Below are positions 1-64,000 of a DNA stretch of 64,000 bases, one piece after another. Where the stretch lies: the NCBI RefSeq assembly GCF_030384885.1, contig NZ_CP128613.1. The stretch is one strand, 5' to 3'. The position numbers were made by a program, and so were the translations under genes. The stretch is from Escherichia coli. GTDB lineage: Bacteria > Pseudomonadota > Gammaproteobacteria > Enterobacterales > Enterobacteriaceae. The notes under the pieces are model-generated. The model saw nothing but the letters and a program-made list of their open reading frames with translations. It ran no database searches and had not been told where the DNA came from. How positions within the stretch are numbered: position 1 is the stretch's first letter; each line of letters begins with the position of its first letter.

Positions 1-28893: not shown

Positions 28894-30576
28894 ATGAAGT
28901 CTGCATTGAAGAAAAGTGTCGTAAGTACCTCGATATCTTTGATACTGGCATCTGGTATGGCTGCATTTACCGCTCATGCGGCAGATGATGTAAAGCTGAA
29001 AGCAACTAAAACAAACGTTGCTTTCTCAGACTTTACGCCGACTGAATACAGCACTAAAGGAAAGCCAAATATCATCGTACTGACCATGGATGATCTGGGT
29101 TATGGACAACTTCCTTTTGATAAGGGTTCTTTTGACCCAAAAACAATGGAAAATCGTGAAGTTGTCGATACCTACAAAATAGGGATAGATAAAGCCATTG
29201 AAGCTGCACAAAAATCAACGCCAACACTCCTTTCGTTAATGGATGAAGGTGTACGTTTTACTAACGGCTATGTGGCGCACGGGGTTTCCGGTCCCTCCCG
29301 CGCCGCAATAATGACCGGTCGAGCGCCCGCTCGTTTTGGTGTGTACTCCAATACTGATGCTCAGGATGGTATTCCGCTGACAGAAACTTTCTTGCCTGAA
29401 TTATTCCAGAATCATGGTTATTACACTGCAGCAGTAGGTAAATGGCACTTGTCAAAAATCAGTAATGTGCCAGTACCAGAAGATAAACAAACGCGTGACT
29501 ATCATGACAACTTCACCACATTTTCTGCGGAAGAATGGCAACCTCAAAACCGTGGTTTTGATTACTTTATGGGATTCCACGCTGCAGGAACGGCATATTA
29601 TAACTCCCCTTCTCTGTTCAAAAATCGTGAGCGCGTCCCCGCAAAAGGTTATATCAGCGATCAGTTAACCGATGAGGCAATTGGCGTTGTTGATCGTGCT
29701 AAAACACTTGATCAGCCTTTTATGCTTTACCTGGCTTATAATGCTCCGCACCTGCCAAACGACAACCCTGCACCAGAGCAATATCAGAAGCAATTTAATA
29801 CCGGTAGCCAAACAGCAGATAACTACTACGCTTCCGTTTATTCTGTTGATCAGGGCGTAAAACGCATTCTTGAACAACTAAAGAAAAACGGACAGTATGA
29901 CAATACAATAATTCTATTTACCTCCGACAATGGTGCAGTTATCGATGGTCCTCTGCCGCTGAACGGAGCGCAAAAAGGCTATAAGAGCCAGACTTATCCT
30001 GGCGGTACCCATACACCAATGTTTATGTGGTGGAAAGGAAAACTTCAGCCCGGTAATTATGACAAGCTGATTTCCGCAATGGATTTCTACCCGACAGCTC
30101 TTGATGCAGCCGATATCAGCATTCCAAAAGAGCTAAAATTGGATGGTGTTTCATTGCTGCCCTGGTTGCAAGATAAGAAACAAGGTGAGCCACATAAAAA
30201 TCTGACATGGATAACATCTTATTCTCACTGGTTTGATGAGGAAAATATTCCATTCTGGGATAATTACCACAAATTTGTCCGCCATCAGTCAGACGATTAC
30301 CCGCATAACCCCAACACCGAGGACTTAAGCCAATTCTCTTATACGGTGAGAAATAACGATTATTCGCTTGTCTATACAGTAGAAAATAATCAGTTAGGTC
30401 TATACAAACTGACGGATCTACAGCAAAAAGATAACCTTGCCGCCGCCAATCCGCAGGTCGTTAAAGAGATGCAAGGCGTGGTAAGAGAGTTTATCGACAA
30501 CAGCCAGCCACCGCTTAGCGAGGTAAATCAGGAGAAGTTTAACAATATCAAGAAAGCACTAAGCGAAGCGAAATAA
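28894..30576 (+). CDS. ydeN: Putative periplasmic sulfatase YdeN
   Basis: Start at ATG 28894 gives 560 aa with signal peptide MKSALKKSVVSTSISLILASGMAAF; sulfatase motif region (GVSGPSRAAIMTGR). Confidence 0.9.
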   Translation: MKSALKKSVVSTSISLILASGMAAFTAHAADDVKLKATKTNVAFSDFTPTEYSTKGKPNIIVLTMDDLGYGQLPFDKGSFDPKTMENREVVDTYKIGIDKAIEAAQKSTPTLLSLMDEGVRFTNGYVAHGVSGPSRAAIMTGRAPARFGVYSNTDAQDGIPLTETFLPELFQNHGYYTAAVGKWHLSKISNVPVPEDKQTRDYHDNFTTFSAEEWQPQNRGFDYFMGFHAAGTAYYNSPSLFKNRERVPAKGYISDQLTDEAIGVVDRAKTLDQPFMLYLAYNAPHLPNDNPAPEQYQKQFNTGSQTADNYYASVYSVDQGVKRILEQLKKNGQYDNTIILFTSDNGAVIDGPLPLNGAQKGYKSQTYPGGTHTPMFMWWKGKLQPGNYDKLISAMDFYPTALDAADISIPKELKLDGVSLLPWLQDKKQGEPHKNLTWITSYSHWFDEENIPFWDNYHKFVRHQSDDYPHNPNTEDLSQFSYTVRNNDYSLVYTVENNQLGLYKLTDLQQKDNLAAANPQVVKEMQGVVREFIDNSQPPLSEVNQEKFNNIKKALSEAK

Positions 30577-30588
30577 CTAAACCTTCAT

Positions 30589-30608
30589 GCGGCGGATTTT
30601 TCCGCCGC
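30589..30608 (+). terminator. Hairpin after ydeN (GCGGCGGA-TTTT-TCCGCCGC)
   Basis: 8-bp perfect stem directly after ydeN stop. Confidence 0.5.
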
Positions 30609-30627
30609 CTTATTGAGCGAGATAGCG

Positions 30628-31788
30628 ATGCACGTTACAGCCAAGCCCTCCAGTTTTCAATGTAATCTCAAATGTGATTACTGTTTTTACCTTGAAAAAG
30701 AGTCGCAGTTTACTCATGAAAAATGGATGGATGACAGCACTCTTAAAGAATTCATCAAACAATATATCGCAGCGTCTGGCAATCAGGTCTATTTTACCTG
30801 GCAAGGCGGTGAACCCACTCTGGCTGGTCTGGATTTTTTCCGTAAAGTTATTCACTATCAACAACGCTATGCAGGCCCAAAACGTATTTTTAATGCATTA
30901 CAAACGAATGGCATTTTACTGAATAATGAATGGTGTGCCTTTCTCAAAGAACATGAGTTTCTGGTTGGTATCTCGATCGATGGCCCCCAAGAATTACATG
31001 ACCGTTACAGACGCAGTAATTCGGGTAACGGAACTTTTGCAAAAGTGATAGCAGCCATCGAGCGTCTGAAATCATATCAAGTAGAGTTTAATACGTTAAC
31101 CGTCATTAATAACGTTAATGTCCATTACCCTCTTGAGGTTTATCATTTTTTAAAATCTATCGGCAGTAAACATATGCAATTTATCGAATTGCTCGAAACC
31201 GGGACGCCGAATATTGATTTCAGTGGTCATAGTGAGAACACATTCCGTATCATTGATTTTTCTGTGCCTCCTACGGCTTATGGCAAGTTTATGTCAACCA
31301 TTTTTATGCAATGGGTTAAAAACGATGTGGGTGAAATTTTCATCCGTCAGTTTGAAAGCTTTGTCAGCCGTTTTTTGGGGAATGGGCATACCAGTTGTAT
31401 TTTCCAGGAGTCCTGCAAGGATAATCTGGTTGTTGAAAGTAATGGAGACATTTACGAATGCGACCATTTTGTCTATCCACAGTACAAAATCGGAAACATT
31501 AATAAATCGGAACTCAAAACGATGAACAGTGTACAACTGACAGCGCAAAAAAAACGGATTTCAGCGAAATGTCAGCAATGTGTATATAAACCTATCTGCA
31601 ATGGTGGTTGCCCTAAACATCGTATTACTAAAGTAAACAATGAAACTGTATCCTATTTTTGCGAAGGTTATAAAATCCTTTTTTCAACCATGGTGCCTTA
31701 TATGAACGCCATGGTGGAGTTAGCTAAGAACAGAGTTCCGCTTTACCACATTATGGATGTTGCAAAACAAATGGAGAATAATAAATAA
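30628..31788 (+). CDS. ydeM: Radical-SAM anaerobic sulfatase-maturating enzyme homolog YdeM
   Basis: CxxxCxxC radical-SAM motif (CNLKCDYC) at N-terminus; start at ATG 30628 (MHVTAKPSS). Confidence 0.9.
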
Positions 31789-32075
31789 CGCACTCTATTA
31801 GCTTCAGTCTTAGCCTCCTTCTTATGACCTTAACAAGGCACCCGACATAAATACCTGTCGGGTGTTTCGTCTTCATCATCTTCCTTTGCGAAAATCCTGG
31901 CTTACGAGGTATGCGTCAGGGCATTAGCAATACTCTTGATTATCAATAGCATAACCATAACCACTGAAAATGAAATATTTCTTTATATTTCATATTGTTA
32001 AATGATACTTAAATAAATTTCATCAGTAAATCATTGCCATAGATAATCATTGGATGGCACAATCAATTTCCGCTA

Positions 32076-33761
32076 ATGATAACCATTCCCATTACGTTTT
32101 GTATGTTGATAGCAAAGTATCTCTGTCTGCTGAAGCCCTTTTGGCTGCGTAAGAATAATAAAACTTCAGTGTTGTTAATCATTATTATCCTCGCCATGAT
32201 CCTTGGCGTGGTTAAAATTCAGGTCTGGTTAAACGACTGGAATAATGATTTTTTCAATGCGCTAAGCCAGAAAGAAACTGATAAGCTTTGGCAGCTTATC
32301 CTTTGGTTCCCTGCCCTGCTGGGGATCTTTGTATTAATATCCGTAAACAAAACGTGGCTAATTAAACTACTGACTATTCGCTGGCGCGAATGGTTAACGG
32401 ATTACTACCTTAATCGCTGGTTTGCAGATAAAAACTACTACTTCACGCAGATCTACGGCGAGCATAAAAATACAGATAACCCTGACCAACGTATCGCTGA
32501 AGACATTCTCTTACTGATCAGCAAAACGCTCAGCCTTTCATTTGGTTTCATCCAGTCACTGAGCATGCTGATCACCTTTACCGTTATTCTTTGGCAAAGC
32601 GCGGGTACGCTCTCATTCACTGTTGGTGAAACTGAATGGAGTATCCAGGGGTATATGGTCTATACCGTCGTGCTCATTGTGATCGGTGGAACTTTATTTA
32701 CCCATAAGGTTGGTAAACGTATTCGTCCACTTAATGTGGAAAAACAACGTAGCGAAGCGACATTTCGAACTAATCTTGTGCAGCATAATAAGCAGGCAGA
32801 ACTGATTGCGCTAAGCAATGCTGAGTCTCTACAACGCCAGGAGTTGAGCGAAAATTTTCATACCATTAAAGAGAACTGGCATCGTTTAATGAATCGTCAG
32901 CGGTGGCTTGATTACTGGCAGAATATTTATTCGCGCTCGCTTAGCGTTCTTCCCTACTTTCTGTTATTGCCGCAGTTTATTAGCGGACAGATCAATCTGG
33001 GCGGACTGATGAAATCACGCCAGGCATTTATGCTGGTATCGAACAATTTAAGCTGGTTTATTTATAAATATGATGAACTTGCTGAACTGGCTGCGGTTAT
33101 CGATCGCTTGTATGAGTTCCATCAACTCACCGAACAGCGCCCTACGAATAAGCCTAAAAATTGCCAACATGCGGTACAAGTGGCTGACGCGAGTATTCGT
33201 ACTCCTGATAATAAGATCATATTAGAGAACCTGAACTTTCATGTTTCGCCAGGCAAATGGCTATTGCTGAAAGGTTACTCTGGTGCGGGAAAAACCACAC
33301 TGCTTAAAACATTATCCCACTGCTGGCCGTGGTTTAAAGGTGATATTTCTTCTCCTGCTGACAGTTGGTATGTGTCACAAACACCGTTAATCAAAACCGG
33401 CTTACTGAAAGAGATTATTTGTAAAGCACTTCCCCTGTCCGTAGACGATAAATCGTTGAGCGAAGTACTGCATCAGGTTGGTCTGGGGAAATTGGCTGCG
33501 CGTATTCATGATCACGATCGCTGGGGAGATATTCTTTCCAGCGGCGAAAAACAACGTATCGCCCTGGCTCGATTAATTTTACGACGTCCGAAATGGATAT
33601 TTCTTGACGAAACTACCTCTCATCTTGAGGAACAAGAGGCTATCCGCTTACTGCGTTTAGTGCGAGAACAACTCCCCTCAAGCGGCGTCATTATGGTCAC
33701 ACATCAACCTGGTGTCTGGAGCCTGGCTGATGATATTTGCGACATTAGCGCGGTTTTATAA
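32076..33761 (+). CDS. yddA: ABC transporter (fused permease-ATPase) YddA
   Basis: 561 aa; Walker A GYSGAGKTT and ABC signature SSGEKQR in C-terminal half. Confidence 0.9.
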   Translation: MITIPITFCMLIAKYLCLLKPFWLRKNNKTSVLLIIIILAMILGVVKIQVWLNDWNNDFFNALSQKETDKLWQLILWFPALLGIFVLISVNKTWLIKLLTIRWREWLTDYYLNRWFADKNYYFTQIYGEHKNTDNPDQRIAEDILLLISKTLSLSFGFIQSLSMLITFTVILWQSAGTLSFTVGETEWSIQGYMVYTVVLIVIGGTLFTHKVGKRIRPLNVEKQRSEATFRTNLVQHNKQAELIALSNAESLQRQELSENFHTIKENWHRLMNRQRWLDYWQNIYSRSLSVLPYFLLLPQFISGQINLGGLMKSRQAFMLVSNNLSWFIYKYDELAELAAVIDRLYEFHQLTEQRPTNKPKNCQHAVQVADASIRTPDNKIILENLNFHVSPGKWLLLKGYSGAGKTTLLKTLSHCWPWFKGDISSPADSWYVSQTPLIKTGLLKEIICKALPLSVDDKSLSEVLHQVGLGKLAARIHDHDRWGDILSSGEKQRIALARLILRRPKWIFLDETTSHLEEQEAIRLLRLVREQLPSSGVIMVTHQPGVWSLADDICDISAVL

Positions 33762-33798
33762 AAACAATAAAAGCCCTGCTGTACGGAGATAAAAATAA

Positions 33799-36171
33799 AT
33801 GAAGCGAGTTCTTATTCCTGGCGTCATTTTATGTGGCGCTGATGTGGCGCAGGCTGTCGATGACAAAAATAAGTACATGCCTGTTTTTGAAGAGATGACG
33901 GTCCATGCGCCTGTCCCTGTGCCTGTAAACGGGAACACGCATTACACCAGTGAAAGTATAGAGCGCCTACCGACCGGGAATGGCAATATCAGCGATCTAC
34001 TGAAAACCAACCCCGCGGTGCGCATGGATACAACGCAAAGTACTTCGTTGAACCTGGGAGATATTCGCCCGGAGAAAATCTCTATTCACGGTGCATCGCC
34101 CTATCAGAATGCCTATCTGATTGACGGTATAAGTGCAACTAACAACTTGAACCCGGCGAATGAGTCCGATGCCAGTAGTGCAACCAATATTAGCGGGATG
34201 TCACAGGGGTATTATCTGGATGTCAGCTTACTGGACAATGTGACACTTTATGACAGTTTTGTGCCGGTTGAATTTGGCCGCTTCAATGGCGGGGTAATTG
34301 ACGCAAAGATCAAACGTTTCAATGCTGATGATAGTAGCGTGAAACTGGGTTATCGTACTACGCGGTCGGACTGGTTAACATCGCATCTCGATGAGAATAA
34401 CAAAAGCGCATTTAATCAAGGTTCTTCAGGAAGTACTTATTACTCTCCAGATTTTAAAAAGAACTTTTATACTTTGGCGTTTAATCAGGATCTCGCCGAT
34501 AACTTTGGCGTTACCGCCGGTTTATCCCGTCGCCAGTCTGATATTACCCGCGCGGATTATGTTTCGAATGACGGTATTGTCGCTGGTCGGGCACAGTATA
34601 AAAACGTTATCGATACTGCATTGAGCAAATTTACGTGGTTTGCCAGCGATCGTTTTACCCACGACTTAACCTTAAAATATACCGGCTCCAGTCGTGATTA
34701 TAATACCAGCACCTTCCCGGAGTCTGATCGCGAAATGGGTAATAAATCCTATGGTCTGGCATGGGATATGGATACGCAGTTCGCGTGGGCCAAACTGCGT
34801 ACCACGGTTGGTTGGGATCATATTAGTGATTATACCCGTCACGACCATGACATCTGGTTCACCGAACTTTCATGTACATATGGTGATATTTCAGGGCGTT
34901 GCACCCGTGGCGGATTAGGACACATTTCCCAGGCTGTAGATAATTACACCTTCAAAACACGCCTTGACTGGCAAAAATTCGCCGTGGGTAATGTTTCGCA
35001 TCAACCCTACTTCGGCGCGGAATACATCTATTCCGATGCATGGACTGAACGCCATAACCAGTCTGAATCCTATGTGATTAATGCTGCCGGAAAGAAAACT
35101 AACCATACCATTTACTATAAAGGTAAAGGCAGCCTGGGAATAGACAATTACACGCTGTATATGGCGGATCGCATTAACTGGCGTAATGTGTCGTTAATGC
35201 CCGGCGTGCGGTATGACTATGATAACTATCTGTCAAACCACAATATCTCCCCGCGCTTTATGACGGAATGGGATATTTTTGCTGATCAAACCTCAATGAT
35301 TACCGCAGGTTATAACCGTTACTATGGCGGGAATATTCTTGATATGGGATTACGTGATATCCGCAATAGCTGGACGGAATCGGTATCAGGCAATAAAACC
35401 CTGACGCGCTATCAGGATTTGAAAACGCCTTATAACGATGAACTGGCAATGGGATTGCAGCAAAAAATCGGTAAGAACGTTATTGCGCGCGCAAACTATG
35501 TTTACCGTGAAGCGCATGATCAAATCAGCAAAAGCAGTCGTACCGACAGCGCGACTAAAACCACCATTACTGAATATAACAACGACGGTAAAACCAAAAC
35601 GCATTCGTTCAACCTCAGTTTTGAACTGGCCGAACCCCTGCATATCAGCCAGGTAGATATTAACCCGCAAATTGTCTTTAGCTATATCAAGAGCAAGGGC
35701 AACTTGTCGTTAAACAATGGTTATGAGGAGAGCAATACCGGTGATAACCGGGTGGTTTATAACGGTAATCTGGTCTCTTACGATAGCGTTCCAGTGGCGG
35801 ATTTTAATAATCCACTAAAGATCTCCTTAAACATGGATTTCACGCATCAACCGAGCGGGTTGGTGTGGGCGAATACGCTGGCCTGGCAAGAAGCGCGTAA
35901 AGCTCGCATTATCCTGGGTAAGACGAATGCGCAATACATCAGCGAATATTCAGATTACAAGCAGTATGTTGACGAAAAACTGGATAGCAGCCTGACCTGG
36001 GACACCCGCTTGTCCTGGACGCCACAATTTCTGAAACAACAAAACCTGACGATCAGTGCCGATATTCTCAATGTACTGGATAGCAAAACCGCTGTTGATA
36101 CAACGAATACCGGCGTGGCGACCTACGCCAGTGGCCGTACTTTCTGGCTTGATGTCAGCATGAAATTTTAA
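33799..36171 (+). CDS. yddB: TonB-dependent-receptor-like outer membrane protein YddB
   Basis: 790 aa, signal peptide, C-terminal terminal F (…SMKF). Confidence 0.9.
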   Translation: MKRVLIPGVILCGADVAQAVDDKNKYMPVFEEMTVHAPVPVPVNGNTHYTSESIERLPTGNGNISDLLKTNPAVRMDTTQSTSLNLGDIRPEKISIHGASPYQNAYLIDGISATNNLNPANESDASSATNISGMSQGYYLDVSLLDNVTLYDSFVPVEFGRFNGGVIDAKIKRFNADDSSVKLGYRTTRSDWLTSHLDENNKSAFNQGSSGSTYYSPDFKKNFYTLAFNQDLADNFGVTAGLSRRQSDITRADYVSNDGIVAGRAQYKNVIDTALSKFTWFASDRFTHDLTLKYTGSSRDYNTSTFPESDREMGNKSYGLAWDMDTQFAWAKLRTTVGWDHISDYTRHDHDIWFTELSCTYGDISGRCTRGGLGHISQAVDNYTFKTRLDWQKFAVGNVSHQPYFGAEYIYSDAWTERHNQSESYVINAAGKKTNHTIYYKGKGSLGIDNYTLYMADRINWRNVSLMPGVRYDYDNYLSNHNISPRFMTEWDIFADQTSMITAGYNRYYGGNILDMGLRDIRNSWTESVSGNKTLTRYQDLKTPYNDELAMGLQQKIGKNVIARANYVYREAHDQISKSSRTDSATKTTITEYNNDGKTKTHSFNLSFELAEPLHISQVDINPQIVFSYIKSKGNLSLNNGYEESNTGDNRVVYNGNLVSYDSVPVADFNNPLKISLNMDFTHQPSGLVWANTLAWQEARKARIILGKTNAQYISEYSDYKQYVDEKLDSSLTWDTRLSWTPQFLKQQNLTISADILNVLDSKTAVDTTNTGVATYASGRTFWLDVSMKF

Positions 36172-36215
36172 TAGTTCGGATTTTACTTAACCGGGTAAAT
36201 TCGCCCGGTTTTCGC

Positions 36216-39011
36216 ATGGAGATAATTATGAGAAACCTCTGTTTCTTACTGACGTTAATGGCAACTCTGTTGCTCCCCGGGCGACTGATTGCCGCCGCCT
36301 TACCGCAGGATGAAAAGTTAATTACCGGGCAACTGGACAATGGCTTGCGATATATGATTTATCCGCATGCTCAACCTAAGGATCAGGTAAATTTATGGCT
36401 GCAAATTCATACCGGTTCATTGCAGGAAGAAGACAATGAGCGCGGCGTGGCTCATTTTGTAGAACATATGATGTTTAACGGCACAAAAACATGGCCGGGT
36501 AATAAAGTCATCGAAACATTTGAGTCAATGGGCCTGCGTTTTGGTCGCGATGTTAATGCCTATACCAGCTATGACGAAACGGTGTATCAGGTGAGTTTGC
36601 CGACTACGCAGAAACAAAATCTGCAACAAGTGATGGCAATCTTCAGTGAATGGAGTAATGCCGCAACCTTTGAAAAACTCGAAGTAGACGCTGAACGTGG
36701 CGTAATTACTGAGGAATGGCGTGCCCATCAGGATGCGAAATGGCGCACCTCTCAGGCGCGCCGCCCTTTCCTGCTGGCAAATACCCGTAATTTAGAGCGT
36801 GAACCTATCGGCCTGATGGATACTGTCGCCACGGTCACACCGGCACAATTGCGCCAATTTTATCAACGCTGGTATCAACCAAATAATATGACCTTTATCG
36901 TGGTCGGCGATATTGACAGTAAAGAAGCGCTGGCGCTGATTAAGGATAATTTAAGTAAGCTTCCGGCTAACAAAGCAGCTGAAAATCGCGTCTGGCCGAC
37001 AAAAGCCGAAAACCACCTGCGCTTTAATATCATTAATGATAAAGAAAACCGGGTGAACGGCATCGCACTCTATTATCGCCTGCCAATGGTGCAAGTGAGC
37101 GATGAGCAAAGCTTTATCGAACAAGCTGAATGGAGCATGTTGGTTCAGCTGTTCAATCAGCGTCTGCAGGAACGCATACAGTCGGGCGAGTTGAAGACTA
37201 TTTCTGGCGGCACTGCGCGCAGCGTTAGAATTGCACCCGATTATCAGTCGCTGTTTTTCCGTGTAAATGCACGAGACGATAATATGCAGGATGCTGCGAA
37301 TGCATTAATGGCAGAGTTGGCAACTATTGATCAGCATGGTTTTTCTGCTGAAGAACTCGATGATGTCAAATCTACCCGTCTCACCTGGCTGAAAAATGCG
37401 GTTGATCAGCAAGCTGAACGTGATTTACGTATGCTGACCAGTCGCCTGGCATCCAGCTCATTAAATAATACGCCGTTCTTGTCGCCGGAAGAGACATATC
37501 AACTTTCGAAACGTCTGTGGCAGCAAATTACCGTGCAAAGTCTGGCGGAAAAATGGCAGCAGCTAAGAAAGAACCAGGACGCATTTTGGGAGCAAATGGT
37601 GAATAACGAGGTTGCAGCCAACAAAGCATTATCTCCTGCGGCTATCCTGGCGCTGGAAAAAGAGTACGCCAACAAAAAGCTGGCAGCTTACATCTTCCCT
37701 GGCAGAAATTTATCGTTAACAGTAGACGCTGACCCACAGGCGGAAATTAGCAGTAAAGAAACACTGGCTGAGAATCTGACATCATTAACACTTTCTAATG
37801 GTGCCAGGGTTATTCTGGCAAAATCAGCGGGTGAAGAGCAAAAGCTACAAATTATTGCCGTATCTAATAAAGGTGATTTAAGTTTCCCTGCGCAGCAAAA
37901 ATCACTTATCGCGCTGGCAAATAAAGCGGTGAGTGGCAGCGGCGTTGGTGATCTCTCCTCTTCCAGCCTGAAACGCTGGAGTGCGGAAAACTCGGTAACC
38001 ATGAGCAGCAAAGTCAGTGGGCTGAATACGTTGCTCTCCGTGAGCGCGCGGGCTAATAATCCTGAACCTGGTTTCCAGTTGATTAACCAGCGAATCACTC
38101 ACAGCACGATTAATGACAATATTTGGGCATCGCTACAAAATGCTCAAATTCAGGCGTTGAAAACGCTAGACCAACGTCCAGCAGAGAAATTCGCCCAGCA
38201 GATGTATGAGAAGCGCTATGCTGATGATCGTACGAAATTACTGCAAGAAAAACAGATTGCACAATTTACTGCCGCAGACGCGCTGGCAGCCGATCGCCAG
38301 TTATTTTCATCTCCAGCGGATATCACGTTTGTCGTTGTCGGTAATGTCGCAGAAGACAAACTTCTGCCGTTAATTACGCGTTACTTAGGATCAATAAAAC
38401 ACTCTGATTCGCCATTAGCCGCAGGTAAACCATTAACTCGCGCGACGGACAACGCATCGATTACTGTAGAAGAACAAAATGAACCTGTGGCACAGGTTTC
38501 ACTGTGGAATCGTTATGATTCCCGGACACCTATTAATCTGGCGACACGTATGGCGCTGGATGCCTTTAACGTTGCCCTGGCTAAAGATCTGCGCATTAAT
38601 ATTCGTGAACAGGCATCTGGGGCATACAGCGTTTCTTCTCGCCTCTCGGTTGATCCTCAGGCCAAAGATATCACCCATTTGCTGGCTTTTACTTGTCAAC
38701 CAGAACGGCATGAAGAACTGTTAGCGTTAGCGAATGAAGTGATGGTTAAGCGTCTGGCTAAAGGGATCAGTAAGCAAGAACTGAACGAATACCAGCAAAA
38801 CGTTCAGCGCAGCCTCGATATCCAACAGCGTAGCGTTCAACAATTAGCGAACACCATTGTAAATAGTCTTATTCAATATGACGATCCTGCCACATGGACT
38901 GCGCAGGAGCAATTATTGAAACAAATGACGGTAGATAATGTTAACACTACGGTTAAACAATATCTTTCTCATCCGGTGAATACCTTTACCGGAGTATTAC
39001 TACCAAAATAA
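36216..39011 (+). CDS. pqqL: Periplasmic M16-family zinc peptidase PqqL
   Basis: 931 aa; HxxEH inverted zinc motif (HFVEHMMFNGT). Confidence 0.9.
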   Translation: MEIIMRNLCFLLTLMATLLLPGRLIAAALPQDEKLITGQLDNGLRYMIYPHAQPKDQVNLWLQIHTGSLQEEDNERGVAHFVEHMMFNGTKTWPGNKVIETFESMGLRFGRDVNAYTSYDETVYQVSLPTTQKQNLQQVMAIFSEWSNAATFEKLEVDAERGVITEEWRAHQDAKWRTSQARRPFLLANTRNLEREPIGLMDTVATVTPAQLRQFYQRWYQPNNMTFIVVGDIDSKEALALIKDNLSKLPANKAAENRVWPTKAENHLRFNIINDKENRVNGIALYYRLPMVQVSDEQSFIEQAEWSMLVQLFNQRLQERIQSGELKTISGGTARSVRIAPDYQSLFFRVNARDDNMQDAANALMAELATIDQHGFSAEELDDVKSTRLTWLKNAVDQQAERDLRMLTSRLASSSLNNTPFLSPEETYQLSKRLWQQITVQSLAEKWQQLRKNQDAFWEQMVNNEVAANKALSPAAILALEKEYANKKLAAYIFPGRNLSLTVDADPQAEISSKETLAENLTSLTLSNGARVILAKSAGEEQKLQIIAVSNKGDLSFPAQQKSLIALANKAVSGSGVGDLSSSSLKRWSAENSVTMSSKVSGLNTLLSVSARANNPEPGFQLINQRITHSTINDNIWASLQNAQIQALKTLDQRPAEKFAQQMYEKRYADDRTKLLQEKQIAQFTAADALAADRQLFSSPADITFVVVGNVAEDKLLPLITRYLGSIKHSDSPLAAGKPLTRATDNASITVEEQNEPVAQVSLWNRYDSRTPINLATRMALDAFNVALAKDLRINIREQASGAYSVSSRLSVDPQAKDITHLLAFTCQPERHEELLALANEVMVKRLAKGISKQELNEYQQNVQRSLDIQQRSVQQLANTIVNSLIQYDDPATWTAQEQLLKQMTVDNVNTTVKQYLSHPVNTFTGVLLPK

Positions 39012-39015
39012 TGAC

Positions 39016-39049
39016 GTCCCCCGTCAACATATCGTTGGCGGGGGTTTTA
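39016..39049 (+). terminator. Rho-independent terminator after pqqL
   Basis: GTCCCCCGTCAAC...GTTGGCGGGGG followed by TTTT. Confidence 0.7.
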
Positions 39050-39272
39050 GCAACAGACGTTATTTTATATAATAATTTTATGAATGCGTTCAAAATAACA
39101 ACCGAGTACTAATAATGATATTTTAAGGGCTAATTTTTATGTGATAATTCACCAGAGTTAGAAAGCGCGTCAAAATAATGACATACAACACCACACTACA
39201 ACCCATTACACCCTACACTATTGTTTTTTAACGTAAATATATTTTTCCCATAATATCTCACGATAAATAACA

Positions 39273-39292
39273 TTAGGATTTTGTTATTTAAA
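39273..39292 (+). promoter_or_regulatory. GAD box (GadE/GadX/GadW binding site) of the gadBC promoter
   Basis: Exact match to recalled 20-bp GAD box TTAGGATTTTGTTATTTAAA, about 80 bp upstream of gadB ATG. Confidence 0.85.
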
Positions 39293-39371
39293 CACAAGTC
39301 CTTTGCACTTGCTTACTTTATCGATAAATCCTACTTTTTTAATGCGATCCAATCATTTTAAGGAGTTTAAA

Positions 39372-40772
39372 ATGGATAAGAAGCAAGTAACGGATTTAAG
39401 GTCGGAATTACTCGATTCACGTTTTGGTGCGAAGTCTATTTCCACTATTGCAGAATCAAAACGATTTCCGCTGCACGAAATGCGCGATGATGTCGCATTC
39501 CAGATTATCAATGATGAGTTATATCTTGATGGCAACGCTCGTCAGAATCTGGCAACGTTCTGCCAGACCTGGGACGACGAAAATGTTCACAAGTTGATGG
39601 ATTTATCTATTAACAAAAACTGGATCGACAAAGAAGAATATCCGCAATCTGCAGCTATCGACCTGCGTTGCGTAAATATGGTTGCTGACTTGTGGCATGC
39701 GCCTGCGCCGAAAAATGGTCAGGCCGTTGGCACCAACACCATTGGCTCTTCCGAGGCCTGTATGCTCGGCGGGATGGCGATGAAATGGCGTTGGCGCAAG
39801 CGTATGGAAGCCGCAGGCAAGCCAACGGATAAACCTAATCTGGTGTGCGGCCCGGTACAAATCTGCTGGCATAAATTCGCCCGTTACTGGGATGTGGAGC
39901 TGCGTGAAATCCCTATGCGCCCCGGTCAGTTGTTTATGGACCCGAAACGCATGATTGAAGCCTGCGACGAAAACACTATCGGCGTGGTGCCGACTTTTGG
40001 CGTGACCTACACCGGTAACTATGAGTTCCCGCAACCGCTGCACGATGCGCTGGATAAATTCCAGGTCGACACCGGTATCGACATCGACATGCACATCGAC
40101 GCCGCCAGCGGTGGCTTCCTGGCACCGTTCGTCGCCCCGGATATCGTCTGGGACTTCCGCCTGCCGCGTGTGAAATCGATCAGTGCTTCAGGCCATAAAT
40201 TCGGTCTGGCTCCGCTGGGCTGCGGCTGGGTTATCTGGCGTGATGAAGAAGCGCTGCCGCAGGAACTGGTGTTCAACGTTGACTACCTCGGCGGTCAGAT
40301 TGGGACTTTCGCCATCAACTTTTCCCGCCCGGCGGGTCAGGTGATTGCACAATACTATGAATTCCTGCGCCTCGGTCGTGAAGGCTATACCAAAGTACAG
40401 AACGCTTCCTACCAGGTTGCCGCTTATCTGGCGGATGAAATCGCCAAACTGGGGCCGTATGAGTTCATCTGTACCGGTCGCCCGGACGAAGGCATCCCGG
40501 CGGTTTGCTTCAAACTGAAAGATGGTGAAGATCCGGGATACACCCTCTACGACCTCTCTGAACGTCTGCGCCTGCGCGGCTGGCAGGTTCCGGCCTTCAC
40601 TCTCGGCGGTGAAGCGACCGACATCGTGGTGATGCGCATTATGTGTCGTCGCGGCTTCGAAATGGACTTTGCTGAACTGTTGCTGGAAGACTACAAAGCC
40701 TCCCTGAAATATCTCAGCGATCACCCGAAACTGCAGGGTATTGCCCAGCAGAACAGCTTTAAACATACCTGA
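39372..40772 (+). CDS. gadB: Glutamate decarboxylase beta
   Basis: 466 aa from ATG 39372 ([21 protein letters not shown]...); matches recalled GadB throughout; AGGAG RBS. Confidence 0.95.
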
Positions 40773-40792
40773 TAACGTTTAACGGTAACGGT

Positions 40793-40819
40793 GTCCCGAA
40801 ACGAATCCGTTTCGGGACA
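40793..40819 (+). terminator. Hairpin after gadB (TGTCCCGAAACG / CGTTTCGGGACA)
   Basis: 12-bp stem, 4-nt loop; weak T-tract. Confidence 0.5.
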
Positions 40820-40927
40820 ATTTCCAAAGTCTGTTCACTGGCATTAGCAACGGAAAATATTGTTCTGAATGTGCTTCAGAACAAAACAGGTGCGGTTCCG
40901 ACAGGAATACCGTTTTAGGGGGATAAT

Positions 40928-42463
40928 ATGGCTACATCAGTACAGACAGGTAAAGCTAAACAGCTCACATTACTCGGATTCTTTGCCATAACGGCGTCGA
41001 TGGTAATGGCTGTTTATGAATACCCTACCTTCGCAACATCGGGCTTTTCATTAGTCTTCTTCCTGCTTTTAGGCGGGATTTTATGGTTTATTCCCGTGGG
41101 GCTTTGTGCTGCGGAAATGGCCACCGTCGACGGCTGGGAAGAAGGTGGTGTCTTCGCCTGGGTATCAAATACTCTGGGGCCGAGATGGGGGTTTGCAGCG
41201 ATCTCATTTGGCTATCTGCAAATCGCCATCGGTTTTATTCCAATGCTCTATTTCGTGTTAGGGGCACTCTCCTACATTTTGAAATGGCCAGCGTTGAATG
41301 AAGACCCCATTACCAAAACTATTGCAGCACTCATCATTCTTTGGGCGCTGGCATTAACACAGTTTGGTGGCACGAAATACACGGCGCGAATTGCTAAAGT
41401 TGGCTTCTTCGCCGGTATCCTGTTACCTGCATTTATTTTGATCGCATTAGCGGCTATTTATCTGCACTCCGGTGCTCCCGTTGCTATCGAAATGGATGCG
41501 AAAACCTTCTTCCCTGATTTCTCTAAAGTCGGCACCCTGGTTGTGTTTGTTGCCTTCATTTTGAGTTATATGGGGGTAGAAGCTTCCGCAACCCACGTCA
41601 ATGAAATGCGCAACCCCGGTCGCGATTATCCGCTGGCGATGTTACTGCTGATGGTGGCGGCAATCTGCTTAAGCTCTGTTGGCGGCTTGTCTATTGCGAT
41701 GGTTATTCCGGGTAATGAAATCAACCTCTCAGCAGGGGTAATGCAAACCTTTACCGTTCTGATGTCACATGTGGCACCGGAAATTGAGTGGACGGTTCGC
41801 GTGATCTCCGCACTGCTGTTGCTGGGTGTTCTGGCGGAAATCGCTTCCTGGATTGTTGGCCCTTCTCGCGGGATGTATGTCACCGCGCAGAAAAACCTGC
41901 TGCCAGCGGCGTTCGCTAAAATGAACAAAAATGGCGTACCGGTAACGCTGGTTATTTCGCAGCTGGTGATTACTACTATCGCGTTGATCATCCTCACCAA
42001 TACTGGTGGCGGTAACAATATGTCCTTCCTGATCGCCCTGGCGCTGACGGTGGTGATTTATCTGTGTGCTTATTTCATGCTGTTTATTGGCTACATTGTG
42101 TTGGTTCTTAAACATCCTGACTTAAAACGCACATTTAATATCCCTGGTGGTAAAGGGGTGAAACTGGTCGTGGCAATTGTCGGTCTGCTGACTTCAATTA
42201 TGGCGTTTATTGTTTCCTTCCTGCCGCCGGATAACATCCAGGGTGACTCTACCGATATGTATGTTGAATTACTGGTCGTTAGTTTCCTGGTGGTACTTGC
42301 CCTGCCCTTTATTCTCTATGCTGTTCATGATCGTAAAGGCAAAGCGAATACCGGCGTATCTCTGGAACCAATCAACAGCCAGAACGCACCGAAAGGTCAC
42401 TTCTTCCTGCACCCGCGTGCACGTTCACCACACCATATTGTGATGAATGACAAGAAACACTAA
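40928..42463 (+). CDS. gadC: Glutamate:GABA antiporter
   Basis: 511 aa, [32 protein letters not shown]...; matches recalled GadC. Confidence 0.95.
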
Positions 42464-42488
42464 CCATGTCTGAATGGTAATAACACAA

Positions 42489-42516
42489 GGGAGCGATAAT
42501 TCATCGCTCCCTTTTT
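42489..42516 (+). terminator. Rho-independent terminator after gadC
   Basis: GGGAGCGA-TAATTCA-TCGCTCCC followed by TTTTT. Confidence 0.8.
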
Positions 42517-42593
42517 CATGCCTGTTGTCGTATTGACTTAACCGGGATAAGTACGAGAATGAGCGCACATCTGTTTACCGGAAACCAGCATAT

Positions 42594-43913
42594 ATGGATA
42601 TCTGCTCCCGAAACGTGAAATTAGCGATTAGAAGACCAGCGGCACTGGTTGCACTGGCACTTTTACTGAGTAGTTGTAAAAGCACGCCTCCAGATTCAAT
42701 GGTGACACCACCAGCAGGCTCAAAGCCACCAGCCTCGGCGCAACAATCATCACAACCGATGCGCGGCATCTGGCTGGCCACGGTGTCTCGCCTCGACTGG
42801 CCACCGGTTTCCTCGGTTAACATTAGTAACCCCACCAGCCGGATCCGCGTACAACAACAGGCGATGATCGACAAGCTCGATCATCTGCAACGTCTCGGTA
42901 TAAACACGGTCTTTTTCCAGGTCAAGCCGGACGGTACCGCACTATGGCCATCGAAAATTTTGCCGTGGTCCGATCTTATGACCGGTAAGATTGGCGAAAA
43001 CCCGGGTTACGATCCGTTGCAATTTATGCTCGACGAAGCCCACAAGCGTGGGATGAAAGTACACGCCTGGTTTAACCCTTACCGCGTATCGGTTAATACA
43101 AAGCCTGGTACTATCAGGGAACTGAATAGCACCCTGTCTCAACAACCGGCCAGCGTCTATGTGCAACACCGCGACTGGATAAGAACGTCGGGTGATCGGT
43201 TTGTCCTCGACCCAGGCATCCCTGAGGTTCAGGACTGGATCACATCAATAGTCGCGGAAGTGGTTTCCCGCTATCCGGTAGATGGCGTGCAGTTTGACGA
43301 CTATTTTTATACTGAGTCGCCGGGCTCACGGTTAAATGATAACGAGACGTACCGCAAATACGGAGGCGCATTTGCGTCAAAAGCAGACTGGCGGCGCAAC
43401 AATACCCAGCAGTTAATTGCGAAGGTTTCGCACACCATTAAAAGCATTAAGCCGGAAGTCGAATTTGGCGTTAGCCCGGCAGGCGTGTGGCGTAACCGAT
43501 CACACGATCCGCTCGGTTCTGATACCCGAGGCGCGGCAGCCTATGACGAATCCTACGCTGACACGCGCCGATGGGTGGAACAAGGATTGCTGGATTACAT
43601 TGCCCCCCAAATTTACTGGCCATTCTCGCGGAGTGCCGCGCGTTATGACGTGTTGGCAAAATGGTGGGCGGATGTCGTAAAACCAACTAAGACCCGCCTG
43701 TATATCGGTATCGCCTTCTATAAAGTGGGTGAACCTTCAAAGATAGAACCAGACTGGATGATTAACGGTGGCGTACCGGAACTGAAAAAGCAGCTCGATC
43801 TTAACGATGCTGTACCAGAAATCAGCGGCACAATCTTGTTCCGTGAGGACTATCTGAACAAACCTCAGACTCAACAAGCGGTCAGCTATTTGCAAAGTCG
43901 TTGGGGCAGTTAA
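42594..43913 (+). CDS. yddW: Lipoprotein YddW (glycoside-hydrolase-like)
   Basis: 439 aa; lipobox LLLSSC; conserved position between gadC and dosC. Confidence 0.85.
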   Translation: MDICSRNVKLAIRRPAALVALALLLSSCKSTPPDSMVTPPAGSKPPASAQQSSQPMRGIWLATVSRLDWPPVSSVNISNPTSRIRVQQQAMIDKLDHLQRLGINTVFFQVKPDGTALWPSKILPWSDLMTGKIGENPGYDPLQFMLDEAHKRGMKVHAWFNPYRVSVNTKPGTIRELNSTLSQQPASVYVQHRDWIRTSGDRFVLDPGIPEVQDWITSIVAEVVSRYPVDGVQFDDYFYTESPGSRLNDNETYRKYGGAFASKADWRRNNTQQLIAKVSHTIKSIKPEVEFGVSPAGVWRNRSHDPLGSDTRGAAAYDESYADTRRWVEQGLLDYIAPQIYWPFSRSAARYDVLAKWWADVVKPTKTRLYIGIAFYKVGEPSKIEPDWMINGGVPELKKQLDLNDAVPEISGTILFREDYLNKPQTQQAVSYLQSRWGS

Positions 43914-44276
43914 ACTTGTAACATGGCCGGTACTTTACCCACCGGCTTGCTACCCTCTTGAAATATCCCACTAGTAATCATGCTTACTTAAGTCAAATTA
44001 ACCACACAATTAAACACACTTAGTTAAATAGCCATAAAACCCCTAATAAAAATGTATGAATATGAAAACCCTACGGTATTCGCTGTTTCCGAAAAATAAT
44101 TACGATGGGCTATACTCTTCTGAAGAACAGTAGCGTAGATTGAAACTGTCCTAAGTCGCTTATTTGTTTTCAGTATATCTTCATATTTCAGGAGAATATG
44201 TGCAGTTAGTCGATCTCGCACGTTGCGTTTCGTTTTTGATTCCGTCTGCTTTCCCAGCCTTATAAGGGTGTGAATT

Positions 44277-45659
44277 ATGGAGATGTATTTTAAAAGAATG
44301 AAAGATGAGTGGACCGGGCTTGTCGAACAAGCAGATCCGCTCATTCGTGCTAAAGCCGCGGAAATTGCCGTTGCGCATGCCCATTATCTGAGTATTGAGT
44401 TTTACCGAATTGTCCGTATCGACCCGCATGCCGAAGAATTCTTGAGTAATGAACAAGTTGAGCGGCAGCTGAAAAGTGCGATGGAACGCTGGATTATTAA
44501 TGTGCTTTCTGCCCAGGTTGACGATGTTGAAAGGCTAATACAAATCCAGCATACCGTCGCAGAAGTGCATGCCCGCATCGGCATTCCAGTAGAAATTGTC
44601 GAGATGGGGTTTCGGGTGCTGAAAAAAATCCTCTATCCGGTCATCTTCTCTTCGGATTATTCTGCCGCAGAAAAACTTCAGGTCTACCATTTCTCGATTA
44701 ACAGTATTGATATCGCGATGGAAGTCATGACCCGCGCGTTTACCTTTAGTGACAGTAGTGCCTCAAAAGAAGATGAAAACTATCGTATCTTCTCGTTACT
44801 GGAAAACGCCGAAGAAGAAAAAGAACGGCAAATAGCCTCAATCCTTTCATGGGAAATTGACATTATCTATAAAGTTCTGCTGGATTCTGATTTAGGCAGT
44901 AGTTTGCCTTTAAGCCAGGCTGATTTTGGCCTGTGGTTTAACCATAAAGGTCGACATTATTTTAGCGGCATTGCCGAAGTGGGTCATATCTCCCGCCTGA
45001 TTCAGGATTTCGACGGTATTTTTAATCAAACCATACGTAATACAAAAAATTTGAGCAACAAAACTCTGCGGGTGAGATTTTTATTACAGATAAGAAATAC
45101 CGTATCGCAAATTATTACCTTGCTGCGTGAATTATTTGAAGAAGTATCTCGCCACGAAGTGGGTATGGATGTACTGACAAAATTACTTAACCGCCGCTTC
45201 CTGCCGACCATCTTTAAACGCGAAATTGCCCATGCCAACCGGACCGGAACCCCCCTGTCAGTGCTGATTATTGACGTTGATAAATTCAAAGAGATCAACG
45301 ATACGTGGGGCCATAACACCGGTGATGAAATTTTGCGTAAAGTTTCTCAGGCCTTTTATGACAACGTCCACAGTAGTGATTATGTTTTTCGTTACGGGGG
45401 AGATGAATTTATCATTGTTTTGACTGAAGCTTCTGAAAACGAAACGTTACGTACCGCAGAACGTATTCGCAGTCGGGTGGAGAAAACCAAACTGAAAGCC
45501 GCAAACGGCGAAGATATTGCCCTCTCACTTTCCATCGGTGCCGCCATGTTTAATGGTCATCCTGACTATGAGCGCCTCATTCAAATAGCCGATGAAGCTC
45601 TGTATATCGCCAAAAGACGAGGTAGAAACCGTGTTGAACTCTGGAAAGCCAGTCTTTAG
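44277..45659 (+). CDS. dosC: Oxygen-sensing diguanylate cyclase DosC
   Basis: 460 aa; GGDEF motif (RYGGDEFIIVL). Confidence 0.9.
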   Translation: MEMYFKRMKDEWTGLVEQADPLIRAKAAEIAVAHAHYLSIEFYRIVRIDPHAEEFLSNEQVERQLKSAMERWIINVLSAQVDDVERLIQIQHTVAEVHARIGIPVEIVEMGFRVLKKILYPVIFSSDYSAAEKLQVYHFSINSIDIAMEVMTRAFTFSDSSASKEDENYRIFSLLENAEEEKERQIASILSWEIDIIYKVLLDSDLGSSLPLSQADFGLWFNHKGRHYFSGIAEVGHISRLIQDFDGIFNQTIRNTKNLSNKTLRVRFLLQIRNTVSQIITLLRELFEEVSRHEVGMDVLTKLLNRRFLPTIFKREIAHANRTGTPLSVLIIDVDKFKEINDTWGHNTGDEILRKVSQAFYDNVHSSDYVFRYGGDEFIIVLTEASENETLRTAERIRSRVEKTKLKAANGEDIALSLSIGAAMFNGHPDYERLIQIADEALYIAKRRGRNRVELWKASL

Positions 45660-45683
45660 ATGCGCCAGGATGCAGAGGTAATC

Positions 45684-48083
45684 ATGAAGCTAACCGATGC
45701 GGATAATGCCGCCGATGGCATTTTTTTCCCCGCCCTTGAGCAAAATATGATGGGCGCGGTGTTAATTAACGAAAATGATGAAGTGATGTTTTTCAACCCC
45801 GCCGCAGAGAAGCTCTGGGGATACAAACGTGAAGAAGTCATTGGCAATAACATTGATATGCTGATTCCGCGGGATTTGCGTCCTGCGCATCCTGAATATA
45901 TCCGTCACAACCGTGAAGGCGGTAAAGCGCGCGTCGAGGGGATGAGTCGGGAGCTGCAGCTGGAGAAAAAAGACGGCAGTAAAATCTGGACCCGTTTTGC
46001 GCTATCGAAAGTGAGCGCCGAGGGTAAAATTTATTACCTGGCGCTGGTACGGGATGCCAGCGTAGAAATGGCGCAAAAAGAACAGATCCGACAATTGATT
46101 ATTGCTGTTGACCATCTCGACCGACCGGTGATTGTCCTCGATCCGGAACGCCATATTGTGCAGTGCAATCGCGCATTTACCGAAATGTTTGGTTACTGCA
46201 TTAGCGAAGCCAGCGGTATGCAGCCCGATACACTCCTGAACATTCCTGAATTCCCTGCCGATAACCGCATTCGTTTACAACAGTTGCTATGGAAAACCGC
46301 CCGCGATCAGGATGAATTTCTGCTGTTGACGCGCACCGGTGAAAAAATCTGGATTAAAGCCTCTATCAGCCCGGTCTATGACGTACTCGCACATCTTCAA
46401 AACCTGGTAATGACTTTCTCGGATATCACCGAAGAACGGCAAATCCGCCAGCTTGAAGGCAATATTCTCGCCGCCATGTGCAGCAGCCCGCCATTTCATG
46501 AAATGGGGGAAATCATTTGTCGTAACATCGAATCTGTTCTCAACGAATCGCATGTTTCGCTGTTCGCGCTGCGCAACGGGATGCCGATACACTGGGCGTC
46601 ATCTTCGCACGGTACAGAAGTTCAAAATGCGCAAAGCTGGTCAGCGACCATTCGTCAGCGTGATGGCGCACCGGCGGGGATCCTGCAAATTAAAACCTCG
46701 TCAGGAGCAGAAACCAGCGCCTTTATCGAACGCGTGGCAGATATCAGCCAGCATATGGCCGCGCTGGCGCTGGAACAGGAAAAAAGCCGTCAGCATATTG
46801 AACAACTCATCCAATTTGATCCGATGACCGGTCTGCCAAATCGCAATAACCTGCACAATTACCTCGATGACCTGGTCGACAAAGCCGTCTCTCCGGTGGT
46901 CTATCTCATCGGTGTTGACCATATTCAGGATGTGATTGATAGCCTTGGCTATGCGTGGGCCGATCAGGCATTGCTGGAAGTGGTCAATCGCTTTCGTGAA
47001 AAACTCAAACCGGATCAGTATCTCTGTCGTATCGAAGGTACGCAGTTTGTCCTCGTGAGCCTGGAAAACGACGTCAGTAACATTACCCAAATCGCCGATG
47101 AGCTACGGAATGTGGTCAGCAAGCCGATAATGATTGACGATAAACCATTCCCGCTCACCTTGAGCATTGGCATCAGCTACGACGTGGGTAAAAACCGCGA
47201 TTACCTGCTCTCCACTGCCCATAACGCGATGGATTATATTCGCAAGAATGGCGGTAACGGCTGGCAGTTCTTCAGCCCGGTGATGAACGAAATGGTGAAA
47301 GAACGATTGATATTAGGCGCAGCGCTGAAAGAAGCGATTAGCAATAACCAACTGAAACTGGTTTACCAGCCACAAATCTTCGCAGAAACGGGTGAACTGT
47401 ACGGCATCGAAGCCCTTGCTCGCTGGCACGATCCTCTGCATGGTCATGTGCCCCCTTCACGGTTTATTCCTCTCGCAGAAGAGATTGGCGAAATCGAAAA
47501 TATTGGGCGCTGGGTCATCGCGGAAGCTTGCCGTCAGTTAGCAGAATGGCGTAGCCAGAATATTCATATTCCAGCGTTATCCGTTAACTTGTCTGCGCTG
47601 CACTTCCGCAGTAATCAGCTGCCTAATCAGGTGTCTGATGCAATGCAAGTCTGGGGCATTGACGGCCACCAGCTAACGGTGGAAATCACCGAAAGCATGA
47701 TGATGGAACACGATACGGAAATTTTTAAGCGCATCCAGATCCTGCGCGATATGGGCGTGGGTTTATCGGTAGATGATTTTGGCACGGGTTTTTCCGGGTT
47801 ATCCCGCTTAGTCAGTCTTCCGGTAACGGAAATCAAAATTGACAAAAGTTTTGTTGATCGTTGTCTGACTGAAAAACGCATCCTTGCCTTACTTGAAGCT
47901 ATTACCAGCATTGGGCAAAGCCTGAATTTAACCGTCGTAGCGGAAGGCGTCGAAACCAAAGAGCAATTTGAGATGCTACGCAAGATTCACTGTCGCGTTA
48001 TTCAGGGATATTTCTTTTCCCGCCCCCTGCCCGCCGAAGAAATTCCAGGCTGGATGAGTAGCGTGTTACCGCTGAAAATCTGA
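45684..48083 (+). CDS. dosP: Oxygen-sensing c-di-GMP phosphodiesterase DosP
   Basis: 799 aa from ATG 45684 (MKLTDADNAADGIFFPALEQ...); PAS plus EAL (EALAR) domains. Confidence 0.9.
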   Translation: MKLTDADNAADGIFFPALEQNMMGAVLINENDEVMFFNPAAEKLWGYKREEVIGNNIDMLIPRDLRPAHPEYIRHNREGGKARVEGMSRELQLEKKDGSKIWTRFALSKVSAEGKIYYLALVRDASVEMAQKEQIRQLIIAVDHLDRPVIVLDPERHIVQCNRAFTEMFGYCISEASGMQPDTLLNIPEFPADNRIRLQQLLWKTARDQDEFLLLTRTGEKIWIKASISPVYDVLAHLQNLVMTFSDITEERQIRQLEGNILAAMCSSPPFHEMGEIICRNIESVLNESHVSLFALRNGMPIHWASSSHGTEVQNAQSWSATIRQRDGAPAGILQIKTSSGAETSAFIERVADISQHMAALALEQEKSRQHIEQLIQFDPMTGLPNRNNLHNYLDDLVDKAVSPVVYLIGVDHIQDVIDSLGYAWADQALLEVVNRFREKLKPDQYLCRIEGTQFVLVSLENDVSNITQIADELRNVVSKPIMIDDKPFPLTLSIGISYDVGKNRDYLLSTAHNAMDYIRKNGGNGWQFFSPVMNEMVKERLILGAALKEAISNNQLKLVYQPQIFAETGELYGIEALARWHDPLHGHVPPSRFIPLAEEIGEIENIGRWVIAEACRQLAEWRSQNIHIPALSVNLSALHFRSNQLPNQVSDAMQVWGIDGHQLTVEITESMMMEHDTEIFKRIQILRDMGVGLSVDDFGTGFSGLSRLVSLPVTEIKIDKSFVDRCLTEKRILALLEAITSIGQSLNLTVVAEGVETKEQFEMLRKIHCRVIQGYFFSRPLPAEEIPGWMSSVLPLKI

Positions 48084-48095
48084 CAAATCCCTCTC

Positions 48096-48120
48096 GCCCG
48101 CACTCGCGGGTTTTCTTTTA
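48096..48120 (+). terminator. Rho-independent terminator after dosP
   Basis: CCCGC-ACT-CGCGGG stem followed by TTTTCTTTT. Confidence 0.65.
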
Positions 48121-48340
48121 ACGTGACACTGTCACTTAAATACTGTGATTTCAGCTACGATTCCGGGAGATTCCTTCCTTAACTTCCCCTCTTGCACCAA
48201 AACTGCACTACGCTGCACAAATGTTGATCAAAAGTTAAAAAATATAACTTTAAGCCAGCATTCTGGCGCTTATCCCGGCATGGCATGAGATCTGCATAAG
48301 CGGAAAGCGCAGCAATTTTTGTCTTATACAGGAACCGTTT

Positions 48341-48922
48341 ATGTCGGATACCACCGAACTGGTTGATTTAGCCGTGATCTTCCCTGATCTGGAGATCGAA
48401 TTGAAATACGCCTGCGCTGATAACATCACAGGTAAAGCTATTTATCAGCAAGCGCGTTGTCTGTTACACAAGGATGCGATTACCGCGCTGGCGAAAAGTA
48501 TCAGTATCGCCCAGCTGTCAGGCTTACAACTGGTGATTTACGATGCGTATCGCCCACAACAAGCACAGGCGATGTTGTGGCAAACCTGCCCAGACCCGCA
48601 ATATGTTGTTGATGTGACGGTCGGTTCTAATCACAGCCGTGGCACGGCGATCGACCTGACGCTTCGTGATGAGCACGGGAACATCCTCGATATGGGCGCA
48701 GAGTTCGATGAAATGCACGAACGTTCCCATGCTTACCATCCTTCCGTCCCGCCCGCCGCTCAGCGCAATCGCCTGTTGCTGAATGCGATTATGACTGGCG
48801 GTGGCTTTGTCGGTATCCCGAGCGAATGGTGGCACTTCGAATTACCCCAGGCAGCGAGTTACCCACTACTCGCTGATCAATTCACCTGTTTTATATCCCC
48901 TGGCACACAGCACGCCAGTTAA
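48341..48922 (+). CDS. ddpX: D-Ala-D-Ala dipeptidase
   Basis: 193 aa; VanX-like; first gene of ddp operon. Confidence 0.9.
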   Translation: MSDTTELVDLAVIFPDLEIELKYACADNITGKAIYQQARCLLHKDAITALAKSISIAQLSGLQLVIYDAYRPQQAQAMLWQTCPDPQYVVDVTVGSNHSRGTAIDLTLRDEHGNILDMGAEFDEMHERSHAYHPSVPPAAQRNRLLLNAIMTGGGFVGIPSEWWHFELPQAASYPLLADQFTCFISPGTQHAS

Positions 48923-48935
48923 TCAGGAAACTGTC

Positions 48936-50486
48936 ATGAATAGATCGATTTCGTTTCGTCCTACATTGCTCGCGATCGTCCTTGCCACAACAATGCCGGT
49001 TGCGCACGCCGCCGTACCGAAAGATATGCTGGTGATCGGTAAAGCTGCCGACCCACAAACCCTCGACCCGGCGGTAACAATTGATAATAACGACTGGACA
49101 GTGACCTACCCGTCTTATCAGCGACTGGTTCAGTACAAAACGGACGGTGATAAAGGCTCAACAGACGTTGAAGGCGATCTGGCGAGTAGCTGGAAAGCGT
49201 CTGACGATCAAAAAGAGTGGACGTTCACCCTGAAGGACAATGCTAAATTTGCCGATGGCACACCCGTCACTGCCGAAGCAGTAAAACTCTCTTTTGAGCG
49301 GTTACTAAAAATCGGTCAGGGGCCAGCAGAAGCATTTCCCAAAGATTTAAAGATTGATGCTCCCGACGAACATACGGTGAGGTTTACCCTTAGCCAGCCA
49401 TTCGCACCGTTCCTCTACACGCTGGCGAATGACGGTGCATCCATTATCAATCCGGCGGTCTTAAAAGAACATGCGGCCGATGATGCCCGTGGTTTCCTCG
49501 CGCAAAATACCGCTGGCTCCGGACCGTTTATGCTGAAAAGCTGGCAAAAAGGTCAGCAATTAGTTCTGGTGCCAAATCCGCATTACCCCGGCAATAAACC
49601 GAACTTCAAACGGGTATCGGTAAAAATTATCGGTGAAAGTGCCTCCCGTCGCCTGCAGCTCTCCCGTGGCGACATTGACATTGCCGATGCGCTGCCGGTG
49701 GATCAACTCAACGCCCTGAAGCAGGAAAACAAAGTCAACGTGGCAGAGTATCCGTCACTGCGCGTCACCTATCTGTATCTCAATAACAGCAAAGCGCCAC
49801 TTAATCAGGCGGATCTGCGTCGGGCCATTTCCTGGTCTACCGATTATCAGGGTATGGTTAACGGCATTCTGAGCGGTAACGGAAAACAAATGCGCGGCCC
49901 GATTCCGGAAGGCATGTGGGGATACGATGCGACGGCAATGCAATACAACCATGACGAAACGAAAGCCAAAGCCGAATGGGATAAAGTGACGAGCAAACCC
50001 ACTAGCCTGACGTTTCTCTACTCCGATAACGATCCGAACTGGGAACCTATTGCTCTGGCAACACAATCCAGCCTCAACAAGCTGGGCATCAATGTGAAGC
50101 TGGAAAAGCTGGCGAACGCCACCATGCGCGACAGAGTGGGTAAAGGTGATTACGACATCGCGATTGGCAACTGGAGTCCGGATTTTGCCGACCCGTATAT
50201 GTTTATGAATTACTGGTTTGAGTCCGACAAAAAAGGTCTGCCGGGTAACCGCTCGTTCTATGAAAACAGTGAGGTCGATAAGTTACTGCGCAATGCGCTA
50301 GCGACCACCGACCAGACGCAGCGTACCCGGGACTACCAGCAGGCACAGAAAATCGTCATTGATGACGCTGCTTATGTGTATCTGTTCCAGAAAAACTACC
50401 AACTGGCGATGAACAAAGAGGTGAAAGGCTTTGTGTTCAATCCCATGCTGGAACAGGTCTTCAATATCAATACCATGAGTAAATAA
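48936..50486 (+). CDS. ddpA: D,D-dipeptide ABC transporter periplasmic binding protein
   Basis: 516 aa from ATG 48936 (AGGAA RBS; signal peptide MNRSISFRPTLLAIVLATTMPVAHA). Confidence 0.9.
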   Translation: MNRSISFRPTLLAIVLATTMPVAHAAVPKDMLVIGKAADPQTLDPAVTIDNNDWTVTYPSYQRLVQYKTDGDKGSTDVEGDLASSWKASDDQKEWTFTLKDNAKFADGTPVTAEAVKLSFERLLKIGQGPAEAFPKDLKIDAPDEHTVRFTLSQPFAPFLYTLANDGASIINPAVLKEHAADDARGFLAQNTAGSGPFMLKSWQKGQQLVLVPNPHYPGNKPNFKRVSVKIIGESASRRLQLSRGDIDIADALPVDQLNALKQENKVNVAEYPSLRVTYLYLNNSKAPLNQADLRRAISWSTDYQGMVNGILSGNGKQMRGPIPEGMWGYDATAMQYNHDETKAKAEWDKVTSKPTSLTFLYSDNDPNWEPIALATQSSLNKLGINVKLEKLANATMRDRVGKGDYDIAIGNWSPDFADPYMFMNYWFESDKKGLPGNRSFYENSEVDKLLRNALATTDQTQRTRDYQQAQKIVIDDAAYVYLFQKNYQLAMNKEVKGFVFNPMLEQVFNINTMSK

Positions 50487-50487
50487 C

Positions 50488-51510
50488 GTGACCTTCTGGA
50501 GTATTTTACGCCAACGCTGCTGGGGGCTGGTGCTCGTGGTGGCGGGCGTCTGTGTGATTACGTTTATTATCTCGCACCTGATCCCCGGCGACCCGGCGCG
50601 GTTACTGGCGGGTGACCGCGCCAGCGATGCTATCGTGGATAATATTCGCCAGCAACTGGGACTGGACCAGCCACTGTACGTACAGTTTTACCGCTACGTC
50701 AGCGACCTGTTTCAGGGTGACCTGGGAACATCCATTCGTACCGGGCGTCCGGTGCTGGAAGAGTTGCGCATATTTTTCCCGGCGACGCTGGAACTGGCAT
50801 TTTGCGCCCTGCTGCTGGCACTCCTGGTTGGTATCCCGCTGGGCATACTCTCTGCAGTCTGGCGAAATCGCTGGCTGGATCATCTGGTGCGAATAATGGC
50901 CATTACCGGAATCTCCACACCTGCGTTCTGGCTTGGGCTGGGCGTCATTGTGCTGTTTTATGGTCATCTGCAAATTCTTCCCGGCGGCGGAAGGCTTGAT
51001 GACTGGCTGGATCCACCAACGCACGTTACCGGCTTTTATCTGCTCGATGCGCTGCTTGAAGGCAACGGTGAAGTCTTCTTCAATGCGCTGCAACATCTCA
51101 TCTTACCGGCATTAACGCTGGCGTTCGTTCACCTGGGGATTGTCGCTCGCCAGATCCGCTCAGCTATGCTGGAACAATTGAGTGAAGACTACATTCGTAC
51201 CGCCCGGGCCAGCGGCTTGCCCGGCTGGTATATCGTTTTATGTTATGCGCTACCCAATGCGTTGATCCCCTCGATTACCGTATTGGGGCTGGCGCTGGGC
51301 GATTTGTTGTATGGCGCAGTGCTCACCGAAACCGTTTTTGCCTGGCCCGGAATGGGTGCATGGGTAGTAACATCAATACAGGCGCTCGACTTCCCGGCAG
51401 TGATGGGCTTTGCCGTCGTGGTTTCATTTGCTTATGTGCTGGTCAACCTGGTGGTGGATTTGCTCTATTTGTGGATTGATCCGCGTATCGGACGTGGAGG
51501 TGATGAATGA
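50488..51510 (+). CDS. ddpB: D,D-dipeptide ABC transporter permease
   Basis: 340 aa polytopic membrane protein; operon position. Confidence 0.9.
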   Translation: MTFWSILRQRCWGLVLVVAGVCVITFIISHLIPGDPARLLAGDRASDAIVDNIRQQLGLDQPLYVQFYRYVSDLFQGDLGTSIRTGRPVLEELRIFFPATLELAFCALLLALLVGIPLGILSAVWRNRWLDHLVRIMAITGISTPAFWLGLGVIVLFYGHLQILPGGGRLDDWLDPPTHVTGFYLLDALLEGNGEVFFNALQHLILPALTLAFVHLGIVARQIRSAMLEQLSEDYIRTARASGLPGWYIVLCYALPNALIPSITVLGLALGDLLYGAVLTETVFAWPGMGAWVVTSIQALDFPAVMGFAVVVSFAYVLVNLVVDLLYLWIDPRIGRGGDE

Positions 51511-52403
51511 TGCTAAGCGAGGAAACGTCCGTCGTACGCCCACCAAAACAAACGCGATTTAACGGTGCAAAACTGGTATGGATGCTGAAAGGCAGTCCGC
51601 TCACCGTGACCGGCGCAGTCATCATTGTATTAATGCTATTGATGATGATTTTTTCACCGTGGCTGGCGACGCATGATCCCAACGCCATTGATTTAACTGC
51701 CCGCCTTTTGCCGCCTTCTGCGGCGCACTGGTTTGGCACCGATGAAGTGGGACGCGATCTGTTTAGCCGCGTACTGGTCGGCAGTCAGCAATCAATTCTC
51801 GCCGGATTAGTGGTGGTCGCCATTGCGGGTATGATGGGTTCGCTACTCGGGTGTCTATCCGGTGTGCTTGGCGGACGCGCAGACGCGATCATCATGCGCA
51901 TCATGGACATTATGCTGTCGATTCCTTCGCTGGTGCTGACAATGGCGCTGGCTGCCGCACTTGGACCGAGTTTGTTTAACGCCATGCTGGCGATTGCTAT
52001 CGTGCGAATCCCGTTTTATGTGCGCCTGGCGCGGGGGCAAACATTAGTTGTCCGCCAGTACACTTTCGTTCAGGCGGCGAAAACCTTCGGTGCGTCACGC
52101 TGGCATCTGATCAACTGGCATATTTTACGTAACTCCCTGCCGCCGCTGATTGTGCAGGCATCGCTGGATATTGGTAGCGCGATTTTAATGGCCGCCACGT
52201 TGGGATTTATTGGCCTGGGTGCTCAACAACCGAGTGCTGAATGGGGGGCGATGGTGGCGAATGGTCGCAACTATGTGCTCGATCAATGGTGGTATTGCGC
52301 ATTTCCGGGGGCAGCGATTTTGCTTACCGCCGTCGGGTTCAATCTCTTTGGTGATGGTATTCGCGATCTGCTTGACCCGAAAGCAGGAGGAAAGCAGTCA
52401 TGA
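51507..52403 (+). CDS. ddpC: D,D-dipeptide ABC transporter permease
   Basis: 298 aa; 4-nt overlap with ddpB. Confidence 0.9.
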   Translation: MMLSEETSVVRPPKQTRFNGAKLVWMLKGSPLTVTGAVIIVLMLLMMIFSPWLATHDPNAIDLTARLLPPSAAHWFGTDEVGRDLFSRVLVGSQQSILAGLVVVAIAGMMGSLLGCLSGVLGGRADAIIMRIMDIMLSIPSLVLTMALAAALGPSLFNAMLAIAIVRIPFYVRLARGQTLVVRQYTFVQAAKTFGASRWHLINWHILRNSLPPLIVQASLDIGSAILMAATLGFIGLGAQQPSAEWGAMVANGRNYVLDQWWYCAFPGAAILLTAVGFNLFGDGIRDLLDPKAGGKQS

Positions 52404-53386
52404 CCCAACCCGTTCTGGACATTCAACAACTGCATTTGAGTTTCTCCGGTTTTAACGGCGACGTTCACGCGCTCAACAATGTGTCATTGAAAATCAACCG
52501 CGGTGAAATTGTCGGTCTGGTGGGAGAATCCGGCTCGGGTAAATCAGTCACTGCAATGTTGATTATGCGTCTGTTACCGACGGGCAGTTATTGCGTACAT
52601 CGGGGACATATTTCACTGCTGGGAGAAGATGCTCTTAACGCTCGGGAAAAACAGCTTCGTCAGTGGCGCGGCGCACGAGTGGCGATGATCTTTCAGGAAC
52701 CGATGACCGCCCTAAATCCGACACGTCGAATAGGTCTTCAGATGATGGACGTGATCCGCCATCATCAACCAATAAGTCGTCGGGAAGCCAGAGCTAAAGC
52801 GATTGCCCTGCTGGAAGAGATGCAAATCCCGGATGCCGTGGAAGTTATGTCGCGCTATCCGTTTGAGCTTTCAGGTGGTATGCGCCAGCGGGTAATGATT
52901 GCGCTGGCATTCTCCTGCGAGCCGCAATTGATTATTGCCGACGAACCGACTACGGCGCTGGACGTCACGGTACAGTTGCAGGTACTGCGTCTGCTTAAAC
53001 ATAAAGCCCGCGCCAGTGGAACTGCGGTACTGTTCATCAGCCATGATATGGCCGTGGTGTCGCAACTGTGCGATAGCGTTTACGTGATGTATGCCGGAAG
53101 CGTGATCGAGAGCGGTATGACGGCAGACGTTATCCATCATCCCCGGCATCCGTATACCATTGGTTTGCTGCAATGCGCACCGGAACATGGAATACCACGC
53201 CAGCCATTACCCGCCATTCCAGGGACGGTACCAAACCTCACCCATTTGCCTGACGGCTGCGCTTTTCGCGATCGTTGCTATGCGGCAGGTACACAGTGTG
53301 AAAACGTCCCGGCGCTGACAGCGTGTGGTGACAACAACCACCGCTGCGCCTGTTGGTATCCTCAGCAGGAGGTCATTAGTGTCTGA
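52400..53386 (+). CDS. ddpD: D,D-dipeptide ABC transporter ATPase
   Basis: 328 aa; Walker A GESGSGKS. Confidence 0.9.
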   Translation: MTQPVLDIQQLHLSFSGFNGDVHALNNVSLKINRGEIVGLVGESGSGKSVTAMLIMRLLPTGSYCVHRGHISLLGEDALNAREKQLRQWRGARVAMIFQEPMTALNPTRRIGLQMMDVIRHHQPISRREARAKAIALLEEMQIPDAVEVMSRYPFELSGGMRQRVMIALAFSCEPQLIIADEPTTALDVTVQLQVLRLLKHKARASGTAVLFISHDMAVVSQLCDSVYVMYAGSVIESGMTADVIHHPRHPYTIGLLQCAPEHGIPRQPLPAIPGTVPNLTHLPDGCAFRDRCYAAGTQCENVPALTACGDNNHRCACWYPQQEVISV

Positions 53387-54305
53387 CACGTTATTAACGT
53401 TACGCGACGTCCATATCAATTTCCCGGCCCGAAAAAACTGGCTTGGTAAAACTACGGAACATGTTCATGCCATCAATGGTATTGATTTACAGATCCGTCG
53501 TGGTGAAACCTTAGGGATCGTCGGTGAGTCAGGCTGCGGCAAAAGCACCCTCGCGCAGCTTTTAATGGGTATGCTGCAACCGAGCCACGGGCAGTACATC
53601 CGTTCAGGATCACAACGCATTATGCAGATGGTGTTTCAGGACCCGCTCTCTTCGCTTAATCCGCGCTTACCGGTGTGGCGCATCATCACGGAACCGCTCT
53701 GGATTGCTAAGCGTAGTAGTGAACAACAGCGGCGAGCGTTGGCAGAGGAGCTGGCTGTGCAGGTGGGTATTCGTCCGGAGTATCTCGACCGCTTGCCTCA
53801 TGCGTTCTCAGGCGGGCAGCGGCAACGTATCGCCATTGCCAGAGCACTCTCTTCGCAGCCTGACGTGATTGTGCTTGATGAGCCCACCTCGGCGCTGGAT
53901 ATCTCCGTGCAGGCGCAGATCCTCAATTTACTGGTAACGCTACAGGAAAATCGCGGGCTGACTTATGTGCTGATTTCACACAATGTCTCGGTGATACGTC
54001 ATATGAGCGATCGGGTGGCGGTGATGTATCTCGGACAGATTGTTGAACTAGGAGACGCGCAACAGGTGCTGACAGCTCCGGCACATCCATACACCAGATT
54101 ATTGCTGGATTCCCTCCCCGCCATTGATAAACCGCTGGAGGAAGAATGGGCATTGCGTAAAACGGAACTACCAGGAAACCGCACGTTGCCGCCGGGCTGT
54201 TTTTTCCGTGAACGTTGCCCTCTGGCAACCCACGGATGTGAAGTCCGGCAATCATTAACAATAAGGGAGGACGGACGTGAGATCCGGTGCTGGCGGGCGC
54301 TGTAG
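53379..54305 (+). CDS. ddpF: D,D-dipeptide ABC transporter ATPase
   Basis: 308 aa from GTG 53379 (AGGAGG RBS), overlapping ddpD stop; Walker A GESGCGKS. Confidence 0.85.
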   Translation: MSDTLLTLRDVHINFPARKNWLGKTTEHVHAINGIDLQIRRGETLGIVGESGCGKSTLAQLLMGMLQPSHGQYIRSGSQRIMQMVFQDPLSSLNPRLPVWRIITEPLWIAKRSSEQQRRALAEELAVQVGIRPEYLDRLPHAFSGGQRQRIAIARALSSQPDVIVLDEPTSALDISVQAQILNLLVTLQENRGLTYVLISHNVSVIRHMSDRVAVMYLGQIVELGDAQQVLTAPAHPYTRLLLDSLPAIDKPLEEEWALRKTELPGNRTLPPGCFFRERCPLATHGCEVRQSLTIREDGREIRCWRAL

Positions 54306-54342
54306 AGACGCGGCATCCGGCTATTGCATGTCTGTGGAAACG

Positions 54343-55233
54343 TTATGCGTCATAGGTTTTTTTTAACGTTTCCATCAACGCTTGCGCCGCAGTAGAAAGC
54401 TTATGGTGTGACGAACGCAGAACGCCTACCCGTCGCTCAATCACCGGATTATCCAGTTCCAGACACACTGCGCCCAATTCGCTCATCTGCCTGCGGCACA
54501 GTGCAGGCACAGCGCTGCCCCCCAAACCGTTTGCCACCAGCCGCCCAACCGTAACCAGTTGATGGCTTTCCAGCGCCACTTCCAGTTGCGTTCCACTTTG
54601 TGCCAATTCCTCTTCCAGCATCAACCTGACGGCTGACGGTCGCTGGAGGGTGATAAAATCGAGCGTCAGCAAATCCCGCCAGCTCACGCGTTGCCGATTT
54701 GCCAGTCGGGAATCGGCTGGAACAATAGCAACAAACCGATCCACGCCCAGCGGGATAAAATGCAAATGGCCGCAATAGTCAGGTTCAAAGGCAATCCCCA
54801 TCTCCACGCGCCCTTCACTCACCATTTCGATTACCAGCTCATTCACCACATCGTGCACAGTGACGTTAATCCCTGAATAACAATCGCGGAAGGTTTTCAG
54901 CACCGGAGGCAAAACGTTGGCCGCAAATGACGGCATCGCTGCCACTGAGACTTTGCCCCGCCTGAGCGTGAATCGCTGACGCATGGCCTCTTCGGTGTTA
55001 TCCCAGTCAGCCAGCAAAGGCCGTGCCATCGACAATAGCGTTTCCCCCTCCTGGGTTAACGTCACTTTTCGCGTAGTACGCAGCAGTAAAGCGCCCCCTA
55101 AGGCATCTTCCAGTCCTTTAATGGCAAGACTTAGCGCAGGCTGCGACATATTCAGCCGTTCACTGGCATGGGCAAAGTTCAGAGTGTGAGCTACCGCTAA
55201 AAACGCGCGTAACTGTTTGATGCTCATTTTCAT
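54343..55233 (-). CDS. LysR-family transcriptional regulator (296 aa), divergent from CoA-transferase operon
   Basis: N-terminal LysR HTH (MSQPALSLAIKGLEDALGG); occupies the position where osmC is expected. Confidence 0.85.
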   Translation of the reverse strand: MKMSIKQLRAFLAVAHTLNFAHASERLNMSQPALSLAIKGLEDALGGALLLRTTRKVTLTQEGETLLSMARPLLADWDNTEEAMRQRFTLRRGKVSVAAMPSFAANVLPPVLKTFRDCYSGINVTVHDVVNELVIEMVSEGRVEMGIAFEPDYCGHLHFIPLGVDRFVAIVPADSRLANRQRVSWRDLLTLDFITLQRPSAVRLMLEEELAQSGTQLEVALESHQLVTVGRLVANGLGGSAVPALCRRQMSELGAVCLELDNPVIERRVGVLRSSHHKLSTAAQALMETLKKTYDA

Positions 55234-55374
55234 CTGGTATTCCGTTAACTTGTTGAATACATTTAATTAACATTATATTTATAAATAATACAAATGAATG
55301 AGTCACAAATTTAAAATTAACAAATCATTTTTTGCCCTTAATGATGTTGGAAAGGACAACTGGAGGGCAACTGT

Positions 55375-56082
55375 ATGGCTGGGCTGGATAAACGGGTCGC
55401 TACGTATCACGAGGCGCTTGAAGGACTTACCAATGAGATGACGATTCTGGCGGGAGGTTTTGGCCTGTGCGGCATCCCGGAGAATCTGATTGCTGAAGTT
55501 CGCCACCGTGGAGTAACCGCATTGACGGTGGTTTCCAATAACTGTGGCGTAGACGGTTTTGGACTGGGTGTACTGCTGGAAACCCGACAGATCCGTAAAG
55601 TCATCGCTTCTTATGTTGGCGAAAATGCTTTGTTTGAAAAACAGGTGCTTAACGGCGAACTGGAGGCGATTCTCACACCACAAGGAACCCTGGCAGAACA
55701 ACTGCGCGCAGGCGGCGCGGGCATCCCGGCGTTCTTTACTGCCACCGGTTACGGTACACCCGTTGCCGAAGGGAAAGAAGTCCGCGAATTCAACGGTCGC
55801 CCGTACATAATGGAACAGGCTATCACCGGTGATTTTGCCCTGGTCAAAGGCTGGAAAGCCGACTGGTACGGCAACGTGATTTATCGTCATACCGCGCAAA
55901 ACTTCAACCCACTGATGGCGGCTGCCGGAAAAATCACCGTGGTGGAAGTGGAAGAGATTGTGCCGCCTGGTGAACTTGATCCTGCCGCAATCCATACCCC
56001 AGGGATTTTTGTTAATCGCGTCATTCAGGGGCAATTTGAAAAACGCATTGAACAACGCACCCTTAGCCGCAAAGGAGCCTGA
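55375..56082 (+). CDS. 3-oxoacid (acetoacetate/succinyl-CoA) CoA-transferase subunit A
   Basis: 235 aa; strongly ScoA/OXCT-like ([47 protein letters not shown]). Confidence 0.85.
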
Positions 56083-56084
56083 CC

Positions 56085-56741
56085 ATGTTAACCCGTGAAC
56101 AAATGGCGATGCGAGTCGCCCGCGAATTGCGCGATGGCTATTACGTCAATCTCGGCATTGGTATCCCGACCCTGGTGGCAAACTACATTCCTGACGGGAT
56201 GGATGTGATGTTGCAGTCAGAAAACGGTTTGCTGGGAATGGGCGCATTTCCTACGGAAGATGAACTGGACGCCGACATGATTAACGCCGGTAAACAAACC
56301 GTTACCGCACGGAAAGGCGCGGCAATTTTCGATTCGGCGCAATCTTTCGCCATGATCCGTGGCGGCCATGTGGATCTGACTGTGCTTGGCGCATTTGAAG
56401 TGGATGTGAATGGCAACATTGCCTCATGGATGATCCCCGGCAAGATGGTTAAAGGCATGGGCGGTGCCATGGATCTGGTTGCCGGTGCCGAGAATATTAT
56501 TGTGGTAATGACCCACGCCTCCAAATCCGGCGAATCCAAACTGCTTCCCGACTGTACCCTGCCATTGACTGGCGTCGGCTGCATCAAACGCGTCTTAACC
56601 GACCTTGCTCTGCTGGAAATTGCTGACGGCGCTTTCATTCTGCGCGAGCGCGCGCCGGGAATCAGCGTTGCGGAAATCGTCGCCAAAACCGCCGGTAAGT
56701 TGTTTGTGCCGGAACATGTCCCGGAAATGCAATTCAACTGA
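56085..56741 (+). CDS. 3-oxoacid CoA-transferase subunit B
   Basis: 218 aa; adjacent and co-oriented with subunit A. Confidence 0.85.
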   Translation: MLTREQMAMRVARELRDGYYVNLGIGIPTLVANYIPDGMDVMLQSENGLLGMGAFPTEDELDADMINAGKQTVTARKGAAIFDSAQSFAMIRGGHVDLTVLGAFEVDVNGNIASWMIPGKMVKGMGGAMDLVAGAENIIVVMTHASKSGESKLLPDCTLPLTGVGCIKRVLTDLALLEIADGAFILRERAPGISVAEIVAKTAGKLFVPEHVPEMQFN

Positions 56742-56750
56742 GGAATCACC

Positions 56751-57956
56751 ATGCAGGACGTTGTTATTGTTGCCGCTACGCGCACGCCGATTGGCTGTTT
56801 TCATGGCGCTCTCGCACCACTTTCTGCGGTTGATCTCGGCGCTGCCACCATCCGTTCATTGCTGGAGAAAACCGCACTTGCAGCAGAACAGATCGATGAA
56901 GTGATTTTTGGTCAGGTCCTGACTGCCGGAAGCGGACAAAACCCAGCACGGCAATCGGCGCTCAAAGCCGGGTTAAGCCACGATACACCCGCCGTTACCA
57001 TCAACCTGGTATGTGGTTCCGGTTTGAAAGCCGTACACCAGGCCGTGCAGGCGATCCGCTGTGGTGATGCACAGATCATTATCGCAGGTGGCCAGGAAAG
57101 CATGAGCAACGCGCCCTATTTTATTGATGGCGCGCGGGCAGGTTTACGCCTCGGGCATACCAGCATGAAAGACAGCGTGGTTCATGACGGACTATGGGAT
57201 GCTTTCAATGATTACCACATGGGCATTACTGCAGAAAACCTGGCGCAAAAATATGCCATCAGTCGCGAGCGCCAGGACACATTCGCGCTACGTTCTCAGC
57301 AAAAAGCCGCTGCCGCAATGGAAGCCTGGCGCTTTGCAGACGAAATTACTCCGGTCAGCGTACCACAAGGTAAAAAACCACCACGCTGGGTAAATACCGA
57401 CGAACAACCACGTTCCGGGACGCAACTGGAAAAACTGGCGCAACTGAAACCGGCCTTTCTTCCGGGGGCAGGAAGCGTCACCGCGGGAAATGCCTCTTCC
57501 ATCAATGATGGTGCCGCCGCAGTCATGTTAATGCGCGCCAGCAAAGCTGCCGAACTTGGCCTCTCTGTGCTGGCTCGGGTGGCCGGTTATGCCGTTTCTG
57601 GCGTCGATCCTGCCTTTATGGGCATCGGTCCGGTCGTCGCTACCCGCGAATGTCTTAAGCGTTGCGGATGGACGCTGGAAGATATTGATCTTATTGAAGC
57701 AAACGAAGCTTTCGCAGCGCAGGCGCTGGCCGTTGGCGACGAACTGAACTGGGATAACGACAAAGTGAATGTTAACGGCGGCGCAATCGCACTTGGGCAT
57801 CCTATTGGCGCTTCTGGTTGCCGCATTCTGGTCACTCTCATTTATGAAATGGCGCGACGTAATGCGCAAAAAGGGCTGGCGACGCTGTGCGTCGGTGGCG
57901 GTCAGGGCGTGGCGCTGACGCTGGAAAGAACCACAGGAGAACACCATGCAAACTGA
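56751..57956 (+). CDS. Acetyl-CoA C-acetyltransferase (thiolase)
   Basis: 401 aa; AtoB-like along full length ([24 protein letters not shown]). Confidence 0.85.
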
Positions 57957-58869
57957 ACAATTTGCGGTACTGGGCGCCGGATTGATGGGCGTGGGGATTG
58001 CCACTCATTTCGCCCGCTTTGGTCATGATATCTGGCTGTACGATACCGAGCAGAGCCGGATTGCTGAAATCCCCGTAGTTGCAGCCGGGATTCTTGATGA
58101 ACTGATTAGCTGCGAACAGTTTACTGCCTCGGGAAAAGAGAATGTGCTTAAACGCCTTCACGGCACGACCTCTCTTGCTGACATCGCCGACTCGCAACTA
58201 CTGATTGAGGCGATCCCGGAGCGGCTTGAACTAAAACACGCATTATATGCCGAGCTTGAAACACTTATTTCTCCTGAGGCCATTGTCGCCAGCAATACCA
58301 GCGGTCTGCCGCCCGATGATCTGGCAGCGAAGATGCGCTACCCGCAACGACTGCTGATCGCCCATTTCTGGCATCCGCCGCACTTCATTCCACTTGTAGA
58401 GATTGTCCCCGGCAGCGTTACCGAGCCAAAGCATTTGCACTGGCTGCAACACTTGCTTGTGTCACTGCAACTGGAAGCTGTGTTGCTGGATCGCGCTGCG
58501 CCAGGATTTGTCGGCAACCGTCTGCAATTTGCACTGTTGCGTGAAGCCCTGCATATCGTAAAAAGCGGCATCGCCAGTGCCGAAGTAGTCGATCAGGTCA
58601 TGCGCGCCTCGCTTGGGCGACGTTATGCCATGGTCGGCCCGCTGGAGGCCGCCGACATGACCGGACTTTCGACGGTGCAGGATATTTGTCGCCATCTTCT
58701 CCCTGAACTGGCGACTGGCAGCGACATGATGTCGTTAGTTGCCGAAAAAGTGGAACGTGGAGACATCGGCGTACGTAGCGGTCAGGGATTTTACCGCTGG
58801 GATGAATCGCGGAAGCAGTACATCCAGCAGCGTCGGGAACATCAGCTTCGCTTCGCCCTGAAACCCTAA
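57946..58869 (+). CDS. 3-hydroxyacyl/3-hydroxybutyryl-CoA dehydrogenase
   Basis: 307 aa; N-terminal Rossmann GxGxxG ([12 protein letters not shown]); overlaps thiolase stop by 11 nt. Confidence 0.8.
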
Positions 58870-58914
58870 CTTCTCTCGCTGTACCCACTATAACAACGAT
58901 ATTGAGGAGTCCCG

Positions 58915-60306
58915 ATGAGTGTATTAATCGCCCTTGCCGCGCTTGGGCTGCTAATGCTGGCAGCCTATCGCGGATACAGCGTTATCCTTTTTGCCCCCAT
59001 CGCGGCATTAGGCGCTGTTCTTGTCACCGATCCGGGGGCTGTTGGCCCAGCATTTACCGGTCTGTTCATGGAAAAAATGGTCGGCTTCGTGAAATTGTAC
59101 TTCCCGGTGTTTCTGCTCGGGGCCGTGTTCGGAAAACTGATTGAGCTTTCAGGATTTTCTCGTTCGATTGTCGCTGCTGCAATCAACATTCTCGGGCGGC
59201 GGCATGCGATTCCGGTGATTGTGCTGGTATGCGCATTACTCACCTATGGCGGCGTGTCGCTGTTTGTGGTGGCATTTGCCGTTTATCCGTTCGCGGCTGA
59301 ATTGTTCCGACAGAGTAATATCCCCAAACGGCTTATACCGGCAACGGTGGCCCTCGGAGCATTCTCTTTTACTATGGACGCTCTGCCCGGCACACCTCAA
59401 ATCCAGAACATTATTCCCACCAGTTTCTTTGGCACCAACGCCTGGGCCGCGCCGTGGCTGGGGCTCATTGGTTCACTGTTTATCATTGCCGTCGGGCTTA
59501 TCTATCTGGAGCGACAGCGTCGTAAAGCGCATGCAAAAAATGAAGGTTACGGCACAGAGTTACTTAATGAACCTGAAACGCCAGACAACATCAATTTGCC
59601 GAATCCACTCATTGCGATTTCACCGTTGATTCTGGTGGGGCTGTTGAACTTGTTGTTTACCTGGTGGATCCCTGTTTGGTACGGTGCGAGTCACCAACTG
59701 GAGTTGCCAGGACTTGCCGCCCCGATCACTACAGATGTCGCCAAAATCACCGCTATCTGGGCCGTTGAAGCAGCGCTCATTGCCGGAATTTTGCTGGTGG
59801 TGATTTTCGGATATCGCAATATTCATGGAAGACTGGCAGAAGGAAGCCGTACTGCGGTGGGTGGCGCAATTCTGGCCGCGATGAACACCGCCTCAGAATA
59901 TGGCTTCGGTGCGGTTATCGCCGCTCTGCCCGGTTTTCTGGTGCTCTCAAAGGCGCTGGCTGCCATTCCAGATCCATTACTCAACGAAGCCATCAGCATC
60001 ACCACGCTTGCCGGCATTACCGGTTCAGCGTCCGGCGGGATGAGTATTGCTCTTGCGGCTATGTCCGACACTTTTATTGCCGCTGCGCACGCTGCCAATA
60101 TTCCACTGGAAGTTTTTCACCGCGTGGCATCTATGGCCAGTGGCGGCATGGATACATTGCCCCATAACGGCGCAGTGATCACTCTGCTGGCAATTACTGG
60201 GCTGAGTCACCGTCAGGCTTACGGCGGTATCTTCGCAATTACGATCATTAAAAGTCTGGCCGTGCTGTTTATCATCGGCGTGTACTACACCACCGGCATT
60301 GTCTAA
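58915..60306 (+). CDS. Polytopic permease (GntP-like family; candidate 3-hydroxybutyrate / short-chain acid transporter)
   Basis: 463 aa, highly hydrophobic with central hydrophilic loop; family assignment by resemblance only. Confidence 0.6.
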   Translation: MSVLIALAALGLLMLAAYRGYSVILFAPIAALGAVLVTDPGAVGPAFTGLFMEKMVGFVKLYFPVFLLGAVFGKLIELSGFSRSIVAAAINILGRRHAIPVIVLVCALLTYGGVSLFVVAFAVYPFAAELFRQSNIPKRLIPATVALGAFSFTMDALPGTPQIQNIIPTSFFGTNAWAAPWLGLIGSLFIIAVGLIYLERQRRKAHAKNEGYGTELLNEPETPDNINLPNPLIAISPLILVGLLNLLFTWWIPVWYGASHQLELPGLAAPITTDVAKITAIWAVEAALIAGILLVVIFGYRNIHGRLAEGSRTAVGGAILAAMNTASEYGFGAVIAALPGFLVLSKALAAIPDPLLNEAISITTLAGITGSASGGMSIALAAMSDTFIAAAHAANIPLEVFHRVASMASGGMDTLPHNGAVITLLAITGLSHRQAYGGIFAITIIKSLAVLFIIGVYYTTGIV

Positions 60307-60317
60307 GGAGAATCATC

Positions 60318-60695
60318 ATGAATTTACAAGGTAAAACTGCGCTTGTGACGGGGTCCTCCAGCGGTATTGGACTCGGTATTGCTCAGACACTGGCAAAAGC
60401 CGGCGCGCAAGTGATCCTCAACGGCTTCGGTGATGTTGACGCGGCAATCAATGGAGTTTCTCGTGTGGGTAAAACGCCTGGCTATCATGAGGCAGACCTC
60501 AGCGATGAATCGCAAATTGTCAGCATGATGGCCTACGCACGGAGGGAATTTGGCGGTGTGGACATTCTGGTGAATAACGCCGGGATCCAATTGGAGCTGA
60601 CCAAATGGGTGGAAGCTTCTGATAACGACATCCTCAGTGATATCTACCAGCAAACGATCAATTATGTGGTCAGTGGCCAGCACCCTACGCTTTAA
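60318..60695 (+). pseudogene. Chimeric ORF: truncated SDR (3-hydroxybutyrate-dehydrogenase-like N-terminus, about 95 aa) fused in frame to apparent 3' end of bdm
   Basis: N-terminus GKTALVTGSSSGIGLGIA...DILVNNAGIQ is SDR-like but stops at about 95 aa (full SDR about 250 aa); the last 34 aa are not SDR-like and lie directly upstream of sra where bdm is expected. Confidence 0.6.
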
Positions 60696-60796
60696 GGTGC
60701 TATGCTTGATCGGCAACCTAATTTAGGGGTTTAGCACGTGTTTCTTCGCTACGGCGATGTTGTCCTTAAAACTAGCAACAGGATTGAGGAGTTAAA

Positions 60797-60934
60797 ATGA
60801 AATCGAACCGTCAGGCACGTCATATTCTTGGACTGGACCATAAAATTTCTAACCAGCGCAAAATAGTTACCGAAGGTGACAAATCCAGCGTGGTAAATAA
60901 CCCAACCGGCAGAAAACGCCCCGCTGAAAAGTAA
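60797..60934 (+). CDS. sra: Stationary-phase-induced ribosome-associated protein (45 aa)
   Basis: [45 protein letters not shown] matches recalled Sra; AGGAG RBS; below ORF-track cutoff. Confidence 0.85.
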
Positions 60935-60964
60935 TCTTTAACAATCAGTCCTCAATGACGATTA

Positions 60965-60999
60965 AACACCATTGCCTGCGCAATGGTGTTTTTGTTTTT
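60965..60999 (+). terminator. Rho-independent terminator after sra
   Basis: AACACCATTGC-CTGC-GCAATGGTGTT followed by TTTTGTTTTT. Confidence 0.8.
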
Positions 61000-61090
61000 A
61001 ACTGCTTTATACTTGGAGCCGACGCCCTGGCGGTAAAGCAAAGACGATAAAAGCACCCCAGGGATGGATATTCAAAAAAGAGTGAGTGAC

Positions 61091-62788
61091 ATGGAACCAA
61101 AAACAAAAAAACAGCGTTCGCTTTATATTCCTTACGCTGGCCCTGTACTGCTGGAATTTCCGTTGTTGAATAAAGGCAGCGCCTTCAGCATGGAAGAACG
61201 CCGTAACTTCAACCTGCTGGGGTTACTGCCGGAAGTGGTCGAAACCATCGAAGAACAAGCGGAACGCGCATGGATCCAGTATCAGGGATTCAAAACCGAA
61301 ATCGACAAACACATCTACCTGCGTAACATCCAGGACACCAACGAAACCCTCTTCTACCGTCTGGTAAACAATCATCTTGATGAGATGATGCCTGTTATTT
61401 ATACCCCAACCGTCGGCGCAGCCTGTGAGCGTTTTTCTGAGATCTACCGCCGTTCACGCGGCGTGTTTATCTCTTACCAGAACCGCCACAATATGGACGA
61501 TATTCTGCAAAACGTGCCGAACCATAATATTAAAGTGATTGTGGTGACTGACGGCGAACGTATTCTGGGGCTTGGTGACCAGGGCATCGGTGGGATGGGT
61601 ATTCCGATCGGTAAACTGTCGCTCTATACCGCCTGCGGCGGCATCAGCCCGGCGTATACACTGCCGGTGGTGCTGGATGTCGGGACGAACAACCAGCAGT
61701 TGCTTAACGACCCGCTGTATATGGGCTGGCGTAATCCACGTATCACTGACGACGAATACTATGAATTCGTGGATGAATTTATCCAGGCTGTGAAGCAACG
61801 CTGGCCGGACGTGTTATTGCAGTTTGAAGATTTTGCACAGAAAAACGCGATGCCGTTGCTTAACCGCTATCGCAATGAAATTTGTTCTTTTAACGATGAT
61901 ATTCAGGGCACCGCGGCGGTAACAGTCGGCACACTGATCGCAGCCAGCCGTGCGGCGGGCGGTCAGTTAAGCGAGAAAAAAATCGTCTTCCTCGGCGCAG
62001 GTTCAGCAGGATGCGGCATTGCGGAGATGATCATCGCCCAGACTCAGCGTGAAGGATTAAGCGAAGAAGCGGCGCGGCAGAAAGTCTTTATGGTCGATCG
62101 CTTTGGTCTGCTGACCGACAAGATGCCGAACCTGCTGCCTTTCCAGACCAAACTGGTGCAGAAGCGCGAAAATCTCAGTGACTGGGATACTGACAGCGAT
62201 GTGCTGTCATTGCTTGATGTGGTGCGCAATGTCAAACCGGATATTCTGATTGGCGTCTCAGGACAGACCGGGCTGTTTACGGAAGAGATCATCCGTGAGA
62301 TGCACAAACACTGTCCGCGTCCGATCGTGATGCCGCTGTCTAACCCGACTTCACGTGTGGAAGCCACACCGCAGGACATTATCGCCTGGACCGAAGGTAA
62401 CGCGCTGGTCGCCACTGGCAGCCCGTTTAATCCAGTGGTATGGAAAGATAAAATCTACCCTATCGCCCAGTGTAATAACGCCTTTATTTTCCCGGGCATC
62501 GGGCTGGGTGTTATTGCTTCCGGCGCGTCACGTATCACCGATGAGATGCTGATGTCGGCAAGCGAAACGCTTGCTCAGTATTCGCCGCTGGTACTGAACG
62601 GCGAAGGTCTGGTACTGCCGGAACTGAAAGATATTCAGAAAGTGTCCCGCGCAATTGCGTTTGCGGTTGGCAAAATGGCGCAGCAGCAAGGCGTGGCGGT
62701 GAAAACGTCTGCCGAAGCTCTGCAACAGGCCATTGATGATAACTTCTGGCAAGCCGAATACCGCGACTACCGCCGTACATCCATCTAA
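61091..62788 (+). CDS. maeA: NAD-dependent malic enzyme
   Basis: 565 aa from ATG 61091 ([23 protein letters not shown]...); matches recalled MaeA. Confidence 0.95.
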
Positions 62789-62922
62789 GCCTGCGCCCGG
62801 TAGTGACTGCTACCGGGCAATTTTCCTCTTCCTTTTTCAGATCTCATCCATACTGGGTAGTGGCGAATAAATCTCATTTGCCTCACCTGCTATGCAGAAC
62901 ATCATCCGAAAAGGAGGAAACT

Positions 62923-64000: not shown

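Follow-up and report, generated by a model that had tools for sequence, protein, structure and literature searches.

The gadBC promoter and its GAD box

The window (the whole 64-kb stretch of DNA that was analysed) carries the glutamate decarboxylase gene gadB followed by the antiporter gene gadC, both intact and both on the plus strand. Upstream of them lies pqqL, the stop codon of which ends at position 39011; the spacer separating it from the gadB ATG at 39372 is 360 bp long and holds the GAD box, a 20-mer (TTAGGATTTTGTTATTTAAA) read on the plus strand. The parts of the promoter and the operon are as follows:

39273–39292, + strand: GAD box of the gadBC promoter, a 20-bp site for activation by GadE/RcsB; exact and unique match, identical to the published site
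39309–39314, + strand: predicted −35 hexamer, TTGCTT; 16 bp past the box, the spacing given for gadA in PMC2887963
39322–39331, + strand: RcsB box core CGATAAATCC, an RcsB repression site of predicted extent; adjoins the −10 hexamer and is identical to K-12
39332–39337, + strand: predicted −10 hexamer, TACTTT; 17-bp spacer from TTGCTT, 7–8 bp before the putative start, invariant in the 11-promoter alignment
39345–39346, + strand: gadBC transcription start, placed by homology; 26–27 nt leader
39360–39365, + strand: Shine–Dalgarno sequence of gadB, AAGGAG, read from the sequence; invariant in 11 of 11 promoters
39372–40772, + strand: gadB, intact, encoding a glutamate decarboxylase of 466 aa; a near-identical genome has it annotated as gadB
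40928–42463, + strand: gadC, glutamate/GABA antiporter, 511 aa, intact; annotation of the near-identical genome

The 20-mer occurred only once in the window, irrespective of strand, and even when up to three mismatches were allowed; in dinucleotide-preserving shuffles, the mean number of matches per window at the same tolerance was 0.01. It corresponds letter for letter to the published GadE site TTAGGAttTTgTTATTTAAa (PMC4918353) and is identical, at 20 of 20 positions, to the boxes of both gadB and gadA of Escherichia coli K-12. The box is oriented as gadB is, and from its first base to the gadB ATG the distance is 99 bp, the same as in K-12 gadB and K-12 gadA. The published map describes a 20-bp GAD box that has its centre 63 bp ahead of the transcription starts of gadA and gadBC and that precedes the −35 hexamer by 16 bp (PMC2887963). 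The centre of the box in the window (39282.5) fell −62.5 to −63.5 from the start placed at 39345/39346, and its end is separated by 16 bp from TTGCTT, in agreement with that map. The initial annotation had claimed an exact match to the published GAD box in the expected position and had proposed a comparison with published gadA/gadB promoter maps; when this comparison was run, the sequence and both spacings agreed (PMC4918353, PMC2887963).

The transcription start was placed by homology. The primer names gadB-173 and gadB+77 (PMC3050690), when mapped onto K-12, set +1 26–27 nt before the ATG; because window and K-12 do not differ between 39298 and the ATG, and because the spacing of box and ATG is 99 bp in each, we infer the start at 39345/39346. 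A scan with the sigma-70 consensus did not call the gadB promoter. The TTGCTT/TACTTT pair is too weak for the thresholds of that scan, which is expected of an activator- and RpoS-dependent promoter, and the promoter was thus also placed by homology. When 11 Escherichia gadA/gadB promoters were aligned, the CTTGC at the 5′ edge of TTGCTT was invariant. As an exact match to the box was the criterion by which these 11 sequences had been chosen, the box itself is invariant in this alignment by construction; the information lies in its constant spacing and in the divergence of its flanks. The 17-bp spacer between TTGCTT and TACTTT contains the RcsB box core; this element lies directly upstream of the −10 hexamer and is conserved in gadB apart from its leftmost base, where a C replaces the G (PMC2887963). 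In the window, the core starts with C, which is the gadB form. Scanning the whole window against Rfam yielded no match, and the GAD box is thus not linked to any known RNA element.

Both proteins encoded downstream are close to those of K-12. GadB differs from its K-12 counterpart by one substitution (V at position 232 for A in K-12) and GadC by five, and neither reading frame is interrupted by an internal stop. The N-terminus of the decarboxylase, MDKKQV, identifies the gene as the gadB paralogue, gadA beginning with MDQKLL.

Regulators of the box

In K-12, the GAD box is bound by a heterodimer of GadE and RcsB, GadE alone giving no protection; on gadA, the two proteins together leave a footprint from −50 to −76, and a G-to-C mutation of the box (M1) abolishes both binding and GadE-dependent activation (PMC2887963). 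At high concentration, RcsB alone binds a second box beside the −10 hexamer, which results in repression (PMC2887963). A ChIP-exo table for K-12 lists GadE peaks centred at −62.5 for gadBC and at −64 for gadA, and deletion of gadE at pH 5.5 is recorded in K-12 with log2 values of −6.4 for gadB and −5.9 for gadC. Positions 39273–39292 are therefore read here, with high confidence, as what is very probably the GAD box known from textbooks, here in the gadBC promoter, bound by GadE/RcsB and activating, with binding and activation carried over from the K-12 experiments. The motif for GadE derived from ChIP-exo (TTARGAWWWWAAATA) had no match anywhere in the window at up to one mismatch, the GAD box included; as it misses this box, the motif describes the canonical site poorly.

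On this basis, the promoter would operate as follows. GadE would be made in stationary phase or under mild acid, via the EvgA–YdeO and the GadX/W cascades, and the GadE/RcsB heterodimer would bind the 20-bp site centred at −63. Once bound, it would activate RNA polymerase, largely in its RpoS form, at the weak TTGCTT/TACTTT promoter, from which gadB and gadC would be co-transcribed. GadB would then consume one proton for each glutamate decarboxylated and GadC would exchange GABA for glutamate, with high RcsB activity leading to repression through the second box beside the −10 hexamer.

The 20-mer might instead be, primarily, a direct site for the AraC-family regulators GadX and GadW. A passage in PMC6128205, citing older in-vitro work, has GadX and GadW compete for binding at or around the gad box, and fragments of the gadA and gadB promoters spanning −173 to +77 were shifted by GadX (PMC3050690). 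However, the GadX/W motif (AKGKCTGWTWTTWWYMYVAK) is a different sequence, which did not match positions 39273–39292 at up to three mismatches; its sole match in the spacer lies ∼150 bp upstream of the box:

39126–39145, + strand: GadX/GadW-type motif, separate from the GAD box; ∼−220 to −201, AKGKCTGWTWTTWWYMYVAK with two mismatches

In addition, the GadX peaks found by ChIP-exo at K-12 gadBC are located at −184, −225 and +66, none of them at −63, and a table presumed to be that of the gadX deletion gives only −0.6 (log2) for gadB, compared with the −6.4 in the table for the gadE deletion. A primary role of GadX/GadW at the 20-mer is therefore considered very unlikely, and the box is taken to be the GadE/RcsB site. 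The putative GadX/W-type motif at 39126–39145, in turn, owes its assignment to its orthologous position, the K-12 GadX ChIP-exo peak being centred at −225; matches to AKGKCTGWTWTTWWYMYVAK in the window (3, with 4.6 expected) were not above chance. The K-12 orthologue of the site has one mismatch to the motif. Within the CTGAT core, a G-to-A exchange at 39132 distinguishes the window (AGGGCTAATTTTTATGTGAT) from K-12 (AGGTCTGATTTTTACGTGAT).

The description of the box in the initial annotation as GadE/GadX-dependent consequently held for GadE, but not for GadX, given that it is the GadE/RcsB heterodimer that binds and that the K-12 GadX peaks lie elsewhere; the attribution should read GadE/RcsB. 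The further statement that the acid-resistance regulon is intact cannot be concluded from a cis site and should be dropped. Of the regulon, the window has only gadB, gadC, ydeP, safA and ydeO intact, the latter three (24935–28495), which are parts of the EvgA–YdeO–GadE cascade, residing ∼11 kb upstream of gadB; the loci of gadE, gadA, gadX, gadW and rcsB are outside the 64 kb. The related genome of E. coli 2013C-4282 contains a complete acid fitness island, with GadE and GadA protein accessions identical to those of K-12; its gadA is likewise preceded by this GAD box, at a distance of 99 bp.

As a GAD box before gadBC was already known, the finding is correct but ordinary, and its designation as a routine confirmation was apt. 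The GAD box of E. coli K-12 gadBC reportedly goes back to Castanie-Cornet and Foster (in 2001). The value of the present result is mainly one of annotation, in that the gadBC promoter is now correctly marked.

Constraint and distribution

The spacer upstream of gadB did not diverge evenly from that of K-12. Its proximal 127 bp (39245–39371), comprising the box and the core promoter, contained three differences (97.6% identity), whereas the distal part (39012–39244) contained 51 differences in 237 aligned columns. Three differences in 127 positions have a binomial probability of P = 3e-10 at the distal rate, and of P = 8e-4 at the rate of third codon positions in gadB, 10.1% of which are different. 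Determined per 100 bp, identity to K-12 was 79–84% between 39000 and 39299, 100% between 39300 and 39399, and 93–99% inside gadB. The 127-bp core was at least 95% identical in 5395 of the 5406 matching E. coli records. The difference between core (97.6%) and distal spacer (∼79% identity) points to selection on the segment containing the box and the core promoter, and indicates that this segment is under purifying selection relative to the neighbouring non-coding DNA. On a small scale, the locus thereby illustrates the sharp line that selection draws between a drifting spacer and the 20-bp activator site with its core promoter.

Identity of the box could also stem solely from gene conversion between gadA and gadB, or from recent recombination with mainstream E. 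coli, the box being non-functional in this lineage. Conversion as such is plausible because gadA and gadB of K-12 are 97.8% identical at the DNA level, and the core promoter is indeed far nearer to K-12 than its surroundings are. A conversion tract would, however, bring the flanks along, whereas identity between the gadA and gadB promoters is confined to a sharp 20-bp island, the immediate flanks of which are unrelated on both sides. Furthermore, the gadB coding sequence just downstream is, at 93–99% per 100 bp, not uniformly identical to K-12, and the distance from the box to the start codon is fixed in E. albertii, E. whittamii and Escherichia sp. E1V33. The 20-bp island between diverged flanks thus speaks for selection acting on the box and against a gene-conversion tract, the latter explanation (like that by recombination) being highly improbable.

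The distal spacer, ∼79% identical to its K-12 counterpart, corresponds to the region that carries the GadX peaks at −184 and −225 in K-12. It is conceivable, albeit rather unlikely, that the distal control region of gadBC has drifted while the box and core promoter remained frozen, and that direct input from GadX/GadW has perhaps become weaker or been rewired, in which case the operon would depend only on GadE/RcsB.

In a scan of 100,044 species genomes (one genome each, 298 Gb), the exact 20-mer was encountered at 11 places. Eight of these are in Escherichia: two genomes labelled E. coli and Escherichia sp. E1V33 contributed two copies each, E. albertii and E. whittamii one copy each. At all eight Escherichia loci, the 20-mer was located 99–100 bp before a start codon of the gadA or gadB type. 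The remaining three were in metagenome bins of Lentisphaeria and Bacteroidales, within coding-like sequence and without gad context, a number that chance could account for, given an A+T-rich 20-mer and 298 Gb of sequence. That such chance hits exist at this scale raises the question whether the box, too, is an A+T-rich sequence that happens to match within an A+T-rich intergenic region. With only 0.01 matches expected per window even at up to three mismatches, and with the box being positionally orthologous to that of K-12 and directly upstream of gadB, the probability of this explanation is practically negligible; the chance-match reading was rejected, as it is refuted by position and orthology. 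What is shown directly here is the identity of the box in sequence, its position, the genes around it and its evolutionary constraint.

Two E. coli genomes matched the gadB promoter of the window only in part. In AR_0085 (1501–1589), the first homologous position of the window is 39284, which lies within the GAD box, and a truncated sulfatase pseudogene abuts the region of homology; in this strain, a rearrangement appears to have removed the left half of the box. Strain MSI001 matched the promoter only from window position 39300 on.

The window and its comparison with known systems

By its sequence, the window belongs to a divergent E. coli lineage: over the 33 kb between 21327 and 54311, it is 95.3% identical to K-12, that is, ∼4.7% diverged. 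An identity of more than 90% over the pqqL–gadB junction was found in only ∼13 of 5431 matching E. coli records. The closest complete genome is that of E. coli 2013C-4282 (99.8% identical over the 43 kb from 17144 to 60591, and 100% over 601 bp), the content of which differs from that of the window in positions 1–11260. A lineage ∼5% diverged from K-12 thus has the cis element that glutamate-dependent acid resistance requires.

At its left end (1–11290), the window contains a tandem filamentous prophage of the inovirus type at the chromosomal dif site. The prophage unit is 8575 bp long, and positions 1–2701 are identical to 8576–11276. An exact dif site is present at 11263–11290, and between the prophage copies, from 2688 on, lies a hybrid dif-like site (GGTGCGCATAATGTcaacgcgttatgttgaaa). 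The following prophage genes were recognized:

562–1920 and 9137–10495: secretin
2786–3715: AbiJ-like/DUF7014 gene, on the strand opposite to the other prophage genes
4620–5714: replication protein G2P
6392–7786: attachment protein G3P
8128–9222: Zot

At least 80% of the unit was found in 46 of 5426 E. coli genomes; in a phage collection, only ∼190 bp matched, namely gene IV of phage IKe and of Erwinia PEar phages.

To the right of the prophage, an ORF with leucine-rich repeats (12992–14425, minus strand) contains ∼11 tandem 60-nt units, the repeats extending from 13111 to 13770. This region aligned with 2013C-4282 in several registers, which suggests that the two genomes differ in copy number. 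It is followed by an ankyrin-repeat ORF of 654 aa (15118–17082, plus strand), at the matching place of which the relative annotates an ankyrin protein of 460 aa. A fimbrial operon at 18223–24586 comprises, according to the annotation of the relative, a fimA-like gene, a chaperone, an usher, ydeS, ydeR and ydeQ; the usher is full-length in the window, whereas K-12 retains only the truncated pseudogene ydeT.

Downstream of gadBC, a 6.3-kb cluster absent from K-12 (54312–60591) directly follows ddpF, which in K-12 is followed by osmC. In the annotation of the relative, its genes encode a LysR regulator, the CoA-transferase subunits A and B, an acetyl-CoA acetyltransferase, a 3-hydroxyacyl-CoA dehydrogenase, a GntP permease and a 3-hydroxybutyrate dehydrogenase. 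A 1.4-kb deletion relative to 2013C-4282 is located at 60591/60592; it truncates the 3-hydroxybutyrate dehydrogenase gene (ORF 60318–60695, 125 aa) and takes out osmC together with the 5′ half of bdm, homology to K-12 resuming 112 nt inside bdm.

Among known systems, gadBC of K-12 is the one to which the locus corresponds most directly: the GAD box agrees in 20 of 20 bases, in its distance to the ATG (99 bp) and in its distance to the −35 hexamer (16 bp), and the RcsB box, the −10 hexamer, the leader and the Shine–Dalgarno sequence are the same. Between 39252 and the ATG (120 bp), the only difference is an A at 39297 in place of the G in K-12. The GAD box of gadA, residing in the acid fitness island, has the same 20 bases and is equally far from its ATG; the gadA promoter differs in that the flanks of its box are unrelated on both sides and in that its RcsB box starts with G rather than C. 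Moreover, the gene at that locus is of the gadA type (MDQKLL...), whereas the one in the window is of the gadB type (MDKKQV...) and is followed by gadC. The sites of GadX and GadW (42-bp boxes, or the ChIP-exo motif AKGKCTGWTWTTWWYMYVAK) belong to the same regulatory region and regulon as the GAD box but differ from it in sequence and in location, lying at ∼−184 to −225 at gadBC.

Follow-up and report, generated by a model that had tools for sequence, protein, structure and literature searches.

A putative ketone-body catabolic operon at the ddpF-osmC position of Escherichia coli, cut by a strain-specific deletion

In K-12-type E. coli genomes, osmC lies directly after ddpF, 55 bp away. In the window, that is, the whole 64-kb stretch of DNA analyzed here, ddpF is followed by a LysR-type regulator gene and a divergent operon, and the stress gene osmC is missing. 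This raises the question of whether the presence of the operon and the loss of osmC reflect one event or two. An earlier note, made from the letters of this DNA, had proposed that an islet encoding a complete acetoacetate/3-hydroxybutyrate route replaced osmC, and that a deletion took away the 3' end of its SDR gene, osmC and the start of bdm. The open reading frames lie where that note placed them, and alignment to K-12-type and other E. coli genomes located the endpoints of the locus, with the cluster starting at 54309 and the deletion junction at 60591/60592.

53379..54305, + strand: ddpF, final gene of the ddp D,D-dipeptide ABC transporter operon, forming the left flank (100% protein match to NZ_CP027579 ddpF)
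54309..60591: retained 6,283 bp of the 6,792-bp cluster (window and intact locus L001 versus empty site L003)
54343-55233, - strand: LysR-type transcriptional regulator, divergent from the operon (NCBIfam; annotation of RefSeq relatives)
55234..55374: putative divergent control region (alignment of 10 genera/species)
55375-56082, + strand: scoA-type 3-oxoacid CoA-transferase subunit A (TIGR02429)
56085-56741, + strand: scoB-type 3-oxoacid CoA-transferase subunit B (TIGR02428, SENG motif)
56751-57956, + strand: acetyl-CoA C-acetyltransferase (thiolase; TIGR01930, Cys/His/Cys residues)
57946-58869, + strand: 307-aa 3HCDH-family protein (3HCDH-family matches below every NCBIfam cutoff)
58915-60306, + strand: 463-aa polytopic permease, putative 3-hydroxybutyrate/acetoacetate importer (~11 hydrophobic segments, bdhA neighbor)
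60318-60695, + strand: 125-aa chimeric ORF, bdhA'-'bdm (BdhA models N-terminally, Bdm model C-terminally)
60318..60591, + strand: bdhA', first 274 nt, codons 1-91 plus 1 nt (100% identical to L001 8519-8792)
60591/60592: deletion junction (1,418 bp absent relative to L001)
60592..60695, + strand: 'bdm, bdm nt 113-216, codons 39-71 plus stop, in frame with bdhA' (translation)
60797..60934, + strand: sra (stationary-phase ribosome-associated protein), intact (identical to annotated L001 sra)
60964..60991, + strand: terminator-like hairpin and T-run (12-bp stem, T-rich tail)
61091..62788, + strand: maeA, right flank (100% protein match; L001 annotation)

Boundary comparison showed the window to be collinear with the K-12-type empty site as far as 54308; at this place in the ddpF-osmC spacer, carriers have the 6,792-bp cluster versus 30 bp in K-12-type genomes. 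From 54343 to 60591, the window is 100% identical in nucleotide sequence to E. coli 2013C-4282 (NZ_CP027579). The operon genes are closely packed and have GGAG ribosome-binding sites, with the thiolase and 3HCDH genes overlapping by 11 nt. On the + strand, the hairpin at 60964..60991 is the first strong terminator-like site downstream of the operon, none other being found from 55375 to 60963, and sra is now the first gene to follow the truncated operon.

Comparison with the two nearest relatives, 2013C-4282 and R32_14_1F (at least 99.6% identity), both intact at bdhA-osmC-bdm, revealed a blunt 1,418-bp deletion (L001 8793-10210) with 0 nt of microhomology at its junction. bdhA has lost codons 92-256 and bdm codons 1-37, and osmC is gone entirely, together with the spacer between osmC and bdm, much as the earlier note had supposed. 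Neither the OsmC protein nor the missing DNA has a match anywhere in the 64-kb window. The SDR gene is indeed truncated, being cut after codon 91, but it does not simply end there. A hybrid TTG codon (Leu92) at the junction creates an in-frame BdhA(1-91)-Leu-Bdm(39-71) chimera, of which residues 1-92 alone match 3-hydroxybutyrate dehydrogenase models and residues 85-125 match the Bdm model NF008515. The BdhA fragment retains TGxxxGIG and NNAG, without the catalytic residues Ser139, Tyr152 and Lys156, and scores only 93.8, where a full-length homolog passes three 3-hydroxybutyrate dehydrogenase models (NCBIfam), including PRK12429 (368.8, cutoff 258) and TIGR01963 (341, cutoff 307). The predicted chimera cannot be a dehydrogenase. 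The junction occurs once in the window and in none of 5,426 complete E. coli genomes or the metagenome contigs searched, and the chimeric protein is absent from the gene index searched. Because both closest relatives are intact and no other genome or contig searched has the junction, the deletion is derived and, within those collections, private to this strain. This is ordinary gene decay and not a new kind of system.

The cluster itself is carried by 231 of the 5,426 complete E. coli genomes (4.3%). In 228-229 of these carriers it sits between ddpF and an intact osmC-bdm-sra, and its last gene is a full-length, 256-aa 3-hydroxybutyrate dehydrogenase gene (bdhA); this is hence the common arrangement among carriers, although carriers are a small minority of the species. 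Most Citrobacter also have the cluster here: ~20 species of the genus show the same order, ddpF-[cluster]-osmC-maeA, with full-length bdhA. Its order and position are the same in two divergent Escherichia lineages. Among other species of Escherichia and Salmonella, the representative genomes had no cluster match. At each depth, nucleotide identity and dS of the cluster genes follow those of the flanks. No tRNA, integrase, IS or GC anomaly was detected at the cluster, and its spacers are ordinary. Given the shared position, flank-like divergence and lack of mobile-element marks, the cluster most likely represents a chromosomal operon of long standing, since lost from most E. coli, a reading that needs many independent losses. 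Horizontal movement also occurs, since one E. coli has a divergent copy in an island-like context beside transposase fragments. The cluster genes are under purifying selection (dN/dS 0.007-0.15; 0.04-0.10 for the LysR gene).

Family assignments were made with NCBIfam models. The regulator is matched along its full length by many LysR-family models (E as low as 2e-48) and reaches the equivalog cutoff of none. ScoA (TIGR02429, 245.2 bits, cutoff 128.5) and ScoB (TIGR02428, 326.6 bits, cutoff 243.55; SENG at residues 45-48) are assigned by models of the pcaIJ/scoAB subfamily, which are not equivalogs. The thiolase scores 498.9 bits on TIGR01930 (acetyl-CoA C-acyltransferase; cutoff 240.55) and 669.7 on NF004206, slightly under its cutoff of 688, scores well on BktB and PcaF models too, and has Cys88, His349 and Cys380. 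The 307-aa 3HCDH protein passes no NCBIfam cutoff, its best match being FHMPC dehydrogenase (219.6, cutoff 500). Its best PDB relative is 4om8, with Hbd enzymes next; this closest solved relative uses a non-CoA pyridine substrate, and the catalytic Ser/His/Glu/Asn positions align. The permease called in the earlier note is present as an open reading frame with ~11 hydrophobic segments, but no Pfam, NCBIfam or PDB match backs the assignment. Databases label it 'GntP family', a label without HMM backing, and its match to GntT is marginal. It always adjoins bdhA in the loci compared and is 81-94% identical as far as Pseudomonas and Pantoea.

Between the regulator and scoA, 55234..55374 is a putative divergent control region. 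In an alignment of 10 genera/species (A1), mean column identity is 71%, and two TTAAC boxes (55245-55249 and 55267-55271) on either side of a T-N11-A-like dyad (ATTGAATACATTTAAT) are invariant. Upstream of scoA lies a promoter-like TTAACA (55317) - 17 nt - AATGAT (55345).

From this gene content we infer substrates, inducer, regulation and phenotypes. In the intact form, the LysR-type protein would act as a divergent activator of scoA-scoB-thiolase-3HCDH-permease-bdhA. The permease would import 3-hydroxybutyrate and acetoacetate, and BdhA, an SDR, would oxidize D-3-hydroxybutyrate to acetoacetate. ScoAB would transfer CoA to acetoacetate, and thiolase would split the resulting acetoacetyl-CoA into two acetyl-CoA. 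The 307-aa enzyme probably feeds in the L-isomer, as free L-3-hydroxybutyrate or its CoA ester. The private blunt deletion truncated bdhA and bdm, removed osmC and left the in-frame chimera. The gene set thus fits the complete route claimed in the earlier note, but in this strain the 3-hydroxybutyrate route is incomplete, because the BdhA fragment lacks its catalytic residues. D-3-hydroxybutyrate oxidation by BdhA would be lost, as would, going by the 64-kb window, OsmC, an organic-hydroperoxide peroxiredoxin. The acetoacetate branch looks intact from its genes, and transcription may run on from the LysR-controlled operon into sra. The literature searched yielded no experiment tying the cluster to E. 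coli growth on 3-hydroxybutyrate or acetoacetate. As a whole, this locus is quite probably explained by a long-resident chromosomal operon that breaks down ketone bodies (3-hydroxybutyrate and acetoacetate), plus a private 1,418-bp deletion.

Could a single event account for it, a horizontally acquired 6.3-kb islet having inserted here and displaced osmC? The 55-bp ddpF-osmC spacing of K-12-type genomes, the low frequency of the cluster in E. coli and the mobility implied by the copy near transposase fragments all speak for this. However, carriers nearly always have both the cluster and intact osmC, and therefore osmC was lost in an event distinct from cluster insertion. The identical position in Citrobacter, divergence equal to that of the flanks and lack of integrase, tRNA, IS or GC signal also argue against an acquired islet, and we regard this account as highly improbable. 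Alternatively, the deletion might be an assembly or consensus artefact in a strain that really has full bdhA-osmC-bdm. Uniqueness of the junction would be explained, and osmC is near-universal, being matched in 5,407 of the 5,426 genomes. Yet neither endpoint has a repeat or microhomology able to collapse an assembly, the deleted DNA has no second copy in the window, and the flanks keep 100% identity to the relative as far as the junction, making an artefact very unlikely.

The deletion could also have arisen from an IS once present in bdm, through IS-mediated adjacent deletion and later IS loss. In strain YJR (L002), bdm is interrupted by an IS3-family element whose 5-bp target duplication, at nt 118-122, lies ~6 nt from the window endpoint (bdm nt 112/113). 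These positions are near but not identical, no IS or IS scar is left at the junction, and IS-mediated deletions normally keep the IS. Such an origin is very unlikely. As to function, the cluster might serve another short 3-hydroxy or 3-oxo acid (e.g. 3-oxoadipate, 3-hydroxyvalerate or a carnitine-derived keto acid), with 3-hydroxybutyrate a side activity. The subfamily-level ScoA/B models, the BktB and PcaF scores of the thiolase, the 3HCDH protein and regulator without equivalogs, and the putative permease substrate leave room for this. Nevertheless, full-length BdhA passes its three dehydrogenase models, the permease-bdhA pair matches the PA2004-bdhA 3-hydroxybutyrate system of P. aeruginosa, and no pca, carnitine or BKACE genes lie near the cluster. 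Another substrate is thus unlikely, and a ketone-body operon with a private deletion remains our preferred reading.

The closest known systems are the loci of 2013C-4282, 230 other complete E. coli and Citrobacter spp., which have the same genes, order and position; relative to intact 2013C-4282, the window lacks the 1,418 bp that run from within bdhA through osmC and the osmC-bdm spacer into the 5' part of bdm. The ato system of E. coli K-12, atoDAEB with AtoSC, serves acetoacetate and short-chain fatty acids. It shares with the cluster a two-subunit family-I CoA-transferase, a thiolase and the same acetoacetate chemistry, but it lies at another locus and has no dehydrogenases. Moreover, ScoA stays below the cutoff of the AtoD equivalog model (199.6 against 315, NCBIfam), the cluster transporter is not AtoE, and a LysR regulator takes the place of the two-component system. 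Wargo & Hogan (2009) reportedly described dhcR-dhcAB-atoB of P. aeruginosa in the context of carnitine catabolism; by description, and as a lead only, its layout resembles the cluster, in that genes for CoA-transferase A and B and a thiolase come after a LysR gene read in the opposite direction.

In Pseudomonas, the same six genes occur together in another order, with 60-81% identity and under a sigma-54 activator. In P. aeruginosa, 3-hydroxybutyrate is imported via the putative PA2004 transporter and oxidized by BdhA, under HbcR/RpoN control (bioRxiv 10.1101/2024.12.18.629020; PMC8694187). The (R)-3-hydroxybutyrate system comprises the PA2004 permease, BdhA (PA2003) and HbcR (PA2005), an enhancer-binding protein that works with RpoN (Lundgren et al. 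2015 via PMC8694187; bioRxiv 10.1101/2024.12.18.629020). Its adjacent permease (81%) and BdhA (75%) are orthologous to those of the E. coli cluster, and the Pseudomonas loci examined also have the genes for CoA-transferase A/B, thiolase and the 307-aa 3HCDH protein in the same cluster. In contrast to the LysR protein of E. coli, the regulator is a sigma-54 enhancer-binding protein; the 3HCDH gene lies upstream of the regulator gene and overlaps it, and a GG-N10-GC promoter-like element precedes the permease. P. putida KT2440 uses the LysR regulator PP_2046 and operon PP_2047-2051 for (R)-3-hydroxybutyrate (PMC13390443). Compared by description, that operon is likewise LysR-controlled, converts (R)-3-hydroxybutyrate to acetoacetate and acetyl-CoA, and has a 3-hydroxyacyl-CoA dehydrogenase and thiolase; it differs in its acyl-CoA dehydrogenase, in PP_2049 as key dehydrogenase, and in that no ScoAB or permease is reported (PMC13390443).

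Between ddpF and bdm, the window carries a LysR-type regulator gene divergent from a compact operon of metabolic genes. The ORF list and the NCBIfam assignments confirm the gene layout described in the earlier note.

Genes of the cluster in the window (coordinates, strand, product and source of the assignment)
54343-55233, minus strand: LysR-type regulator, 296 aa (ORF list)
55375-56082, plus strand: 3-oxoacid CoA-transferase subunit A (ScoA), 235 aa (TIGR02429, 245.2 bits, cutoff 128.5)
56085-56741, plus strand: 3-oxoacid CoA-transferase subunit B (ScoB), 218 aa (TIGR02428, 326.6 bits, cutoff 243.55)
56751-57956, plus strand: acetyl-CoA C-acyltransferase (thiolase), 401 aa (TIGR01930, 498.9 bits, cutoff 240.55)
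57946-58869, plus strand: 3-hydroxyacyl-CoA-dehydrogenase-family (3HCDH) protein, 307 aa (NCBIfam, no equivalog cutoff reached)
58915-60306, plus strand: permease, 463 aa (ORF list)
60318-60695, plus strand: BdhA-Bdm chimeric ORF, 125 aa (NCBIfam matches to both halves)

Operon genes are tightly packed, with intergenic gaps of 2, 9, -11, 45 and 11 nt, and a GGAG-type ribosome-binding site is present ahead of each cluster gene. Values of dN/dS for all cluster genes fall between 0.007 and 0.15. An Rfam scan of positions 53000-62000 found no RNA family.

Among complete genomes, E. coli 2013C-4282 (NZ_CP027579) comes closest, with 100% identity across 54343-60591 and 99.8% across the wider region. 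In that genome, a gene for a 256-aa 3-hydroxybutyrate dehydrogenase (bdhA) ends the operon and is followed by osmC in convergent orientation and then by bdm, sra and maeA. A stretch of 1,418 bp (8793-10210 of the 2013C-4282 locus, L001) is missing from the window, where the junction falls between 60591 and 60592. Lost with it are bdhA codons 92-256, the entire osmC gene, the osmC-bdm intergenic region, which we take to be the site of the osmC and bdm promoters, and bdm codons 1-37. Searches of the 64-kb window with tblastn and blastn found neither an OsmC protein nor a match to the missing DNA, in line with the earlier report that osmC is absent. That report also held that the cluster ends in a truncated SDR gene. 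The 3' part of bdhA, osmC and the 5' part of bdm have indeed been deleted, but the remaining 125-aa ORF is an in-frame chimera rather than a simple truncation. The junction keeps both genes in one reading frame, so the product is a fusion of BdhA residues 1-91, a hybrid Leu codon and Bdm residues 39-71. NCBIfam assigns residues 1-92 to BdhA models and residues 85-125 to the Bdm model. The chimera scores well below the 3-hydroxybutyrate dehydrogenase cutoffs (PRK12429, 93.8 versus 258; TIGR01963, 84.3 versus 307), whereas full-length BdhA of 2013C-4282 exceeds them (368.8 and 341, respectively). The NAD-binding motifs TGSSSGIG (11-18) and NNAG (86-89) are kept in the BdhA fragment. The SDR catalytic residues Ser139, Tyr152 and Lys156 lie past residue 91 and are absent, and because of this the predicted chimera cannot be an active dehydrogenase.

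We found the cluster in 231 of 5,426 complete E. coli genomes, chromosomal in every case. bdhA is contiguous with osmC in 229 of the complete genomes, the full stretch from the permease gene to sra is kept in 228, and osmC is matched in 5,407 of the 5,426. The two genomes with 99.6% or higher identity to the window haplotype, 2013C-4282 and the goat isolate R32_14_1F, are both intact. No place spanning the window junction was found in any of the 5,426 E. coli genomes, the exact junction 30-mer is absent from the metagenome contigs searched, and the chimeric protein is absent from an index of 153 billion genes. Given the intact carriers and a junction found in no other genome, presence of the cluster (a minority state in the species) and the later, strain-specific deletion are two separate matters. 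The proposal that the cluster replaces osmC thus fails, as nearly all carriers keep both bdhA and osmC.

The ddp-maeA neighbourhood (52400-54305 and 61091-62788) itself differs from K-12-type E. coli more than is usual. Nucleotide identity to the K-12-type empty site (L003) is ∼96% for ddpF and maeA, dS versus E. coli YJR (NZ_CM146016) is 0.15-0.17, and the window haplotype is common to only two complete genomes, 2013C-4282 and R32_14_1F. In ddpD, identity to 2013C-4282 falls to 98.6%, a drop that suggests a recombination boundary in this region.

How did the deletion arise? The junction is blunt, with 0 nt of microhomology and no repeats, so we reject a deletion mediated by microhomology or repeats. 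As no repeats are involved, it is also unlikely that the deletion is an artefact of assembly. Mediation by an insertion sequence is not supported either, since the window contains no IS or scar. In YJR, bdm is split by an IS3-family element (positions 10222-11552 of the locus); the 5 bp duplicated at its target are bdm nt 118-122 and lie ∼6 nt away from where the window deletion ends in bdm. That this spot was hit in both strains hints at a fragile or preferred target, although nothing ties the YJR insertion to the window deletion, whose junction lacks an IS. Simple illegitimate joining is left as the default explanation.

Where the K-12-type empty site has 30 bp separating the ddpF stop codon from the osmC terminator region, the intact cluster fills 6,792 bp. 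To survey its distribution, we searched a single genome of each species, with the 307-aa protein as query. The arrangement ddpF-[seven-gene cluster]-osmC-(bdm)-maeA was seen in ∼20 Citrobacter species, in Escherichia sp. E1V33 and in one divergent 'E. coli' species representative. Raoultella, Serratia, Enterobacter and Pluralibacter have the cluster elsewhere on the chromosome. Compared with the common E. coli haplotype, the cluster genes of the window are 96-98% identical at the nucleotide level and the flanking ddpF and maeA genes 95-96%. Against the divergent Escherichia (L005), the corresponding values are 91-94% (dS 0.25-0.41) for the cluster and 87-92% (dS 0.39-0.57) for the flanks; against Citrobacter, they are 73-81% and 74-84%, with dS saturated in both cases. 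Divergence of the cluster therefore follows that of its flanks at every depth compared.

The earlier note had taken the cluster for an acquired islet, and these comparisons point the other way. We found no tRNA gene, integrase or IS in the cluster, its ORFs are all metabolic or regulatory, its spacers are ordinary, and its GC content (0.52-0.57) shows no anomaly relative to the ddp flank (0.53-0.56). With these marks absent and the location the same in Escherichia and Citrobacter, we reject a mobile genomic island at this locus. The borders share only a 15-nt imperfect similarity, GACGCGGCATCCGGC and GACGCGTCATCCGGC, which looks like terminator or REP-type hairpin sequence; the K-12 empty site cannot have arisen by simple recombination between the two. 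Most economically, the cluster is read as a long resident of the locus that has been lost in most E. coli. Long residence implies many losses, which counts against it; homologous recombination in the conserved flanks may also have helped to spread the cluster from lineage to lineage. Horizontal movement of the cluster also happens, as E. coli 23CRST013 (NZ_AP045773) carries a copy in an island-like context beside transposase fragments. This second version (5974-12106 of the locus, L063) is ∼90% identical at the nucleotide level, and its neighbours include a transposase fragment, a PapB/FocB regulator, an alpha-glucoside PTS and csc genes. It lacks the 307-aa 3HCDH gene, in place of which there is a 349-bp spacer with no remnant.

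All components of the cluster come from known families, and the route is the textbook one for ketone-body catabolism. In the proposed scheme, the permease would import the acid, BdhA would oxidize D-3-hydroxybutyrate to acetoacetate, ScoAB would convert acetoacetate to acetoacetyl-CoA, and the thiolase would split the latter into two acetyl-CoA. ScoA and ScoB pass TIGR02429 and TIGR02428, respectively, their genes are adjacent (2-nt gap), and the motif SENG, containing the catalytic Glu, lies at ScoB residues 45-48. The catalytic residues of the thiolase, Cys88 (CGS), His349 (GH) and Cys380 (CVGGG), are present, and full-length BdhA scores above the cutoff of three 3-hydroxybutyrate dehydrogenase models. 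In Pseudomonas (L060-L062, 4415-11826), the order is 3HCDH, regulator, permease, bdhA, scoA, scoB and thiolase, with proteins 60-81% identical to the window's six and a regulator that is a PAS/sigma-54 enhancer-binding protein. That the gene set stays together while order and regulator change is good evidence that the six genes form one functional module. In two of these loci (L060 and L062), the 3HCDH and regulator genes share 4 nt. A promoter-like element of the form GG-N10-GC precedes the Pseudomonas permease gene.

The 307-aa protein is the least readily assigned member. Precomputed Pfam annotation places both PF02737 and PF00725 on its 97%-identical cluster representative, and alignment with the solved structures 4om8 and 4kug shows that the catalytic Ser/His/Glu/Asn positions are conserved (SNTSG, HFWHPPH..PLVE, GFVGNR). 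It reaches no family model's cutoff, the best being FHMPC dehydrogenase (219.6 versus 500), and it scores below the (S)-3-hydroxybutyryl-CoA dehydrogenase (Hbd) cutoffs (PRK05808, 179.2 versus 408; PRK07819, 160.6 versus 319). Its best solved relative, ahead of the Hbd enzymes, is likewise FHMPC dehydrogenase (4om8), whose substrate is a non-CoA pyridine compound. The two have the motif HxxxPPHxIPLVE in common, where Hbd has HFFNPAPVMKLVE instead, and some orthologues bear the automatic name L-gulonate 3-dehydrogenase. PDB 9JHE and related entries proved to be ordinary Hbd from Faecalibacterium, and the context of a stand-alone 3HCDH homologue in Pseudomonas viridiflava was uninformative. The protein may oxidize free L-3-hydroxybutyrate or act on (S)-3-hydroxybutyryl-CoA; in either case the pathway would also take in the L-isomer. 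The 23CRST013 copy, which exists without this gene, shows that it is dispensable for the core module. Because 4om8, a non-CoA enzyme, has the PPHxIPLVE motif too, and because of the L-gulonate 3-dehydrogenase names, we entertain, as a tentative and rather doubtful joint reading, that the protein is a free-acid (S)-3-hydroxybutyrate dehydrogenase and not an acyl-CoA enzyme, and that the cluster is a stereo-complete ketone-body module, ancestral in Escherichia/Citrobacter and repeatedly lost. Were this so, the D-isomer would enter via BdhA and the L-isomer via the 3HCDH protein, and the deletion strain would keep a pathway for the L-isomer and acetoacetate only, and a LysR promoter responsive to ketone bodies would drive expression of sra and the BdhA'-'Bdm chimeric peptide.

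The permease, a polytopic protein with about 11 hydrophobic segments, is better conserved than any other protein of the cluster (81-94% identity as far out as Pseudomonas and Pantoea), and bdhA adjoins its gene in all loci compared. Every database names it 'GntP family', a label that has no HMM support in Pfam or NCBIfam searches: there was no sequence match in Pfam, NCBIfam (even at E ≤10) or PDB. BLASTP similarity to K-12 GntT is marginal (E = 0.007, 28% over 94 co-linear residues). A 597-aa ENA protein (P0006) combines the permease (98% identity) with SDR domains, probably because a frameshift or the gene calling in a metagenome assembly merged the permease gene with bdhA.

Residues 3-294 of the LysR protein align with many LTTR models (E down to 2e-48), none at equivalog cutoff. 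The 141-bp spacer between its gene and the divergent operon is conserved across genera. Within it, two TTAAC boxes, invariant in the alignment, flank a T-N11-A-like dyad; a promoter-like element (TTAACA-17-AATGAT) comes next and is also conserved. This arrangement fits a putative LysR activator site.

Judging from gene content, the window strain has probably lost BdhA-dependent oxidation of D-3-hydroxybutyrate, intact Bdm and, at least at the ddpF-bdm locus, the OsmC peroxiredoxin; the predicted outcome is a strain lacking BdhA activity and OsmC-based defence against organic hydroperoxides. Use of acetoacetate may persist, because the ScoAB and thiolase genes are intact. The deletion also removed a stable bdhA-osmC hairpin (-21.7 kcal/mol, z = -2.9), and the first strong plus-strand terminator-like site downstream of the operon is now at 60964-60991, after sra. 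For this reason, sra could be subject to read-through from the LysR-controlled promoter.

Elsewhere in the window, positions 1-11276 hold a filamentous (Inovirus-like) prophage in tandem, with 1-2701 100% identical to 8576-11276 (offset 8,575 bp).

Prophage ORF matches in the window
562-1920 and 9137-10495: M13 pIV-like assembly secretin
4620-5714 and 8128-9222: prophage replication protein
6392-7786: virion attachment/structural protein

The best E. coli match to the first 24 kb, UM146, shows only 95.8% identity over 69%. Adjoining the prophage, a 477-aa ORF on the minus strand (12992-14425) encodes about eight 20-aa LPX-type leucine-rich repeats (tandem period 60 nt). Its matches to SspH2 and SlrP, E3 ligases that are type III effectors, are confined to the LRR portion and score far below cutoffs, and it has no ligase (NEL) domain.

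Ketone bodies are host-derived nutrients. A dedicated, apparently uncharacterised ketone-body operon in ∼4% of E. coli and most Citrobacter may affect fitness in gut or tissue, and may account for differences between strains in the use of 3-hydroxybutyrate. The locus also illustrates well that a 'minority' cluster can be an old resident lost by most lineages and not a recent island. Current concepts are unchanged: the window deletion is ordinary and strain-specific, and the appeal lies mainly in the uncharacterised 3HCDH enzyme and permease, and in a minority cluster that is probably ancestral. A literature search by gene names and RefSeq protein accessions found no experimental paper on the E. 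coli cluster.

The closest known system is the intact E. coli/Citrobacter locus, which is already annotated. Also among the closest is the HbcR/PA2004/BdhA system of Pseudomonas, in which the putative transporter PA2004 and BdhA are described as importing and oxidizing 3-hydroxybutyrate under HbcR/RpoN (bioRxiv 10.1101/2024.12.18.629020; PMC8694187); use of airway 3-hydroxybutyrate has been reported in P. aeruginosa (bioRxiv 10.1101/2024.12.18.629020). LysR-controlled 3-hydroxybutyrate operons have been described in P. putida (PMC13390443). The K-12 ato system performs the same chemistry but with different subfamilies, as the window ScoA falls below the cutoff of the AtoD/AtoA acetate CoA-transferase equivalog NF007394 (199.6 bits versus 315).

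Follow-up and report, generated by a model that had tools for sequence, protein, structure and literature searches.

Upstream of sra in Escherichia coli, an open reading frame (ORF) of 125 codons begins like an SDR oxidoreductase and ends in a sequence of another kind. Does it encode a new protein, is it what a deletion left of two genes, or does it serve to connect sra to another promoter? The locus lies in a 64,000-nucleotide stretch of the E. coli chromosome (contig NZ_CP128613.1), here called the window, in the ddp-osmC-bdm-sra-maeA-adhP neighbourhood. A preliminary description of the window had proposed that the ORF joins a 5′ fragment of an SDR gene in frame to the 3′ end of bdm.

Results

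The ORF joins the 5′ part of hbdh to the 3′ end of bdm

The proposed chimera was confirmed for both halves by BLASTP and by NCBIfam searches. The ORF (60318–60695) starts with ATG and encodes 125 amino acids, of which residues 1–91 are identical (91/91, 100%; BLASTP E = 6e-64) to the 256-residue 3-hydroxybutyrate dehydrogenase (HBDH) of E. coli 2013C-4282. At the DNA level, positions 60318–60591 are 100% identical to positions 8119–8392 of the 2013C-4282 locus (L001). The SDR identity of this half was rightly recognized in the preliminary description, although its length had been put at 95 codons and is in fact 91 codons plus 1 nt. As read from the translation, TGxxxGxG occupies T11–G18 at the Rossmann N-terminus and NNAG occupies N86–G89.

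Residues 93–125 (ELTKW...QHPTL) are identical to residues 39–71 of K-12 Bdm (33/33, 100%; BLASTP), so the suggested alignment of the last 34 codons with K-12 bdm returned a perfect match, and the ORF ends at bdm's own stop codon. The corresponding DNA is that of 2013C-4282 bdm, with 1 substitution relative to K-12. The NCBIfam Bdm equivalog PRK11436 covers residues 85–125 (E = 3.8e-23) and, independently of it, NCBIfam HBDH models match residues 1–92. Chance is excluded as the source of the two matches because both lie far beyond the chance level. Between the two halves, codon 92 is a hybrid: TTG (Leu) combines the T of hbdh codon 92 (TAT) with the TG of bdm codon 38 (ATG).

Translation signals had also been said to be retained, and the AAGGAG of the SDR gene is indeed present at 60305–60310, overlapping the stop codon of the GntP permease gene upstream. 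On the opposite strand, an ORF of 130 amino acids with a TTG start (60324–60716) was regarded as a shadow of the coding-strand ORF. The features of the locus are collected in Table 1.

Table 1. Positions in the window of the chimeric ORF, its surroundings and the prophage genes.
Feature	Position	Strand	Basis
LysR-family regulator gene, divergent	54343..55233	-	ORF and L001 annotation
Island genes: CoA transferase A and B, acetyl-CoA acetyltransferase, 3-hydroxyacyl-CoA dehydrogenase, GntP-family permease	55375..60306	+	ORFs; PGAP annotation of 2013C-4282
Shine–Dalgarno of hbdh (AAGGAG), retained	60305..60310	+	7 nt ahead of the ATG; read from sequence
Chimeric ORF hbdh′-′bdm, stop included	60318..60695	+	ORF list; BLASTP of both halves; NCBIfam
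hbdh 5′ fragment: codons 1–91 and base 1 of codon 92	60318..60591	+	DNA identity
Deletion junction	60591..60592		Three-way alignment; parental identity ends exactly here on both sides
bdm 3′ fragment: final 2 nt of codon 38, codons 39–71, stop	60592..60695	+	Alignment
bdm-sra intergenic region, 101 bp, native	60696..60796	+	Identical to 2013C-4282; 1 substitution vs K-12
sra	60797..60934	+	NCBIfam PRK10057, 74.5 bits vs cutoff 35; annotated sra in matching genomes
Intrinsic terminator after sra, 12-bp stem and T-run	60964..61001	+	Terminator scans
Prophage pIV-type secretin	562–1920 and 9137–10495		
Prophage pI/Zot-like morphogenesis protein	8128–9222; partial copy 33–647		
Prophage replication protein	4620–5714		
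Prophage attachment/virion protein	6392–7786		

A blunt deletion of 1418 bp separates the window from its nearest relative

The nearest complete genome is that of E. coli 2013C-4282, which shows 0 SNPs against the window across 53556–62355; the sole difference in this interval is a deletion of 1418 bp. In 2013C-4282 the locus reads ddpF, LysR (opposite strand), CoA transferase A and B, acetyl-CoA acetyltransferase, 3-hydroxyacyl-CoA dehydrogenase, GntP permease, HBDH, osmC (opposite strand), bdm, sra, maeA and adhP. Both halves of the chimera map there to adjacent, co-oriented intact genes and the DNA between them is missing from the window, as expected of a chimeric pseudogene. The junction had been placed at about 60590–60600 and lies exactly between 60591 and 60592. 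Where the preliminary description had the chimera right, it was silent on the loss of 1418 bp, which takes in the whole of osmC and both divergent promoters between the two halves.

The absent sequence corresponds to L001 8393–9810, its first nucleotide being base 2 of HBDH codon 92 and its last being base 1 of bdm codon 38. On the HBDH side it takes in codons 92–256 (bar one base of codon 92), which form the catalytic two thirds of the enzyme; on the bdm side it takes in codons 1–37 and one base of codon 38. Between them it includes the entire osmC gene and the region from which osmC and bdm are divergently controlled, with both promoters. The bdm promoter described in PMC3946193 (TTGCCA-15-TATAAA) maps to L001 9624–9650, within the deleted segment. 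A REP-like perfect palindrome, GCCGGATGACGCGTCATCCGGC, at L001 8896–8917 between the convergent hbdh and osmC is deleted as well; the REP-like hairpin that follows hbdh in 2013C-4282 has a folding energy of −21.1 kcal/mol (z = −4.3). The 1418-bp segment was sought elsewhere in the window and was not found.

The junction is blunt, with 0 bp of microhomology. A homology-mediated deletion is ruled out by the 0 bp shared at the junction, and the best direct repeat nearby (8 nt, GACATTCT) is out of register. An origin by restriction cloning is likewise ruled out: GGATCC is native to hbdh, and CAATTG is made only by joining CAAT and TG. No FRT, lox or cassette scar was found at the junction. These features point to homology-independent end joining as the probable mechanism. 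In E. coli, illegitimate recombination or alternative end joining that needs no homology has reportedly been described by Ikeda and co-workers and by Chayot et al. 2010.

The ancestral order would have been ddpF, then the block of LysR, CoA transferase AB, thiolase, hydroxyacyl-CoA dehydrogenase, GntP permease and HBDH, then the hairpin, osmC, the promoters, bdm, sra and maeA. A single deletion would have joined hbdh and bdm, in frame by chance. As the two genes are independent of each other, 1 in 3 such joins is expected to be in frame, and the reading frame calls for no special explanation; the in-frame fusion gives no sign of selection.

The deletion is derived, recent and found in one strain

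With presence counted at a coverage of at least 80%, the osmC-bdm 5′ segment was found in 5399 of the 5426 complete E. coli genomes (99.5%), so that the window carries the derived, deleted state. Intact osmC-bdm also occurs in genomes that have no island upstream, such as K-12 and MRSN346647. The reverse polarity, in which the window would be ancestral and the other genomes would carry an insertion, is ruled out by the near-universal presence of full-length bdm and osmC, even in island-free genomes.

The hbdh-bdm junction was found by megablast in 0 of the 5426 complete genomes, and the junction 24-mer GCCGGGATCCAATTGGAGCTGACC had no exact match in JGI metagenome contigs or among 100,044 GTDB species representatives. 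The exact 125-residue chimera is absent from a collection of ~15 billion proteins. A full-length SDR carrying this C-terminus in other bacteria, which would have spoken against a local fusion, was not seen among the homologues checked: the best 120 of the 1502 homologues (E ≤ 1e-10) carry only SDR Pfam domains, and a Bdm tail is present in 0 of the 7 SDR homologues whose sequences were read. Across complete genomes, metagenome contigs, GTDB representatives and protein homologues, the chimeric architecture showed no conservation in other lineages. As far as the available data show, the deletion appears private to the source strain. It is taken to be very recent because, the deletion apart, no substitution separates the window from 2013C-4282 between 53556 and 62355. 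The hbdh-bdm junction is new to the databases searched, and the kind of event, a fusion or pseudogene generated by deletion, is ordinary and well known.

Beyond this interval, substitutions relative to 2013C-4282 are clustered. In the left flank, 12 of 15 fall within 130 bp of ddpD (window 52445–52574); in the right flank, all 12 of 12 fall within 154 bp of maeA (62356–62509). About 8.8 kb of perfect identity lie between the ddpD and maeA clusters. Such clustering is a pattern typical of short recombination tracts, as judged from the distribution of the substitutions.

The truncated enzyme belongs to an accessory island at a decaying locus

The hbdh 5′ fragment is presumed to have been the last gene of a tightly packed operon in a six-gene accessory island lying between ddpF and osmC (window 54343–60591), which is present in 226 of the 5426 complete E. 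coli genomes. From its gene content, including a 3-hydroxyacyl-CoA dehydrogenase that is also supported by NCBIfam, the island looks like a 3-hydroxybutyrate/acetoacetate utilisation cluster. Going by the annotated functions, HBDH presumably catalysed the first step of the island's use of 3-hydroxybutyrate.

Other decayed copies of the locus exist. Frameshifted HBDH alleles were found (P0003–P0005), and in E. coli MS20673 (NZ_CP082067.1, 1501303–1511426; L003) an IS1 stands directly upstream of a 5′-shortened sra (114 nt), with digH beyond it. By this arrangement, an IS1-bounded deletion has removed the digH-sra stretch in MS20673; in the window this stretch (42594–60796) contains the ddp genes, osmC and bdm. 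The frameshifted alleles and the MS20673 deletion indicate that strains can do without the locus and that it decays readily.

A further sequence is an ENA contig of 601 nt with a coverage of 1.3 (ERZ1024453 NODE_32512; L004, protein P0002), in which HBDH is joined after about codon 105 to an out-of-frame 5′ end of maeA. This may be an independent deletion of osmC, bdm and sra, or possibly a chimeric low-coverage contig.

The chimeric product lacks the SDR catalytic residues and half of Bdm

The full-length parental HBDH aligns end to end with the 3-hydroxybutyrate dehydrogenase of PDB 5yss (E = 1e-145), and also with 2q2q and 1wmb. By residue counting, its SDR catalytic tetrad consists of N111, S139, Y152 and K156, all of which lie past residue 91. 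In the chimera the Rossmann fold is cut after β4, just past the NNAG strand, and all later strands and the substrate-binding region are missing. The product thus has neither the catalytic tetrad nor the full Rossmann fold of ~250 residues that mark a classical SDR. Against NCBIfam, the HBDH half reaches 93.8 bits where the full-length cutoff is 258. The Bdm half reaches 81.6 bits where the curated cutoff is 136, and covers only profile positions 31–71 of 71 (PRK11436); judged by this profile match, the tail is a fragment of bdm and not a Bdm protein. No solved structure was found for Bdm, and we know of no autonomous function for its C-terminal half.

With no SDR catalytic residue left and the first half of Bdm missing, the ORF is most likely a translatable but non-functional remnant, that is, a chimeric pseudogene. 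The strong Shine–Dalgarno sequence and the in-frame fusion could allow some protein to accumulate, and such a product would presumably be unstable.

sra retains its native upstream DNA

SRA is a ribosome-associated stationary-phase protein. The ORF does sit where bdm precedes sra, as the preliminary description had it: the start of sra lies 101 bp beyond the ORF stop, the same spacing as in K-12. In all, the native DNA ahead of sra is preserved over 205 bp, with no difference from 2013C-4282 and 2 from K-12, and the Shine–Dalgarno sequence of sra (GAGGAG) is at 60786–60791. No significant RNA structure was found in the bdm-sra intergenic region (z = −0.17). A consensus promoter scan of 60592–60796 returned no sigma-70-like site, a result that is uninformative for a partly sigma-S-dependent promoter.

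According to Shimada et al. (PMC3946193), bdm and sra form one operon transcribed from the spacer between bdm and osmC, and sra has been reported to have its own promoter besides the bdm promoter (PMC10746276). The bdm promoter between the divergent osmC and bdm is deleted in the window, and transcription from it is lost. On the assumption that sra's own promoter is contained in the retained 205 bp, it is probably intact, and sra would probably still be expressed from it, free of the RcsB-dependent bdm promoter. In Table S2 of PMC10746276 (supplement 5), the 'sra-lacZ rev' oligo is identical to 'elaB-lacZ rev', apparently through a copy error, and because of this duplication the table does not show where the sra promoter fusion ends.

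A scan of 54300–61100 predicted a single intrinsic terminator on the plus strand, the one that follows sra (60964–60991), and this is the first one downstream of the island operon. Since, in addition, the hairpin after hbdh is gone, transcripts of the LysR-controlled island operon could plausibly run on into sra, and sra would probably receive such read-through as well. We infer this pattern of sra transcription in the source strain from the positions of promoters and terminators. The preliminary description had suggested that the fusion couples sra to a new promoter. The idea is reasonable and appears only partly needed; such coupling would not be required for sra expression, because sra has its own promoter and keeps its native 205 bp.

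Other features of the window

Positions 1–11276 are occupied by tandem copies of a filamentous (Inovirus-type) prophage with a unit of 8575 bp, of which 1–2701 are 100% identical to 8576–11276. Coverage of window positions 1–25000 by any complete E. coli genome stays at or below 70%, and the best-covering matches are ~95% identical. An ORF of 477 amino acids on the minus strand (12992–14425) contains about 11 tandem repeats of 60 nt (20 residues) at 13111–13770, whose identity to the reference copy is 61–75%. For this ORF, the only matches were PHROGs without a known function (phrog_21719, E = 1.5e-52). No known RNA families were found across the whole window.

Discussion

Taken together, we consider it likely that the ORF at 60318–60695 is the scar of one recent, strain-private deletion of 1418 bp, produced by homology-independent (illegitimate) end joining, and hence a chimeric remnant. 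This reading has to be set against three others. The deletion might be an artefact, whether an assembly or consensus error, a deletion arising in laboratory passage or an engineered one, as could be suspected from a junction that is unique among all collections searched and from flanks that otherwise equal those of a sequenced relative. Yet the endpoints contain no repeat at which an assembler could have collapsed the region, they fall off the gene boundaries, unlike those of an engineered knockout, and no FRT, lox or cassette scar accompanies them. The CAATTG at the junction combines native CAAT with TG, and in neither parent is the corresponding site a restriction site. The window moreover differs from 2013C-4282 in gene content over its first 25 kb, where it carries the tandem filamentous prophage, which indicates that the source strain is real and distinct. 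An artefact is therefore improbable. The deletion may also be a variant carried by only part of the population. Still less credence can be given to a new functional protein, in which the 125-residue product would fold and work either as a small NAD-binding domain or by way of the retained second half of Bdm. The intact ORF, its strong Shine–Dalgarno sequence and the complete dinucleotide-binding motif are compatible with it, and several NCBIfam SDR models align past residue 92, to about residue 121, where the tail from Bdm bears a weak resemblance to the helix that comes after NNAG in SDRs. These points are outweighed by the cut after β4, which leaves the product without N111, S139, Y152, K156 and the later strands, by the absence of any homologue of such architecture from 5.8 billion clusters, and by the fact that the C-terminal half of Bdm has no solved structure and is not known to act on its own. 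The event is also too recent for any selection signature.

The remaining alternative accepts the deletion and assigns it an adaptive value: it would have been selected for placing sra under the LysR-controlled ketone-body operon, with translation of the chimera shielding the read-through transcript from Rho-dependent polarity. Several features are in keeping with this. Between the island operon and the sra terminator no plus-strand terminator is predicted, the hairpin that formerly followed hbdh and the bdm promoter that normally co-drives sra are both deleted, and the in-frame fusion would keep ribosomes on the mRNA to 101 nt before sra. However, sra has a promoter of its own (PMC10746276) and its native 205 bp upstream, so that sra can do without a new one; the junction, with 0 flanking SNPs, is confined to a single strain and shows neither recurrence nor spread that would hint at selection; and an in-frame outcome is expected 1 time in 3 by chance. 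Selection of this kind is thus unlikely. The corresponding regulatory claim, that sra is rewired by co-transcription with the LysR-controlled 3-hydroxybutyrate/acetoacetate operon and that the chimeric ORF acts as a translated leader preventing polarity, is likewise improbable; if true, it would represent a natural promoter capture for a ribosome-associated factor.

If the ORF is the remnant of a deletion, the meaningful consequences are the losses of HBDH, OsmC and Bdm. OsmC is an organic-hydroperoxide peroxiredoxin. A single step removes this near-universal stress gene together with bdm and inactivates an accessory 3-hydroxybutyrate pathway. The source strain is predicted to have lost 3-hydroxybutyrate use, OsmC-dependent defence against organic peroxides, and the Rcs/osmotic induction of sra. 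Beyond that strain the event is of little importance; its interest is that of a clean, datable homology-independent deletion in E. coli, for which the ancestor-like sequence is known and the flanks carry 0 SNPs. For annotation, the ORF would be better flagged as a chimeric pseudogene than as an SDR oxidoreductase.

Comparison with known systems

The chimera can be compared with each of its parents. It shares with K-12 Bdm (b1481; PRK11436) the final 33 residues and the stop, and occupies the same position 101 bp upstream of sra. It differs in lacking residues 1–37 and the RcsB- and osmotically regulated bdm promoter, and in being translated from the hbdh start. With the bacterial D-3-hydroxybutyrate dehydrogenases (5yss, 2q2q, 1wmb; PRK12429/TIGR01963) it shares residues 1–91, which are those of the accessory-island HBDH with TGxxxGxG and NNAG, whereas the cut after β4 has taken away the N-S-Y-K tetrad and the substrate-binding region.

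As an event, the deletion resembles the MS20673 deletion and the frameshifted HBDH alleles, which also lose or inactivate hbdh, osmC or bdm. Those cases have other endpoints and mechanisms (IS1, small indels), and none of them makes an hbdh-bdm fusion. The closest parallel is with deletion-generated in-frame fusions and chimeric pseudogenes, of which the lacI-lacZ deletion fusions are the classical bacterial example. The features in common are a single deletion, two co-oriented genes, no homology at the junction and retention of the upstream translation signals. In contrast to the laboratory fusions, the event described here appears natural and private to one strain rather than selected in the laboratory.

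Follow-up and report, generated by a model that had tools for sequence, protein, structure and literature searches.

An intact sra (rpsV) gene next to a strain-private deletion that removes osmC and the bdm promoter in Escherichia coli

Does a frame of only 45 codons, lying beside a rearranged region of an Escherichia coli chromosome, represent a working gene, and has the rearrangement left that gene with its usual surroundings? We asked this of a frame at 60797..60934 (+ strand) in a stretch of 64,000 nucleotides, referred to here as the window. The ORF listing gives the frame an ATG start and a TAA stop, and the original prediction took it to be sra, encoding a 45-aa protein below the cutoff of the ORF track. 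The default cutoff of the ORF lister is 60 aa, so that an ORF track would leave out a product of this length; the ORF listing and the family scores given below support the call. Our reading, held with a probability of about 0.96, is that the frame at 60797-60934 represents sra (rpsV), intact and chromosomal, which encodes Sra, formerly ribosomal protein S22, and that it is probably expressed from its own promoter, the bdm promoter having been lost.

We identified the coding sequence (45 codons plus TAA at 60932-60934) from the ORF itself, Pfam and NCBIfam scans, and an exact-sequence look-up. The product scored 108.2 bits against Pfam PF08136 (SRA_like; gathering score 25), with residues 1-44 aligned to profile positions 1-46, and 74.5 bits against the NCBIfam equivalog NF007473 (cutoff 35). 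Both curated family thresholds are passed by the 45-aa product, and the Sra family was the sole family returned by the two scans. When the translation was compared with Sra, the check proposed alongside the original prediction, it matched exactly: the product is letter-for-letter E. coli Sra (RpsV, "S22"), and the same 45-aa sequence is named Sra in a public protein collection, on at least 1000 contigs. A homology search with Sra returned 66 proteins, and PF08136 was found in all 66; almost all of the homologues named by their source are called Sra or S22, and they come from Escherichia, Shigella, Citrobacter, Salmonella, and Intestinirhabdus.

The surrounding DNA is equally familiar. Among 5426 complete E. 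coli genomes, 5412 have an annotated sra, and window positions 60592-61100 match the annotated bdm-sra-maeA junction in 5412 of the 5426. Across the bdm-sra-maeA stretch, the window is 100% identical to E. coli 2013C-4282, and 60592-61100 is 97.8% identical to K-12. The annotations of 2013C-4282 and K-12 MG1655 share the product accession WP_000841554.1 at the homologous place. A PDB sequence search with Sra returned no chain at an E value of ≤1, and an Rfam scan of 58000-64000 (E ≤ 1) gave two chance-level matches inside maeA and none at sra. The sra gene in the window is an already known, ordinary E. coli gene, with no novelty within the gene itself.

Downstream, the predicted synteny with maeA and adhP holds, since maeA and then adhP follow sra as they do in E. 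coli K-12. The maeA gene (NAD-dependent malic enzyme; 61091..62788, +) encodes malic enzyme domains, scores 921 bits with PRK13529, and is annotated in both 2013C-4282 and K-12; adhP (62923..63933, +) is collinear with the annotated adhP of 2013C-4282 (L001) and K-12 MG1655 (L007). The mechanical ORF for maeA starts at an ATG at 61064 (574 aa), and the start equivalent to the annotated one is at 61091 (565 aa). In the locus comparison described below, maeA follows sra in 6/6 loci, and osmC and bdm lie upstream of sra in E. coli, Salmonella, and Intestinirhabdus. The window fits the order osmC(-)-[bdm]-sra-maeA that is conserved in the Enterobacteriaceae, with only a bdm remnant on the upstream side.

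A frame this short, adjoining a rearranged region, might be a chance ORF or the remnant of a pseudogene. To weigh this reading, we set the window beside the sra loci of Salmonella, Citrobacter freundii, Intestinirhabdus alba, E. albertii, and a metagenomic relative (six loci in total). Between genera, the frame has accumulated many synonymous and few nonsynonymous changes: dN/dS is 0.09 against Salmonella, 0.04 against C. freundii, and 0.17 against Intestinirhabdus, at a dS of about 0.9-1.0. By this measure, which is drawn from sequence comparison, the frame is under purifying selection. In an alignment of 13 proteins, residues 1-9, 11-12, 17-20, and 22 are invariant, and within the GRKR motif G38, R39, and R41 are at least 90% conserved. 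With K+R = 11 and D+E = 4, the protein is strongly basic, and its small size (45 aa), the conservation of its N-terminal half, and its GRKR motif are as expected for Sra. Against a chance origin stand the identity of the product to K-12 Sra, the wide margins by which the curated thresholds are passed, the purifying selection on the frame, and a ribosome-binding site, leader, and terminator that are intact and conserved. The likelihood of a chance ORF or pseudogene is practically negligible, and we rejected that reading on the basis of PF08136, NF007473, the exact Sra match, and dN/dS.

The signals around the gene point the same way. A Shine-Dalgarno sequence, GAGGAG, can be read at 60786..60791 (+), with a 5-nt spacer to the ATG, which bears out the good ribosome-binding site that had been claimed for this frame; in the alignment, its AGGAG is invariant in six genera, and the first G is an A in C. 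freundii. Farther upstream, TGCTATGCT (60698..60706, +) is the predicted -10 region of the sra promoter, of an extended -10 or sigma-S-like type, proposed from its conservation. G60699, T60701, A60702, G60704, and T60706 are invariant in the six loci, including those without bdm, and the key -10 positions of the element (T60701, A60702, and T60706) are among them. A sigma-70 consensus scan called no promoter upstream of sra, because TGCTATGCT has no good -35; the promoter proposal therefore rests on cross-genus conservation.

The leader that would begin at this promoter is about 85 nt long and is nearly invariant from 60760 to the ATG, the Shine-Dalgarno sequence included. RNAalifold predicts a consensus 5'-UTR hairpin for the six loci at 60763..60790 (+), formed by UCCUUAA (60763-60769) and UUGAGGA (60784-60790); most of the sra Shine-Dalgarno sequence would be buried in this pairing. 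The arms are almost invariant, and hence covariation speaks neither for nor against the fold. As an observation in its own right, a predicted hairpin that occludes the Shine-Dalgarno sequence hints at translational control of sra. Beyond the stop codon, a terminator scan found an intrinsic terminator at 60964..61001 (+), made up of a 12-bp stem (60964-60991) and a T run, with a fold of -20.8 kcal/mol (z = -4.1). The stem is kept in six genera, with a paired T>C/A>G change in Intestinirhabdus and the metagenomic relative (L006). The gene would thus form a compact unit of a -10-like element (60698-60706), a leader of ~85 nt, the Shine-Dalgarno sequence GAGGAG, the coding sequence, and the terminator (60964-61001).

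What lies upstream of this unit has changed. The closest genome to the window is that of E. coli 2013C-4282, which is collinear with it at 99.8% over 25001-60591 and at 99.6% from 60592 onward. There, ddpF is followed in turn by genes for a LysR regulator, CoA transferase A, CoA transferase B, thiolase, 3-hydroxyacyl-CoA dehydrogenase, a GntP-family permease, and 3-hydroxybutyrate dehydrogenase, and then by osmC (opposite strand), bdm, sra, maeA, and adhP; K-12 has no islet, and its order is ddpF, osmC, bdm, sra, maeA, and adhP. Base-by-base comparison showed that the window is without 1418 bp present in 2013C-4282 (L001 11593-13010). The junction falls between 60591 and 60592 (60591..60592, unstranded) and has no microhomology. 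Missing are codons 92-256 of the dehydrogenase gene, all of osmC, the osmC-bdm intergenic and promoter region, and bdm codons 1-37.

Homology to the bdm-sra-maeA region of E. coli begins at window position 60592 (query base 293). From there a bdm 3' remnant extends over 60592..60695 (+) and comprises the last two bases of codon 38, codons 39-71, and the stop, with codon numbers taken from full-length Bdm sequences. The DNA comparison leaves codons 38-71 of the gene, and a full-length 71-aa Bdm with its own start and promoter is absent. On the other side of the junction, the 5' fragment of the islet 3-hydroxybutyrate dehydrogenase gene (60318..60591, +) retains codons 1-91 plus one base, without a mismatch to L001 11319-11592 of 2013C-4282, which is the start of an annotated gene of 771 nt. 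The fragment covers positions 1-100 of the 195-position adh_short profile and aligns with the 3-hydroxybutyrate dehydrogenase models over their first ~94 positions, scoring 84-94 bits where their cutoffs are 258-340 bits. A complete short-chain dehydrogenase domain would have about 250 aa, and the window keeps 91 of 256 codons; the 3' two-thirds of the gene is lost, and this islet enzyme is dead in the window genome.

The two remnants are joined in frame. The resulting chimeric ORF, dehydrogenase'-'Bdm (60318..60695, +), has 125 aa, consisting of dehydrogenase residues 1-91, a hybrid Leu, and Bdm residues 39-71, and AAGGAG at 60306-60311 (+) can be read as its ribosome-binding site. Pfam BDM (PF10684) matches the chimera with its C-terminal part, at profile positions 30-71 only. 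The junction is absent from the 5426 complete E. coli genomes, none of which covers at least 80% of 60300-61100, and the exact 125-aa chimera is not in a collection of 15 billion proteins. A 60-aa query spanning the junction returned ordinary Bdm only and no match combining the dehydrogenase with BDM. The top matches of odd length were inspected as possible relatives of the chimera and discarded; all were ordinary bdm variants.

A junction found in none of these genomes, a chimeric protein missing from a large public collection, and breakpoints without microhomology might also be expected if the 1418-bp gap had arisen in assembly or editing, or as a laboratory deletion, with osmC-bdm-sra still in place in the real genome. 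We consider this explanation improbable. No repeat is present at the breakpoints to explain a collapse during assembly, and the junction shows neither vector nor scar sequence; the GGATCC that immediately precedes it is native to the dehydrogenase gene and is also found in 2013C-4282. Private deletions are moreover nothing unusual in E. coli, and there are other lineages in which bdm is truncated or gone. We regard the 1418-bp deletion as a strain-private structural variant of modest interest.

The deletion also bears on where the accessory islet ends. Homology to K-12 breaks off at 54311 and is picked up again at 60592, so that the islet, truncated at its right end, occupies 54312..60591 (+). 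By homologous annotation, it contains a LysR regulator (- strand), CoA transferase A/B, thiolase, 3-hydroxyacyl-CoA dehydrogenase, a GntP-family permease, and the dehydrogenase fragment; a domain scan confirmed the LysR domains of the regulator. Judged from this annotation, the islet looks like an operon for 3-hydroxybutyrate/acetoacetate utilization. It is present (at least 80% covered) in 230/5426 complete E. coli genomes, between ddpF and osmC, and in C. freundii the last three islet genes lie upstream of osmC (L003 1-2294) with about 79% DNA identity. In the islet-carrying E. coli strains and in C. freundii, the boundary is flanked by the 3-hydroxybutyrate dehydrogenase gene of the islet and by osmC, which places the true right end of the islet in the interval from the dehydrogenase stop to that of osmC.

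The proposal of sra as an anchor for the right end of the islet accordingly stands in part. Moving rightward, sra is the first intact core gene, but core sequence resumes at 60592, in codon 38 of bdm, 205 bp upstream of the sra ATG. In islet carriers, osmC and (in E. coli) bdm sit between the islet and sra, and in the window this boundary has been deleted. The earlier reading had no place for the bdm remnant, the absence of osmC, or the chimeric ORF.

Elsewhere, the window carries a direct repeat of at least 2701 bp with 100% identity (1-2701 and 8576-11276; spacing, 8575 bp) that runs off the left edge. The repeat lies within a filamentous (inovirus-like) prophage with a G2P replication protein (4620-5714), a G3P-like protein (6392-7786), Zot (8128-9222), and a secretin at 562-1920 and again at 9137-10495, and it suggests that the prophage copies are in tandem or partly duplicated. 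Between the repeated prophage segments, 2786-3715 (-) encodes an AbiJ N-terminal domain plus DUF7014, resembling an abortive-infection defense gene. Genes for a leucine-rich-repeat protein (12992-14425, -) and an ankyrin-repeat protein (15118-17082, +) belong to the variable left part of the window, which in complete E. coli genomes reaches 95% identity and 70% coverage at best.

How does the sra locus of the window compare with its relatives? The K-12 locus has the same 45-aa Sra (WP_000841554.1; PF08136, NF007473), the same maeA and adhP neighbors, and the same leader, ribosome-binding site, and terminator. In contrast to K-12, the window retains just the last 33 codons of bdm and has neither osmC nor the bdm promoter. 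Seen as a bdm-sra unit, the proximal part (the bdm 3' end, spacer, sra, and terminator) is retained, whereas the bdm promoter and start are deleted and the bdm 3' end has become the tail of the chimeric ORF. C. freundii and E. albertii have no bdm; ~230-270 bp with the -10-like element and leader precede sra, and maeA follows. Both keep osmC, unlike the window. In E. albertii, the alignment contains a different, degenerate bdm 3'-end remnant. No bdm was called upstream of sra in E. albertii (L005 2735-3000), C. freundii (L003 2774-3000), or the metagenomic relative (L006). As far as these alignments indicate, bdm has been lost or truncated independently in several lineages, with sra and its leader kept.

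These comparisons matter for the expression of sra. [quoted passage not shown] The deletion takes away the bdm promoter region, which is Rcs- and osmotically inducible, along with bdm codons 1-37; in the window strain, sra would thus have lost a second, upstream promoter that normally reads through into it. One could accordingly argue that the sra sequence is intact and its function altered, the gene being either underexpressed or newly cotranscribed with the LysR-controlled operon, in which case it would be regulated differently than in K-12. A scan found no + strand terminator-like site between 55317 and 60964, that is, from the islet operon to the sra terminator, and read-through into sra is therefore possible. 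By this route, sra may now receive read-through from the accessory-islet operon via the chimeric ORF. We do not claim that the deletion removed a terminator: the scanner calls none between the dehydrogenase gene and osmC in the deleted segment.

Against such altered function, C. freundii, E. albertii, and the metagenomic relative keep sra, the -10-like element, and the leader without a bdm gene. Since these loci retain the same elements, the proximal signals appear sufficient. We regard a change in sra function through loss of the upstream sequence as possible, if rather doubtful. The more specific proposal that the deletion has rewired the locus, placing sra in a transcript with the LysR-controlled operon and creating a new dehydrogenase'-'Bdm chimera, we consider unlikely. 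Our favored reading remains an ordinary, intact sra that would still be expressed from its own promoter in the window strain.

For the function of the product, we relied on the literature. Sra (S22/RpsV) was identified as a small protein associated with the 30S subunit (PMC6904343); it is 30S bound and induced in stationary phase (PMC6904343; PMC10746276; PMC9959377), when its copies per cell rise from about 640 to about 5850 (5851) (PMC11102965). It is found on ribosomes early in stationary phase and is gone, together with RMF, before day 6 (PMC9959377). A recent study lists Sra among seven E. coli hibernation factors and reports that it arose within the Enterobacteriaceae, possibly de novo, and evolves fast (bioRxiv 10.1101/2025.11.04.686544). 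Sra resembles other stationary-phase ribosome-bound factors in its induction and binding and is grouped with them in the literature; it differs in that our scans return the Sra family only and in its reported restriction to the Enterobacteriaceae. The mechanism that we propose is that of a basic peptide that binds 30S rRNA on nontranslating ribosomes at the onset of stationary phase. Such binding, shown in the literature, may add to the storage or protection of these ribosomes, and this protective role is putative; "hibernation factor" is likewise a literature label for a putative role.

The value of these findings lies mainly in correct annotation. Short genes such as sra slip under common ORF length cutoffs; with this one recovered, the gene map is complete and the core-genome order sra-maeA-adhP is established on the right side of the accessory islet. 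Descriptions of the islet insertion site should take 60592, in bdm codon 38, and not sra, for the first core base, and the window strain should be listed as lacking osmC and bdm. If the rewiring of the locus were true, it would tie a putative hibernation factor of the ribosome to a catabolic signal.
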